A stretch of DNA of 59,067 nt, counting the filler, from Jimgerdemannia flammicorona (lineage: Eukaryota): assembly GCA_003990765.1 (NCBI GenBank). It is 3 parts of 3 records of this genome, joined end to end, with 100 filler letters (N's around TTAATTAATTAA, not from the genome) between each part and the next. Parts side by side here need not be neighbours in the genome. Positions count along the whole stretch, not along the records: positions 19,727 to 39,348 come from RBNJ01001895.1; 2 more parts are not named here. The stretch is one strand, 5' to 3'. The translations under genes were made by a program, and so were the position numbers. Each line of letters starts with the position of its first letter. The first letter of the stretch is position 1. This document shows positions 1 through 59,067 of this stretch, one piece after another. The notes below the pieces were generated by a model. It searched no databases and had not been told where the DNA came from. It saw only the letters and a program-made list of their open reading frames with translations.

Positions 1-869
1 GTCTGTAATAGTATAATATAGATTAGTAATTAGAAAATAAAGTGGAAGTCTAAGTAACTATAAAAAAAAATAAAATAAAAAAAAAAATAGATATATATAA
101 ATCTTCTAATTAGACCAATACTTTAAACTTATAAGAATGGAAGAAGATATGCAAGTTTAATTTGCTGTCACATTTCTTTGAGGAAATGCAGCCATCTGTT
201 GATATAATTATATTATAACTACTACTTTCTATTTGAACACAAAAATTCAAAACTGGAAATCTTTCAAGAAGATTCTCTACTAGTAGTTCAAGCCTACTAA
301 TACTACCAAACTAGCCTGAGATAAGCTAGCAAACATCAAGCAACTCAAGTCTATACAAAGTTACAATGTAGAATTTCTGTTAATTATACTTAAACTACTA
401 ATAATAGCTGAATATAAAAAGATAGACTTCTATATCTGAGATCTGAAAGAAAATACACAAGTCAAGGTTAAGCTAGAAGAGCCACAAACTCTCAATAAAG
501 CAATGAGAATTACTTTTTATTACCTTTGATAACTACTTTGAACCAGAATACTACAAGAAGAACTACTTCAAGAACTATCACAAAAACTAATCCAAAGTAG
601 TTAGTCTAGCACTAATAGATCTAGATACAATGAACAAAAAGAATAACAAGCTGACTCTAGAAGAGAAAGACTATCTGAAGAAATCTGGAGCTTATTTCTT
701 CTATCACCAAACAAAACACATTGCAATCAAATGTCCTAAGAAGACCAGTAAACCCTCAAGACCAGTCATTATATTGTCTAAAGATATATCTATCAACCCC
801 AATATCAGTCAATCTAAACTCAAGATCAAGAAGCTTCATTCAAAGGCCCAGGTCCCTCAATATCAATTA

Positions 870-1230
870 GAAGAAGCTATTGGTCTTGACCTACACTCTG
901 TCAAATAAGTCACTATTTTAGCCAAAAGTCAAACTCTGGTACCTACTGAAATTGTAGTTCAATGTCCTAAAAAACATTATACTAGAATTATATCATAATC
1001 AGAACTTAGTGTCAAATATTATTTAGATATTAGTACTGATATTATTAATTTAGACTATCAAGGATAAGTTCAAGTCTTACTTATCAATTAGAAGGATCAA
1101 GACTATATAGTCAAGGAAGGAGACTGAGTTGTACAAATGGTCCTAGAAAAAGCTAGTCAATCCAAGATCACAGAAGTCTAAGAACTATCTAAAACTAAGT
1201 GAGATCAGAAAGATTTTGATAGTACTGATT
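870..1230 (+). pseudogene. dUTPase domain relic between gag and protease
   Basis: Translation AIGLDL..*SELSVK..STDIINLDYQG..EGD*VVQ..K*DQKDFDST fits dUTPase motifs I-V (AGxDL, RSG, GVIDxDYRG, GDRxAQ, RGxxGFGSTG) after C->T/G->A decay. Confidence 0.88.
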
Positions 1231-2030
1231 AAGTAGTAAGTCTTATTAAAAACTGAGCTCAATTAATACTTATTTTCAAAGATCTAGTTAAGGAAAAAAA
1301 AGTTCAAATACTCATAGACAGCAGAGCTGTAGGAAACTTCATCAATCAGAATCTTATTGAAAACCTCAAGATTCTTACCAAGCTTGTATCTAAGAATAAT
1401 AGCATAGTTACTATAGATGATACACTATATTCTATTTAGTCAATTGCTGCCAAACTACTCATTAAGATCCAGAAATATTAAGAATAAGTAGACTTCAAGA
1501 TTGTACTACTAGGAGATCATGATTTGATCTTAGGAAAACTCTGGCTCATGAAACACAATCTGAATATTGATTAGTATGAAAATGAAGTTACTTTACTTTA
1601 AGATAGAGTCAATATTACTATCAAGACAGATAAATCTGTGAACAAGACTCTAGTTGCAATATAGTATAAGAAAGTACTCAAGAAGATAATATATATCTTT
1701 ATTGTAATAGTCCATTCCAAGAAATAAGACAAGAAGCTATTAATCAATGAAAGTATCAAGTTATTACTTAAAGAATTCAAGGATATCTTTTCAGATAAAC
1801 TATCTGGTCTACTACCTATATGAGAAGTTGATTATGAAATTAAACTGACCCCAAAAGCTATACTACTCAAGAAATACATATACCATATATTATCTCTCAA
1901 AATTGAAATAATTAAGAAAAACTAGAAGAACTACTTACACAAAGAGCCATTTAACCAAGCAAGTCCCCCTATGGCTCACTAGTTCTATTTGTTAAGAAAA
2001 AGATAGTACTCTATAAATATATATAGTGTG

Positions 2031-3218
2031 ATGTACATAATTGACAATGGAGTACCGGTGACTGCTAAGATCAGACGACATAATGGTGTGACAATCATAG
2101 ACAGCCTGATCCATTAGGTGATCATCCCAAAAGAAGACAAGATGATCCAAGCCAAAATGAAGACCACATTATTTAAGGAACCATACTCCGCCTCAAGGAT
2201 TGGCACCAAAGAACCAAGTACCCACCACACAATGCCTCCCATTCGCTGAACCAACCAGACCTCCCGCCGCTCTACCCCTTTGCCTGGCCCAAAGACCCTG
2301 ATCTTTGAAGCTATCAAGAAGGCCATCTGGCACCCAGATACTTCTGAACACTTGAACTTCTACACTGAGGACCTTGGACACTTCATCAACTACCGGTATA
2401 TAATGACCCAACAGCTCAAAGACACTACCGAACGAATGACCCTCTGGCATGACTATGAAATTGGACACTGCCTTCGCAATGAGACTTAAGAAGGTGACCA
2501 GGAAGACCTTATTGCCGAAATGTTAACCACTAGCTGGCTAATCAAGAGAGCCCTCCGTGTCCATCAAATCTTCCGCCATATTCCCTGGGCTATAGTACAC
2601 TTGCAAGGAGTAATGGCTGGCAGCCTCTCCCGCCTTTCAACTGAAGATGCTGACTGGATAGAATCTGAAGTAGCTAATGCTATTGGCAGCAACTGCATCG
2701 CCGTAGGAAGCCAACAAACCGAACCTACTCAGCCAGGTTTCCACACCACCCCACTCTGAGACAACTATCAAGGTCACTTAATGAGTCTTATGGAGATATT
2801 TGAAGGACCATCCATTACCATAGAAGCACCCGTTGGAGCTACCCCAATCACCTACCACCTTGTCAGCCACAATTCACACCTCATCATTTGGGAACTGAAT
2901 CAAGAAGAAGCCCAAGAAGTTTCTGTCTTTAAAGAGGAGGCCCAAGAACTCCAAGGCCCTGCCCCTGAAGAAACCCCCTCTGACACTGAAACTGACGAGT
3001 CTTCAGAAGAAGAAGAGGAGCAACAGAGAGTCTACCAGTCCTCTGTCTGCATTCAAGCTGTTCAAGGGTTGGAGAATGTTGTTGAAGATGACTGGCCACT
3101 TTTCTACCCCCTCACCTCTTGGCCGGCGCTTCCCCCCTTTGAGGAGAGATATGATGAAGAAGAAATCACAACCCAGCAAGATTTGCCCACCACGGACGAA
3201 GGGTACTATTTCCTCTAG
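2031..3218 (+). pseudogene. ~395-codon ORF within the LTR (U3), unknown protein with acidic C-terminus
   Basis: ATG at 2031 and ORFs 2280, 2520 and 2781 share one frame, broken only by four stops (TAG, TGA, TAA, TGA), each explicable as C->T. Confidence 0.8.
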
Positions 3219-3239
3219 AGTCCTGCCCATCAGCTGTGA

Positions 3240-3935
3240 GAACCCAGCTTTTGTCAGCAAGTCCGTTTCCAGCATTGCTACCCAGTACCACCGTTTTCAG
3301 CATTTTGTCAGTAGGACCGAATTCAGCATTGCCACCCTCCACAACCATTTCTGGCAACAATCATCATATCATGTCAGCTCATCTGAATCCAGCATTGCTA
3401 CCCAGTACCACCGTTTCCAGCATTTTGTCAGCTCATCCGAATCCAGTGTTGCTATCCCCTATAACCCAATCCATAGTAAACAATAGCCTGCACCTCGCAT
3501 CATACAAACCAATAGCATAAGTTCGCCACAACATAGTATACCTTAGCCTTAGTCGCACCCCCTCCCCCATAGCTAGCAAACTTGTATAAATAACCCATAT
3601 TCTTAGAGTGAATAAACCTCAGCCAGATAGTTTTACAGAGAAAACACACTGCCTCCAAGAGACCAGATAAATTCTGAGAACAAGATAACAACCTAGAGCA
3701 ATAGATTGCTCGGAAGTTTGAGTTAAAGAATTTTCTCTTGCCATGGAAAGAAAATGTTACCCGACCACTACCATTCGAGACCCGAGACCCAGCCAAGGAT
3801 TCAAGACCAGACCGCCATTCGGACTGCCATTCGGACTGCCATTCGAGACCCGAGACTCAGCCAGGGATTCAAGACCAGACTGCCATTCGGACCGCCACCA
3901 TTCGACTGCCATTTGAGATTCAAGACCCGGAAAAC
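3240..3935 (+). repeat. Internal tandem repeats of the family 1 LTR flanking the TATA/polyA module
   Basis: Repeated ccagcattgctacccagtaccaccgttt.cagcattttgtcag (~3270-3430) and gccattcggact / ttcgagacccgagac units (~3770-3930). Confidence 0.75.
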
Positions 3936-6900
3936 CAAGAAACCCAAGGATACCCAGCCAAACAAGACCATAGCCTAAGACCCACCAAGATACTCGAACG
4001 ACCGCCAAAGACCCAAGTTATCCCGCCCTTTCAAGCTAAACAAGATGGACAAGCGAGCCGTTGACCAATTCCCGACCTACTGCGCCACGAACCATTTAAA
4101 GTCAAGACCATCGCTGAGTTTGCCGCCAAGTTAGCCGCTGCCAGGAGATTGAGCCGTACATTGAACCAGACCAAGAGACCCAAGGATACTTAGCTTAGGA
4201 AAGCCAGCACTATCGTCATTTACCTAACAAGTCAAGACAGACAAGTGAGCCGTCAACCTCCGTTTTCCCGCTATTATCGCACGAATCGAACGACCTGTCA
4301 TGTGACCATCGACCCACGAATGTCACCAATGCCTTCAGTTATACATCGCATGCTTCACCAAGTGGCACACATTGAGCCATGCAGTCGAAGTTCATTATAC
4401 ATAACCAAATGCCACAATAGACTATTATATACTCAATAAGCTTATAGTTAAGAACTGATATCCACTACTCTTGATTGATCAAATTTTTGATATTCTCAAG
4501 AATACCAAATACTTCACCAAGTTGGACCTTATGTCAGGATATCACTAAATCTGAATTAAGCTGGAAGATATCCCTAAGACTATATTCATGACTCCCTTTA
4601 GACTTTATGAATTTCTAGTTCTAGTATTTGGTCTTACCAATATACCTACTATATTCCAAACTCTCATGAATAAGATATTCAAGAACTAACTATTCATTTT
4701 CTTATTAGTATATCTTGATGATATTCTAATCTTTTGTACAACTAAAGAAGAGCATCTCAAATATATCTGAATAGTTCTGAAGATATTGTGAAAATATAAG
4801 CTTTATATAAAGCTCAAAAAGTATGAATTCTTCAAAGAATAAGTTAAATATCTTAGTTACATTGTCTCTGTATAAGGAATCTAAGTAGATCTATACAAGA
4901 TAGAGATAATTTAAGAATAGCCTACTCTATCAAATCTCATAGAACTTCAGTTCTTTCTTGGTCTAGTTGGCTACTACTATTACTTTGTCAGAAACTTCTC
5001 TAACATTGCTGAGCCACTAACTAATCTCATAAGAAAGATACCTTACTCTGATCACTATATACCCTAAATCTGGAACCTCTTCTGTCAATAAGTCTTTCAA
5101 GAACTCAAGAACTACCTGACTTATGCTTTAGTTCTAAATAATGCAGATCTAAGTCTAAAATTCACTATTACTACTAATATATCAAATTTTGCTATTAGAA
5201 CAATCCTATTATAAGATGATAGTAAAGGACATTACCCTATTGTCTTCAAGTTCTACAAGTTGATATCAGCTGAATAAAAGTTGGTTACTTATAAGAAGAA
5301 GCTACTAGCAATAGTATATATATACATTAGACTACTAGTGATACTATCTAGAAGATATTGAGTTTGATATCATTACTGACTATCAAGTACTCAAGTATAT
5401 CAATACTCAATCTACTCTATCATATCTATAAGCTAAGTGGAGTCTCAAGCTTCAAACCTTTAATCTAATGATTATCTATAAGCCTGATAAAATACTTATA
5501 GTATCAAATACCTTATCTAGACATCCAGACTTTGTCACAATTATGTAAGTTATCTTGATACCTGAATTTCTAGATCAAATCAGACAAGCTTACAAAGAAA
5601 ACACTGTTACTACTAGAGTTTTCTTGAATGAGCTCAAGGATATATATACTATTGAAGACAATCTGATCTACTATTAAGACCAAGTCTATCTATCTGATAA
5701 TATGAATCTATGCTATAAGATTCTATAAGAACACCATAACTTCTCTCTTGTCAGTTACCTTGGAATTGAAAAAACAGTTAAGAATATTCAACATCACTAC
5801 TATTGACTAAGTATAGTTAAGGAAATCAAGAACTATATTACTAGCTATAATCTCTATCAGCATAATAAGTCTACCAACTAAGTACCAGCTAGTTTGCTAT
5901 AACTACTACTAATTCTAACTAAGAAATTTAAGTAAGTTATAATAGACTTTATAACTTAACTACTATGAACTCAATTTGATGCTGATGCTATTATTATATT
6001 TATTGATCACTTGATCAAAACTATAGTTGCTGAACCAATTACTATCAATACTACTATACCTGTGATTGTAATAATCTTCTTCAAGTCTATCTTCTATCAC
6101 TATAGTCTATTATGAGTAATTATCAGTAATTGTAACCCCAAGTTTACCAGTTACTTTTGGTAAACTCTATTCAAGACTCTGAGAACTCAATTGACTATAT
6201 CTACTGCCTTTCACTCAAAAACTAATGGATAAACTGAGCATATGAACAGAACTCTAGAACAGATACTCAGAAACTATATTTCTTATAAGTAAGATAATTG
6301 GAACCATTACTTAACTTATGTAGAATTTGTATATAACAATGATGTCCAATCATCTACTAGTCTTTCTCTCTTTTGACTATTCTATAGTCAAGATTCCAAG
6401 ACTCTTACAAGTCTAGTCTCTTTTAAGAAAAGCAGCCAAATATAAGCTCTACTACTAAGAATCTTACAGACAAAATAGATGAACTACTCAAAATTACTAC
6501 TATAAACCTCCAGAAGGCTCAATAGTATTAAGCCAAATATACTGATAAGAAATGCTATAATATCACCTATACTATTAGAGATTAAGTTCTACTATCTACT
6601 GAGAACCTTAAGATATAATCTCAAGTCAACTATCTATTAAACAAATTCCAACCCAAATACATTGGACCCTTTGAGATTACTGAACAAGTCTCTGCATTCT
6701 CCTATTATCTCAAGTTACCTGAAACTATAAGAGTATACTCAGTCTTTTATATATCATATCTTAAGACCTAGAATCAGTCACCACCCTACTCTGGTCAAAT
6801 TTTTAAGCTATCTACTCATGTAATTATTAAAGACCATATCAAGTATAAAGTTGAGAAAATCCTTGACAAGTGAATCTGCTATCATTGTCCTGAATACCTG

Positions 6901-7374
6901 ATCAAGTAGATAGACTATCTTAAATATAATGCTACCTGAGAACTACTAGTTAATCTTAAAAACTCTTGAGACCTAGTTTAAGACTTTAAGGCAAAATACA
7001 TTACTCAATCTCTATAGTAACTTCCTTGGATTATTAACCTTATATATCAGAAGTTTACTTTGAGACCCTAGAATCAGTAGAATATCTAGTAAATAAGAAG
7101 TTTACCAAAATGAAGCTACTAGCTGGATTTGAACTTCTCTTAGTTAATTAGTCTAGTTAGGTCCTCTGTCTTATATAAGAATGGTCAGTCTTTATCAATA
7201 TGCTGATATAAGTTTGAGAAATTTTGGTTAAGTATATTTAGTCTTATGTTACCTAATCACTTAATAAAAATGTTAGTTCTTAAGAAGAGAGGGATATAAT
7301 AATTTCATAGTCATATTTTAGTCTTAGTACTTTTTTATATCTTTTTGCTAGTCTTTTCTTATCTTTTTCTACAT

Positions 7375-9222
7375 TGTAGTAGTGATCTCAGAATGATAAC
7401 ATCAGCACAGAAGACAGTAATCCCTTATAAGCCACCAGATTGGAGTACAGGAAGATCATATGGCATGACTCACTCAGGCTATGAGATGAGTAATGATGAC
7501 CAACTATGAGTCATTATGACTACAGTTTAGATATCTTGAGGAATATAAAAGAAAGATCAAGGAACCACAGTAGTAGTAATCAATAAGACTCACCAATTTC
7601 AAAATAGCTCAAAGACTTACCACAAATAAAATACCTGCTGCTTACCAAATCTTAAGGTCAAGGAACTACCAAGGTACCTCAGTTGAGGAAAGGATGTTTC
7701 AAGACATCAGAAGAGCTATGAGGACCTGCACAAGAAGAACTCCTAGTATCAACCTGGGCACTGGTGACCCTTATTACTATATTCTCTACCACCATGAAAT
7801 AGAAACAAGAATCACTATTACTACCAAATGCCTCCAAATATAGTAGGAGTATGAAATAGGAAACCTTTTCTGCTGGGAGTTTCCACAGGCCAGCCCTCAA
7901 GAATTACAAGATACCACTCTCATAGATATATGAGAAACAAGGACAGCTAAGAAGATTCATCAGATCTTCAGACATGTATCATAGTCGATCCCCAACTTAG
8001 AGTATGTTAGAGTCTCAGACTTCAGAGACTTGTCAGCCTACCATATCAATGTACTAGAAGCCAGGGTGGCTACAGAAGCCCAGTCCACTATCACCTTTAA
8101 TAGTGATGAAGTAGAAGACTTCTGGCATCCCATTCTCCAGAACAACCCAGATCAATTCCTACAAGGATTGATCTTAGTATTCCAAGGCCCAAGCATCTAG
8201 ATTAGATCTTTTCAAGACCCCATATTTGTCTCCTATTTCATGGAAGAGAACCTCATAGATTGGAGAGCCTCTGATTTCTCCACCAAACATGATGATGTCA
8301 TCAGCAATGATATCATTCCACACAATATATATAAAATACATGACCTATACAATGACAACAAGATGAACAAAATATTTACAGACCTCATCTTCTTCAAAGA
8401 CATCCTGACCTCTGATGAGGATGAAGCCTCTATGGTCTTGAACATTCTGCTCTAAGTTTCTTGGTTATGCTGAATTATGTCAGCACTCTTTTCCTGTGCA
8501 ACAGCTGTTCCTCCACCAGCATTCTGATGTAACTCAGAATTATTCCAGCACCATTTTTCTGTATCACCAAAATTATATCAGTATTCTGAACCTGTGCAAT
8601 CATCAGTACCAATACTGGAACTTAGCAGTTTTCTATATCCTGGCATTTTATTTTAGTTATTGGAATTTATATTTAGCTTTATATCTTAGCAATCATTGAA
8701 TTATATTTTGTATAAATACCCCTCTTATTTCCTCTGAAATAAAGTCATTTCCTCTTAGTGCAATATATACAATTCCTTACAAGCAATCTAAAGAGATAAC
8801 AAGATAGTTTAAAGATAAGAAGTTTGAGGACTATAAGATCTTGAGAAGGCACTCCAATAAGAACTTACTTATAACAAACTTGAGTTAGTCTAAGAGATAC
8901 ACCTTGAAGAGAATCTGATATATTTGAAGAACTCAGTGACCACTATATGATAACTTGGTACCCATTGGCTGGTAATTCAAGATGAATCCCTCACTTTCAA
9001 GCTGAAAAACAAACAACTACCACAATAACTACCCTGACTACAAGAGTCACCCCTGTAAGAATTCAAGACAAGATGGAAATGTATCTCTCTATATTCTATA
9101 AATATACTACTAAAGAGTCAATCCTGATCTTCATTGAAGACTTTGAACAATTCACCACCATATAAGCCCTTAGTGTGAATACACAATTGGCTCTTCTATC
9201 TGTCAGCCTCACTAGATCAGCT
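7375..9222 (+). mobile_element. Family 2 LTR (7375-8952) + PBS + start of gag, truncated
   Basis: TGT start inside the host 3' LTR; TATAAATA/AATAAA at ~8710-8745; PBS-like acttggtacccattggctgg at 8953; homologous to 9966-11519 and 11753-13279. Confidence 0.85.
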
Positions 9223-9229
9223 TTGGCTG

Positions 9230-11519
9230 TCTTGGAGGTAGGTGGAGATAGTTGTCTGTTTATAACTGTAATAGATATGATACTAGTTGACTTTTATGGC
9301 TCTATCTTAATACTAGTTATTTTCTATATTGAGTATTCAGTGGGATGTCTGGCAGTCTAATATCTCTGTACAAAGACCACTTTCTGATCAAGAATCAGAG
9401 TAGCTAGAGTAGACTGGATTGCTAGAACAATTTCAGAATGAACTCCTTTGAGGAAGGTTGAATCAGCTATTTGTTCCTTGAGAGTATCATCATAGCTAGC
9501 TAAGACAATCTGGTGGTAGATTTGGATATAGAATGAGTTAGGATCTATACTGATTCTCTGACAGATAGTATTGAATTGATCCTTGAGAGCTTGCTTGATC
9601 TCTTCAGTATAGTATGTAGTTCTGAGGAAGTTCTTCATATTGGCAAGTTTGGCTGCACTAGTATCAGCAATAGTAGCCACATTGAACTTATCTCTGGCAG
9701 GTCCTCTGAGGCTGACAGATAGAAGGACTAATTGTATATCTACAGTAAGAGCTTATATAGTAGTGAATTATTCAAAGTCTTCAATGAAGATCAGGATTGA
9801 GTCTTTAGTAATATATCCATAGAATGTGAGGGGATATATTTCTATCTTATCTTGAATTCTTGCAGAAGTGACTCTTGTAGTCAGAGTAGTTATTGTGATA
9901 GTTGTTTATTTTTTAGCTTGAAAGTGAGGAATTCATCTTGAATCACTAGCCAATAGGCACCAAGTTGTCATACATATAATGGTTGCTGAGTCCTTCAAAT
10001 ATGTCAGATTCTCTTCAAGATATATCTCTTAGACTAATCACAAGTTTGTTATAAGCAAGTTCTTATTAGAGTACCTTCTTAAGGTCTTATAGTCCTCAAA
10101 CTTCTTATTTTTAAACTGTCTTATTATCTCTTAGATTGCTTATATAGAACTGAGTATAAGTGAACTTAACTGACTTTATTTTAAAGGAAATAAGAGAGAT
10201 ATTTATATAAAATATAATCTAATGATTGCTAAGTTATAAAGCTAAATATAAATTCTAATAACTAAATAAAATACTAGAATACAGAAAACTATAGTTGTAA
10301 GTACAAATTCAAATATCTGTATAAATGGTTATATAAGTTCAGGATACTAGTAGATTTCAGTAGTATAGAAAAAGAGTACTTGAAGATTCAGGTATTACAG
10401 AAAAAGGATACTGGTAGAATTTAGTTATATAGGAAAAGAATGCTAGAAGATTTCAATATTACCAAGAACTTAGAGCAGAATATTCAAGACCATGGGGGTT
10501 TTATCTTTATCACTGCTAAAGAAAATGAGATCTATGAATGTTTTATCCATTTTACACATTTTGCATATTTCACATATGTCACACCAAATAACATTATCAC
10601 CAGTGACATTATCACATTCAGCAGGGGCTCTCTAATCTATAACATTCTCTTCCATAAAATAAGGAACAAATGTGGGGTCTTGGAGAGGTCTAACCTAGAT
10701 ACTGGGGTCTTGAAATACTGAGATCAATCCTTATATAAATTGATCTGGATTGTTCTGAAGAATGGAATACCAGAACTCTTCTATTTCATCACTATTGAGA
10801 GTGATGGTGGACTGGACTTCTGTGGCCACTATGGCCTCCAGTGCATTGGTATAGTAGGCTGACAGTTCCTTAAAGCCTGAGATTCTAGTATACTCTAAGT
10901 TGGAGATCAATCATAGTGCATGTCTGAAGATCTGATGAATCTTCTTAGCTGTCCTTATTTTATATATATTCATGGGAGTGGCATTTTATATTTCTTGGAG
11001 ACTAGTCTGAGGGAATTCCTGATAGAGAAGGTTTCCTATTTTATACTCCTACTATATCTAGAGGCATTCAGTAGCAATGGTGATCCTTGTTTCTATGTAT
11101 TTCATAGTAGTAGAGAATATAATGATAAGGGTCACTGGTACCCAGGTTGAGACTAGAAGTCTTTCTTATATAGATCCTCATAGCTCTTCTAATATCTTAG
11201 AACATCCTTTCCTAGACTGAGAGACCTTAGTGATTTCTGGACCTTAAGATTTAGTGAGTAGTAGGTATTTATTTGTAGTAAGTCTTTTGAACTATTTCTG
11301 TGAGCTTTGTTTGAGTTGCTGCTACTGTGATTTCTTGATCCTTCTTTTATATTTCTCAAGATATCTGTCTTATAATCACAATAACTCATAGTTAGTTATC
11401 ATTGCTCATCTTATAACCTGGGTGAGTTATGTTATATAATCTTCTATACTCCAATCTAGTGACTTATAAGAAAAGACTATCTCTTGTATTGATGACATTA
11501 TTCTGAGATCACTATTACA
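9230..11519 (-). mobile_element. Family 2 LTR (11519-9966) + PBS + partial gag, inverted relative to 7375-9222
   Basis: Reverse complement matches 7375-9222; PBS ttggtgcctattggc; gag-like ORF 9680-9357. Confidence 0.85.
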
Positions 11520-13890
11520 ATATATAACAGATGTAAGCATACTATATATCTATCATAAGTCATATATATTTGGACTATACTCAAATAATTCAGTATGAGT
11601 AAATGTAAATCTATCAGAACATTTATAGAGATATCTATGAGGTTAAGAAAGTCTGACACTATACCTAAATTCAATAATATCCCCTATTGGTAAGCTATAG
11701 GATTCCTTATATTATCTTATACTTGAGATGAGATCCAATATATCATATATAGTATCATGTAGTAGTTGCTGAGTCCTTTAAATATATATATCAGATTCTC
11801 TTCAAGGTATATCTCTTAGACTAACTATAAGTTTGTTATAAGCAAGTTCTTATTGGAGTGCCTTCTCAAGATCTTAGAGTCCTCAAACTTCTTATTTTTA
11901 AACTGTCTTATTATCTCTTAGATTGCTTGCATAGAATTGAGTATAAGTAAACTTGACTGACTTTATTTCAAAAGAAATAAGAGAGGTATTTATACAAAAT
12001 ATAATTCAATAGTTGCTAAGATATAAAGCTAAATATAAATTCCAATAACTAAATAAAATATTGGAATATAGGAAACTTTAGTTATAAGTACAAATTTAAG
12101 TATTTGTATAAATAGTTGTACAAGTTCAGAATACCAGTAGATTTTGATAGTATAAAAAAAATATTAGTAGAATTCAGTTATACAGAAAAAAAATACTAGA
12201 AGATTTCAGTGGTACCAAGAACTTAGAGCAAAATGTTCAGGATCCTGATGGCTTCATCTTCATTGCTATTATTAAGACTAGAGATCAGGGATAGGATGTC
12301 TTTGAAGGAAATGAGATCAGTGAATATTTCATCTATTTCATGTATTTTACATATATTGCCAATTAGCAGAATGATGTTATTACTGATGATATTATCATGG
12401 ATGATGACATCTCATTTGGTAGTAGTAGGGGCTCTTCAATCTATAACATTCTCTTCAACAAAATAAAGAACAAATGTGGAGTCTTGGAGAGGTCTAACCT
12501 AGATACTGGGGCCTTGGAATACTGATCTGAATTGTCCTGAAGAATGGGGTTCCAGAACTCTTCTACTTCATTACTATTGAGGGTGATAGTGGACTGGGCT
12601 TCTGTGGCCACTATGGCCTCCAGTACATTGGTATAGTGGGCTGACAATTCCTTGAAGTCTGAGATTCTAATATGCTCCAAGTTGGGAATTGACTACAGTA
12701 TATGCCTGAAGACCTGATAAATCTTTTTAGCTGTCCTTATTTCATATACATCCATGAGAGTAGTATCTTATATCTCTTGGGGACTGGCCTGAGAGAATTC
12801 CTGGTAGAGGAAGTTTCCTATTTTATATTTCTGTCACATCCAGAGGCATTTGGTAGTAATAGTGATTCTTGTTTCCATTTTATGATAGTAGAGAATATAG
12901 TAATAAGGGTCACTAGTACTCAGGTTGAGGTTAAGAGTCCTTCTTATGTAGATCCTTATAGCTCTTCTGATGTCTTGAAATATTCTTTCCTGGACTGAGG
13001 GGCCTTAGTGGTTCCTAGACCTTGAGGTTTGATGAGCAGCAGATATTTTGTTTATAGTAAATCTTTTGAACTATTTCTGTAAGCCTTGTTTGAGTTACTG
13101 CTACTGCAGTTTCTTAATTCTTCTTTTATATTTCTTAAGACATCTATCTTATAGTTATCATAACTCATCTTATAGCCTGAGTAAGTTATGCTATATGATC
13201 TTCTTGTACTTTGATCTAGTGGCTTGTAAGTAAAGACTATCTCCTGTGATGATATCATCATTCTGAAATCACTGTTACAATAGTTAACAAAGTGGTACAG
13301 TACTCACTCTGCTATGACAATTTATATTAGGTAGCAATCAAGTATATTTTTAAATATATCAAAGGTATAGTATACTATATACTATATTTAAGTAGTAATA
13401 ATAATAAATTAAGCAGAAGTACTATATATAAAACTATCTTATATATATAATATAGACTAAGTCAGTAATTAGTACTCTATAACTAGATACTTCTTTTAAA
13501 TTAACAAAAATAGAGTTATTTCATAGCAAATATATAAACAATCTTCAGTGGTAACATTATCTATAAGTGAAGTATTAAGCATTGTCTATGGTAATAAAGA
13601 AAGCTATATGACTTTGAGAACTATTAAAGAAGTTGGAATTTTCTCAAGAATAACACTCTATATTACTTTAATAAGATAATCAGTCTATGATTACTATGGC
13701 AAAGAACTCTATACACTATGCTAGAATAAAGTATATTGACATAGAGTATTATTTTATATAGAATATATAAAAAATAGTAATATATATCTAGAATATACTC
13801 TCATAGAATATATGATGGTAGATTTATTAACTAAAGCTCTTCTAAAGACTAAGTTTGATTTATATATATAAGAAATAAAACTTATAAGTA
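11520..13890 (+). mobile_element. Ty1/copia RT-RNaseH relic interrupted by a solo LTR
   Basis: Decayed copia motifs around the insertion (RPDIxYxVNKVxQY, AIKYIFKYIKG) and RNaseH DNQS..IKYIDIEYYFI..MMVDLLTKAL. Confidence 0.75.
11753..13279 (-). mobile_element. Solo LTR, family 2
   Basis: Full-length homology to 9966-11519; 4-bp TSD ATAG (11749-11752/13280-13283); copia frame continues across it. Confidence 0.88.
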
Positions 13891-14699
13891 ATTCTATACC
13901 AATGAAAACTATATATCAGTAAGTATTAATTCTATAATAGTAATAGTAATTCTATGATAGCAAGTGGTAAGCAATAATAATAATAATAATATAGATATAA
14001 TATGAAGTTTTTTTAGAGTACTAAAAGTATTCCACTATATCTTATATATATTTATCAATATTGCTTATATTTCTTTATTTATAAATAGATATAAATTTAC
14101 ATTATCAATTAATATTTCTCAGAATTTCTATCTTTCACTACTTTGTTTATCTATTTTTATAGGAAATTTAGATTTTTTTCAGTTATCTAGATAGCACTCA
14201 GTTGGTTATATCTTAGTTTGACTATATTTTAGTTTTATTTGTATATTCTGGGATATATCTCATTGAGCAAGAGTGTTGAAATATCTTAGTTATAGCAACT
14301 TAATATATTGTAATATAGTCTAACTATATCATTATTATAAATATCATCAATATATATAAAAGTATATAAGCTATCAATAAACAACTACTATCCTCCTTCT
14401 CTCTACTTGTCCTAAGTATTCTATAATAAAAATATGTCCAAATTTAATATTCTTTATTATATTAGATTCTTTAGTATAAGATATATTGAATAAGCTAAAA
14501 TTTATTAAATTTAGATATATTTTGGTCAAGTTATTGAATTTTGAAAAATTAGATTTAAATTGGACTTTGAATTGAATCAAATTGAGCCTTAGTTTAAATT
14601 AAATCAAATCAAATTAACTCTTAATTTGATTCAAATATTTCAAATTAAATCAAATTGGAGACAAATTTAATTTAATTCAATTCATTCTAAGCACTAGCT

Positions 14700-15195
14700 A
14701 GTAGTGCTCTAAATGAATCAATTTGAAGTAGCTTATAGATGGTACAATTAGAAGAGAATTCAATATATTAATATTATTATTTTAATTTTCAAATTAGATA
14801 ATTAAATATTTATATCAATAACTTAATAAAATAACATTCAATTTTGATAGTTATAATATTATTCAAAAGCCCTTAATAAGACCTTTCTAATAATACTAAG
14901 AATATTGAAATCAGATGATGCATTACTAAGTTATTAAGAAAAATATCTAACTTACCAATTTTGGAAATATTGATAACTTAGCAATATATCATCCAATTTC
15001 AATATTCTTAGTATCATTAGAAAGACCTCTTTAAGAGTTTTCAAATAATACTATAATTATCAAAATTGATTATAAACATTTAATTATCTAATTTAAAAAT
15101 AAAAATAATAATATTGATATATCAAATTCTCTTCAAATTATACTACCTATAAGCTACTTCAAATTGATCCAGATTAGCACATTTAGAGTACTACT
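14700..15195. mobile_element. Foldback/MITE-like element with ~240-bp inverted arms
   Basis: agtagtgctctaaatg...tttgaagtagcttatag...ctttctaataatactaagaatattgaaat is mirrored by atttcaatattcttagtatcattagaaag...ctataagctacttcaaa...catttagagtactact. Confidence 0.75.
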
Positions 15196-15839
15196 TATCA
15201 GACTAAGCCAGAAGAGAAATCTGCTATATTTTAGTCTACTTATCAGATTAAGTCTGAATTTAAGAACTCTGCCATTTTTGGTCTACTTGTCAGATAAAGC
15301 CTAAATTATCTGCCTAAAGTTTATAATAGTATATTTTCACTATTATAGTAATTATACTCTTTAAGTTAATAATTCTTAATATTAATAACTTAAAGGCACT
15401 TATGTCAGATATTTTTAGCTTAAGGAAGTAGCTATCTTAATATATAAGTATTGTCTATTATACTTTTAATTAATCTAGTCTCCTTCTGATAAATTTAAAT
15501 AATAATTTTGTAATTATATACTTTAATTCTTTAAAGTTTAAGTCTTTTAGTATATCCTTTTTAGATATAGTCTTATTCTGAGAATTATATTTAGATTATT
15601 TAAAGTTTAAGTATTTATAGAGTTTAGATTATCTAATTTTAGATATGTATAGTCTTTTAAGCTAAGGTTATTTAGAGACTTATCTTATATTATAGACTTA
15701 AGTCTTTAATTATTCTTCTTTTCTGAATTGAGTTCTGTTTTTATTAAGTTACTTTTCTGAAGATATTTATACATTTTAAAGGTCTTTTAATATTGACTAA
15801 CTATTGGCTAAAAGATATTATTCTTATAAGACTATATAT

Positions 15840-17853
15840 TGTAACATAGTGGATGCGGAATTTAGTAAGTTGGATGGATTTTGGAATTGGACTGGTTTGA
15901 TCTGACTCGTTCTGACTGAGGTTTATTCACTCTAAAATACTGAGTTATTTATACAGATTTGTGCGCTAATTCTGCTACTAAATATGCGGCTAAGTATTAA
16001 GTCTTTTCATGTGAAATTCTCAGATAGAATCTCATGTGAAATCCTATCTGAAATTTGTGAAAGTAACAAGAGTTTCACTGATAATGTTTTAGATGTAGTG
16101 TATGCAGTAAAAGACTATACTAAATCGGAAATTGGATTCAGGTACTATGATCAAATGTCTATTTCCTGTTTCTATTTCATACTATACGTCACATCTTCCC
16201 CCTGAATAGGTTATTTTTGATACAAAAATACCTATTCAAATTCTTACATTGCAATGTTTATATATTTGTTCCCCCTACATGGACATGTTTATGATATATC
16301 CAGGCAATTGTTAAAATGTTATTCAAGGTTCCAAAAGTCTTCAAATAATTAATTCAGGCAGCGGTTTTGGGTGACGGTTCGGGTGACGGGGTCTTCAAAA
16401 ATTGGGTGGTGGCTCGTCTTCAAATTCTTCAGGATATCATAGGTGTTCGTATGTCGGGCAGCATTCTTCAAATAATTAACTCGAACGGTTCATATATGAC
16501 ATCTTCAGCTCTCCGTGGCAGTCCATTTGTATGTCGGACGGTATTCTTCACTCGGGCGGTTTGTATATAACGTCTTCAACTCTCCGTGGTGGTCCATTCG
16601 TATGTCGTCAAAAGTCGGATGACGGCATTCTTCACTTGGGCAGTTCATATACGACGTCTTCAATTCTGTGGTCAAAAGTAGGGCGGCGTTCTTCAAATAA
16701 TTAACTTGGGTGACATCTTTTAATTCTCCTGGGTGGTCCATTCCGTTCGTATGTCGTCAAAAGTCAGACAACAGTTCATATGTTCTATTCTCGATAGCGG
16801 TCCATTTGTATATCGTGGGATGTTCTTCAAAAGTCGAGCGGCAGTGGCGTTTGGCATGGTGGTTCGTTCGGCGTTTTTCGGTGATTAATTCTTGTAATGT
16901 TGTCCCTCGAACTAAGGAGCGACCCAGCTATTAACTCAACGATGTAGTCCTTTGCAGAGCATCTATTGTTCAATACCGACGACAGTTCACAGAAACGAGG
17001 CTGACAACCGGAACAACCAATTAACAGCAGATAGCGCAAACAAACAATGTCTTCAAAATTCGGGTGGCAATGGTTCATACAGCGGTTTTCTTTGTGGTCC
17101 GTACAGCAGTCCGTTCAGCATGGCAGTTTGTTCGGCATTTTTCGGCAATTAATTCTTGTAATGTTGTCCCTCGAACTAAGAAGTGACCTGGCTATTAACT
17201 CAATGATGCGGTCCTTTGCAGAGCGTCTATTGTTCAATACCGACAACAGTTCACAGAAATGAGGCTGACAACCAGAACAAGTAATTAACAGCAGATGGCG
17301 CAGACAAACACCATGTACAACATGATGGTCTGTATGGCGGTCCGGCGGTCTGGCAGTCTGGCGGTCTGGCGGTCTGGTGGTCTGGCAGTCTGGCAGTCTG
17401 GCGGTCTGGCGGTCTGGTGGTCTGACAGTCTGGCGGTTGTTCATTTTTCAGCTTAAAAGTGAGGATTCATCTTGAATCACCAGCCAATGGGCACCAAGTT
17501 GTAATGTAGTGGATGCGGAATTTAGTAAGTTGGATGGATTTTGGAATTAGACTGGTTTGATCTGACTCGTTCTGACTGAGGTTTATTCACTCTAAAATAC
17601 TGAGTTATTTATACAGATTTGTGCGCTAATTCTGCTACTAAATATATGGCTAAGTATTAAGTCTTTTCATGTGAAATTCTCAGGTAGAATCTCATGTGAA
17701 ATCCTATCTGAAATTCGTGAAAGTAACAAGAGTTTCACTGATAATATTTTAGATGCAGTGTCTGCAGTAAAAGACTATACTAAATCAGAAATTGGATTCA
17801 GATACTATGATCAAATGTCTATTTCCTGTTTCTATTTCATAACATACGTCACA
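15840..17853 (-). mobile_element. Young non-autonomous TRIM-like LTR element: 354-bp LTRs (15840-16193, 17500-17853), PBS, PPT, no pol
   Basis: Near-identical direct repeats with TG...CA ends, TSD ATAT, PBS ttggtgcccattggctgg next to 17500, PPT ggggaaga next to 16193. Confidence 0.92.
17335..17438. repeat. 8-bp tandem repeat (tggcggtc)x~13 in the TRIM leader
   Basis: Directly visible; the same element also has a ~200-250 bp internal duplication (about 16850-17050 vs 17115-17310). Confidence 0.9.
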
Positions 17854-18771
17854 ATATGTATTATCATTATAATACTCTTGCAGATTAAAGTTATTTATAA
17901 GGTCTAGCTCAATTTAACTTATCAATTGATCTAGTTTAGCTTATAATATTACTGATCTTGAAGATCTTACTAGCTTATAATATCAGAGGACTAATAATAT
18001 TAATAGCTAATTTTAATATATATATTCTAGTTTTTATGATATTATAGACTATTTTAGCTTATGATATCAATAAAGTTATAGAAATTTAGTCTTATACTAT
18101 TTTTAGTATCTTTAGTCTGTTTTTGAGATATATCTATAGTAATATCAGTAAAGTCATATACTAAACTAATATAGAGACTAGTGTGACTACTATGATATTA
18201 TTAGCTAAAGAGAGCTAAAATTAGTATAAAATCACTATGATCTTACTAATATTCTTGAGTTTTCTAGTATATAACCTTACTAGTAATACAAATCTGATAA
18301 TATTAGCTTAATAATATCATCCTCTGTAATATTAGAGTATAATTTCATTATAAAGTTTAAGTGAAGTACTTAGCTATAATATCTAGAGAAATCTGTTGGA
18401 TATAGAATTTGTACTATTAGAGAATAATCTGCTAAATCTGTCTCATTATGCCAAATCTGCCTAATAAGAAAATTGCTAAAATTATCTATATTATAAAAAC
18501 TAGAGAACTCATACTTTTAAAAAATAACTGAACATTTTGTTACTTTTTGACAAAGTAACTGGAGGCTCAAACCAATCTATATAGTCACTCAACCTTGTAA
18601 TTTGCCTCCATTGAGCCAGCACATTACAATATTATTGTCTAAAGAGCACTCTATTTATACTTAATCTTGCTATAATTTTTAAATAACAAATAATAGAATA
18701 TATATATCAAAAGGACAGACTAGATTTCTTGTCCAATGGCATTGTCTCTGACAATATAATGCTGAAAAGAG

Positions 18772-19272
18772 AGCACCACCATTTTTTTTTCCCTCAATCC
18801 GATGTTTTCTGCCAATGGATTTTTTCAGAAGATAAGGTTTTACCACACCAATCACGTCCTTTTGTCTTTGTGGATCGCCCACCTCTGCACCTCTGGGATC
18901 ATCGCTTTCTTTGTTGATAGAATGTATGGACGCGTTCACGCGTCTTTTTTTCTTTTGCCATATATACATATATACATATTTGAACTTTAACACAATGGAG
19001 CAAACCTCTGACTCCAATAACCATCCTTGGAAGCTTAAATAACACATTTTTTCGCTCACAATATCTGGTCTGGATTTCACAATGGATAAATAAACGATTA
19101 TGGATGGATAAACATTGTTGCTATTGTCGCCATTGTCGTCGTTACTGTCATTGTCAGTATGGATGGATGGCACAGCCATTTGGGAGAGGTGGAGGGGGGA
19201 AGGATGCAATTGGTGCCTCTAAAAAAATCCAGTGGTGGAAAAAATCGGGTTGAGGGGAAAAACGGTGCTGCT
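18772..19272. mobile_element. Possible non-autonomous TIR element (~55-bp imperfect inverted repeats)
   Basis: 18772-18826 reverse complement aaaaaatccattggcagaaaacatcggattgaggg..ggtggtgct resembles 19221-19272 aaaaaatccagtggtggaaaaaatcgggttgagggg..ggtgctgct; no clear TSD. Confidence 0.5.
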
Positions 19273-19626
19273 ATAAGGTGTCCCGAAAAGAAGATATTCC
19301 TTGTGAGGGTCCTAGAAAGAAAGATCGCTTGGATCCAGTTTCACATTTACCTTGTCGCAACATCTCCTTATCGACTCGTAACGGCTACTATTTACAACGG
19401 GCATCAGCCACCCCGTCGAGATTCCTTTAGCCTACGCCCCTTCACACCTTCCGTTAGACTTCACACGCGTCGGCCACGAACCTCCGAAAGACACAAGGTC
19501 GGACCGGAACAGAACTTCTACAGAGCAGAGCAGAACGAGCTTAACGCATTTCTGGAGTCATTTAACCCGACTGGAATCATTATTTTTACAATGGCCACTC
19601 TCTCAATCCAATTGATCCTAGGTTTT

Positions 19627-19726
19627 NNNNNNNNNNNNNNNNNNNNNNNNNNNNNNNNNNNNNNNNNNNNTTAATTAATTAANNNNNNNNNNNNNNNNNN
19701 NNNNNNNNNNNNNNNNNNNNNNNNNN
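19627..19726. other. Assembly gap with TTAATTAATTAA spacer
   Basis: N run containing an all-frame stop linker. Confidence 0.97.
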
Positions 19727-20849
19727 TTTTTAAAAAAAAAAAGGGCAAATTAGCTGCCTGGAAGGAAGGACATTTGCCTCTACAAGTAAAGTTACATGAA
19801 ATATGGCATAATCGGATGCATAATCAATGTGAATTTTTCCTACAATTTGTAGGTGCTCTACTGTTATCTGTATAAAATCTCCCAAAACTACTTCTTGAAA
19901 ACGAGCTAGAGCTGGCTCATTATTCTTGAACTCATTTGGCAATAGTAATCTGAGTATAGAAAATCTGATATTTAGCAATCTACTCTTCTTTAGTTATATA
20001 TATCTGACTTCTGATTAAGAAGCTGTCCCAACTTGAAGTATTCTTGGAACTCAGCTCAGTATTTGTAAGAGAGTAACCTCAGTTACTATTACTTTTTCAA
20101 ATTTTAAGATAATTTACATATAAAGGTTGAGCTCTATATGGTGATAAATAAATACTATAGTATAGCTAGAATATATATAAAGAATACTTAGTAAGCTCTG
20201 TGAAAAAGAAATATATATACTTAGTATAGTTACTCTATATAATTATCAATATATACTATCAATTTATATAAATAATCAGATATATCAAATTAAGACATAC
20301 TGTTTCCTGAGAGAACATCTGTTTCTTAAGAGAATACTCATTCTTTGAGAGAACACCTGTCTTTCAAAGAGATATCTGTTCTCTAAAGAAATAAATAGTC
20401 ATACCTTTTCTTATAATTATTCAAATATATAACAACTAGATAATACATAAAGTACTCTAGAGATTTAAGTAAATTAACCTTAGTCTGAAATCTAAGTTAA
20501 AAGCAAAAGACAAGTCTGCCTATAGTATATTCAAGAGATATATCTGCTAAAAGTCACTTGATATAAAGAAAAAGATTATAATACTTAGAGGAAATATCTG
20601 CTCAAGAGTTACTATTAAGATAATTATAAGCTACTTTCTGATTTTACTCTAGTTCTCTTGCTGAAAGCAAGTTAAGTGGATTTTGAGTCATTCTATATTT
20701 AGTCTACTTACCAGATTAAGTCTGAAGATTACTACAAAGTTTTAAAAATAAAACTTTATCTATTTGTAAAAATTCTAAAGATTAGTCTGAGATAAATTAT
20801 TAAACATTTTTTTACTTTTTTGCTAGAAGGTCTAACTTATATACAATAG

Positions 20850-23800
20850 GTCTATATTTTTTAAGATCTTAAATGGTCCAATATAGCAGAGTTTAAGCTT
20901 TTTTTTTGATATTTATATTATTCAGAATTAGGTACTAGATACTAAGTAATATTTGTATAAATAACCTCTCTTCTATTTTTATCAGTATCTACTACTTGTA
21001 TTCTTTATATCTCTATGAGAGCATCTTATACTTACTGGATGTTATCTTATATTATTATATAGCTGATACTATGGTTTGGATAATAACTATAAGAGTCTAT
21101 AGATATTATCTATAGTTCAGATAAAATAGCATCATCTTAGTACTTATACTTAAATTGTTATTATGTAAATTTGGCTAGAGTTATATAGGTTAAAGCTTCT
21201 TATACTTTCTGTTGGTACTCAAGACTATTGAACTGAGTGTAGAACTAGGTCTTGTAGATATTATATCTATCTATATAGTCTCTATTTACTTGAAGATTGT
21301 TGGTATGTTCTGCTCTATAGATGTCTCCTCCAACTTACTTTGCTTGGTTATACTTCTATAGAGCAGGACCTCTCAGGAGTGATTCTATGATTCTGAGCTT
21401 TTTCTAGATATTTCACTTCTTGGCTACTACTTGTACTTTAATTTCTTTAAAGAATTTATTAATATCTTCACTGTCTATACTATAGAATTTCTAAAGATAG
21501 CTCATATTTGGTTTATCTTCACTATCTGAGTCTAGTTCTAGAGTAAAGTCTCTTAATGATTCTTATAGAGATAAGAATAGTAAAGATGTTTGATAAACTA
21601 GTGATACTGATAGAAGACAGTGTCTTGGTAAGAGTATAGAGAGTCTGGCTCTTCTAATTAAAGTTGGGATAGAGGTTCTTAATAGTGGTAGTTCTCTAAT
21701 CGAGTGATAGTGGCTACTAAATACTGAGATACTGAGAGAGCTAGAGCTTTTTGTCTCTTGTAAATAATATCAGAGTATTAAGGATCAAGATACTGAGGTT
21801 CTAGCAATTAGAATAGAACTAATATAGCTAATATTTAGTTCATCTTACTAAGGATCTATATTACTGTCTGAGTAGTTATAGAGGTTGAATTTGTCTCTTG
21901 AGTGGTCTGGTTAACTTCCTCAGTTATCATTTTCCTCTTATTCTAGAAGATAAAAATAGTCGTCTTCTTCTTCTTCAGATTTTTCAAAATATGCTTGATC
22001 TAGTAGAGTAGCTTGAGTGATGATAGTAGTAATGTAGTTACTTCTGTCTGAATATCTTCTATAGATTAGAGTCTGATATTCTTTGGGAAAATCTTCTTAT
22101 TTTAGACCTTTGAATCTGAATGAGATCAGATTGTCCTCTAAGTCATCTTTTTTTCTTTAAGATTAAACCATAATCTGTATTATTTCTTTCTTCTAATTCA
22201 GTTTTCTGACTACTAGTTCTAAACAAAGTGAGAGCTGTCCTAACAATGATATGGACTTCACTTTCTGAAGCAGGCTGTTGTTGGCTAGTTTCTCCTAAAT
22301 TCTCTACTATAGATTACTGCTGAGTTCTTGAGTCAAATTATCAAGTCTTTAGAAAATGTTTTTAGTTGAGTCTCCAAAATGTGATATGTAATTTGTATAT
22401 TTTATTTACTGATATATATGTATGGCTCAATATACTACTGAAAATCTATATACTATCTTTTGTTTATTTCTAACTATATTTCTGACTCAATGTTCACTTT
22501 AATTACTATTCAATTTGTTCATATATATATCTTGAGTCAGTGGTCATATGACTGATTATTTATATATCAAAAGGGAGATCACTTATATTATATGTTATTT
22601 TGGAGTTTCTAGTAAGTTTTTTGAGTCTTGTATCCAATTTCAGCAGTGGTAGGTTGTTTTGGAGTTTTCTAGTAAGTTTTCTAGGTCTTTTCCTTAGTCT
22701 TGTTTTCCAATAGCAGTCTTGACTAACTGACTTGTATTTTGAGTTTTATAATGATTTTCCATAGTCTTGTATTTAATTTTCTATAGTAGTAATATCAAGA
22801 GTAATTTCTTCAGCTCTTAGAGTCTTTTTCCAAAGTTCTTATACTCAACTTTCTTGTCTTTCAGAACTTAATTGCAAACCAATTAACTGAGGTTTATTCA
22901 CTATAAATTAAGGGGTATTTATATAGTTTTCAGACTATATATGAGACTAGATAATTGGTTTTAACTCATAATTACTAAAAGATACTAATTAGTATAATTT
23001 TGGAATTTCAGATAACTAATTAACTAGATAAGGCTAATTTTATATTTATGATAATTTTGGTTAGTTAATATATAGTCACTATTTGTCCTACTAAGTAACT
23101 TACTCAATTTGGCTAATAGAGTCATCCTAATATATCTTAAAATTCAATATAACTAAAATTATATTATCCTCATCCTTCTTCTTATTTTCTTCAGAGAGTC
23201 TGGTCAAATTATTTTCTACATCTCTTAGGAAGTTATTGAGATCATCTTTTAACAAAATAAATAAGTCATTACTATTCTCTAAGTTATTATTGAAATGTCA
23301 CTAAGGAGTATGAAGTTATTCTGCTCTTAAGATCTCTAGTTGATGGAATTGTTATCTATAAAGTAGAGAATATCTGTGGAATTCTGGAGAGAGTAAACTC
23401 TCAGAAGAGGGTCTTGAAATAATACAATTAGACTATAAATGAAATAGTCTGGGTTATTCTCTAGGATAGGATTCCAAAGGTCTTAACTCTCATTACTCTT
23501 GATTATAATAGTAGATTGGACCTCTTCTGCAATCATTTCTTCAAGATAATCTGTATAGTAGCTTATTAGTTCTTGAATATCAGAAACTTTGATATATTCC
23601 AGATTGGGAATAATCCAGAATATATGTCTGAAGATCTGATAAACTCTTTTGGCTAATTACTGTTTATATCTATTTATGTATATGGTATCTGCAATTTTTA
23701 GAAAACTGGCTTATGAAAATTCTTAGTAGAGATGATGTCTCTTTTCATATTTTTACTATATCTAGAGATACTCAGTAGTAGTGGTGATTTTTGTCTCTAT

Positions 23801-24248
23801 TTCTCAGTAGTTGAGAGTATAGTAGTAGAGGTCTTTTATGAAGAGGTTCAGACTAGGGGTCCTTCTTGTATAAATCTTATTGCTCTCTTGATATCAGTAA
23901 ATATCTATTCTTAAACTAATAGATCTGAGTAGCTCTCTAATCTTATTATTTGATAGATAGTAGGTATTTTACTTTGTAGTAAGTCTCTTATTTATGGTTA
24001 ATACTTTGTACTTCTTTTCTTAATGCTTCTCTTATATCTTGAGGGTCTTCTCCTTTAGTCTAGAGGGTAGAGTTATATGATTTAGAGTAGTATACTATTA
24101 GACTCATTATAAGTTATTATAAATTTAGATGGAAATTATCTTCTAATCAAGATAAGTTACAGTTGAGTTACAATTTACAACTGGTGGCTTACAAAGTCTG
24201 AGCAGTCTTCTGAATTCTGATGTCACTAATTTTGAAGATATTGTTACA
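20850..24248 (-). mobile_element. Family 3 gypsy-type element: ~1.87 kb LTR (24248-22380), PBS-like tttggagac, gag-like region joined to integrase C-terminus (internally deleted)
   Basis: TGT...ACA LTR ends, LTR ORF motif RVYQIFRHIFWIIPNL (~23600-23650), YIGPFKI (GPY/F motif) at ~20865-20885. Confidence 0.75.
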
Positions 24249-24252
24249 ATAG

Positions 24253-25497
24253 GTATTAATATCAAATCTATTAACAATTCTTATAACTTTTTTAAGAGAT
24301 CTTAGTTTTTCTAGTTTAATCTTAATATGTATATTCTCTTTTAAGCCTCAGATATAGCAGTCTATCTTTTCATCTTCTACAATATCAGATAGCTCTAAAA
24401 GAATTGATAAGAATTATATATTATACATATATAACTTTATACAAACTTGAGTTGCTTGATATTTACTAGTCTATCTCTAGCTAGTTTGATGGAATTTATA
24501 GACTTGAACTACTTATAGAGAGCCTCCTTAAATACTCTTCAATCTTCAATTATTATTTCTTAATAGATAGTAATAGTTATAATATAATTATACTATTAAA
24601 TGGTTATATTTTCTTAGAGAAGTATAATAGCATATTAGACTTATATATCTATCTTTATTATTATAAGTTTGAAGTATTAGTCTAACTAAAAAGTCTATAT
24701 ATCAGTAGACAATCCTCCTCAGTAGCCATTAAAAGTATTTGACTTAAGTGGTTTAAAATTAATAAATATAATTATAAAGTGAGCTACTATAGCTATACTT
24801 TTAATTTTTGAATATTTTAGTTATACTTATAAGTTTCAAATCTAGTATATTATTGTAGTAATCATTTCTTTTAGATTAATCTATATTTCTGAATTTATAT
24901 CTTCTATTACAAAGAGATCTGAATAGCTGACTAGTTCTCTGATATTAATTTTAGATTTGTATGACTAATTGTAACTAATTTCTGAATTTATATACAATTT
25001 TTTAATAAGATAAGATATAACTTCACTACTACTATTAAGTATAACAGTTTTAGGTTCTTTAAGAGAAAGTAACTAAATTAAAAATATTCAAATAGATTTA
25101 TATATAGTAGCTCAAAAAGATATTATAAATTTAAGTGATCTTGAAGAAATTTTAGAAAAAATATTCCAAGCTTTATTTGAGTAGAAAAAGAGAATATTTA
25201 TATAAGATCTGAAAGAAAGATCCAGAAGAATCTTAGAAATAAATAAAAAAAGTCAAGAATATAATTTTTAGCAAAAATGACTAATAATATTCTATAATAT
25301 TTCAAAAGATTCTATAACTAGCTAAGATAAGATACTTAGTATCAAGAAAAGACAAAAATATTCTAGTAAAGTTTTAGTGATAAGAGAGGATTCTTAAAAT
25401 TTAAAAAATACTAAAATATTATAGAATATTTAAAAAAAAGATAAGAAAAGACTAAAAAAAAGATACAAAAATATACTATACCTAAGAAATTATTATA
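24253..25497 (-). mobile_element. Fragment (5' LTR ~25497-25040 + gag) of the dUTPase-gypsy family, copy 3
   Basis: Reverse complement matches 45590-46830 and 100-530. Confidence 0.8.
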
Positions 25498-27199
25498 TTT
25501 ACTAATAATTTATATATATATATATATATTTTAACTTATAGTTAAAATTTTACCAATTTCAAAATAAAAATCACCTGCTTATCTATATTCTCAGTTATAG
25601 GAATAAGAGATATATATAATTTCAATTGCCAAATTTAGTTATATTATATTATAGAATAAGTAATATATATATATATTTTTTTTTAAAAAAAAATTATTAA
25701 TTTTTATAATTAATTTTAAAATCAAAAATTTGCAAATAAATTTACTTATAAATAATTAAGAAAATTGAAAAAATAAGTATAATTATAAATTAGTAATTTT
25801 TTTAAAAAAAATAAATTTTGAATTAAATTAAATTAGGATTTTTTTTTAATTTGATTTAAAATTAAGTCAAACTTTAAAACATAATAACTTAGTAAAAATA
25901 TATCTAAATTTAATAATCTTTATTATATTAAATTTACCTAAATATATAATAAATCTAATAAGCTAAAATTTATCAAATTTAGAATATTTTTTATCAAGTA
26001 TTAAATTTTGAAAATTTATATTAAATTAGCTCTTAATTTAATTTGAGATCAAATTTAATTTAATTTGATTTATTATAAGTATTAGCTTAAATAATATATT
26101 GCTATATTATAATTACCATTAATATAATATATTATATAATATTTTATTTATTTATTTATAAATAAATAAATAAATTTTAATATTTACCTTTATTTTTCAA
26201 AAGTTTTACATAAATATATTGTGCAAAACCAGGGGGCGATTTTTCTTTTTGAGTTTGGAGACATGACATTAGCAAGTATTGTGGATGCCAGAAAAGCTGC
26301 GACGGGTTTAGGGATTTCGTCGATGCACGGACAACTATGAACGCGTGGGGATTATTGATCATCGAGACGAATGCCAATTTTAACCAATTTGTGTAGTTTA
26401 TGTGTCACCAAGTTTTCATGCCGAGTCGGATCTGTTCGAAAAATAGTGCTGAATAGTGATGTCATATTTCGGCAACGCGTTCTCATGGACGACGCGTCGC
26501 GCGTTTTTGAGGCATCGACTCGTTACGCTATGATTTCATTCAGATGACTCGGAGCATGCGTCAGCGTTCAGTGAGATTGAGAAAGAAAAAAAAAAAAAAT
26601 TAACCATTCAACATTTTTTGTAATTTAATACCAAACTCCTCATTACTACCCAGTACACCGCCCTTCTCAAATCCAAAATAAAGCATATCAGGGAAAAATT
26701 GATTATGAAGATGCTTTCCCTTCTGATTTCCACCTACCCGAACAATGTTGCGTACGTGACGAAGTATGACTTGAATCGATATGTTTTACTTGGGGGTTTA
26801 TGTTTCCTGCCAGCTTAAGATCTCTTAGGAGCGTCTAGGCGAAATACTGATAATAATAATATAATAAAATCGTGTATTATCCGTGCTCAACAAGAACACG
26901 TACCAATTACCACCATCTTCGTGTTCACTACTGTCGTCCCAATATAACCTAACCCTCCTGTATTCAATCCGTTTATCTGATCCCTCCAGCCCTGATGGTG
27001 TCGAAGACCTCATGGGAGTGAAGCTGGTTCGAATAGAGAACTGGATGAAAGGGGAGATCAATTCTAACTCCTCGTCCGGGTATTAGGCGATGAAGACAAC
27101 AAAGCTCACCTCGAGATATACAAAATCACGTGAAAGTAAAGGCGAACGCGATTGACCCATAGTACTGAAGGTGTACAAAGCCCAGAAAACAAAACCCCT

Positions 27200-27390
27200 A
27201 TACAAACGACTTAGCACAAAACAGTGATGAACGATGACTAAGGGCAGAACAGCGATGCCGATGACGACGAACGACGGATGATGTATAAAAGCGCAGAACG
27301 GCGATGACAACGACGACAGATAATGGGTGACGGGTAAGCACAGAACGATAAGCGCAGAACGACGACTAAGTGTAGATGACGATGGTAGTG
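27200..27390. repeat. Short minisatellite (aagcacagaac..gatga.cgacgac) upstream of gene copy 1
   Basis: Same unit is expanded at 33420-34310. Confidence 0.7.
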
Positions 27391-28822
27391 CTCTGCATGG
27401 GTCAACCTAAAAGAGTAACCAATGCAAAGTACTCACGAAGCGATTTCAGCGGTTGTTCAGAAGAGGGGGTGAGAAATTCGTTGGTGGACATTTCGACAGT
27501 TGGAGTCATGGCAACGGCAATTTGAAGGAAGGTTTCGTCTGTGGGAATCTCGTTGAAGGGATCTCAGCGGAGGGGTCTTGATTCTTGATGCGGAATGTCG
27601 CTGGGGTGTTTATGAACGGAGCTGCCTGTGGACATAATATGACTATAGCATTGGCTCACGGGTACCTGCAGCTTACCCGACCCGTGTCGATCACTGTTCA
27701 GCAGGGAGACCTTGGCGTCGACAATCTCGGTGGGGGTTTTCGTCATTGCAGTAGGTTGTCATTCGTGGGAACGAATGGCCACATGACTGTGAAATTCAAA
27801 CTGCTATATTTCATTAACAGTGCGCTCCTAACCACGTGAAGGGCAACTTACAAAGGACCACGCAAACAGACATACTATACGCAGGCTTCTCTACGTGGCC
27901 AGCCCGAGGCGCAGCTGCTCCTGCAACGTAGTCAGGCTGGGTACGAGCGCCATCGCTAAAAAAGGACGGAATTTGGTCTGCTAGATGATCACGCCGGAGG
28001 CGGCCACTTTATTACATCTCCCTGTTTTGTTAGTCATACTAAGCCACTGGAGGTAACATTTTAAAAGAGGCTTGGCTCAAATACGATACCTTTTTTTTTT
28101 TTTTCAAATACGATACCCTTCGTCAAACTTAGCCAACGTTCTCCAAAACGGATGGTTACGGCATCGCGGCCTCTCCGATTTGGACATATCAACCTTAAAA
28201 GAGTATGTCTGTATGTTACAACCAGGGCAGATACCAGAGAAAAATTCGTGATGTTGATGGCAGCGTCCATCATGGACTTTGTCAAAACGCAGGAGACATA
28301 GACTATAACTGAAAGCTCAAAAGATTGGGTCCTATTTCCGCGTGTCATGGTCAAGCGACGAGACAAGAGACGTAATGCGTTTAGACGCGTCCTGATTTTT
28401 TGGGACAACCATGACATAATGTGTGACAGCCGTGGCATGATTTACATGTATGGGAGATGTCAAGCCAGAATTATCCAATCTTCAGCAATCTACAATCGGA
28501 CCCGCACCATCACGTCCGATAATCGTGAGAGTACACTCAATCTTTAATTAACGGCAAGCAAGATTCTGCCCCTACAATTTGTGGATATGCCACCATGGTC
28601 ATGAGGCGCCGGGTCACCAGTTCACTTATGTAAATAGAAGGACCCTATACTCAACTTAGATTTAGGTTCATCGAAACAGGAATCGCGGTGCAAGGAATGG
28701 GATGAGCTCCGCCCAATGCAACAAATTTAATAATTCCCAGTTGCCATAAAGCCAACAGCTTCGCGCTCAATTCTGCCTTCGCTGGCTCTCTTTCACACTC
28801 CCCACCCCCCGAAACCACGACG

Positions 28823-31167
28823 ATGTCATCCGAGCAACGACAGTACTCGATACGGTCAAGCTTCTCCGTGAAGTACGACACCGAAGGCTGCTCCATCCCT
28901 ACAAATCCAGATTACATTGGTTGCTCAATCTGCGCGTTAAAGTCCCATTTCCGCAAGTACTGCCCCTTGAACCCCAGCCGCGTGGACCCCGAACAATATC
29001 CCGTAGCCATTGAGGTGCCGAACAACAGCCTCGTGGTGCCTACCAACAGCCTCGTGGAAGGACGAGGAATTTACATCATATATCAGTTCAGGGGCGACGA
29101 CTCAAATGCTGTCAAACACGGTCACGCCCAGATCGACACAGGCGCAGATACCGATTTCATGTCCTACACTACATGCTGCCGTCTCAGACTTCAAGATCGC
29201 CTGACCAACCACGACGGCTTGGGCTGCTCCTTACAACGTGCAGGCCGATACCATGGGCGCCTCGAAAACGTTCGTCTCTTTCTAGGAACCCCGGGCGCCG
29301 AGGAAGAGGTCGTGGTCATCTCACCCATGGTTCATGACCACCCAGATATTGATATCCTCATAGGGTGCCCCACCTGTGAAAATGAAGGCTGGATCCTTGC
29401 TCCTCGCGACAACACAATCAATGGTCCCAACAATCTTTACATCACCACATATCCCTCAGTAAACATCGTCAACCAGCAAATGGAAAAATTCTCCGACGCC
29501 GTAGGAACCCAAGATGAGCACCTCACCGATGAGCAGCAAGGAGCCGATCTCTACCCGGAAAATATCCCGTCGCCGATGCCTACGTCTATGCATGTAGCAT
29601 CACCAGATATGAATTATTTCAGTATGCCATTACAGCAAGTATCCCTCCTTGTGACGCCTTTTCCAGCGCTTCACGATCATATGCCGGCAATGGCAGAGTC
29701 AATCAGCGAAAATCCTATGGAAGATTTCAATGTCAGCATGCCGTTACGACCGGCGACCGCACCAGGAACCAATTCAACCATTGATACAACCACACATGGC
29801 AACGCACCTAATGGTGGAACATTGTCTCCCTTATATGGTTTTTTCGATGGTCACGATGTAGAAATGCAACATGTCCAAGATACGCAAGCCGCCATTTGTG
29901 TTCCAGATCCACAAAGCATCCCCCCTATGCCCAGTATGGCCACGCCATTGACCTCTTTGACCTGGTTCCCTCTTCAGCAATCGAGAGAGCTTTCTACTGT
30001 GTCACCCTACAATTCTATGTCGATTTTACAGCCACCGATTCTTCCGCCGGCCCAATTCGTATGGGACTTCGCTGCTGCGACTGGTGAGCTCAATCCCCCC
30101 TCAGAGATAGTCGAGGTTCATCGCCACCTTCCTTCTGACATGGACGCATCATCCCCAACGGTTCCTGTAACAATCCAACAGTATGGGTATGACCACTCGG
30201 TCTCCTCTATGTTCCATGAATGGAACATGAATCCTCCCAACAACAACGAGCTTATTTTTGTTCTGGAAAGCGGGTTGCCTTCCGTGGCCCAGCCGCGGCG
30301 CCCCCGACGGAACCAATCGACGACCTCACCGATACCCCCACCCTGCGATAGGTGCATCCAAAGTGGACAGGTCTGTGATCTCAGGTCGCCATGCACGAAA
30401 TGCCAGAGAATGGATCTGGAGTGCGTGCGCTCTCGGATGGCGTCCGTCATGAGAACTCTAAAGTTATTGTTTATAAGCCAATTCAAGTGTTTATTGGATG
30501 AGTGCCTCCTCGGGGTGGCAAGGTCAAGGGAGTTCGATAGCCTTCAGCAATATTTCGTACCGGGCTTCACCGACGACGTGGAGATGCAGGGTAAGTTACG
30601 TGCCATATTTTGGTGATATTGTAGGTGATACAATGGATCTCTGCTGATATTTTATTGTACTATGTCCGGCCATTCACAGGTTTAAGAGGAGCTAGTGATG
30701 AAGTACTCATCGCCACTGCATCCGCTCCGAACTGCGGGCGTACGATAATCACAAAAGACCCGGACTTCCTCAATACGCCACCGAACCGAAAGGGTACCAT
30801 AATTTTAAGAGGAAGCATGCGGGTGGACCAAAGGTGTGTTCCAGTGTCCATGTGTAGGTTGCGTAACGAACTATTGTATCCTGCTATTCTTTGCCTGTTT
30901 CAGAATTATGCAAATGAACTGGAGAGGTGAGTATTTAATACCGCCTTAGCGTCGCTGCGCCCTCCAAAAAAAATCGCGTAACTAACAGAAATGGCCACCA
31001 TAACGATTGTTAGAGTGTATCATCAAGGGATTTGCCAATTTGCGACTATCTCTGGCGAGATGATCGACGGTAAAGCCAACGTAACCTGGAAATTCCAAGA
31101 CCCTACAGACAAGGAGTTGGCATACGTCAGGCGAAGAGCGGAAGGCCGATATACAGAAGTTTGTTGA
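28823..31167 (+). CDS. CCHC knuckle - retropepsin-like aspartyl protease - low-complexity linker - Zn2Cys6 - DUF5615/Mut7-C-like PIN fusion protein, copy 1; predicted exons 28823-30590, 30680-30833, 30904-30926, 30989-31167
   Basis: CSICALKSHFRKYC (Cx2Cx4Hx4C); HAQIDTGADTDFMS...DILIG; CDRCx6Cx5CTKCx6C; after GT-AG splicing LLDECL...GLRGASDEVLIATA...GRTIITKDPDF...GTIILR; the four exons join in frame to TGA at 31165. Confidence 0.85.
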
Positions 31168-33419
31168 ACAGAAAACCAGTAAACAGAAGGTCAATGAGTG
31201 GGTCGTTGCCCAAACCTGAAATCCGTTTCTGTAATATTACATCTAAGACTTGACATGGTTGAATGAACGTATTCGTTGTTTTGCAAGCTCGCTATTCTTC
31301 TAAAATTATTTATCTTCTATTATATTTATTGAATTTATATCTTTCCTTTTTTTTTTTTTTGTGGGAGGTTTTGCATAAAGCACATATTAATTAGCAAGTG
31401 AACATAATTACCAACCTCGTTCTTCGTACGACCTGACATGGTGGAGCAAAGATCTTTCCAAGTGATATACACACCCACCAGAGTCTACCATACCTTTTGG
31501 AATCCCGTTGTCCGCTTCCGACGGTGTTTCGTCGGGAACTCATTAAATCATAAAGATTTTGTACCGACTCCTTAACCGAACAGTTGCAGCGCTGTGACGA
31601 CATAGAGAAAAATAAAATAACAATTCAGCGCTGTGATCACAGCTCAGGTGGTAGCAAGGATGCGATTCCAGCGTTCAGTCTGTAAGTTCAATCTAGCCAT
31701 TCAATTTCCACGAAGTAGTTAGGTCAATATGGAGTTCCTATATTTGAAGAGATTTACGTGAGCTTCGACCGACTTTGCTTCTGGGACGGTTTATATGTAT
31801 ATATATATGTGTGGAAATTGCATATGGGTGATTCAGGAAATGAAAGCCTCTGACGCAGTGAACACCGTTGGTCCAGAAGATTGATAATCAGCTGCCGAAT
31901 TCGGACTAAGTTTTGGTTTCTATGTACATATGATTTTCTTGATGGAAGGTTGTGACCAATGAACAAGGGCAACAAGCCAATCGTTGCGAAAAGGGGAGAA
32001 TGCAACAACTCAAAAAAAAAAAAAAAAAAAAAAAAAGAACGGAAATACTGTTTAAGTAATGAACTATGTGCAGCCGCCACTATCGTGACATCGGACTAGG
32101 GCAAATCAGGCCCCTGGTTCGTGACGCGTGTCTGGTTTATGCGCCACTCGATTCGCACAAACAAGCCAAACAAGGCCACATATTGTGGCACCGAACTTTA
32201 CAAGGTTTGTAGTCACGTGAAGCTCATAGGGTGCTTTCATAAAAAAAGTATCCAGGTTCCAGGAGATCACGTCACATGTCGCTAGGAGCTCTACACTCAT
32301 TCGAGGTCAAATTGCCTCGCGTGACATAAAGCAGACAATAATAACAATTCTGTGAGTGTGAATATATGTATGATCTCGGCCTCTTTCTGTATATACATAA
32401 ACCGCGTGACATAAATCAATGCCGTGCATGTGAAGATGTCATGATATGTATGTCCCACCCATGCCTTTCCATATACATACTCTTGGGAGGTTTCTTTCCA
32501 CGTCAACGCAGTTCGTTGGACGGGGTTCCGAAAACGGAGTTTTATTCCGAGGTCACACCTTCATTCATTTATTAATAAAAACAAAAGGGTCTTCTGATCA
32601 AACAAAGTGACACAGTACACCCATTGAGTGACCTACGCCATGCTCGCAATCAGTGGGTCACCGGGCACATATACTCTTGTACGATCGCTCAATGGAAATT
32701 ACAGAGTCACATATTAATTACATATTACATAATTACAAGCAGTTTGATGTTCTAAAATAAATTGCGGCATCCACAAATATTCCAACCCAACAATCTACGC
32801 CTTTTTTTCAACATTTCAGAAACAACATGTGTCTCGCGTTACCAAAAACAGAGTTTCACTGCCAGGCCCCCCAAGCTAACAAGAGCGCTGATGGAGAGGC
32901 AGAATGGTCTGGGCGCGAGCTACCAACTTTACTCAAATACGCTCCAGATCCCTTAATGATTTCTGGAGCTGCGGCCTAACTTGGCGGCCAATTGCTACAT
33001 AATCTATAAGAACAACCCTCAACGTGAGCAAAATAAAGAGAACCGAGCCGAGCGCCAGGGTGATAGAGAAAAGGCAGAGATCGAGCATCAACTGCGCCGT
33101 GCGACAAAGTTTGGTCTGGTCACGAAATAGCTACACGATATTGACCCCGAGCTTTCCGACATATAACAGTCCTCTCGAAAGAAGCAACCCAACACCTTAC
33201 GTCCATTATGAATGCAATCTCGGAATTCCATCGTGAAAATTTTTGGGACATTTGGGATGCATCCCCAGACGACAATGCAGATGTCGTAGATGAGCTCGCC
33301 CATAAATGTACACTCAAACCCCTTTTTATTATACAATACTATAATAAATATTACAGATAAAAAATAAATGGAATAAGACTATAACCAAAGCCAATTCACT
33401 TGTAAATTAGTCGGAAGAT

Positions 33420-34310
33420 GGATGACGGACGACTGATGACGACGGACGTCGGACGATGGGCGATGAACAACGGATGATTAAACTCAGAACGATGAACGGC
33501 GGCTAAGCACAGAATGGCGATGAACGACGACTGAGTCCAGAACGATGACTAAGCACAGGACGGCGATGAACGACAACCAAGCACGGAACGGCGAAGATGG
33601 TGATGATAGACTAAGTACAGAACAGTGATGAACGACGACCTAGCGCAGAATGGCGATAACGACGACGGATTAATTACAGAACAGCGATGAACGACGACAA
33701 GCGCAGAACAGATATGAACGATGACGAAACGCAGAACGACGATGACGATGACGACGACGACGACAACAACGACGACGGACTTAGTGCAGAACAGCGGTAA
33801 ATGACGACTAAGTACAGAACAGCGATAAACAACGACCGAGCGCAGAACGGCGGTGACGACGATGACGACGACGACGACGACGGACTAAGTGCAGAACAGC
33901 GATGAACGACGACCAAGTACAGAACAGTGATAAACGTCGACCAAGCGTAGAACGGCGATGACGACGATGGACTAAGTGCAGAACAGCGATGAACGACGAC
34001 CAAGCGCAGAATGGCGATGGTGACGATGACAACAACGGACTAAGTGCAGAACAGCAATGAACGACGACTAAGTGAAGGACAGCAATGAACAATGACCAAG
34101 TACAGAATGGTGATGAACGACAATTAAGCACAAATAGCAATAAATGAAGGCTAAGGGCAGAACGATGATGACGACTAAGTACAGAATGACAATGAACGAC
34201 AACTTAGCACAGGACATCAATGGCGCAGAATGGCGATGACGTTGACAACGGACGATGGATGATGGATAAGCACAGAACAATGACAACGATTAAGCGCATA
34301 ATAATGATGA
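33420..34310. repeat. Expanded ~27-30 bp minisatellite with (gac)n tracts upstream of gene copy 2
   Basis: Many iterations of ctaag(t/c)(a/g)cagaacagcgatgaacgacgac. Confidence 0.9.
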
Positions 34311-35412
34311 TAGCCCTCTTAATGAGTCAACCTAGAAGCCCACCAACTACTGCGAATACTGGTCGTGGGCAGTACGAATCTCGTCAGTGTGAATAACAGC
34401 AGTGGGAATTGGTAGTACAAATCTTCTTGAAGGGAGTTTTCGTCTCGGGAATCTCGTTGAATGATTCTTAGCGGATCGTCTGGGTGTTTGTGAACGAGCT
34501 ACCCGTGGACAAAATAGGCCTATATAACATTGCCTCACGAGTACCTGAAGCTTACCCAACCCGTGCCGAGCACTGTGGAGTGCGTTCACCTTGGCGTCGA
34601 CAATCTCAGTAGTAGGAACGCATGGTTGCACAAACCTAAAAAAGGACGCGTTTATCAAACACATGTGGTCTTTTCGTGAAAGGAAATGCACCTTGCCGAC
34701 GTTCTCTAAAACGATACCCTTCGTCAATGCTTCGCCTTTACGCTGAACTTATCCAACTTTCTCCAAAACAGAGACTTTGCCGATGGTTACGGCATAGCGG
34801 CCTCCCCAATTTGGACATGTCAACCTTAAAAGAGTGTGTCAGCATGATATCCGCCAGTGACGTTGATGGCAGCGTCCCATCACGGACTTTGTCGAGACGC
34901 AGGAGGAAGAGGCGTAGACATAGACTCTAAGCGAAAGCTCAAAGGTTGGCGTGTCATGGTGTTAAGAGACAAGAGACATAACGCGTTTAGACGTGGTACC
35001 CCTGAAGCGACTTGAGCGAACTTGATTCACCAGCGCACGGGGCTTTGAAACAGTCACCGGCTTCAATCTAAATTGGGCCTTTCGCGTCCTGATTTGTAAC
35101 AAAGCATTTTGGGTTATGTATATATATAGGGAGGACCAAATTAGATATGGGTCCATCAAAACAGGTACCGTGGTGTTAGGAATGGGATGAGTTCCGCCCA
35201 ATGCAACAAACTTAATAATTCTCAAGTTGCCATAAAGCCAATAGCTTCGCGCTCAATTCTGCTTTCATTGACTCTCCTTCACACTCCCCCCCCCAAAAAA
35301 AAAACAAAAAACAAAAAACAAAAAACAAAAAACAAAAAACAAAAAACAAAAAACAAAAACCACGACGACGTCATCCGAACAACGACAGTACTCGACACGG
35401 CCAAACGTCTCC

Positions 35413-37462
35413 ATGAAGTACGACACCGAAGGCCGCTCCATCCCTACGAATCCAGGTTACATCGGTTGCTCAATCTGCACGTTAAAGTCTCATTTCCGCA
35501 AGCACTGCCCCTTGAACCCCAACCGCGTGGACCCCGAACAATATCCCGTAGTTCCGACCAACAACCTCGTGGTGCCGACAAACAACCTCGTGGAAGGACG
35601 AGGAATTTACATCATATATCAGTTCAGAGGCGGTGACTCAAATGCTGTCAACGGTCACGCCCAGATCGACACAGGCGCAGACACCGATTTCATGTCCTAC
35701 ACTACATGCTGCCGTCTCAGACTTCAAGACCGCCTGACCAACCACGACGGCTTGGGCTGCTCCTTACAACGTGCAGGCCAATACCGTGGGCGCCTCGAAA
35801 ACATTCGTCTCTTTCTGGGAACCCCGGGCGCCGAGGAAGAGGTTGTGGTCATCTCACCCATGGTTCACGACCACCCAGATATTGATATCCTCATAGGGTG
35901 CCCCACCTGTGAAAACGAAGGCTGGATCCTTGCTCCTCGTGACAACACAATCAAAGGTCCCAACAATCTTTACATCACCACATATCCCTCAGTAAACATT
36001 GTCAACCAGCAAATGGAAAAATTCTCCGAAGTCGTAGGAACCCAAGATGAGTACCTTACCGATGAGCAGCAAGGAGCCGATCTCTACCCGGAAAATATCC
36101 CGTCGCCGATGCCTGTGTCTGCGTATGTAGCATCACCTGCAGACATGAATTATTTCAGTATGCCATTACAGCAAGTATCCCCCCTGGTGTCGCCTTTTCT
36201 AGCGCTTCACAACCACATGCCGGTAATGCCAGAGTCAATCAGCGAAAATACTATGGAAGATTTCAATATCAGCTTGCCGTTACGACCGGCGACCGCACCA
36301 GGAACCAGTTCAATCATTGATACAACCGAACATGGCGACGCACCTAATGGTGGAACATTGTCTCCCTTGTATGGTGTTTTCGATGGTCACGATGTAGAAA
36401 TGCAACATGTCCAAGATACGCATGCCGCCATTTATATTCCAGATTTGCAAAACATCCCCCCTATGCCCAGTATGGCCGTGCCATTGACCTCTTTGACCTG
36501 GCTCTCTCTTCAGCAATCGATGGAGCTTTCTACTGCATCATCCTACAATTCTATGTCGATTTTACAGTCACCGATGCATCCTCCGGCCCTATCCGTATGG
36601 GACTTTGCTGCAGCGACCGGTGAGCTCGATCCCCCCTCAGAGATGGTCGAGGTTCATCGCCACCTTCCTTCTGACATGAACGCATCATACCCAACGGTTC
36701 CTGCAGCTGCCCAACAGCATGGTGACGACTCGGTCTCCTCTATGTTCCATGTTTGGAACACGAATCCTTCCGACAACAACGAACTTATTTTTGTTCTGGA
36801 AAGCGGGTTGCCTTCCGTGGTCCAGCCGCAGCGTCCCCGACGGAACCAATCGACGACCTCACCGATACCCCCACCCTGCGATAGGTGCATCCGAAGTGGA
36901 CAGGTCTGTGATCTCGGGTTGCCATGCATGAAATGCGAGAGAATGGATCTGGAGTGCGTGCGCTCTCGGATGGCGTCCGTCATGAGAACTCTAAAGTTAT
37001 TGTTTATAAGCCCGTTCAAGTGCTTATTGGATGAGTGCCTCCTCGGGGTGGCGAGGTCAAAGGAGTTCGACCGCCTTCAGCAATATTTCGTACCGGGCTT
37101 CACCGACGACGTGGAGATGCAGGGTAAGTTACGTACTATATTTTACGAGATTGGAGGTGATACAATGGATCTCTGCTGATATTTTATTGTACTACGTCCG
37201 GCCATTCACAGGGTTAAGAGGAGCTAGTGATGAAGTACTCATCGCCACTGCATCCGCTCCGAACTGCGAGCGCACGATAATCACAAAAGACCGGGACTTC
37301 CTCAATACACCACCGAACCGAAAGGGTACCATAATTTTAAGAGGAAGCATGCGGGTGGACCAAAGATGTGTTCCCGTGTCCATGTGCAGGTTGCGTAACG
37401 AACTATTGTATCCTGCTATTCTTTGTCTGTTTCAGAATTATGTAAACGAACTGGAGAGGTGA
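35413..37462 (+). CDS. Copy 2 of the knuckle-protease-Zn2Cys6-PIN gene with an altered or possibly decaying 3' end; exon 1 35413-37123, exon 2 from 37212
   Basis: Highly similar paralogue; intron 2 donor GT->AT at 37366, CAA->TAA at 37443 in exon 3, 10-bp deletion in exon 4; original ATG is ACG, with a new ATG at 35413. Confidence 0.75.
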
Positions 37463-38626
37463 GTGTTTAATACCGCCTTAGCGTCGCTGCGCCTCCAAAA
37501 AAATCGCGTAACTAACAGAAATGGCCACCATAACAACGATTGTTAGAGTGTATCATCAAGGGATTTGCCAATTTGCGACTATCTCTGGCGAGATGATCGA
37601 CGGTAAAGCCAATGTAACCTGGAAATTCCAAGACCCTACAGACAAGGATTTGGCGAAGAGCGGAATGCCGATATACAGAAGTTTGTTGAACAAAAAACCA
37701 GTGAACAGAAAGTCAATGAGTGGGTTGTTGCCCAAACCTGAAACCCGTTTCTGTAATGTTACATCGGAGTCTTGATTTGGTCGAATGAATGTATTCGTTA
37801 TTTTTTCTTCTTCTGAAATTATTTACATTCTTTTATATTTATTGATTTTATTATCTCTCCATTTTTTATTTTTTGTTTTTTTTTTTTGGAGGAGGTTTTG
37901 CATGAAACATGCAAGTGAATTGATTTTCATTGTCGAACATTCCAACCTTGTTCTTCGTACAACCTGACACGGTGGAGCAAAGATCTTTTCCAAGTGACAT
38001 ACACGGTCACCAGAGTCTACCATACCTTTTGGATTTCCCCCAACATCCTCTGTCCAATCGGGTTGTCCGCTTCCGGCGGTGTTTCGTTGGGCTCATTAAA
38101 TCATAAAGGGTTTTGTACCGATTGAAAATAAAAATAATAAATCAGCGCTGTAATCACAGCTCAGGTTGTAGCAATCTAGCACCATCGAACACAGTGCCAT
38201 ACACGGAGCAATACCAAAACCAACGCATAACCCTTATCACAAAATCTTTTGAGTACCAGTGAGTACCTGCGCCATACATGATGCTGCTCCTTCCGGATAA
38301 ATTTTTGTGGAATATGAAGTTCCAATAATCGCCTCACACGCTGTCATCGAATTGCTATATTTGAAGAGATTTACGCGAGTATCCACAATAGATTTACGGG
38401 CTTTGCCTTTTTTAAGTTTGCTTTATCCGTATGTGGAAAATGCACGAGTGATTCAGGAAATGAAAGCTGATACCGTTGGTCCTAGCCGTTTTGGAAGATT
38501 GACAATCCGCTGCCGAAATTGGACTAAAGGTTTTGGTTTCTATGCGCATATGATTTTCTTGACGGGAGGTGAATAACGAACAAGGCAACAAACCAATCGT
38601 TGCGAAAAGAGGAGAGTGCAACAAAT

Positions 38627-38707
<81 letters not shown>

Positions 38708-38799
38708 AGCATAATAAGGTCATGGGCTGAATGAAGGAAGGCAGACAAAATGGCTGTGAAATTAGATATCTGCCAGTCAGATAGATAATTACACCCAGA

Positions 38800-39004
38800 T
38801 AGTGCTCGGAATGAATCCAAATTCGATTTGAAAATTTTTAAAATTCAACTACTCAACCAAAATAGGTTCAAATTTAATGAATTTTAGCTTGTTGGATTCA
38901 CCTTATATAGGGCATGTTTCCATCGAGGAATCATATTTCAAAGTTTGAAAAAAAAAAAAAAAAAAAAAAAATTCGAATTCGATTCGATTCTTTTGGGAGC
39001 ACTA
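38800..39004. mobile_element. ~200-bp MITE-like repeat
   Basis: Terminal inverted TAGTGCTC...GAGCACTA with ttcga-rich subterminal repeats; related decayed ends near 14690 and 26085; TSD not evident. Confidence 0.55.
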
Positions 39005-39348
39005 CAGGTACCAGAAAATTTCATGATGTTGATAGCAGCGTCCCATCACGGATTTCGTCACTTCGAGATACAGGAGGAAGAGGTGTAGACGTATGTCCGC
39101 GTGTCATGGTGATAAGATACAAGACGTGACGCGTTTGACGCGCCAAATTTCCCCCTTCGTTCGGATCAGGGTTACAGGTGGCATCACGAGGCTTGATGAG
39201 ATAATGGGAGATGTCAAGCCAGCAGCATCTAATCTTTTATCAATCTCGGACGATCTGCGATTTTGCTCACGCAACAATCATTTTGCACACTGCACTTTCG
39301 AAATGGACTACAAGCGGCACGATGATACTTGTTTCTTTTTTTTTTTTT

Positions 39349-39448
39349 NNNNNNNNNNNNNNNNNNNNNNNNNNNNNNNNNNNNNNNNNNNNTTAATTAA
39401 TTAANNNNNNNNNNNNNNNNNNNNNNNNNNNNNNNNNNNNNNNNNNNN
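39349..39448. other. Assembly gap with TTAATTAATTAA spacer
   Basis: N run with linker. Confidence 0.97.
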
Positions 39449-42400
39449 CCCCATACCCTCTCTATTAAAGACCACTAGGTCATTAATTACCTCCATCTGC
39501 CCACTACTCTGTTCACAAATTTCTTCTACCAGATAGTAGTGATGCCTACCCTGGAGACTCTATCCAATCCACCACTCTGTCAGCAAATCTCCCACAAAAC
39601 TCTCCCATCTCAACAACCTCTCCTGTAAACCCAGCTGCTGTCTCTTCTCAAAAACAAAGAGCCAATGTCCAGCCAGCCCTATCTATATAGCTAAAACCCA
39701 CCCTACAGTAAGCCATTCATTATCCATACTACCCACCAATCTAGTTCTCAGATCTTTTCAGCAACCTCACTCCCCATCTGACCTCCTCTCCACACCCAGC
39801 TGGTCCCCTACTGCTATCCCAAAGTCTCCCAGAACCTCACACTCTCCTAGCCAATATTCTGGAGTCTGTACAAATCCCTCAACTTGTCTGATATTGTAGT
39901 ACTCCTCACATTCCAATAATCTACCATCCACCAGATGTCCAGTATGAAAATTCAACATAATATTCCTTCATAGTATCTGTCACTATACTACTCAGAACTT
40001 GGGAGAAAGCCACCTTCACACTTCAGTACTTTATGTCCAGACCCCTGCCCAATCTCACTCCTCACCAATCCTCACTGCTTACTAACTTCCAGGCCAGAGA
40101 TCCTAACTGAGTTCCTGCTGATACTCCATTCTATCTACAATATCAAACTCAATAAGTGGAGTGCCCCCCAAAAGCAGTCTATCTCATCTCTACATAGCTA
40201 GTCTCCACAGCATCTCCCCTTCAATGTCATGCCAGCACAAGTCTATGTGGTGTGCTCCATCTGCTACCCTCCACCAGAAGCCTTTATACCATAGCTGATA
40301 ACTTCCACCCAGGGCCACCAGAGATAGCAGATCCCCTGTGGACCCTCTCAGGGAGAATCTCATCTTCTATATCTTCTGCATCAGTGGCACCCATCCCCCT
40401 CCCCTCAGCTCCACAGTCTGCTTCAACCACCAAGCTCTCAGACAGTACAGCCTCTTAGAAAAATCCACCAATTCTAACCCCCCTCTAACTACTGACATTG
40501 AAAGGGCATCCCAACTGATCTGAGACCACCTCTAGCCCAAATCCAATCCCTAGCCAGTTTCATCAGTCTCTTCACCACCCAAGCAGAGAAGTCTAAGTGA
40601 TAGGTTATATACTGCAGCTTAGGGAACTAGTAGACATTCAGAGTCAATACTTGGCCTGCCAGAGAGATGTATCAACCTCCTCAGCCTATAAGCGCCTCTC
40701 TCCAGATGGCCACCCTCCTCTCTCACCACACTCATGGTAAGACCAATCCATACACTGAAAGGAAGATACCCAGGTATCTCACCATCTCTCCTATAGGGAC
40801 AATTGTTCCAATGATGTCCCCTCTCACTAACCCATTTCCTAACACCATTGTCTCACACTTTTGTCAGTTAAGTTTTGCTCCAGAGTGTGCCTCATACCAT
40901 TCTACCATCTCCTTAAGGGTCTCTACATCTACCACTGATCTAAGTCCTACCACCATGTCATCTGCAAAGGCCCCCACCTTCCACACCACACTATAAATAG
41001 AGAGCCCTGCTACCTTCCACTGAATCCTATCCATCAAAGATTCTAGTAAAAGGGTATATAGAATAGGAGACAGTGGATCTCTCTGAGGAACTCCTCTTCC
41101 CAAGGGAAAAGCCAGACCTCAGTGACCATTACACATCAGTGCTGCCCTACTGCCCTCTAATAGATTCAACATAAAAGCTCAAAAAAGTAGAGGAACTCCT
41201 ATTCTGTCCAGCACCTTGCCCAACCACACTTGCTGAACCCAGTCATAGGCTGTCTCCTGGTCTAAAAAGACCAGTCTCCCATCCAATCTACTAGCCCATG
41301 CTCCTTCAATAATGCCATAGACCCAGGCCATCCCATCTCTGATAAGTCTACCTCCAACAAAATCCTGCTGCTCCTCACCCAACACCTATTGAGCAACCTT
41401 CTGTAATCTTGCTACAATAACCTTAGTAACCATCTTCCTATCTATATCCCAAAGCATAATCAGACTCCAGTTCTTCCAATCCTCCCTCCTCCTCTTGTCC
41501 TTGTCCAACAGGGCCACCAGCCTTAGGTTCTGCCATCCCACCCACTGGCCATTCTGAAGAACAATATCACAAAGGGCTGCCATCTCTCCTAGTACTCCTG
41601 GGACTCTCACCATCTTCTTTCAAAAGTCCCAAGGTAGTCCATCCTCTCCTGGTGCCATTCCAAGCTTAGTTGCTGCAAGGACTCTCTATATCTCCTCCTC
41701 TTGGACTGGTAAGATCAAATTCCCCAGGCCCTCTACTTGTGGTGGCTCCCAATTCTCCAGAGTGTCTCCAAATGCCTCTGCATCAGTACTCCCTTCCTTC
41801 TCACTCCACAGACCTCTCCACCACTCCTTCAGCAACCCCAGGATTATTGTGTACTATGAACCATTTCCCCCTGAGCATCAAGGACTCCATCTCATCAATG
41901 TTGCACCCTTCTAGCCTGGAGGAGTCTTGACAAATACCTAATGGGCCTTTCTCTCTCCTCACGCCCCTGTCACCTCAGTCTAGTTACCATTCCTTTCATC
42001 CATATCTCCTCCTTCTCTCTTAACACCTGTTTCAACTCCACCACTTCCAGCTTAGCCCACACTAACCTCCAATCATCCATCTCACTAGAATTTATCAAAT
42101 CAGCCCATTCTATCTGCAATCTAACCAATCTATTAAAAGCACACCTCACTCTCTTTCTTCTCTGCCTCCCAGCATCCCAACCAGCTTCTTCTCAGTAAAT
42201 CCTCACATCCTCTTATAACTTCATCCACCAGACATCCACTGACAAACCCTCATATGCTAGCTAGTGATCTTCCCCTGAATGTCCTCTGCCCAAGGGTCCC
42301 ACAATATCTTCTCAGCCAGCAAGGAGGAGTTAAGGCACCAATGTCCAGGTCTATCTTCACTCCCCCCAAACTGCTCCTGCCCTAACAATCTCCAGTGATC

Positions 42401-45030
42401 TGACCATGGGCACTACTCCATCTCTAGAGTCCTCCAAATATCCATGCCCCAGTATTCAGCTATCAGTATCCAGTTGATCCTTGTACCTAGCTCATTCACC
42501 CAGTATGTGTAAATCCTCTTTTCTCCCCACTGCATTCTGCCCATATCCCCCAAGGAGCTAAGGTTCTCCACCTCCTCCCAAGTATCCAGGCCATCACTCC
42601 TTCTACCAGAACTCCTCCCTCCATCAGTTCTATCTAACTGAAGATCCTGCACCATATTGAAGTCACCCTCCAGAATATCTATCCCACTCTCCAAGAATGC
42701 ACCCTCCTCTAAGAGACCCTTAATCTATACAATCCACTCACCCCTAGTCTCAGGGCAGTAGCAAGAGCCAACTCTCACTAGTTCTCACCCTGGTCAATAC
42801 CATTCCCCTCATACCAAATGGTCTCCCCAGCTCCTGACTCCATTAAAATCCCCTTTACCACTCCACACCAAAACTGCCACTTTGTCCATCTAAGCTGTAG
42901 CTCCACCCCTTTCTCTAGTCCACTCCACTTGATTCACATCATCACTATACATTCTGCAGTAGAAAGAGATCAGCCTCCAATCCCTTAAGCCAAGTGAAAA
43001 TGTTCTTATACTACCTAGAACCCTGTAACCCATTCACATTCAGAGAAAAAATATTAGTTGTACTGTTCATTGAGAATAATGTTTTAGAAGTAGTGCTAAT
43101 CCTCTACAAATTCACATTTATCCCCTCCCTTGCCACATCTAAGTTATGTTCAGCATCCACTTCCTCCTCTACAGCCATCTTTGCCTTCAATCTAACCAGA
43201 AGTTCAGCCATCTCCCCATCCTTCTTCTCCTCAAACTCCTCTCAATACTCCAGGCAGGCCTTCTGTCAGAGCTATAATCTATGATACTCTGCCCAACAGT
43301 ATACCACCCACTCACCAGCAACAATCACCAGCTCAGCCTCTCTCTCCTTATCAACCTCATACCCCTCCTCCTTCAGGAAGATCACAAGAACCTCTGCTTT
43401 CAGTGCCTTCACCACTCCATCACCATGCAGAATCTATGCCTAATGCTCTTCACTCATCACCCTCAGGTCTACTTCCCCCAACTCTTCAGCCACAAAGTTG
43501 TTCATCATCTGGCTCATCCACAGTAGATTTCCTACCTCCTTCCCTCCTGGAGATACTGACCTTCCTGTACTCAGCATTGTGGTATCTGCTCCTACACTCA
43601 CATCATCCTCACTAACTGCTACCACCTGACCCCCTTTTGCTACATCCAGAACTCCAAAATGTACCCACTGGGCACTATGCATCAGCACATTCTCTGCCAC
43701 CTGGCTCCTCACAGCAGGACCTCCTGACAAGAGAGGGAGTGCTATCTAAATCCTGTTCCCAGACTTCAAACATACCATCTGCATATGGGTCCTTGTGTGG
43801 TGGCTTTTCAGCCGCATCCTGACCCTCCTCACTATCCCCTCCCCCCTTACTGGCCCAGACACTTGCTTCAGTGCCCCCAGACTCCTCAACACTACCTGCA
43901 TTCTTCTTTGCCCTTTCTTCTAGACTCACCAACAACTCTCTCTTCCTCCTGCACCTCTGAGCCCTCTCTCACTGCCTCTTGTCAGTGTGGAGATGTTTTC
44001 CATTCACAATCTCCAAATGTATTGACTCTATATATCTTTCAGGCCTTTGCCCTCCACTCAACTGCTCCACTCATCTCTTCCAGAGCCTCTAACAAATTCT
44101 CCTCACTCTCCTTCACCCTCAATACCTTATAGATAAAGGCCCCCCACATTAGTACCAAAGGTCAGTCACTCATCTTCTCAGTGGCCTCTCTCCCAGTCAG
44201 TCTAATCCTAATATCAATATCCACTATCCTAAAAGTAGTCCCCTCCCACATCTGGAATCTGATATCAACCACATTATAATACTCTGCCATTACCTCCTCA
44301 ACCCTCCTCCTAGTCTCAACCTTCATCATGGTAGGCACTCTCTTGACCAGTAGCTGAACTACCCTGGGGTCTCACCTCAGATAGCACACTATAGGGACCA
44401 CCACTACACCTACAGCCAATCTCACCTTCAATGTATGCTCCATTGGGCCTGCCTTCTCAAAGCCCACCTCAACCCCCTCCAGACCCTTCAGGAGCTTCAC
44501 TGAGGTAGCCCCAGTCATCTGTTTAGAGATAAGCCCCAGAACCATCCTTGTTGTCACTACCAAGCCCCAGAAATACAAGGTTACAGTGAACTCTGAGATT
44601 GACTTCTTGAGCAATAGTGTCACTATTAGCTCTATCACACTATCAGCCAGGTCTCCCTCCTCTTTGGTCCCATCAGCCCAGCCCCACCATCAGTAGTCAC
44701 ATATGGATTTTTTTTCAGATTCCCAGTCATGCCACCATCAGCAGTCCCCTCCCTACTCCCAGCATCTGCTCCACCAGCCCTTTCCCCTCTGGCAGAGGAG
44801 CTGAACCTCCTGCTTTTCCTTCCCTCTACTTTTCCTTCCTCCCTGTCTGCCCACTATGAGCTCTAACAGGCCATCCTTCAGTCTTCAGCATATCAGCAAA
44901 GCTCCTCCCTCTCTGCCCTCCTGCCCCTCCTCTAGTGCTGCTACCACTACCTGAACTGCTCTGCCCACTAAGACCACTGAAAGACCTTATCCCTAGTCCA
45001 ATATGTTACCAGTTGAAGGCTCCAGGTTTA
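39449..45030 (-). mobile_element. Degenerate non-LTR retrotransposon (L1/Tx1-like): ORF1 (~44900-43100) and ORF2 with APE endonuclease + RT starting at 43070
   Basis: MNSTTNIFSLNVNGL, ILEGDFNMV, TRINWILI (APE); LVFLDQETAYDWV, GVPQRDPLSPILY, AFADDMVV, YLGI (RT); many stops, almost no CpG. Confidence 0.9.
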
Positions 45031-45589
45031 CCTGACCTAGTATACATGTCAGCTTGCTTGTTAGTTGCCATAACCTTAGTATCTTTCTCCAATAAACAGT
45101 TCAAAATTTTGTTTTGAAGTTTGTATAATGTGATTGGTAGTGGAGAAAGGACATGTTAGTCAGAGTTGTCATTCAGAATAGGACTCCAATAGAGTTTACA
45201 ATTCTTAATCTTAAGAGAGATCTAGAGTTGACCTCAGTAACTATCTTTGCTTATAGTTTATTTACTTCTAGATAGAAAAGATTCTGGAAGTCTGTAGTTT
45301 ATATAAAATTGAAGTTAGAGATCATATAGAGAGTATGCTAGATGATTTGATAAATCTTCTTAATAAGTCACTATTTATACCTATCAAGATTAGTCTAGTC
45401 TGTAACTTGCTCAGCAGAGAGTTCTCTATAGTATTAGTAGATATGGTGATCAATTTCATATTTATATCACCTTGCTACTAGCTGTCTTGAAATTTAGCTT
45501 GAATATAAAATTAGATACCAACTTCTCCAATACATATAGAATCTAACTACTAACTAAGTCACTAACTAAGCCCACTTAGACAGATATGA

Positions 45590-48500
45590 TATAACAATTT
45601 CATAGTTATATTTTAGTCTTAGTACATTTTCACATCTTTTTACTAGTTCTTTCTTATCTTTTTCTAAATATTCTACTATGTTCTAGTATCTTCTAAATAC
45701 CTAGAAATCTTCTCTTGATACTAAGACATTACTAGAACATTTTTGTCTTTTTTTAGCACTATATAGTACCAAGTATATAGTTATAGAACCTTTTGAAATA
45801 TTGTAGAATTCTATTAGTTATCTTTGCCAAAAATCTATTTCTTAGTCTTTCTCTTCTTTTCTGAGATCCTTCCAGATCTTTCTTTTAGATCTTATATAAA
45901 TGTCCTTGTTCTCTGCTAGAATAAAGTTCAGAATATTTTCTTCTAGAATTTCTTTGAGAATACTTGAATCTACAAGTATCTCTTCAAACTACTTTAGGTC
46001 TGTTAGAATTACCAGACTTAACTGCTTCCTCTTAAAGAAACTAGAACTATTACACTTAGTAGCAGCAGTATCATTATATCTTATCTTATTAAGAAACCTC
46101 ATACAAATTTGGAAATCAGTCACAACTAGTCACACAAGTCCAAATGAACTATAAAGAATCAGCTTACTTCCCAGACTCCTCTGCTACAGAAGAAGCAGAT
46201 GATGTAGAACTATGAGTCAATCTGAAGAAAATAATTACCTCTATGGCCAATCAGATCCAATAACTTCAAGTATAAGTAGAATATCAGAAAACAAGAACTG
46301 TAGCTATATCATATTCTGCTATTGTACTAGTTAGCTTCAAGCTGCTCAAGCTAGATATCTTTAATGGTCACTGAGATGGACTGACCACAGATATATAGAC
46401 CTTCTAGTTAGACTGATACTTTGAACTCACAAGAATAGAAGAAGATATATAAGTCTAATTTGCAACCACTCTTCTTTAAGAAAATACTGCTATTTGATAG
46501 TATAATTATATCATGACTATCTCTATCTATTTGAACATAAGAATTCAAGATTGAACATCCTTCCAGAAGGCTCTCCACAAGTAGTTCAAGTCTGCTAATA
46601 CTACTAAGCTAGCTCAAGATAAGCTAGCAAACATCAAGCAACTTAAGTCTGTACAAAGTTACAATATATAATTCCTGTCAATTCTACTTGAACTACCAGT
46701 AATATCTGAAGACAAAAAGATAGACCACTATATCTGAGACCTGAAAAAAAACACATAAGTTAAGGTTGAGCTAGAGGAGCTACAGACCCTTGAGAATTAC
46801 TGATAGGTTTGATTTAATCACCTTTGGCAACTACTTTAAACTAGAATACTATAAGAAGAACTATTTCAAGAACTTTTACAAGAATCAACCCAAAGTAGTT
46901 AGCCTAGTACCAATAGTCCTAAATGTTATAAATAAGAAAAATATCAAGCTTACTCTAGAAGAAAAAGATTATCTGAAGAAATCTAGAGCTTATTTCTTCT
47001 ATTACCAAATAGAATATATTGCAACCAAATATCCTAAGAAGACCAGCAACCCCTTAAGACCAGTTACTGTATTGTTCAAAGACACACCTATTAACCCCAC
47101 TATCAGTCAGCCAGAACCCAAGATCAAAAATCTTCATCTGAAGATCCAGATTCCTCAATATCAATCAGAAAGAGCTATTGGCCTTAACCTATATTCTATC
47201 AAGTAAGTCACCATTCTAGCCAAAGACTGAACTCTAGTATCTATGGAAATTACAGTCCAATGTTCTGAAGAACATTATGTCAGAATTAAACCATGATCAG
47301 GGCTCAGTATCAAATAATACTTAGATGTTGATACTGACATTATTGATTCAAACTATTGAGGACAAGTTCAAGTCTTACTTGTCAATCAGAAGGATCAAGA
47401 CTATATAGTCAAGGAAGGAGACTGAGTAGTGCAAATGATCCTAGAAAAAACCAGTCAACCCATGATTATAGAAGTCCAAGAACTATCTGAAACTAAGAGA
47501 GACTAGAAATATTTTAGTAGTAATGATTAAGCAGTAAGTCTTACTGAAAACTGAGCTTAAGCCATACTCATTTTCAAAGGCCTAGTCAAAGGAAAAGAAG
47601 TTCAAGTACTCATAGACAGTAGAGCTGCAGGAAACTTCATTAATCAGAATCTTATTGAAAGCCTCAAGATTCTTAATAAACTAGAACCTAAGAATGTTAG
47701 TATAGTTACTACAGATGGTATACTAAATCCTATTGAGTCAATTGCTGCCAAACAATCCATCAAGATTCAGAAATATTGGGAATGAGTAGATTTTAAAGTC
47801 ACACTACTAGGAGATTATAATCTGATCTTAGAAAAACTCTGACTTACTAAACACAACCTGAATATTAATTGGTACAAGAATGAAGTTACTTTACTTCAAG
47901 ATGGAGTCAATATTACTATCAATAAAGACAAGCCTGTAAATGAAACCCAGATTGCAATTGTCAGCAATACAATATAAGAAAATACTCAAGAAGGCAGTAC
48001 ATGTCTTTTATTCCAGGAAATAAGACAAAAAGCTATCAATTAATAAAAGTATCAAGTTATTGCTTGAAGAATTCAAGGATGTCTTTCCAGACAAACTATC
48101 TGATCAACTCCCTATATGAGAAGTTGATTACAAAATTAAACTGACTCCAGGAGCTATATTATCTAAGAAATATATATACTATATATCACCTCTCAAGATT
48201 GAAGTAGTCAAGAAAGAACTTGAAGAGTTACTTGTATAAGGAGTCATTCAATCAAGCAAATCCTCTTATGGCTTACTAGTCTTATTTGTTAAGAAGAAAG
48301 ATAGTACTCTGTGAATATATATAGACTACTGAGTACTCAATAAGCTCACAGTTAACTAATATCTGCTACTCTTAATTGATCAAATTTTTAATACTCTTAA
48401 GAATACCAAGTACTTCGTCAAGCTGGACCTTATGTCAGATAACCACCAAATCTGAAACAAGCCAGATGATATTTCTAAGACTATATTCATAACTCTCTTT

Positions 48501-51500
48501 GGACTCTACAAATTTCTAGTCCTAGCATTTGGTCTTATCAATTCACCTACTACATTCTAGACCCTCATGAATAAGATATTCAAAGACTAACTATTTATCT
48601 TCTTATTGATATATCTTGATGACATTCTGATCTTTAGTATAACTAAAGAAGAATATATCAAGTATATCTGAGTAGTCCTGGAGATCTTGCAAAAATATAA
48701 ACTGTATATAAAGCTTAAAAAGTGTGAATTTTTCAAAGAACAAGTTAAATATCTTAGACATATTGTCTCTGTACAAGGAATTCAAGTAGATCTGCACAGA
48801 TAGAGATAATTCAAAAATGGTCTATTTTATTAAATCTCACCAAACTTTAGTCCTTTCTTGGTCTAGCTGACTACTACAATTGTTTTGTCAGAAATTTCTC
48901 TAACATTGCTGAGCCACTGACTAACCTCATGAGAAAGACTTCTAACTCTGATCACTATATACTCTACATCTGAGATCTTTTTTGTCAATAAGCCTTTCAA
49001 GAACTCAAGAACTGTCTGACCCATGCTCTAGTCCTATATAATACAGATCTAAGTCTAAAATTTACTATTACTACTGATGTGTCAAATTTTGCCATTAGAG
49101 TAGTCTTATTACAAGATAATAATAAAGAACATTACTCTATTGCCTTTGAGTCACACAAGTTGTCTTCTGCTAAACAAAAGCTAGCTATCTATGAGAAGAA
49201 GCTACTAGTAATAATATATGTACTAGATTACTGATAATGCTATCTGGAAGATATAGAGTTTAATATCATTACTGACTATCAATTACTTAAGTATATCAAC
49301 ACTCAATCTACCCTGTTATATCTATAAGTTAAGTGGAGCCTCAAGCTTCAAACTTTCAATCCAATGATCATTTACAAGTCTGACAAAATACTTGTAGTAT
49401 CAGATGCCTTATCTAGATGTCTAGACCTTACTATAATTATGTAAGTTACTGTGGTATCAGAATTTCTAGACCAAATCAGACAAGCTTACAAAAAAGACAC
49501 TATCACTATTAGAGTCTTCTCAAATGAGCTCAAGGATATATATATTATCAAGAACAAATCTGATATATTATTAAGACAAAGTCTACCTATCTGATAACAT
49601 AAACCTATACTATAAGATACTATAAGAATATCATGACTCCTCACTTGCTGGTCATCTTGGAATTGGGAAAATGTCAAGAATACTCAATACCACTACTATT
49701 GGCCAAATATGATTAAGGAAATCAAGAACTATATTGCTAGCTGTGATCTCTATCAGTACAATAATCTACCAACTAAGTATCAGCTGGTTTGCTATAACCA
49801 CTGCTAATCTTAATGAAGAAATTTAAGTAAGTTACAATGGACTTTATAACTCAACTACTATGAACTCAATCTGATACTGATGCTATTATTATATTTATTG
49901 ACTATCTGATCAAGACTATGGTTGCAAAATATACTACTATCAATACTACTATACCAGAGATTACAAGAATCTTCTTCAAGTCTATCTTTCATCACTATGG
50001 TCTACTATAAGTAATTATCAGTAACTATGATCCCAAGTTCACCACTTACTTCTGGCAAACTCTCTTCAAGACTCTGGGAACCCAATTGGCCATATTTACT
50101 GTCTTTTATCTACAAACTGATAAACAAACTGAGCACATGAACAGAACCTTAGAGCAAATACTCAGAAACTATATTTCTTATAAGTAAGATAATTGAGACT
50201 ACTATCTGACTTATATAGAATTTATATAGAACAATACTGTCCAATTATTTACTGGTCTCTTCCCCTTTTAGCTACTTCATGGTCAAGATTCTGAGACCTC
50301 AGCAAGTCTAGTCTCTTTCAAGAAAAACAGTCAAATATAAGTCCCTACTGTCAAGAACCTTATAGACAAGATGGACAAACTACTCAAGATCACTACTGTA
50401 AACCTTCAGAAAGCCCAACAATATCAAGCTAAGTATGCTGATAAGAAGTACTGTGATGCTACATATATTATTGAAGATCAAGTTCTACTATCTACTGAGA
50501 ACTTCAAGATATAATCTCAGGTCAACTGCTCTTTAAACAAATTCCAGCCCAAGTATATTGGACTTTTTGAGATTATTGAATAAGTCTCTATATTCTCCTA
50601 CTATCTCAAGCTATCTAAAACTATGAGGATATACCTAGTCTTTATGTATCACATCTTAAGACCTGGAACCAGTCACTACCCTACTCTGGTTAAATTTCCA
50701 AGCTATCTACCTCAATAATTATTAAAGACTATATTAAATATAAAGTTGAAATAATTGTTAACAAATGAATCCACTACTGCTTTCCTGAATATCTGGTCAA
50801 GTAGATGGACTACCCTGAATATATTGCTATCTGTAAACTATAGAACTCCCAAGATATAGTCTAAGGCTTCAAGATAAAATATATTATCCAATCTCTGTAA
50901 TAACTTCCTTAGATTATTGATGACCTATAGTAATAACTAATACCTTACATATTGAAAGTTTACTTTGGGACCCCAGAACTAGCAGAATATCTAGTGAATA
51001 AGAAGTCTACTGAAATAAAGCTACTAGCTAGGTTCAAACCTCTCTCAGATAGTTAGTTTAGTAATAGGCCCTTTGCTCTATATAAGGATAGCCAGTTCTC
51101 ACTAATATGCTGATATAAGTTAGAGAAATTTTGGTTAAGTATATTTAATCTTGACCTAAGTACTTAATGAGAATATTAGTTCTTAAAGAGAGAGGTATGT
51201 AATAATTTTATAGTTATATTTTGGTCTTAGTATCTTTTTATATCTTTTTACTAGTATTTACTTATCTTTTCCTGAATATTCTACTATATTCTAGTATCTT
51301 CTGAATATCTAGAAATCTTCTCTTAGTAACAAGATATCACTAGAATATTTTTGTCTTTTCTCAGTACTAAGTAGTATCAAGTATCTAGTTATAGAATCTT
51401 TTGGAATATTGTAGAATTCTATTAATCATCTTTGTTAAAATTATTTCTTGGTCTTTCTCTTCTTTTCTGAGATCCTTCCAGATTTTTCTTTCAGATCTTA

Positions 51501-51660
51501 TATAAATATTCTTGTTCTCTACTTAAATAAAGCTCAGAATATTTTTTTCTAAAATTCCTTTGAAAATACTTAAATCTACAAATATCTCTTCAAACTACTT
51601 TAGAACTACTAGAATTACCAGACTTAGCTACTTTCTCTTAAAGAAACTGAAACTATTAGA
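45590..51660 (+). mobile_element. Full-length degenerate dUTPase-containing Ty3/gypsy chromovirus, copy 2; LTRs 45590-46054 and 51198-51660
   Basis: Two ~465-bp LTRs, 5-bp TSD TATGA, PPT, gag, dUTPase, LIDSRAAGNFI, YLDDILI, RNaseH, integrase, chromodomain. Confidence 0.95.
47168..47527 (+). pseudogene. dUTPase domain relic in copy 2
   Basis: AIGLNL..P*SGLSIK..DVDTDIIDSNY*GQV..EGD*VVQ..KRD*KYFSS; complements the lesions in copy 1. Confidence 0.88.
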
Positions 51661-52879
51661 TATGAAAAAAGACTGACTAAGAAGATTTATCAAATTATAT
51701 AATATATATCTTTTGCAATTCTCAACCTCAATGATATATAACTGAAGGACTTTCAGAGCCTCTCTTTTCTTAAGATTAATATACTAGAATCAAGATTACT
51801 GAAGAAGTCTACTTCTGGATCACTCTCAAGTCCACTGACTACAAACTCTACTAGAGCTCTCTTTTGAATAATAATCCTGATCAATGGCTTCAAGAACTAT
51901 CTGAACTTTTTGAAGGATCACTCACTTGAATAGATATCTTTAGACATGACTAATAAGTTCTCTACTTAGATAGTACCAATTATATTAAATAGAAGACCCT
52001 TACTCCAATATCTACAGATATATAAAAATTATTTAAAAATCTTATTAACTTCTCTATATTTGATACTGAGTTAACAATCCTCTCTTCTACTGTTAGATGA
52101 GAAGACAATAGTAATATAGATGAGGAAAAAGATGCCCCAACTCCTCCTCTGGTCCTTAACTTCAGAATTAACATAGATATTGATTTCTAAAAGGAGAAGA
52201 ATATAATAAAATAAGTAAATAAATGAGATATGACAAGTAATCACATAATCTAGCAATGTCATAGTGATGATATCACAATTGAGTAATGTATAATAAATGA
52301 TATAAATGAGCAAATAAAGTAAATAATACAGATTAAATAATATTTAGCTTATTTCTAGCAACTAGAACTACAGCAATTTCTGCAGCAACTAATTATTATC
52401 TAATAATCTATAGTATAAAAGTCCTGATCTCAACAGTCCTGATCATAAAGATCCTGATCACAAAGGTCATCTATAGTTATCAAATTAGTTACTCATACTT
52501 AGCCAGAAATCATAAACCAACTTATATAAATACCTCTAATATTTCATCTAAACTAAAAGAGTTTTAGTTTTAGTCCTTGATATAAGAATCAAGTTTCCTC
52601 TATATATATATATTCTTTTGAGTCTTAGTAATGATACCTAAGTGACTTTAGTATTTCTGACTAAACTTCAGAAGTCTAGCTAACTTCTATCAGAACTAAG
52701 ACTGATATATAAATCTTAAAAACTTAAGGAAATCTCTTATTGAATCTGAATTCTAAGGCAGATTCAGTCTGTATATAAATAAAGAATAAGTCCCTTATAA
52801 CTATAGTTATTTAAGAAAGAATATTACTACTATAACTATTTTTAAGTAAGTACTTTCTTATACTGAAGAGTTCTTAGTA

Positions 52880-54060
52880 TACTTATGTACTAAGTCTCTA
52901 AGTAATTTCCCTACAATACTCTGATTATTTAAGGATAAGAGATAGGTTAAGAAGAGTTATTATACTTCTCTTTCTCTCAGACCTCAAGTATATCATTATC
53001 ATAGAGTTACTAACTCCTCATCTTCTTGCTCTCTACTATATTCTCCTCCTTCTCTCTCACTCTATCTTCAGCTCAATTTCTTATCTTCACTTCTTCTGAA
53101 CCCTCCTCAGCTCTAGTTATCATCCTCTCCTTCAGACCTACTAGTAGATCTCTCTGTCTCTTTCTCTTCTAAGTTTTCTCCTACATTATCTTATTTATAT
53201 AAATTTACTTATTATTTACTATCTTTAAATATATTAATGTTATATATATCTACTATACCTCTGCTTATACTTTACTGCTCTACTGAATTCCTCCAGAGTC
53301 TTTAGCAAATCCTTCTTCTCTTCTTTACTCTCTTTTATTCTCATTATCTTATAAATAAATGTATCTCACATTAGTACTGAAGGTCAGTCTCCAGCCTTCC
53401 TGGTAGCCTTCTTTTCTATAAGCTAGAGTTAAATATCTATATTTTTTATTCAGAATAAGATTCTCTTCTATATCAGAAATCCAATATCTACTATTTTTCC
53501 AAACTCTTCTATAATCTCCTCTACCCTCCTTCTTATTTTGACAGTCATTACTATGAGCACTCCTTTTACTAGAAGCTATACAACTCTTGAATCTCATCTT
53601 AGATACTAAGTTATTAGTACTACTACTTTGCTAACTGACAACTCAGTCCTCCAGGTCTCCTTTAATAGCTTTATATTCTCAAACCCCATCTCAACCTACT
53701 TCAACCTATATAGAAACTTTACTGAGACTGCTTCAGTTATCTGGTTTATAATTAGATTCAAGATTATCTTAGTCATTACTAGCTTCTAGAAGTACAAAGT
53801 GACTATAAATTCTGAGACTAACTTCTTGAGTAATAGAGCCACCACCAGGTCTGTCATACTATCTGCCAGATCCCCCACTCTGTCTGCTCAGCCTTATATT
53901 CAGTAGTCACATCTGGATTTTATTTTAGATTTATCCTAACTCTGCTATCAATAGTTATATATATTCTAACTCCTAGCAACAGCCCTCCCAGTCCCTATAT
54001 CCACCTTACCAGACATTGACCTCCAGCCCTCCCAGTACTCACCTTATCCTTCTCCCCAGG
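52880..54060 (-). mobile_element. More degenerate LINE ORF1 fragment related to 43900-44750
   Basis: Shared blocks, e.g. acttcttgag.aatag..cagtagtcacat.tggatttt..ttagatt. Confidence 0.7.
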
Positions 54061-54334
54061 CTTGTCACCTCAAGCACTCTCAGGGATTTATATACTAGTT
54101 CTCAGTAGAGTAAAAGTTAATTAAACTTCTAGAGTATAGTCAGAAATACTAGAGTAACTTAGGTGTCATTACTAAGAACTCAGAGGGAATATGTGTGGAG
54201 GGGGACTTCTTGTATTTAGTACTGAACTAAGAGCTGATTTATTTCAAATATATACATAATGGTTTGCCGATTTTGGCTAAGTATGTATGACTAAATGTAA
54301 ATATGACTGCTCTGTTTGTTCTGCAAGCAAACAT

Positions 54335-54445
54335 GCTGTTTGTATTCAGGACAGCTGTTTGTATTCAGGACAACTGTTTATACTCAGGACAAACCCTTTA
54401 GGTAATATGTTGGTTAAGTAATATGTTGGTTAAGTAATATGTTTG
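54335..54445. repeat. Short tandem repeats at the TE/gene-island boundary
   Basis: ctgtttgtattcaggaca x3 and gtaatatgttggttaa x~3. Confidence 0.8.
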
Positions 54446-54929
54446 CTATGGTGTGAGCTGCAGCTCAAATGTTCAGGGTTTTTCGATATGTCGTTTTCCG
54501 CGTCTCGTTCGTCTCGTTCGTATGTCGCTCTTTCGTGACATCTTTGCCCGGTCACGTGATCGCTGTTCGTGGTATGTCATGTAATTCTATTACAATTGAC
54601 TTCAATGAAGAGTTTCTAGATTAGATATCCTTTTGCAATAGGTAGATCAAGCATCCTTCCCCTTTACAATATATATTTTTCCTTTTCTATAATTATAAAT
54701 CCACAATCATCACCACACTATTGTCTTTGCTATGCAGGGCTTACAATAAATTTAAATTAATGTATGATGTTTTTTAATTGGGGGATATATAGTGCATTAT
54801 ACAGATATTTTGTAGAATTCTGGCTATCGTTCTAGTTCTGTAAACATTCCCAACAATGCATTCCAAGGCATACAATCTAGACTGGCAATCCAGATACTCA
54901 AATAGCTATATTCTGATTCTGCACTTTTG

Positions 54930-55967
54930 CGAATGCATAAGGCGTGTCAGAATGTCGAAATATTTTCGTGATGTCATCCTTAATGACATCACCTCCGTGG
55001 TGCTCGACATCGTCTTCAGCTACATTTACACCGAATCCATCGACAACACTGTAGGTATTCCATCACAGTTGGAATATACCTCGCAGCATATGTTCTCCTC
55101 CTCCCCAAGCTTATAAAGATGGTGCTGGAGTGTGCCTACAACCGCGCTGATTTTGGTGTTGCCTCATCCCTTCTCAATGAAGTCGTCGCCACCATCCCCT
55201 GAAGCGAGGCCAACAAGGACCTTTACGACGTACTTCGCAACCCTTCTGCACTCACAAGCTTGCCATCGGTGAGATGATCGCTCTCCAAAGAGGCCCTCGA
55301 GTTGCTCCTGGCAGAGGTAGTGACCATTTCTACACCTGAGCATGACACTTTGCTCCCCGTCACTGACTGGATTTGGGCACGTAACGAGAGCGCTCTGTCA
55401 GTTTCGGAGCGCCGCACTGTTTTACATGCATCAATGATATGGTTTCGGGGTGCGACAGCCGGTCCGGTCCGGCTTGGGAATGGCGCATCCTGCTCAAAAT
55501 GACAAGTCACCTCGTCTGTCCACATTGACTCAAAATCATTGTGGAGGTAACCTCTCCACACTACATAGCATTTTTGCCATCATGCCTGCAAGAACACCAT
55601 ATGTCCCACTGGTCATCTGTCCGTAAGATGCAAAAAGACGCGCCACAATGTTGGTTTCCAGTGGGATAGAACGAAAGTCAGCTCTCAAGTGGTTGTTTCG
55701 GAAGATGGTCAGGTTGTGGAGCTTCCATCGGGGAATCCGGATCAGACAGCACGGCTTTCCGTTTCCGGGAAGAATATTCACAACAATCTATGCGAATGGG
55801 ACATTGTGGTTGAATCTATTGGCAACTCCAACTTGTGTGAGATTGGACTCGTTGGAGAGGAATTCTCACATTTTGATACTTACAATTCCAGCAAACCTTA
55901 TGCATGGACCTTCCGATCCGACAACAACCATCAATTTTTTATTTGTGAAACGAATTCCTGCTGGTGA
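54930..55967 (+). pseudogene. BTB/POZ-(BACK)-SPRY/ConA-like protein pseudogene
   Basis: BTB-like VILNDITSVVLDIVFSYIYTESID, BACK-like LSKEALELLL, SPRY-like WDRTK..VSEDGQVV..CEWDIVVE..EIGLV..AWTFRSD; in-frame stops and frame changes between blocks. Confidence 0.65.
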
Positions 55968-56525
55968 TGGCATTTACACCTAAATGACACCTGTTCCTTT
56001 TCGATCAACAGATTCAATTATGTATTCTGCTGTGGCCTTTCGTGGGTCATGCAAATATCAGATAAAACTGCTGAGGTTGATTGATAGGGTCATGGATAGT
56101 TGGCTTAGAAATATGAATACTGTAACGGGCCTTACATTACAGTTAATAACTGTAGGGATTCATGTTTGTCATATATTTTATATTTGCCTTAATGCTGTTA
56201 TCAATCAGGAATCAGTGACGTCGAACTCCAATCGCAGTTCAAATACCCTGAACAGCCTGGCGGGATTGAAAGCTTAACCCCCAACGAACATTTGAATGAT
56301 AGAAAATCCGTTTTTGTTATTTTATGCATGGAGTTGGTAATTAAACTCTGGGACCTCCACTTAAATGTTCAGCACATATATGCGATATGAACTGCCCACA
56401 CGAACAATTTATATCGCAATGCGATGCGTTGCATTGGATGCTCGAATCACAGATATCCGAACTCGAAAAAGAAAACGGAGCTCACCATCCGAACTTTTGC
56501 TTTTATGAAACAACCTTGTTCCTCT

Positions 56526-57167
56526 TCACGCATCACCACCTATCCACTCCCTTCCATCCCATCTAAATCTCATCATCGCTCGCAGCAGGCGGTGCCTCGC
56601 CCTCATTCTCATCGCCGCTAACCATCTTGTTTCCCTTCTATGGATGTGGTCGTCGGTCTCGCTGACTCCGAACCGTGACCACCGATACTGCTCGAGCATG
56701 TTCTTGATCTCATTAAGGGCGCGTTTCATTGTGTCAAACCATAGTTTCTTGTCCAGCGCATCTGCCGTCAGCACGTAGTACGGCACCGCGAGGTACGTCA
56801 TCTTGACCAGAACCTCGTCTGTCGACTCGCCGGCGGCAATGGTGGACTTTATCGCTTCAATAACGTCGCCTGTGTAGCCAACATCGAGCTCTGGCGGTTG
56901 GAAAGGAAGTGAGCTTGTTGGTGCATTGAGCAGGATGGTTAATGTAGGTGTCGGGTATGATACGCAAGCTCCTTCCACCTCGATCTTCCCACACGACACA
57001 ACGTAATTATATGTTACCATCCCTTCTACACTACAAACGCCAACACACATCCCTTTTACTTCCGTACCATCTCCACGTCGGTAAGGGAGAACTGGAATCC
57101 AGAGGTTGAGGTGTCGTCGTAGTGCGCTTTGAACTACCGCTCCCGCAAGTACGAGGGTCGTAGCCAT
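56526..57167 (-). CDS. Hypothetical protein (213 aa as one ORF; may contain an in-frame intron)
   Basis: Long CpG-retaining ORF with good start context (gccaacATGg), divergent from the LRR gene; no recognisable domain. Confidence 0.5.
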   Translation of the reverse strand: MATTLVLAGAVVQSALRRHLNLWIPVLPYRRGDGTEVKGMCVGVCSVEGMVTYNYVVSCGKIEVEGACVSYPTPTLTILLNAPTSSLPFQPPELDVGYTGDVIEAIKSTIAAGESTDEVLVKMTYLAVPYYVLTADALDKKLWFDTMKRALNEIKNMLEQYRWSRFGVSETDDHIHRRETRWLAAMRMRARHRLLRAMMRFRWDGREWIGGDA

Positions 57168-57527
57168 GTTGGCGCTGAGACGACTCGTGAGGGCGAAAGA
57201 GATATGTTATGAAAGGGAGTGCGGAGAATGTTCTCGAGGAACTCCGGCGGGAAGTGGTTAATGGCGGAGGAGACGGGAGAGTTGGATATATTTGAGGGTA
57301 CAGACCAAAGAGGGTGTTATTGGTGAACGAAAAGGATTTTTATCGTGCAGTTGTCTTAGATTCTGTGGGGATTACAGAGATAGAAAGTAGGTGTTGTAGA
57401 TACCTTAGATGTAGGTTGTTGGATCGAAACGATTATAAGACGACCAGGGTTAGGGTTAGGAATAAGGTTCTTTATTAACCAACATTTGACACTTCGCAAT
57501 TGACACTTCGCACGGACACAATCAAAC

Positions 57528-59067
57528 ATGCGAATACTTCTCACGACGCAGACTACCCTGGATCTCTCTAGTATGTTTGAACTGAGTAAACTGTTGAGTG
57601 CAGCTGTCTGATGAGTTCCAACTGACAATCTGTGCATAATTATTTGCTCCTCTTCAGGCAGACGTATTGACGTTGAGGATGCCCGTGCTCTGGCCGAGTT
57701 TCTGAAGCAGAACACGACCCTTACCCTGCTGAATCTCTACAGTATGTCGGAAATCAGTGTGTGACTGTTTGAATGTGGGTGATTCCATCCAGCTGACCTG
57801 TGCGTATTCATTTAGATAACCATATCGGCGCTGAGGGTGCCTGTGCTCTGGCCGAGTCTCTGAAGCAGAACACGACCCTTACCCAGCTGAATCTCGAATG
57901 TATGTCGGAAATCAGTGTGTGACTGTTTGAATGTGGGTGATTCCATCCAGCTGACCTGTGCGTATTCATTTAGATAACGATATCGGCACTGAGGGTGCCC
58001 GTGCTCTGGCCGAGTCTCTGAAGCAGAACACGACCCTTACCCAGTTGAATCTCGGAGGTATGTCGGAAATCAGTGTGTGACTGTTTGAATGTGAGTGATG
58101 AGGGTGCCCGTGTTCTGGCCGAGTCTCTACAGCAGAACATTACCCTTATCAAGCTGAATCTCGAATGTATGTCGGAAATCAGTGTGTGACCCTTTGAATG
58201 TGGGTGATTTGATCCAGCTGACCTGTGTGTGTTCATTTTCTGTTCTTTAGGCAACAACGTCGGCAGTGAGATGAGTAATGCCATAGACAGGGTTTTGAAG
58301 TGGAATGGTAAGTCTAATCTCAATGGCTTAATGTCGATAGTTTTCTGCAGCTGCGTGATAGATAGCTTACCTCCCTTATGTGTTTGCCAAACCATCTTTT
58401 ATCATCAGATAACGGAATCAGCCGCGAGGGGATACGCGCACTGGCCGAGTCTCTGAAGCAGAATACGGCCGTGATTACGCTGAATCTCCAAGGTATGTTT
58501 GAGCTACGTGATCGGTACCAGCTCACCACCTGTGTGTCTGTGTGTGTTTGCTCACCCACCCTTCCTCTTCAGACAACGGAATCAGAGACGAGGGAGCACG
58601 TGTACTGGCCGAGTCTCTGAAGCAGAATACGGTCGTGACTACGCTGAATCTCCAAGGTATGTTTGAACTATATGATGTGTACCAGCTAACCACCTGCGTG
58701 TGTTTGCTCACCCATCTTCTGTTCATCTTCAGACAACGGAATCGGCGACGAGGGAGCATGCGCACTGGCCGAGTTTCTGAAGCAGAACACGGTCGTGACT
58801 ACGCTGAATCTCCAAGGTATGTTTGAACTGCATGATGGGTACCAGCTGACCACCTGTGTGTGTTTGCTTACACATCTTCTGTTCATCTTCAGACAACGGA
58901 ATCGGCGACGAGGGGGCACGCGCACTGGCTGAGTTTCTGGAGCAGAACACGGTCGTGACTACGCTGAATCTCCAAGGTATGTTTGAGCTGCGTGATGGGT
59001 AAGATCTCACAACTCATGCATGTTTGCTAATCTATCGTCTATTCATCTCTTCAGGTAACCACATCGG
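57528..59067 (+). CDS. RI-like/NLRC3-like LRR protein, runs off the window; exons 57528-57570, 57658-57741, 57816-57899, 57974-58057, 58251-58307, 58409-58492, 58573-58656, 58733-58816, 58893-58976, 59055->
   Basis: 84-nt phase-1 exons each encoding one 28-aa repeat (NxIGxEGARALAESLKQNTTLTxLNL) with GTATGT...AG introns. Confidence 0.9.

Follow-up and report, generated by a model that had tools for sequence, protein, structure and literature searches.

The family-1 solo LTR and its reading frame

Within the window, i.e. the whole stretch of 59,067 nucleotides of Jimgerdemannia flammicorona DNA that was analysed, positions 2027 to 4416 (+ strand) are occupied by a solo LTR (family 1) from an LTR-retrotransposon lineage of fungal type. 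It is 2390 bp long, has the termini TGTG...CACA and is flanked by the target-site duplication ATAG (left copy at 2023 to 2026, right copy at 4417 to 4420). The host of the insertion is gypsy A (93 to 7370, + strand), a RIP-mutated element with RT motifs visible in its translation and an RT domain split at 2026/4417. Alignment with a second element, gypsy B, pairs 93-2026 with 46391-48324 and 4417-7370 with 48321-51273; the two segments overlap in gypsy B and hence 4 bp were duplicated at the family-1 LTR, which interrupts gypsy A precisely where gypsy B, representing the empty site, runs unbroken. The earlier note had taken this segment for a solo LTR, and the TG..CA ends together with the 4-bp duplication bear this out. 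Its C>T mutation is only mild.

The LTR carries a decayed ORF at 2232 to 3218 (+ strand), with 328 codons plus a stop (ATG at 2232, stop at 3216). The frame at 2031 to 3218 described before, and every motif quoted from it, were found where they had been placed, but the frame of roughly 395 codons contains four stops and the real ORF has about 328 codons counted from the ATG. Its nonsense codons (2247 TGA, 2487 TAA and 2757 TGA) are each a single C>T step away from CGA or CAA, since the intact relative P0002 (325 aa, 77% identity) has R, Q and R at these positions, and metagenome contigs have a C at 2247. This copy is thus dead as a consequence of three C>T nonsense mutations. The MPP... start is conserved in P0002, P0009, P0011 and the metagenome contig L001, and the profile of the database relatives matches at 2232-3161 with an i-E of 1e-85.

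A TATA-like motif, TATTTAAG, is located at 2170 to 2185 (+ strand), approximately 55 nt upstream of the ATG, and according to the alignment a counterpart, GAATATAAAAG, is conserved 55-95 nt 5' of the ATG in families 2 and 3 and in L001; judged by sequence, it is possibly the ORF's own promoter. The TATA box and AATAAA of the LTR itself (3586 and 3612) are both 3' of the ORF, as the earlier note had it for the TATA box. The ORF stop precedes the LTR TATA box by 180-390 nt in family 1, in the family-2 copy 2a and in L001, which places the ORF in U3.

Homologous frames and LTR signals in other lineages

A tblastn search of the window with the read-through translation P0001 gave six rows including the self match; one row was attributed to chance (E 9.8), and the remaining four, with E between 6e-9 and 3e-6, map to 7748-8266 (+), 12932-12561 (-), 11048-10698 (-) and 23653-23345 (-). 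When the profile of the database relatives was compared with the six frames of the window, 12 segments were matched, ten of them with i-E ≤7e-7, and the recurrence of the three motifs that had been noticed by eye therefore exceeds chance.

These matches belong to LTRs of other lineages. In family 2, copy 2a (7375 to 8952, + strand) has an ORF at 7631-8455 in which the ATG has become ATA and several stops are present, with the TATA block near 8711; copy 2b (9966 to 11519, - strand) is a 5' LTR with a decayed ORF at 11214-10617 including one frameshift; and copy 2c (11753 to 13279, - strand) is a solo LTR with the 4-bp duplication CTAT and a decayed ORF at 13019-12229. The family-2 copies start with TGTA and end with GATA or GACA, where GATA was taken as a transition-mutated CA end. 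Family 3 is represented by a 5' LTR (22380 to 24248, - strand; termini TGTAAC...CACA) with a decayed ORF at 23878-23315 and a TATA/AATAAA block at 22925-22887, and is collinear with L001 across the entire contig. U3 lengths are 1.3-1.6 kb and LTR lengths 1.5-2.4 kb.

Family 4 had been described as two LTRs, at 45490 and 51690. Homologues do occur in four LTR lineages as claimed, but these two positions represent a single ORF copy split by gypsy B (45575-51658; 6084 bp, ~6.1 kb): the left half at 45474 to 45596 (+ strand; weak, i-E 0.11) is cut by gypsy B, the right half at 51643 to 52004 (+ strand) is in two frames, and their spacing after removal of gypsy B is consistent with one copy. In addition, an inverted partial copy of the ORF (45147 to 45466, - strand; hmmsearch i-E 2.6e-14) lies head-to-head with the left half. 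In a blast with a purine/pyrimidine-recoded alphabet, 45396-45154 matches 51644-51886; this short-word, two-letter search is noisy and only its long top matches were used.

All ORF copies in the window are pseudogenes and, family 1 excepted, the copies bearing them are heavily RIP-mutated. The ORF occupies the same position in all lineages, 3' of the LTR 5' end and 5' of the TATA/AATAAA block. Little DNA similarity among the LTRs had been reported; this holds for family 1, which can be aligned with the other families only as protein (~26% identity), but not for families 2 and 3, which are 66-68% identical at the DNA level, in the ORF core only.

The conserved core block of the LTR (3586 to 3622, + strand), which consists of TATAAATA and GTGAATAAACCTCAG, the latter being the poly(A) signal, is common in the form TATAAATA...AATAAA to family 1, family 3, copy 2a, L001 and the short-LTR element described below. 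Its exact 15-mer occurs four times in the window, and eight times with at most one mismatch vs 1.2 expected. Metagenome contigs diverge on either side of 3568-3622. Small shares (0.05-0.18) were recorded for sequencing runs of soil metagenomes and of two coded organisms, and no RNA run was listed. For X5, which is guessed to be RNA, depth is high at 3547-3786 and low or zero elsewhere, and this was not taken as expression.

Adjoining the LTR of copy 2a is a PBS-like sequence, ACTTGGTACCCATTGGCTGG (8953 to 8972, + strand), followed by a 260-bp leader to 9211, and the same sequence follows copy 2b and the short-LTR element. A second PBS-like sequence, TTTTGGAGACTCAACTAAAAA (22359 to 22379, - strand; the sole match in the window), adjoins the family-3 LTR and is a transition-mutated form of the sequence after the end of a family-1-like LTR in a soil-metagenome contig. 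Both kinds contain TGG after the LTR end, and a purine tract (GGGGGAAGA or GGGGCAGA) precedes the LTR start in the metagenome contig and in the short-LTR element; the PBS and PPT assignments are based on position and form. Scans of the window for tRNAs and Rfam families gave no matches.

Downstream of copy 2b, its PBS and leader lies a 131-aa gag-like ORF (9360 to 9752, - strand). It had no Pfam match, while in a language-model look-alike search 21 of the 30 listed matches were in the Retrotrans_gag set (score 0.95). Read-through frames (with X at stops) of 19727-24300 (- strand) yielded SH3_Tf2-1 alone, downstream of family 3 and with an E of 0.009 that is below the Pfam cutoff. The language-model gag match and the one weak Tf2-type SH3 match are no more than hints of a Ty3/gypsy carrier. 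Copy 2b and the family-3 unit are both 5' LTRs, and the internal sequence behind them is too RIP-degraded for Pfam. A Pfam scan covered the stop-to-stop ORFs of at least 55 aa up to position 34289 (150 of 299) and detected no relevant family; its sole match, DUF5615, was sub-threshold.

The window lacks a full-length element in which ORF-bearing LTRs enclose gag-pol on both sides, and both LTRs are present only in an ORF-less, non-autonomous element of 2 kb (15840 to 17853, - strand). Its 354-bp LTRs (17853-17500 and 16193-15840) are identical at 339 of 353 positions. This short-LTR element shares the TGTGACG start, the TATA/AATAAA block (50/58 vs family 1) and the family-2 PBS-like sequence, and has the PPT GGGGGAAGA and the duplication ATAT. 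Given that an ORF-less relative has the same LTR start and the same promoter/poly(A) block, the ORF acts like a cassette within U3.

Could the ORF-bearing units be repeats of another type, e.g. a separate non-autonomous transposon beside retroelement parts? No complete element is present, and some arrangements are odd (copies 2a and 2b tail-to-tail, family 4 head-to-head), but we regard this as very improbable considering the TG..CA ends, the 4-bp duplications, the PBS-like sequence adjoining the end in three families, the PPT-like tract before the start, the downstream gag-like ORF, and the internal TATA and poly(A) signals. Distributed over the families, the evidence consists of target duplications (family 1 and copy 2c), PBS-like sequences (copies 2a, 2b and family 3) and the gag-like ORF (copy 2b), and it supports that these units are LTRs.

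Selection on the ORF and the protein family

Eleven relatives of the protein were identified among 1.84 billion (1.84e9) representatives, all of them short stand-alone ORFs and several of them intact; word-indexed searches returned one and two relatives. The intact ORFs (P0002, P0008, P0009, P0011 and L001) have a common MP start (MPP/MPA...), and intact frames of ~214-342 codons come from at least five lineages. A metagenome locus scan with P0008 recovered one contig of 1345 bp, L001; the database relatives are from contigs of ~1 kb and genomic context is available for L001 alone. Scans of viral_contigs with P0002 and P0008 gave no match, and none of 6888 candidates was a longer fused form, which is weak evidence.

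Comparing the ORF core of L001 with that of family 3, we counted 9, 9 and 27 transversions at the first, second and third codon positions, respectively (p=7e-4; rate 0.071), while the non-coding LTR of the same pair gave 13, 10 and 12 (rate 0.124). The acidic tail, with 5, 5 and 6, is without codon-position signal. For copy 2a vs L001 the counts were 39, 15 and 36 (p=0.003). The family-2 copies are very close to each other and the transversions between them too few to test; DNA codon-position counts for family 1 vs the others were left out because the alignments repeatedly switched frame. The excess of third-position transversions in the core, absent from the non-coding LTR, indicates selection on the protein, and with the intact relatives and the conserved start we conclude that the U3 ORF is a protein-coding gene whose core is under purifying selection, as had been suggested from the motifs.

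We also considered that it is the DNA that is conserved, as an enhancer or some other cis element of U3, with the open frames being incidental. U3 regions do bear conserved regulatory DNA, and the TATA/AATAAA block is conserved at the DNA level; however, the resemblance of family 1 to the others as protein alone, the intact frames with their common start, the transversion excess at third positions and the confident fold prediction leave hardly any room for this already disfavoured reading.

No Pfam family was assigned at E ≤1 to P0002, P0008, P0011 or the L001 ORF, and a match of P0001 to Rep_fac-A_C (E 0.24) was below the cutoff. A PDB sequence search gave zero matches at E ≤10, and with Foldseek (E ≤1e-3) there were none for the full and core models against PDB or for the core against BFVD. 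We also compared the family profile with a 179-aa ORF (18682-19218) and a 636-aa ORF (P0003) using hhalign and saw no relation. On the basis of these searches, the LTR-borne protein is classified as a new orphan family.

The protein begins with a short basic N-terminus, continues with a confidently predicted helical core (~135 residues) that contains the YEIGH and HQIFRHxP motifs and with a small DNPDQ...FxGPxI segment, and ends in an acidic C-terminal tail of variable sequence; AF2 pLDDT for the core is 80-95 (12-row alignment). In the VIA wide comparison of the core model with 48,161 chains the best Z was 3.7, no chain attaining Z 5. Among the 50 listed rows, eight (3vwb, 3mkw, 3mky, 1zx4, 8qa8, 1vz0, 1r71 and 6s6h) are ParB/KorB-type HTH proteins aligned to model residues 72-157 with Z between 2.5 and 3.6, i.e. 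at noise level. The same comparison with the full model was dominated by one low-confidence helix and discarded, and Atlas look-alikes of P0009 (best score 0.82) were uninformative.

A protein-coding gene in U3 might nevertheless be a passenger, i.e. a host or foreign fragment captured into U3 without service to the element, its conservation reflecting recent descent or an unrelated selfish or host function. LTRs of the same kind function without the ORF, as illustrated by the short-LTR element (LTR pair 96% identical, intact-looking PBS and PPT), although this element is non-autonomous and may need ORF-bearing partners. Moreover, no known retroelement domain is matched by the protein and its C-terminal tail is free to vary. 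On the other hand, the position of the ORF is kept in four LTR lineages in which the rest of U3 is no longer alignable, the substitution pattern in the core between lineages is of the coding type, and a homologue in any other form was not seen (zero longer proteins; 11 of 11 relatives are short stand-alone ORFs). Taken together, we find a passenger origin unlikely.

A probable accessory gene carried in the LTR and its known counterparts

We consider it probable that the ORF is an LTR-borne accessory protein gene that is under selection and encoded by the element. Since U3 of the 3' LTR belongs to the genomic RNA, the gene would be copied into both LTRs in every replication cycle. Its transcript would probably be a 3'-coterminal mRNA with its end at the poly(A) signal of the LTR; were this mRNA to start at the TATA-like motif 55-95 nt 5' of the ATG, each LTR would constitute a self-contained expression unit, and alternatively the mRNA might originate by splicing.

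As to function, the earlier note had suggested anti-silencing, transactivation or targeting, and no sequence or fold match to Sag, Nef or another known protein backs any of these. Our best guess, and a tentative one, is a nuclear regulator that the element encodes and that would act on the LTR promoter in the manner of a transactivator. The guess derives from the helical, possibly HTH-like core and the acidic tail, and uses fold rows (Z 2.5-3.6) that are at noise level for the tool. The more specific proposal, in which each LTR is a gene with a TATA-like promoter close to the LTR 5' end, ORF and poly(A) end, and the product a DNA-binding activator, or an anti-silencing shield, of the LTR promoter situated 3' of its own coding sequence, is more doubtful still. 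If true, a retrotransposon of fungi would have its own equivalent of MMTV Sag or foamy-virus Tas, and solo LTRs across the genome would stay protein-expressing, with potential trans effects on relatives that lack the ORF, among them the 2-kb short-LTR element.

Instead of activating transcription, the protein might counter RIP, quelling/RNAi or heterochromatin. Retroelement accessory genes are often counter-defences, the elements sit amid heavy RIP-type mutation, and a variable tail beside a conserved core would suit an arms race. However, sequence searches of PDB and fold searches of PDB and BFVD revealed no likeness to known suppressors and the ORF-bearing copies in the window, save family 1, are themselves heavily RIP-mutated; we give an anti-defence factor a small chance, slightly below that of a passenger.

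Accessory genes within LTRs characterise a few complex retroviruses, and a full-text literature search found no description of them in fungal LTR retrotransposons. MMTV sag is an ORF in the LTR U3 and encodes a type II membrane glycoprotein. The likeness to our ORF is that a complete ORF lies in U3, 5' of the LTR promoter, and hence is present in both LTRs and 3'-terminally in the genomic RNA. In contrast, the protein studied here is predicted to be soluble, helical and acidic-tailed, without similarity to Sag in Pfam and fold searches, and its carrier is a retrotransposon in a fungus-type genome whereas MMTV is an infectious retrovirus. Foamy-virus Tas/Bel1 and Bet, and HIV/SIV Nef, are encoded by 3' accessory genes running into U3, and Tas, which binds DNA, transactivates its own LTR and has an acidic activation domain, serves as the working model for the LTR-borne protein. 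These ORFs differ in that they begin upstream of the 3' LTR, while here the whole ORF, perhaps with its own TATA-like motif, is within the LTR. For Sag, Nef, Tas and Bet no sequence or fold homology was detected (Pfam, PDB, Foldseek against PDB and BFVD).

The CERV gene of C. elegans Cer1 is reportedly an extra ORF of an LTR retrotransposon. For rice Retrosat2/RIRE, the accessory ORF0 is likewise fast-evolving and without homologues, and the 3.2-kb Retrosat2 LTRs are, in the passages available, described with cis elements and not with an ORF (PMC3485330); the Botrytis Boty-like element has the antisense gene brtn (cited in PMC8365987). As far as these descriptions go, ORF0, brtn and CERV are likewise accessory ORFs of Ty3/gypsy-type elements that are lineage-specific and whose function is regulatory or unknown, but their place is the internal region, where they lie 5' of gag, run antisense or are spliced, and not the LTR. 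A fungal parallel in LTR structure is Podospora crapaud, an LTR retrotransposon of a RIP-active genome whose LTR subfamilies, in the parts of the source consulted, differ mainly in the 5' (U3) half with the rest conserved; its LTRs of 339-443 bp are there described without an ORF (PMC10787394), unlike the coding U3 of 1.3-1.6 kb reported here.

If the protein is selected, LTRs, even solo LTRs, might encode protein and yet escape gene annotation through repeat masking. The proposed gene would also define an orphan protein family not described before, for which a fold is predicted, offer a handle on retrotransposon self-regulation or on coping with RIP-type genome defence, and account for the unusual length (1.5-2.4 kb) of these fungal LTRs.

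Copies of the ORF family in the window

The frame at 2031-3218, reported in the earlier note from within a solo LTR (fam1, 2027-4416), is present and contains four stops, and all the motifs quoted with it were found where they had been placed. A tblastn search of the window with the read-through translation of this frame (P0001) gave six rows: the query itself, four matches at E 6e-9 to 3e-6 with ~26% identity (7748-8266 on the plus strand; 12932-12561, 11048-10698 and 23653-23345 on the minus strand) and one chance row (E 9.8). Using a profile built from the database relatives (alignment A3), we obtained 12 segments, 10 of which had i-E ≤7e-7. These represent the ORFs of fam1 (2232-3161), fam2a (7673-8416), fam2b (11214-10617, two frames), fam2c (13019-12229, two frames), fam3 (23878-23315) and fam4 (51643-52004, two frames; the left part, 45474-45596, matched weakly), and a fam4 fragment in inverted orientation (45466-45221, extended weakly to 45147).

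The coding frame in fam1 stood as described, but not its length of ~395 codons: from the ATG at 2232 the ORF has 328 codons. An MPP/MPA start is present at the aligned position in the database relatives P0002, P0009 and P0011 and in the metagenome contig L001, which has an in-frame stop 21 codons upstream of its ATG. Three stops are internal to the fam1 ORF (2247 TGA, 2487 TAA and 2757 TGA), and since the aligned residues in P0002 are R, Q and R, a single C>T change in a CGA or CAA codon would account for each; the base at 2247 is C in contigs of two soil-metagenome runs. Across the fam1 unit, the metagenome contigs differ from the window mostly by T>C and A>G (43 and 23 in the contig set X1, compared with 16 for C>T and 17 for G>A), so C>T mutations have accumulated in the window copy.

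What had been listed as two LTRs of a fourth family (45490 and 51690) is instead one copy, interrupted by a gypsy element (gypsy B). The EYKIR motif at 45501 and KIYQII at 51682 lie 6181 bp apart; subtracting the 6084 bp accounted for by gypsy B leaves the spacing of the other families, hence a single ORF copy. A second, inverted fam4 fragment adjoins the first head-to-head near 45470. Likewise, fam2a and fam2b lie tail-to-tail (7375-11519), each with LTR, PBS and a 260-bp leader, and one gag fragment (9212-9706) separates them; the fam2a/2b and fam4 (~45470) junctions are inverted-duplication-type rearrangements at retroelement ends. The claim of little DNA similarity between families holds for fam1, which is related at the protein level only, but not for fam2 and fam3, where DNA identity reaches 66-68%, confined to the ORF core.

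LTR nature of the units and position of the ORF

Gypsy A, the second copy of the gypsy element, aligns to gypsy B up to 2026 (= 48324) and resumes from 4417 (= 48321). The overlap of the alignment ends means that the 2390-bp fam1 insert in A has a 4-bp flanking duplication, ATAG, and that B is the empty site. The insert starts with TGTG and ends with CACA. The fam2c LTR (13279-11753, minus strand) has CTAT duplicated on both flanks, and the PBS-like sequence ACTTGGT(A/G)CC(C/T)ATTGGCT(G/A)G directly follows both the fam2a (7375-8952) and fam2b (11519-9966, minus strand) LTRs as well as the 5' LTR of a 2-kb non-autonomous, ORF-less LTR element (15840-17853, minus strand). The 354-bp LTRs of this element (17853-17500 and 16193-15840) are identical at 339/353 positions and flanked by the duplication ATAT; its 1.3-kb interior is non-coding and rich in repeats, with a purine tract (PPT), GGGGGAAGA, immediately 5' of the 3' LTR. 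Its LTR start, promoter block and PBS-like sequence are common to the ORF-bearing families, its TATA/AATAAA block matches fam1 at 50/58 positions, and a TATAAATA...GTGAATAAACCTCAG block is common to all these LTRs, including the ORF-less LTR and L001.

The fam3 LTR (24248-22380, minus strand) has a CACA end followed by TTTTGGAGACTCAACTAAAAA, while a soil-metagenome contig matching the fam1 LTR end continues into TTTTGGGGGCTCAACTGGGAA, G/A transitions being the sole differences between the two. A degenerate pattern derived from TTTTGGGGGCTCAACTGGGAA matched the window once, exactly after the fam3 LTR (≤3 mismatches, 0.19 matches expected). In a second contig of the same metagenome run GCAAGGGGCAGA lies immediately 5' of a fam1-like LTR start, and metagenome contigs diverge from fam1 on either side of 3568-3622. 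On the combined ends, duplications, PBS-like sequences and shared block, we regard the reading of the units as LTRs as secure.

Downstream of the fam2b LTR, its PBS-like sequence and the 260-bp leader is a 131-aa open frame (9752-9360, minus strand) that had no match in Pfam; in a protein-language-model look-alike search 21 of its 30 nearest clusters were in the Retrotrans_gag set (score 0.95). Internal sequence downstream of fam2b and fam3 is truncated or heavily degraded, with only an SH3_Tf2-1 match (E 0.009), and no full-length ORF-bearing element was found within the window. The LTR nature of the carrier is well supported, with Ty3/gypsy as a candidate membership only.

The distance from the LTR 5' end to the start of the ORF is 200-260 nt in all lineages. 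As the earlier note had it, the ORF lies upstream of the TATA box and therefore in U3: stop and TATA are at 3216 and 3586 in fam1, 8455 and 8711 in fam2a, and 1039 and 1219 in L001. In the ORF-less LTR about 240 nt separate the LTR start from the TATA block, and given this short U3 the ORF behaves like a cassette of ~1.1-1.3 kb within U3. L001, fam3 and the three fam2 copies all retain a TATA-like GAATATAAAAG at 55-95 nt before the ATG, and fam1 has TATTTAAG ~55 nt upstream, which suggests that the ORF may have its own promoter.

Selection on the ORF and properties of the protein

A HMMER search over 1.84 billion representatives gave 11 relatives at E ≤1e-3 (six at ≤1e-10), all short stand-alone ORFs of 40-342 aa. 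Intact relatives include P0002 (325 aa), P0008 (247 aa), P0009 (214 aa) and P0011 (342 aa), and the L001 ORF is intact over 323 codons. Because RIP does not make transversions, only these were counted in DNA-level alignments. Between L001 and the fam3 LTR, transversions by codon position were 9/9/27 in the ORF core (p 7e-4, rate 0.071), 5/5/6 in the acidic tail (p 0.94, rate 0.071) and 13/10/12 in the downstream non-coding LTR (p 0.85, rate 0.124). The direction was the same for fam2a (39/15/36, p=0.003), fam2c (24/12/30, p=0.02) and fam2b (29/13/26, p=0.04) against L001, and for fam2a against fam3 (31/18/35, p=0.06); the test covers pairs other than those within fam2 (too few transversions) and those with fam1 (DNA alignments unusable). 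From this pattern, purifying selection acts on the ORF core and not detectably on the acidic tail, and the proposed selection on a conserved protein is upheld to that extent.

Conserved motifs read from the alignments A1-A3 are LNL..D(L/P)(G/Y)H(F/Y), (W)xxYEIGH, AxKxHQIFRHxP, DNPDQ(F/W)LQ and FxGPxI, and fam2-like members have a C-terminal acidic run ending ...LNFLL. The proteins match no Pfam family, and a sequence search of the PDB gave no hit at E ≤10; the search for longer fused forms, itself weak evidence, found none. AlphaFold2 models from 12-row alignments had mean pLDDT 64.8 (P0002) and 74.5 (P0009), with a predicted helical core at P0009 residues ~20-155 (pLDDT 80-95) and, after it, a short segment of poor model quality, to which longer proteins add a predicted disordered acidic tail. 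Foldseek returned nothing at E ≤1e-3 from the PDB and BFVD libraries. With VIA-align against 48,161 chains the best Z was 3.7, and ParB/KorB/SopB/VirB/Spo0J DNA-binding domains made up 8 of the 50 listed rows (model residues 72-157, Z 2.5-3.6), a possible resemblance that we treat as a noise-level lead and not as a finding.

In the proposed working, U3 of the 3' LTR would be transcribed within genomic RNA and copied by reverse transcription into both LTRs, so that the gene would travel with the element. With AATAAA downstream of the stop, the mRNA of the U3 gene must be 3'-coterminal with genomic RNA; it could begin at the upstream TATA-like motif or come from splicing. A small, helical protein that has a basic N-terminus and an acidic tail, and whose gene lies beside the promoter it travels with, would best fit an element-encoded regulator of LTR transcription, a role that we hold only tentatively and consider less likely than not. 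Its main rivals are an anti-defence role and a passenger gene carried in U3.

The MMTV sag gene lies in a retroviral LTR, and foamy-virus tas/bet and nef are partial parallels; the likeness to the U3 ORF is one of layout, without homology. In contrast to the ORF inside the LTR here, the extra ORFs compared, those of Retrosat2 (ORF0; PMC3485330), Botrytis brtn (cited in PMC8365987) and Cer1 (CERV; PMC10309623), are described as internal. U3 varies among the Podospora crapaud LTR subfamilies (LTRs of 339-443 bp), for which, unlike the LTRs here, no ORF is described (PMC10787394). Full-text searches of literature outside subscription journals returned no description of an ORF carried in a fungal LTR. 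The new protein family, in its unusual retrovirus-like position, is a real feature.

Transposon setting and other features

The window consists of nested transposable elements, and its composition switches between AT-rich blocks (GC 0.2-0.35) and others of GC ~0.48. The AT-rich elements gypsy A, gypsy B and fam3 have a RIP-type signature (TpA/ApT 1.14-1.21; (CpA+TpG)/(ApC+GpT) 0.90-1.04); for the fam1 unit the same indices are 0.73 and 1.36. A fungal host is taken as probable from this signature, from a weak Zn2Cys6 match nearby and from relatives in JGI or soil-metagenome data. By DNA alignment, gypsy A (93-2026 and 4417-7370) and gypsy B (45575-51658, with 480-bp LTRs at 45575-46052 and 51182-51658) are 80-81% identical, rising to 96% after merging purines and pyrimidines; nearly all their differences are thus transitions, and the comparison is a direct measure of the RIP-type share in their divergence.

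A 2.8-kb direct repeat, whose copies are ~90% identical and lie 6.5 kb apart, contains intact plus-strand ORFs of 636 aa (28706-30613) and 635 aa (35272-37176). A CCHC-like knuckle (CSICALKSHFRKYCP) can be made out by eye in these ORFs, as can IDTGADT, which is retropepsin-like, and C-terminal Zn2Cys6 matches are weak (E 0.029 and 0.35, below cutoff); one possibility is a gene of gag-protease origin to which a fungal zinc cluster has been fused. Considered as relatives of the LTR ORF family, the two ORFs proved unrelated by profile comparison with the 636-aa protein (P0003).

Some 6 kb (39000-45000 and 53000-54000; GC ~0.48) is extremely skewed between the strands (GC skew -0.33 to -0.54), and 43751-44782 resembles 52969-53996 (84% in purine/pyrimidine coding). 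At the filler joins (19627-19726 and 39349-39448), four 44-N runs lie in near-identical 100-130-bp stretches that match directly and inverted. Tandem-repeat arrays occupy 33420-34320 (units of ~60-105 bp, rich in GACGAC/AGAACAG) and, at the window end, 57640-59050 (158-164-bp units).

What the first reader, a model, noticed from the sequence alone, without database searches (positions are those of the whole stretch)
28823..31167. Unusual four-module gene: zinc knuckle + retropepsin + Zn2Cys6 + bacterial-type PIN (DUF5615-like) nuclease
Seen: one spliced reading frame carries a CCHC knuckle, an intact DTG protease motif with downstream DILIG, a canonical Zn2Cys6 cluster, and a C-terminal domain LLDE...GLRGASDE...IITKDPDF...GTIILR. 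The ORF track splits that last domain because an intron lies inside it. Known: knuckle-then-protease is the Gag NC-PR order of LTR retroelements; retropepsins act as dimers, and Ddi1/DDI2-type enzymes process transcription factors; the C-terminal motifs are typical of DUF5615/VapC45/Mut7-C PIN-like RNases, mostly prokaryotic. Inference: a domesticated gag-pro module fused to a fungal DNA-binding domain and a possibly horizontally acquired toxin. It could be a self-cleaving, dimerisation-triggered nuclease or regulator acting in anti-retroelement defence, cell death or a selfish toxin system. I know of no described protein with this architecture.
Basis: partly seen in the sequence, partly recalled or inferred. 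Interest (0 to 1): 0.92.

Follow-up and report, generated by a model that had tools for sequence, protein, structure and literature searches.

The report
Fungal protease, zinc-cluster, PIN-nuclease fusion gene
A small, lineage-restricted fungal gene family, present here as two tandem copies, joins a retrovirus-like zinc knuckle and probable aspartic protease to a fungal DNA-binding zinc cluster and a bacterial toxin-type PIN nuclease; this combination was not found described, and its function is untested.

Summary
The four motifs are real and sit in one gene. Exon 1 (28823-30590) carries an exact CCHC knuckle, an invariant DTGA block, about 280 fast-evolving residues and a canonical Zn2Cys6 cluster. 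A DUF5615 PIN-like domain starts in exon 1 and continues after a conserved intron (30591-30679).

It shows purifying selection on the protease-like and PIN parts (dN/dS 0.13-0.20).

In copy 2 that donor is AT and the 23-nt micro-exon holds a stop. I favour one intron, 30927-31013, giving 722 aa.

Zn2Cys6 and DUF5615 are well supported. The retropepsin call is weaker. No profile method detects it and AlphaFold2 failed. A language-model fold gives a symmetric dimer through the DTG loops (0.61 against 0.01 for controls).

Only three relatives exist among 1.84 billion representative proteins. No LTRs, TIRs, RT or integrase were found. No RNA data were available.

The likeliest reading is a dimeric, possibly self-processing, DNA-tethered nuclease born of retroelement and bacterial parts. 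The mechanism is inferred.

The parts
28823..30590 (+). Exon 1 of copy 1 (589 codons plus 1 base): start codon, knuckle, protease-like domain, linker, Zn2Cys6 and the first part of the PIN-like domain
   Evidence: Open frame and translation. The window's own 597-aa read-through product P0004 maps here at 100%. All 4 indels against copy 2 inside this exon are multiples of 3: 9, 3, 3 and 3 nt.
28922..28963 (+). CCHC zinc knuckle, CX2CX4HX4C (residues 34-47)
   Evidence: Pattern found. C34, C37, H42 and C47 are invariant in 4 of 4 homologs. There is no Pfam zf-CCHC hit at E<=10.
29045..29470 (+). Retropepsin-like domain (residues 75-216) with DTGA at 29135-29146 and DILIG about 73 residues downstream
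   Evidence: The motif block is invariant. dN/dS for residues 61-216 is 0.20. The ESMFold2 homodimer scores 0.61 against 0.01 for the best control, with the DTG loops in contact. The Atlas feature neighbours with a named family are all retropepsin or zf-CCHC clusters; the top hit is unnamed. Against: there are no significant profile matches and AlphaFold2 gives pLDDT 29-32.
29471..30307 (+). Pro/Ser-rich variable linker (residues 217-495)
   Evidence: dN/dS is 0.90 and nucleotide divergence 8.9%, yet the frame stays open with in-frame indels only. Composition is P 13.3% and S 10%. Much of it is shortened in P0007 and P0006.
30344..30424 (+). Zn2Cys6 binuclear cluster (residues 508-534), preceded by a basic PRRPRR stretch
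   Evidence: Canonical spacing. Pfam Zn_clus scores 29.0 bits in homolog P0007 against a cut-off of 21, and 11.4-16.6 bits in the other copies. The PDB profile hit to LAC9 has E=0.0044, with GAL4, LEU3, Pho7 and CBF3 below it. Seven other Zn-cluster proteins were found by the profile.
30479..30590 (+). First part of the DUF5615 PIN-like domain (first strand with LLDE, first helix)
   Evidence: It aligns colinearly with the start of the DUF5615 profile across the splice junction. dN/dS is 0.13.
30591..30679 (+). Intron 1 (89 nt, GTAAGT...CAG, phase 1)
   Evidence: Divergence is 8% with a 1-nt indel between copies. An in-frame stop follows 8 codons into it. Gene model P0005, which maps best to copy 2, splices here, and P0007 ends at the same point.
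30680..30926 (+).
   Evidence: Pfam DUF5615 gives E=0.001-0.0017, matching profile positions 31-80 of 110. In 30834-30926 there are 6 substitutions between copies: 5 synonymous third positions and 1 Ala/Val. dN/dS is 0.06-0.20.
30927..31013 (+). Proposed intron 2 (87 nt): GTGAGT donor, ACTAAC at 30981-30986, TAG acceptor at 31011-31013
   Evidence: Read from the sequence. All three signals are kept in copy 2, whose intron is 88 nt. A 2-nt and a 3-nt indel both fall inside it. There is no RNA evidence.
31014..31167 (+). Last exon: end of the PIN-like domain (to ...ANVTWKF, 31095), a 23-residue tail and the stop TGA at 31165-31167
   Evidence: It is the least diverged stretch between copies: 3 substitutions in 168 aligned nt, 1.8%, against 8-13% in intron 1 and upstream. 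It raises the global hhalign score to the DUF5615 profile to 32.7, and 0 of 40 shuffles of this exon reach that.
35368..37775 (+). Tandem paralog (copy 2): exons 35368-37123, 37212-37458 and 37547-37775. The original ATG is ACG, and a new ATG sits at codon 17. An 11-nt deletion changes only the tail after the domain.
   Evidence: Self-BLAST gives 90.9% identity over 2719 nt. The model stays open, 743 aa plus stop counted from the ACG. Gene model P0005 maps best here.
27206..32036 (.). Duplicated segment; its second copy is 33694-38652. The two are separated by a minisatellite at 33547-34138.
   Evidence: No repeat pair flanks a single copy.

Best explanation
This is a real, low-copy, lineage-restricted fungal gene family. 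Its named relatives are hypothetical proteins of the Endogonales fungus Jimgerdemannia flammicorona. The product, about 722 aa in my preferred model, is a chimera of four modules:
- a retroelement Gag-NC-type CCHC knuckle followed by a retropepsin-like domain;
- a long, fast-evolving disordered linker;
- a GAL4-type Zn2Cys6 DNA-binding cluster;
- directly after it, a DUF5615 PIN-like nuclease of the kind that in bacteria is the toxin half of DUF433-DUF5615 gene pairs.

Proposed mechanism (inferred, not shown). The N-terminal domain pairs into a symmetric dimer that builds one aspartic active site from two DTG loops. This also brings two Zn clusters and two PIN domains together. The Zn cluster tethers the protein to DNA. 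The PIN domain keeps every acidic motif residue, so it cuts nucleic acid nearby. The protease may cut the protein's own linker to release or unleash the Zn2Cys6-PIN half. The Zn2Cys6 module sits where the DNA-binding antitoxin gene sits in the bacterial pairs.

My odds: real gene with the Zn2Cys6 and PIN modules, about 0.9; the N-terminal domain has a retropepsin-like fold, about 0.7; the mechanism as stated, about 0.3.
For: REAL GENE.
- The 589-codon frame is kept in two window copies and in P0006 and P0007 (53-67% identity).
- All 4 exon-1 indels are multiples of 3, whereas those outside the coding frame are 1, 2, 3 and 11 nt.
- dN/dS is 0.20 for the protease-like part, 0.13-0.20 for the PIN part and 0.90 for the linker.

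Zn2Cys6. Canonical spacing; Pfam 29.0 bits in P0007; PDB hit to LAC9 at E=0.0044.

PIN-LIKE DOMAIN.
- Pfam DUF5615 gives E=3.5e-4 to 1.7e-3 on pieces.
- hhalign of the spliced domain against a profile of 23 cyanobacterial DUF5615 ORFs scores 33.7 local. Forty shuffles average 11.3 with sd 1.7 and a maximum of 15.4. The global score is 32.7 against 3.9 with sd 2.2.
- Atlas feature neighbours score 0.87 and share 178-185 of 256 features; all are DUF5615 clusters. Structure TM is 0.56-0.59.
- The motifs LLDE, GASDE and TKDPDF are all present.

BACTERIAL CONTEXT. A DUF433 ORF lies immediately upstream in 21 of 23 DUF5615 loci examined.

PROTEASE-LIKE DOMAIN.
- The HAQIDTGAD block is invariant.
- Two copies folded by ESMFold2 score 0.61, against 0.01 for the best of 3 controls. 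That mark was reached by 21 of 30 proteins solved as pairs of one chain and by 0 of 23 solved as single chains.
- On eukaryotes the mark was reached by 17 of 29, but by only 1 of the 7 with no older solved relative, so the pass may be from memory. It was reached by 0 of 30 single chains.
- The runs share at least 94% of contacts and the partner pLDDT is at least 82.
- The interface is residues 6-9, 29-35 (which include D31, T32 and G33 of the DTG), 108-121 and 137 of the 142-aa piece, with D31-D31 and T32-T32 touching.
- Atlas features for residues 1-235: every listed neighbour that carries a named family is a retropepsin and/or zf-CCHC cluster, at 0.80-0.89. The top hit, at 0.90, is an unnamed hypothetical-protein cluster.
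Against: - No RNA evidence of expression or splicing could be obtained.
- The protease assignment fails every profile test. There is no Pfam hit for this copy at E<=10, and only E=0.14 and 0.2 for paralog P0006.
- No retropepsin appears among 1.84 billion representatives at E<=0.001.
- PDB matches are only EIAV protease at E=1.5 and a 128-residue chain at E=1.4.
- hhalign against 19 bacterial Asp_protease_2 domains scores 16.3 at probability 1%. That equals the score of the unrelated PIN domain against the same alignment.
- AlphaFold2 gave pLDDT 28.9 and 32.2.
- The two positive lines, Atlas features and ESMFold2, both rest on protein language models and may key on the DTGAD motif. The complex pass may be 'from memory'.
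- The knuckle region evolves fast (dN/dS 0.78). The Zn region has 5 non-synonymous and 0 synonymous changes between copies.
- Self-cleavage, DNA binding and nuclease activity are all untested.
- The 3' gene structure is unsettled, so the last strand of the PIN fold depends on an unverified splice.
Confidence: 0.45

Rival explanations
1. The gene belongs to a selfish element. It is either a single-gene toxin/antidote driver, as Spok genes are in Podospora, or the polyprotein of an unrecognised mobile element. In the second case the order knuckle, protease, spacer, zinc-binding module, nuclease mimics Gag-NC, PR and then integrase.
For: It sits in a GC-normal island (about 0.46-0.51) between AT-rich repeat blocks (0.15-0.37), with repeat families on both sides. 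It is tandemly duplicated, with a further paralog on another contig. It is restricted to very few sequences. It carries a toxin-type nuclease. Spok genes are single-gene killers with a nuclease-type domain (PMC6660238 and PMC9972908; search listing and abstract starts only).
Against: No LTR or TIR pair flanks a single copy. No RT, integrase or transposase domain was found in 62 of 70 ORFs of 85 aa or more outside the two copies; the 8 not scanned are tandem-repeat or poly-A ORFs. Only 3 relatives were found in the protein collections. The protease-like and PIN domains, and the coding sequence as a whole (dN/dS 0.53), show purifying selection rather than decay.
Confidence: 0.2
2. It is a host restriction factor against LTR retroelements. 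The NC/PR-like head would co-assemble or heterodimerise with retroelement Gag-Pro and carry the PIN RNase into particles. That would be a natural counterpart of engineered capsid-nuclease fusions.
For: The knuckle-then-protease order and the predicted pairing surface are those of retroelement proteins. A conserved nuclease is fused to them. The genome region is repeat-rich. Capsid-nuclease fusions are an established engineered antiviral idea (PMC5035972; abstract start only).
Against: No retroelement relative of the head domain could be found at all, so no target family can be named. There is no capsid (CA) domain. The Zn2Cys6 cluster points to DNA and the nucleus rather than to cytoplasmic particles.
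Confidence: 0.12
3. It is an ordinary Zn2Cys6 transcription regulator. Its flanking domains would be non-catalytic: the DTGA domain serves only as a dimerisation or protein-binding module, or is not a retropepsin at all, and the PIN-like domain is a ligand- or RNA-binding relic.
For: Zn2Cys6 is the module with the clearest family match. The protease-like domain has no profile support. Related MUT7-C domains act in binding rather than catalysis (PMC11347159; abstract and 6 passages read).
Against: DTGA and all acidic PIN motif residues are retained in both copies, and in P0007 as far as it reaches. dN/dS is lowest in exactly these two domains. The fungal-specific middle homology region of Zn2Cys6 factors was not detected by Pfam.
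Confidence: 0.15
4. It is a decaying or mis-assembled chimeric pseudogene with no function. The motifs would be leftovers of a degraded retroelement next to unrelated fragments.
For: Copy 2 has lost the original ATG and has an 11-nt deletion near the 3' end. The public gene models are inconsistent. No expression data are available.
Against: The frame is open in both copies and in two further loci. Indels inside exon 1 are in frame only. dN/dS is 0.13-0.20 in the two enzyme-like domains. Identity is 53% across loci with invariant functional residues. Copy 2 gained an ATG at codon 17, just before the first conserved block.
Confidence: 0.06

Closest known systems
Gag-NC/protease module of LTR retroelements and its domesticated derivatives (Ddi1-type, SASPase-type and PEG10/RTL-type genes; names recalled, not tested here)
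   Same: A CCHC knuckle lies about 58 residues upstream of a D-T-G-A loop, with a hydrophobic-hydrophobic-Gly motif about 73 residues later. The predicted symmetric dimer has the two DTG loops touching. The Atlas neighbours with a named family are zf-CCHC, gag-asp_proteas and RVP clusters.
   Different: There is no significant profile match to any retropepsin family. Pfam found no capsid, RT, RNase H, integrase, UBL or UBA domain. It is fused to a Zn2Cys6 cluster and a PIN-like nuclease.
Bacterial DUF433-DUF5615 two-gene modules (VapBC-like PIN toxin-antitoxin pairs)
   Same: The C-terminal domain matches the DUF5615 profile over its whole length with the acidic motifs kept. A DNA-binding module lies immediately N-terminal, where bacteria encode DUF433 (21 of 23 loci).
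   Different: No DUF433 was found by Pfam in the protein or in the window ORFs of 85 aa or more that were scanned (62 of 70). The domain is fused, interrupted by one or two spliceosomal introns and carries an extra roughly 30-residue segment. Identity to the cyanobacterial members is only 26-47% over 30-122 residues.
GAL4-type Zn2Cys6 fungal transcription factors
   Same: CX2CX6CX5CX2CX6C spacing with a basic stretch before it. Profile hits to LAC9, GAL4, LEU3, Pho7 and CBF3. Pfam Zn_clus passes in P0007.
   Different: The cluster lies near the C-terminus, not the N-terminus. No middle homology region was detected. It is flanked by two enzyme-like domains.
Spok-type single-gene spore killers
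   Same: A fungal, lineage-restricted, duplicated gene with a nuclease-type toxic domain plus a second enzymatic domain in one protein. The comparison rests on PMC6660238 and PMC9972908 (listing and abstract starts).
   Different: There is no sequence relationship. The second domain is a protease, not a kinase. There is no genetic evidence of drive.

Membership tests
Retropepsin-like aspartic proteases (clan AA; Pfam RVP, RVP_2, gag-asp_proteas, Asp_protease_2) | Active-site D-T/S-G-A in a hydrophobic context, plus a hydrophobic-hydrophobic-Gly motif 55-80 residues downstream | tested here: met
   QIDTGAD at residues 103-109 and DILIG at residues 177-181. Both are invariant or conservatively kept in 4 of 4 sequences.
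Retropepsin-like aspartic proteases (clan AA; Pfam RVP, RVP_2, gag-asp_proteas, Asp_protease_2) | Significant sequence-profile match to a family model | tested here: not met
   There is no Pfam hit for either window copy or P0007 at E<=10. P0006 gets only E=0.14 and 0.2, at 13.3 and 12.7 bits against cut-offs of 24.3 and 28.2. hhalign against 19 bacterial Asp_protease_2 domains gives probability 1% and score 16.3, equal to an unrelated control. No hit was found in 1.84 billion representatives.
Retropepsin-like aspartic proteases (clan AA; Pfam RVP, RVP_2, gag-asp_proteas, Asp_protease_2) | Homodimer with the two catalytic loops at the two-fold axis | tested here: met
   This is a prediction only. 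ESMFold2 scores 0.61 against 0.01 for the best of 3 controls, with pLDDT of at least 82 and at least 94% of contacts shared. D31-D31 and T32-T32 are in contact. The pass may be from memory of solved retropepsin dimers.
Retropepsin-like aspartic proteases (clan AA; Pfam RVP, RVP_2, gag-asp_proteas, Asp_protease_2) | Retropepsin beta-barrel fold by comparison with solved structures | tested here: inconclusive
   The AlphaFold2 models had pLDDT 28.9 and 32.2, too poor for a fold search, so none was run.
zf-CCHC zinc knuckle (PF00098) | CX2CX4HX4C spacing with conserved ligands | tested here: met
   Residues 34-47. All four ligands are invariant in 4 of 4 sequences. The Pfam model itself gave no hit at E<=10.
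Fungal Zn2Cys6 binuclear cluster (PF00172) | Six-cysteine spacing and a profile score over the gathering cut-off | tested here: met
   The spacing is exact. The score is over the cut-off in P0007 (29.0 against 21) but below it in copy 1 (11.4), copy 2 (15.1) and P0006 (16.6). The PDB profile hit to LAC9 has E=0.0044.
DUF5615 PIN-like domain (PF18480) | Profile match over the gathering cut-off | tested here: inconclusive
   Scores are 18.7, 19.4 and 20.8 bits against 23.8 on contiguous pieces that each lack part of the domain. The spliced domain could not be given to the Pfam tool.
DUF5615 PIN-like domain (PF18480) | Colinear whole-domain similarity to family members and retention of the acidic motif residues | tested here: met
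   hhalign scores 33.7 local and 32.7 global, against shuffle maxima of 15.4 and 9.5 (n=40 each). LLDE, GASDE and TKDPDF are present. Atlas feature and structure neighbours are all DUF5615.
DUF433-DUF5615 toxin-antitoxin pair | A separate DUF433 partner encoded immediately upstream | tested here: not met
   This is present in 21 of 23 cyanobacterial loci. No DUF433 was found in the fungal protein or in 62 scanned window ORFs. ORFs under 85 aa were not scanned.
LTR retrotransposon or DNA transposon | Flanking LTRs or TIRs, and RT, integrase or transposase coding capacity | tested here: not met
   The only repeats of the gene region are the tandem paralog. There are no such Pfam domains in 62 of 70 ORFs of 85 aa or more, nor in the protein itself.
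Ddi1-type proteases | Ubiquitin-like and/or UBA domains around the protease | tested here: not met
   Pfam found none in P0001.

The most novel reading that the evidence does not exclude
The protein is a self-contained, protease-triggered toxin built from parts of three worlds. A retroelement-derived dimerising protease acts as the trigger. A fungal Zn2Cys6 module stands in for the bacterial DNA-binding antitoxin. A bacterial PIN toxin acts as the effector. It would be used either as a natural Gag-Pro decoy that carries a nuclease against resident retroelements, or as a single-gene killer/antidote element in an early-diverging fungus.
Probability: 0.12. Interest if true: 0.9.

Novelty: new variant of a known kind. 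Interest (0 to 1): 0.6.

Why it matters
If the modules are active, this would be a eukaryotic protein in which a retroelement-type protease, a sequence-specific DNA-binding cluster and a bacterial toxin-type nuclease are wired in one chain. It would give a testable case of how domesticated retroelement parts and a prokaryote-type toxin domain are recombined into new regulators or conflict genes. It would also be one of the few leads to DUF5615 function outside bacteria. The gene comes from Endogonales, plant-associated early-diverging fungi that are hard to culture (PMC5729711; listing and abstract start only). Computational leads are therefore among the few ways in. If the domains are relics, it is only a curious lineage-specific chimera.

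Tried and rejected
- RNA evidence: no RNA holder was listed for 28700-31400.
- Whole genome: none is held.
- AlphaFold2 on residues 1-235 and 75-216 with 4-sequence alignments gave pLDDT 28.9 and 32.2. No fold search was run, because a low-confidence model gives meaningless matches.
- Word-based homolog searches with the PIN part and the protease part returned nothing at E<=10.
- A metagenome scan (231 pattern matches, none confirmed) and a viral-contig scan (38 pattern matches, none confirmed) found no relatives.
- NCBIfam gave no hit for 5 pieces at E<=1.
- A local HMM of 23 cyanobacterial DUF5615 ORFs gave only 14.5-15.6 bits and did not separate the 3' gene models.
- The exon-2 peptide against 301 cyanobacterial genomes gave 3 weak matches (E=0.0014-0.0094), all with internal stops. 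No close donor was found in those searched.

Four 3' models were compared by global hhalign score:
- stop at 30930: 27.6;
- intron 30927-31013: 32.8;
- intron 30834-31013: 35.1.

The profile shows that the last exon belongs to the domain, since 0 of 40 shuffles reach the observed score. It does not support the 30834-30926 segment, where 7 of 40 shuffles reach it.

I rejected the idea that the P0005 gene model shows introns inside exon 1. The GT of its first extra intron is absent from copy 1.
Full report
WHAT IS IN THE SEQUENCE

The frame from ATG 28823 is open for 589 codons, to 30589. It contains:
- an exact CX2CX4HX4C knuckle at residues 34-47;
- DTGA at residues 105-108, inside the block HAQIDTGAD.DFMSY, with DILIG about 73 residues later;
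- a Pro/Ser-rich stretch at residues 217-495;
- an exact CX2CX6CX5CX2CX6C cluster at residues 508-534;
- LLDE at residues 557-560.

The frame that opens at 30680 continues with GASDE, TKDPDF and GTIILR.

The gene is tandemly duplicated. Positions 28812-31501 match 35357-38033 at 90.9% identity, and weaker matches extend the unit to about 27206-32036 against 33694-38652. No repeat pair flanks a single copy.

In copy 2 the start ATG is ACG. The GTG at codon 17 has become ATG, just before the first conserved block. The four indels inside exon 1 are 9, 3, 3 and 3 nt. Those outside the coding frame are 1, 2, 3 and 11 nt.

Nei-Gojobori dN/dS between the copies:

| Region | dN/dS |
|---|---|
| Whole gene | 0.53 |
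| Residues 61-216 (protease-like) | 0.20 |
| PIN parts | 0.13 and 0.20 |
| Linker | 0.90 |
| First 60 residues | 0.78 |

The Zn region has 5 non-synonymous and 0 synonymous changes. The whole exon has been kept as coding, and the two enzyme-like domains are the most constrained parts.

RELATIVES

The word-indexed search found 4 proteins among 5191 candidates:
- the window's own read-through product (P0004);
- P0005, a gene model that maps best to copy 2;
- P0006, 61% identical, on another contig;
- P0007, 54% identical, from a run assembly.

NCBI names P0005 and P0006 as hypothetical proteins of Jimgerdemannia flammicorona.

A profile of the four exon-1 proteins was searched against 1,835,955,588 representatives and found 10 proteins at E<=0.001. 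Three are these family members. The other seven match only the Zn-cluster positions 411-519. Metagenome and viral contig scans found nothing.

All metal ligands, the DTGA block and the D-E of the first PIN strand are invariant wherever the sequences reach. The family is real, conserved and very narrowly distributed.

GENE STRUCTURE

Intron 1 (30591-30679) is well supported. Its GTAAGT and CAG signals are kept in copy 2. Divergence is 8% with a 1-nt indel. A stop follows 8 codons into it. P0005 splices there, and the P0007 frame ends two residues past the same point. Joining across it adds to the DUF5615 match, and the alignment runs through the junction.

In copy 2 the proposed donor GT at 30834 is AT. 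In 30834-30926 there are 6 substitutions. Five are synonymous third positions of the read-through frame and one is Ala/Val. By my binomial arithmetic, five or more of six at third positions has p of about 0.02.

The last exon nevertheless looks coding:
- 30989-31167 is the least diverged stretch, at 1.8% against 8-13% for intron 1 and the upstream region.
- Adding it raises the global hhalign score against the DUF5615 profile from 27.6 to 32.8.
- None of 40 shuffles of that exon reaches the observed score.

A single intron, 30927-31013, reconciles these facts. It has a GTGAGT donor, ACTAAC at 30981-86 and a TAG acceptor 28 nt after the branch A. All three signals are kept in copy 2. The 2-nt and 3-nt indels both fall inside it.

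This model gives 722 aa. In copy 2 it stays open at 743 aa counted from the ACG (728 from the new ATG at codon 17), and the 11-nt deletion changes only the tail beyond the domain.

The profile does not itself support the 30834-30926 segment, because 7 of 40 shuffles reach the observed score. A single long intron, 30834-31013, scores highest at 35.1-35.6. The 3' structure therefore remains open without RNA data, and none could be obtained.

THE MODULES ONE BY ONE

Zn2Cys6. The spacing is exact. Pfam Zn_clus scores 29.0 bits in P0007 against a cut-off of 21, and 11.4-16.6 bits in the other three. PDB profile hits are LAC9 (E=0.0044), CBF3, LEU3, Pho7 and GAL4.

DUF5615.
- Pfam gives 18.7-20.8 bits (E=3.5e-4 to 1.7e-3) on pieces that each lack part of the domain.
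- To test the whole domain I collected DUF5615 loci from five cyanobacterial genomes. There were 34 matches and 30 loci. I used 23 and dropped L121, L133, L141 and L146-L149 for a stop, a wrong frame or a partial match.
- The spliced domain, assembled inside a script, scores 33.7 local against a shuffle mean of 11.3, sd 1.7 and maximum 15.4 (n=40). It scores 32.7 global against 3.9 with sd 2.2. The reversed sequence scores 12.2 and 2.5.
- The Atlas gives only DUF5615 clusters by features (0.87, with 178-185 shared features). By structure, on its own model of P0005, it gives TM 0.56-0.59. The listed clusters are mainly bacterial (69-100%), the rest archaeal where named.
- In 21 of the 23 bacterial loci the ORF immediately upstream is DUF433. 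The domain is therefore the toxin-side partner of a two-gene module.
- Identity to the cyanobacterial members is low: 44-47% over 30-32 residues and 26-29% over 89-122 residues. No closer relative was found in 301 cyanobacterial genomes.
- A prokaryotic origin is plausible, but it is old or fast-diverged, and the donor is unknown.

Knuckle. The pattern is exact and the ligands are invariant. No Pfam hit was found.

Protease-like domain. This is the weakest call. Against it:
- There is no Pfam hit for this copy, and only E=0.14 and 0.2 for P0006.
- Nothing was found in the 1.84-billion-protein library.
- PDB matches are only at E=1.4-1.5.
- hhalign against 19 bacterial Asp_protease_2 domains gives probability 1% and score 16.3. 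I used 19 of 22 loci and dropped L164, L165 and L171. The unrelated PIN domain gets the same score against that alignment.
- AlphaFold2 was unusable, with pLDDT 28.9 and 32.2.

For it:
- The motif block and its spacing are conserved.
- Every Atlas feature neighbour that carries a named family is a retropepsin or zf-CCHC cluster, at 0.80-0.89. The top hit, at 0.90, is an unnamed cluster. These scores are leads only.
- ESMFold2 folded two copies of residues 75-216 to pLDDT 82-83, with ipSAE 0.61, 0.62 and 0.61 against 0.01 for the best of 3 controls.
- That mark was reached by 21 of 30 proteins solved as pairs of one chain and by 0 of 23 solved as single chains. On eukaryotes it was reached by 17 of 29, but by only 1 of 7 without an older solved relative, and by 0 of 30 single chains.
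- The runs agree in at least 94% of contacts.
- The contacts are the N-terminal strand, the QIDTGAD loop (D-D and T-T across the axis) and the stretch after DILIG.

From established knowledge, that is the retropepsin dimer layout. The tool warns that such a pass may be from memory. It shows likeness, not activity. I put a retropepsin-like fold at about 0.7.

SURROUNDINGS

The two copies lie in a block with GC about 0.46-0.51, between AT-rich repeat blocks with GC 0.15-0.37. Those blocks hold dispersed repeat families.

Of 70 ORFs of 85 aa or more outside the two copies, 62 were scanned with Pfam. None has an RT, integrase, transposase or other mobile-element domain. The only rows were sub-threshold: EIF_2_alpha at 17.8 bits and Gemini_V2 at 13.5 bits. 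The 8 left out are tandem-repeat or poly-A ORFs. A tblastn of the full product against the window finds no third copy.

HOW IT MOST LIKELY WORKS (INFERENCE)

Shown or well supported: the gene is real, it is a chimera, the Zn2Cys6 and PIN modules are present, and both enzyme-like domains are under constraint.

Inferred:
- The head domain dimerises and forms one aspartic active site.
- The dimer holds two Zn clusters and two PIN domains together on DNA.
- The PIN domain is an active metal-dependent nuclease.
- The protease may cut the long linker, or the short stretch between the Zn cluster and the PIN domain, and so release or activate the nuclease half.

The position of the Zn cluster, directly before the PIN domain, echoes the bacterial arrangement of a DNA-binding antitoxin before the toxin. 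The biological role could be regulation, control of retroelements or a selfish toxin system. None of these is tested.

COMPARISON AND NOVELTY

Each module belongs, or probably belongs, to a known family. The combination is what is new. I found no paper with the term DUF5615. Nothing relevant appeared among the 15 titles and abstracts listed, of 24 papers holding at least 3 of retropepsin, Zn2Cys6, PIN domain, domesticated and fungi. One of these papers notes in general terms that retropepsins of early-diverging fungi might be domesticated (PMC8778642; 3 passages read). No supplements were opened.

I file the gene as a new variant of a known kind, namely a domesticated retroelement-derived fusion gene. 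It is not categorically new.

I set interest at 0.6. The architecture is surprising and conserved. It is also confined to a handful of sequences, it lacks expression data, and its most eye-catching module, the protease, is the least secure.

Noticed in passing
window 57674-59001: Tandem 158-160-nt units. Each holds an exon-like stretch that translates to ...DEGARALAESLKQNT..T.LNL and is followed by GTATGT. It looks like a leucine-rich-repeat gene of the ribonuclease-inhibitor type, with one repeat per exon. The family name is recalled, not tested.
   Followed up: partly
window 93-6747, 46391-50643 and 24432-25496: An AT-rich dispersed repeat family. There are two direct copies at 80-85% identity, about 44-46 kb apart, and a partial inverted copy at 75-77%. 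Together they bracket the gene island. No protein domain was found in their ORFs.
   Followed up: partly
window 39500-45000: A 5.5-kb block with GC about 0.40-0.49 and a strong strand bias (GC skew -0.33 to -0.54). Its plus-strand ORFs are Pro/Ser/Thr-rich and have no significant Pfam hit; the only row was Gemini_V2 at 13.5 bits, E=0.083.
   Followed up: partly
window 33547-34138; 38628-38704; 35295-35353: A 59/105-nt minisatellite lies between the two copies. A 77-nt poly(A) run lies downstream of copy 2. An AAAAAC-type microsatellite is inserted in the 5' leader of copy 2 only.
   Followed up: no
window 19627-19726 and 39349-39448: Two pairs of 44-N gaps. The 19622-nt stretch between them equals the contig length reported for P0004 and P0005, so the window is a scaffold.
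   Followed up: no
window 27564-27758 and 34347-34748 (minus strand): The duplicated unit also carries a weakly conserved minus-strand ORF upstream of each copy, about 80% nucleotide identity. It shares a ...TEIVDAKV...RHG.GKLQV... stretch and has no Pfam hit.
   Followed up: no
L125:1835-2275 (minus strand) and L138:1209-1495: In one cyanobacterial locus the ORF upstream of DUF5615 combines a ParD-type RHH antitoxin match (26.6 bits) with DUF433. In another locus the DUF433 ORF is split between two frames.
   Followed up: no
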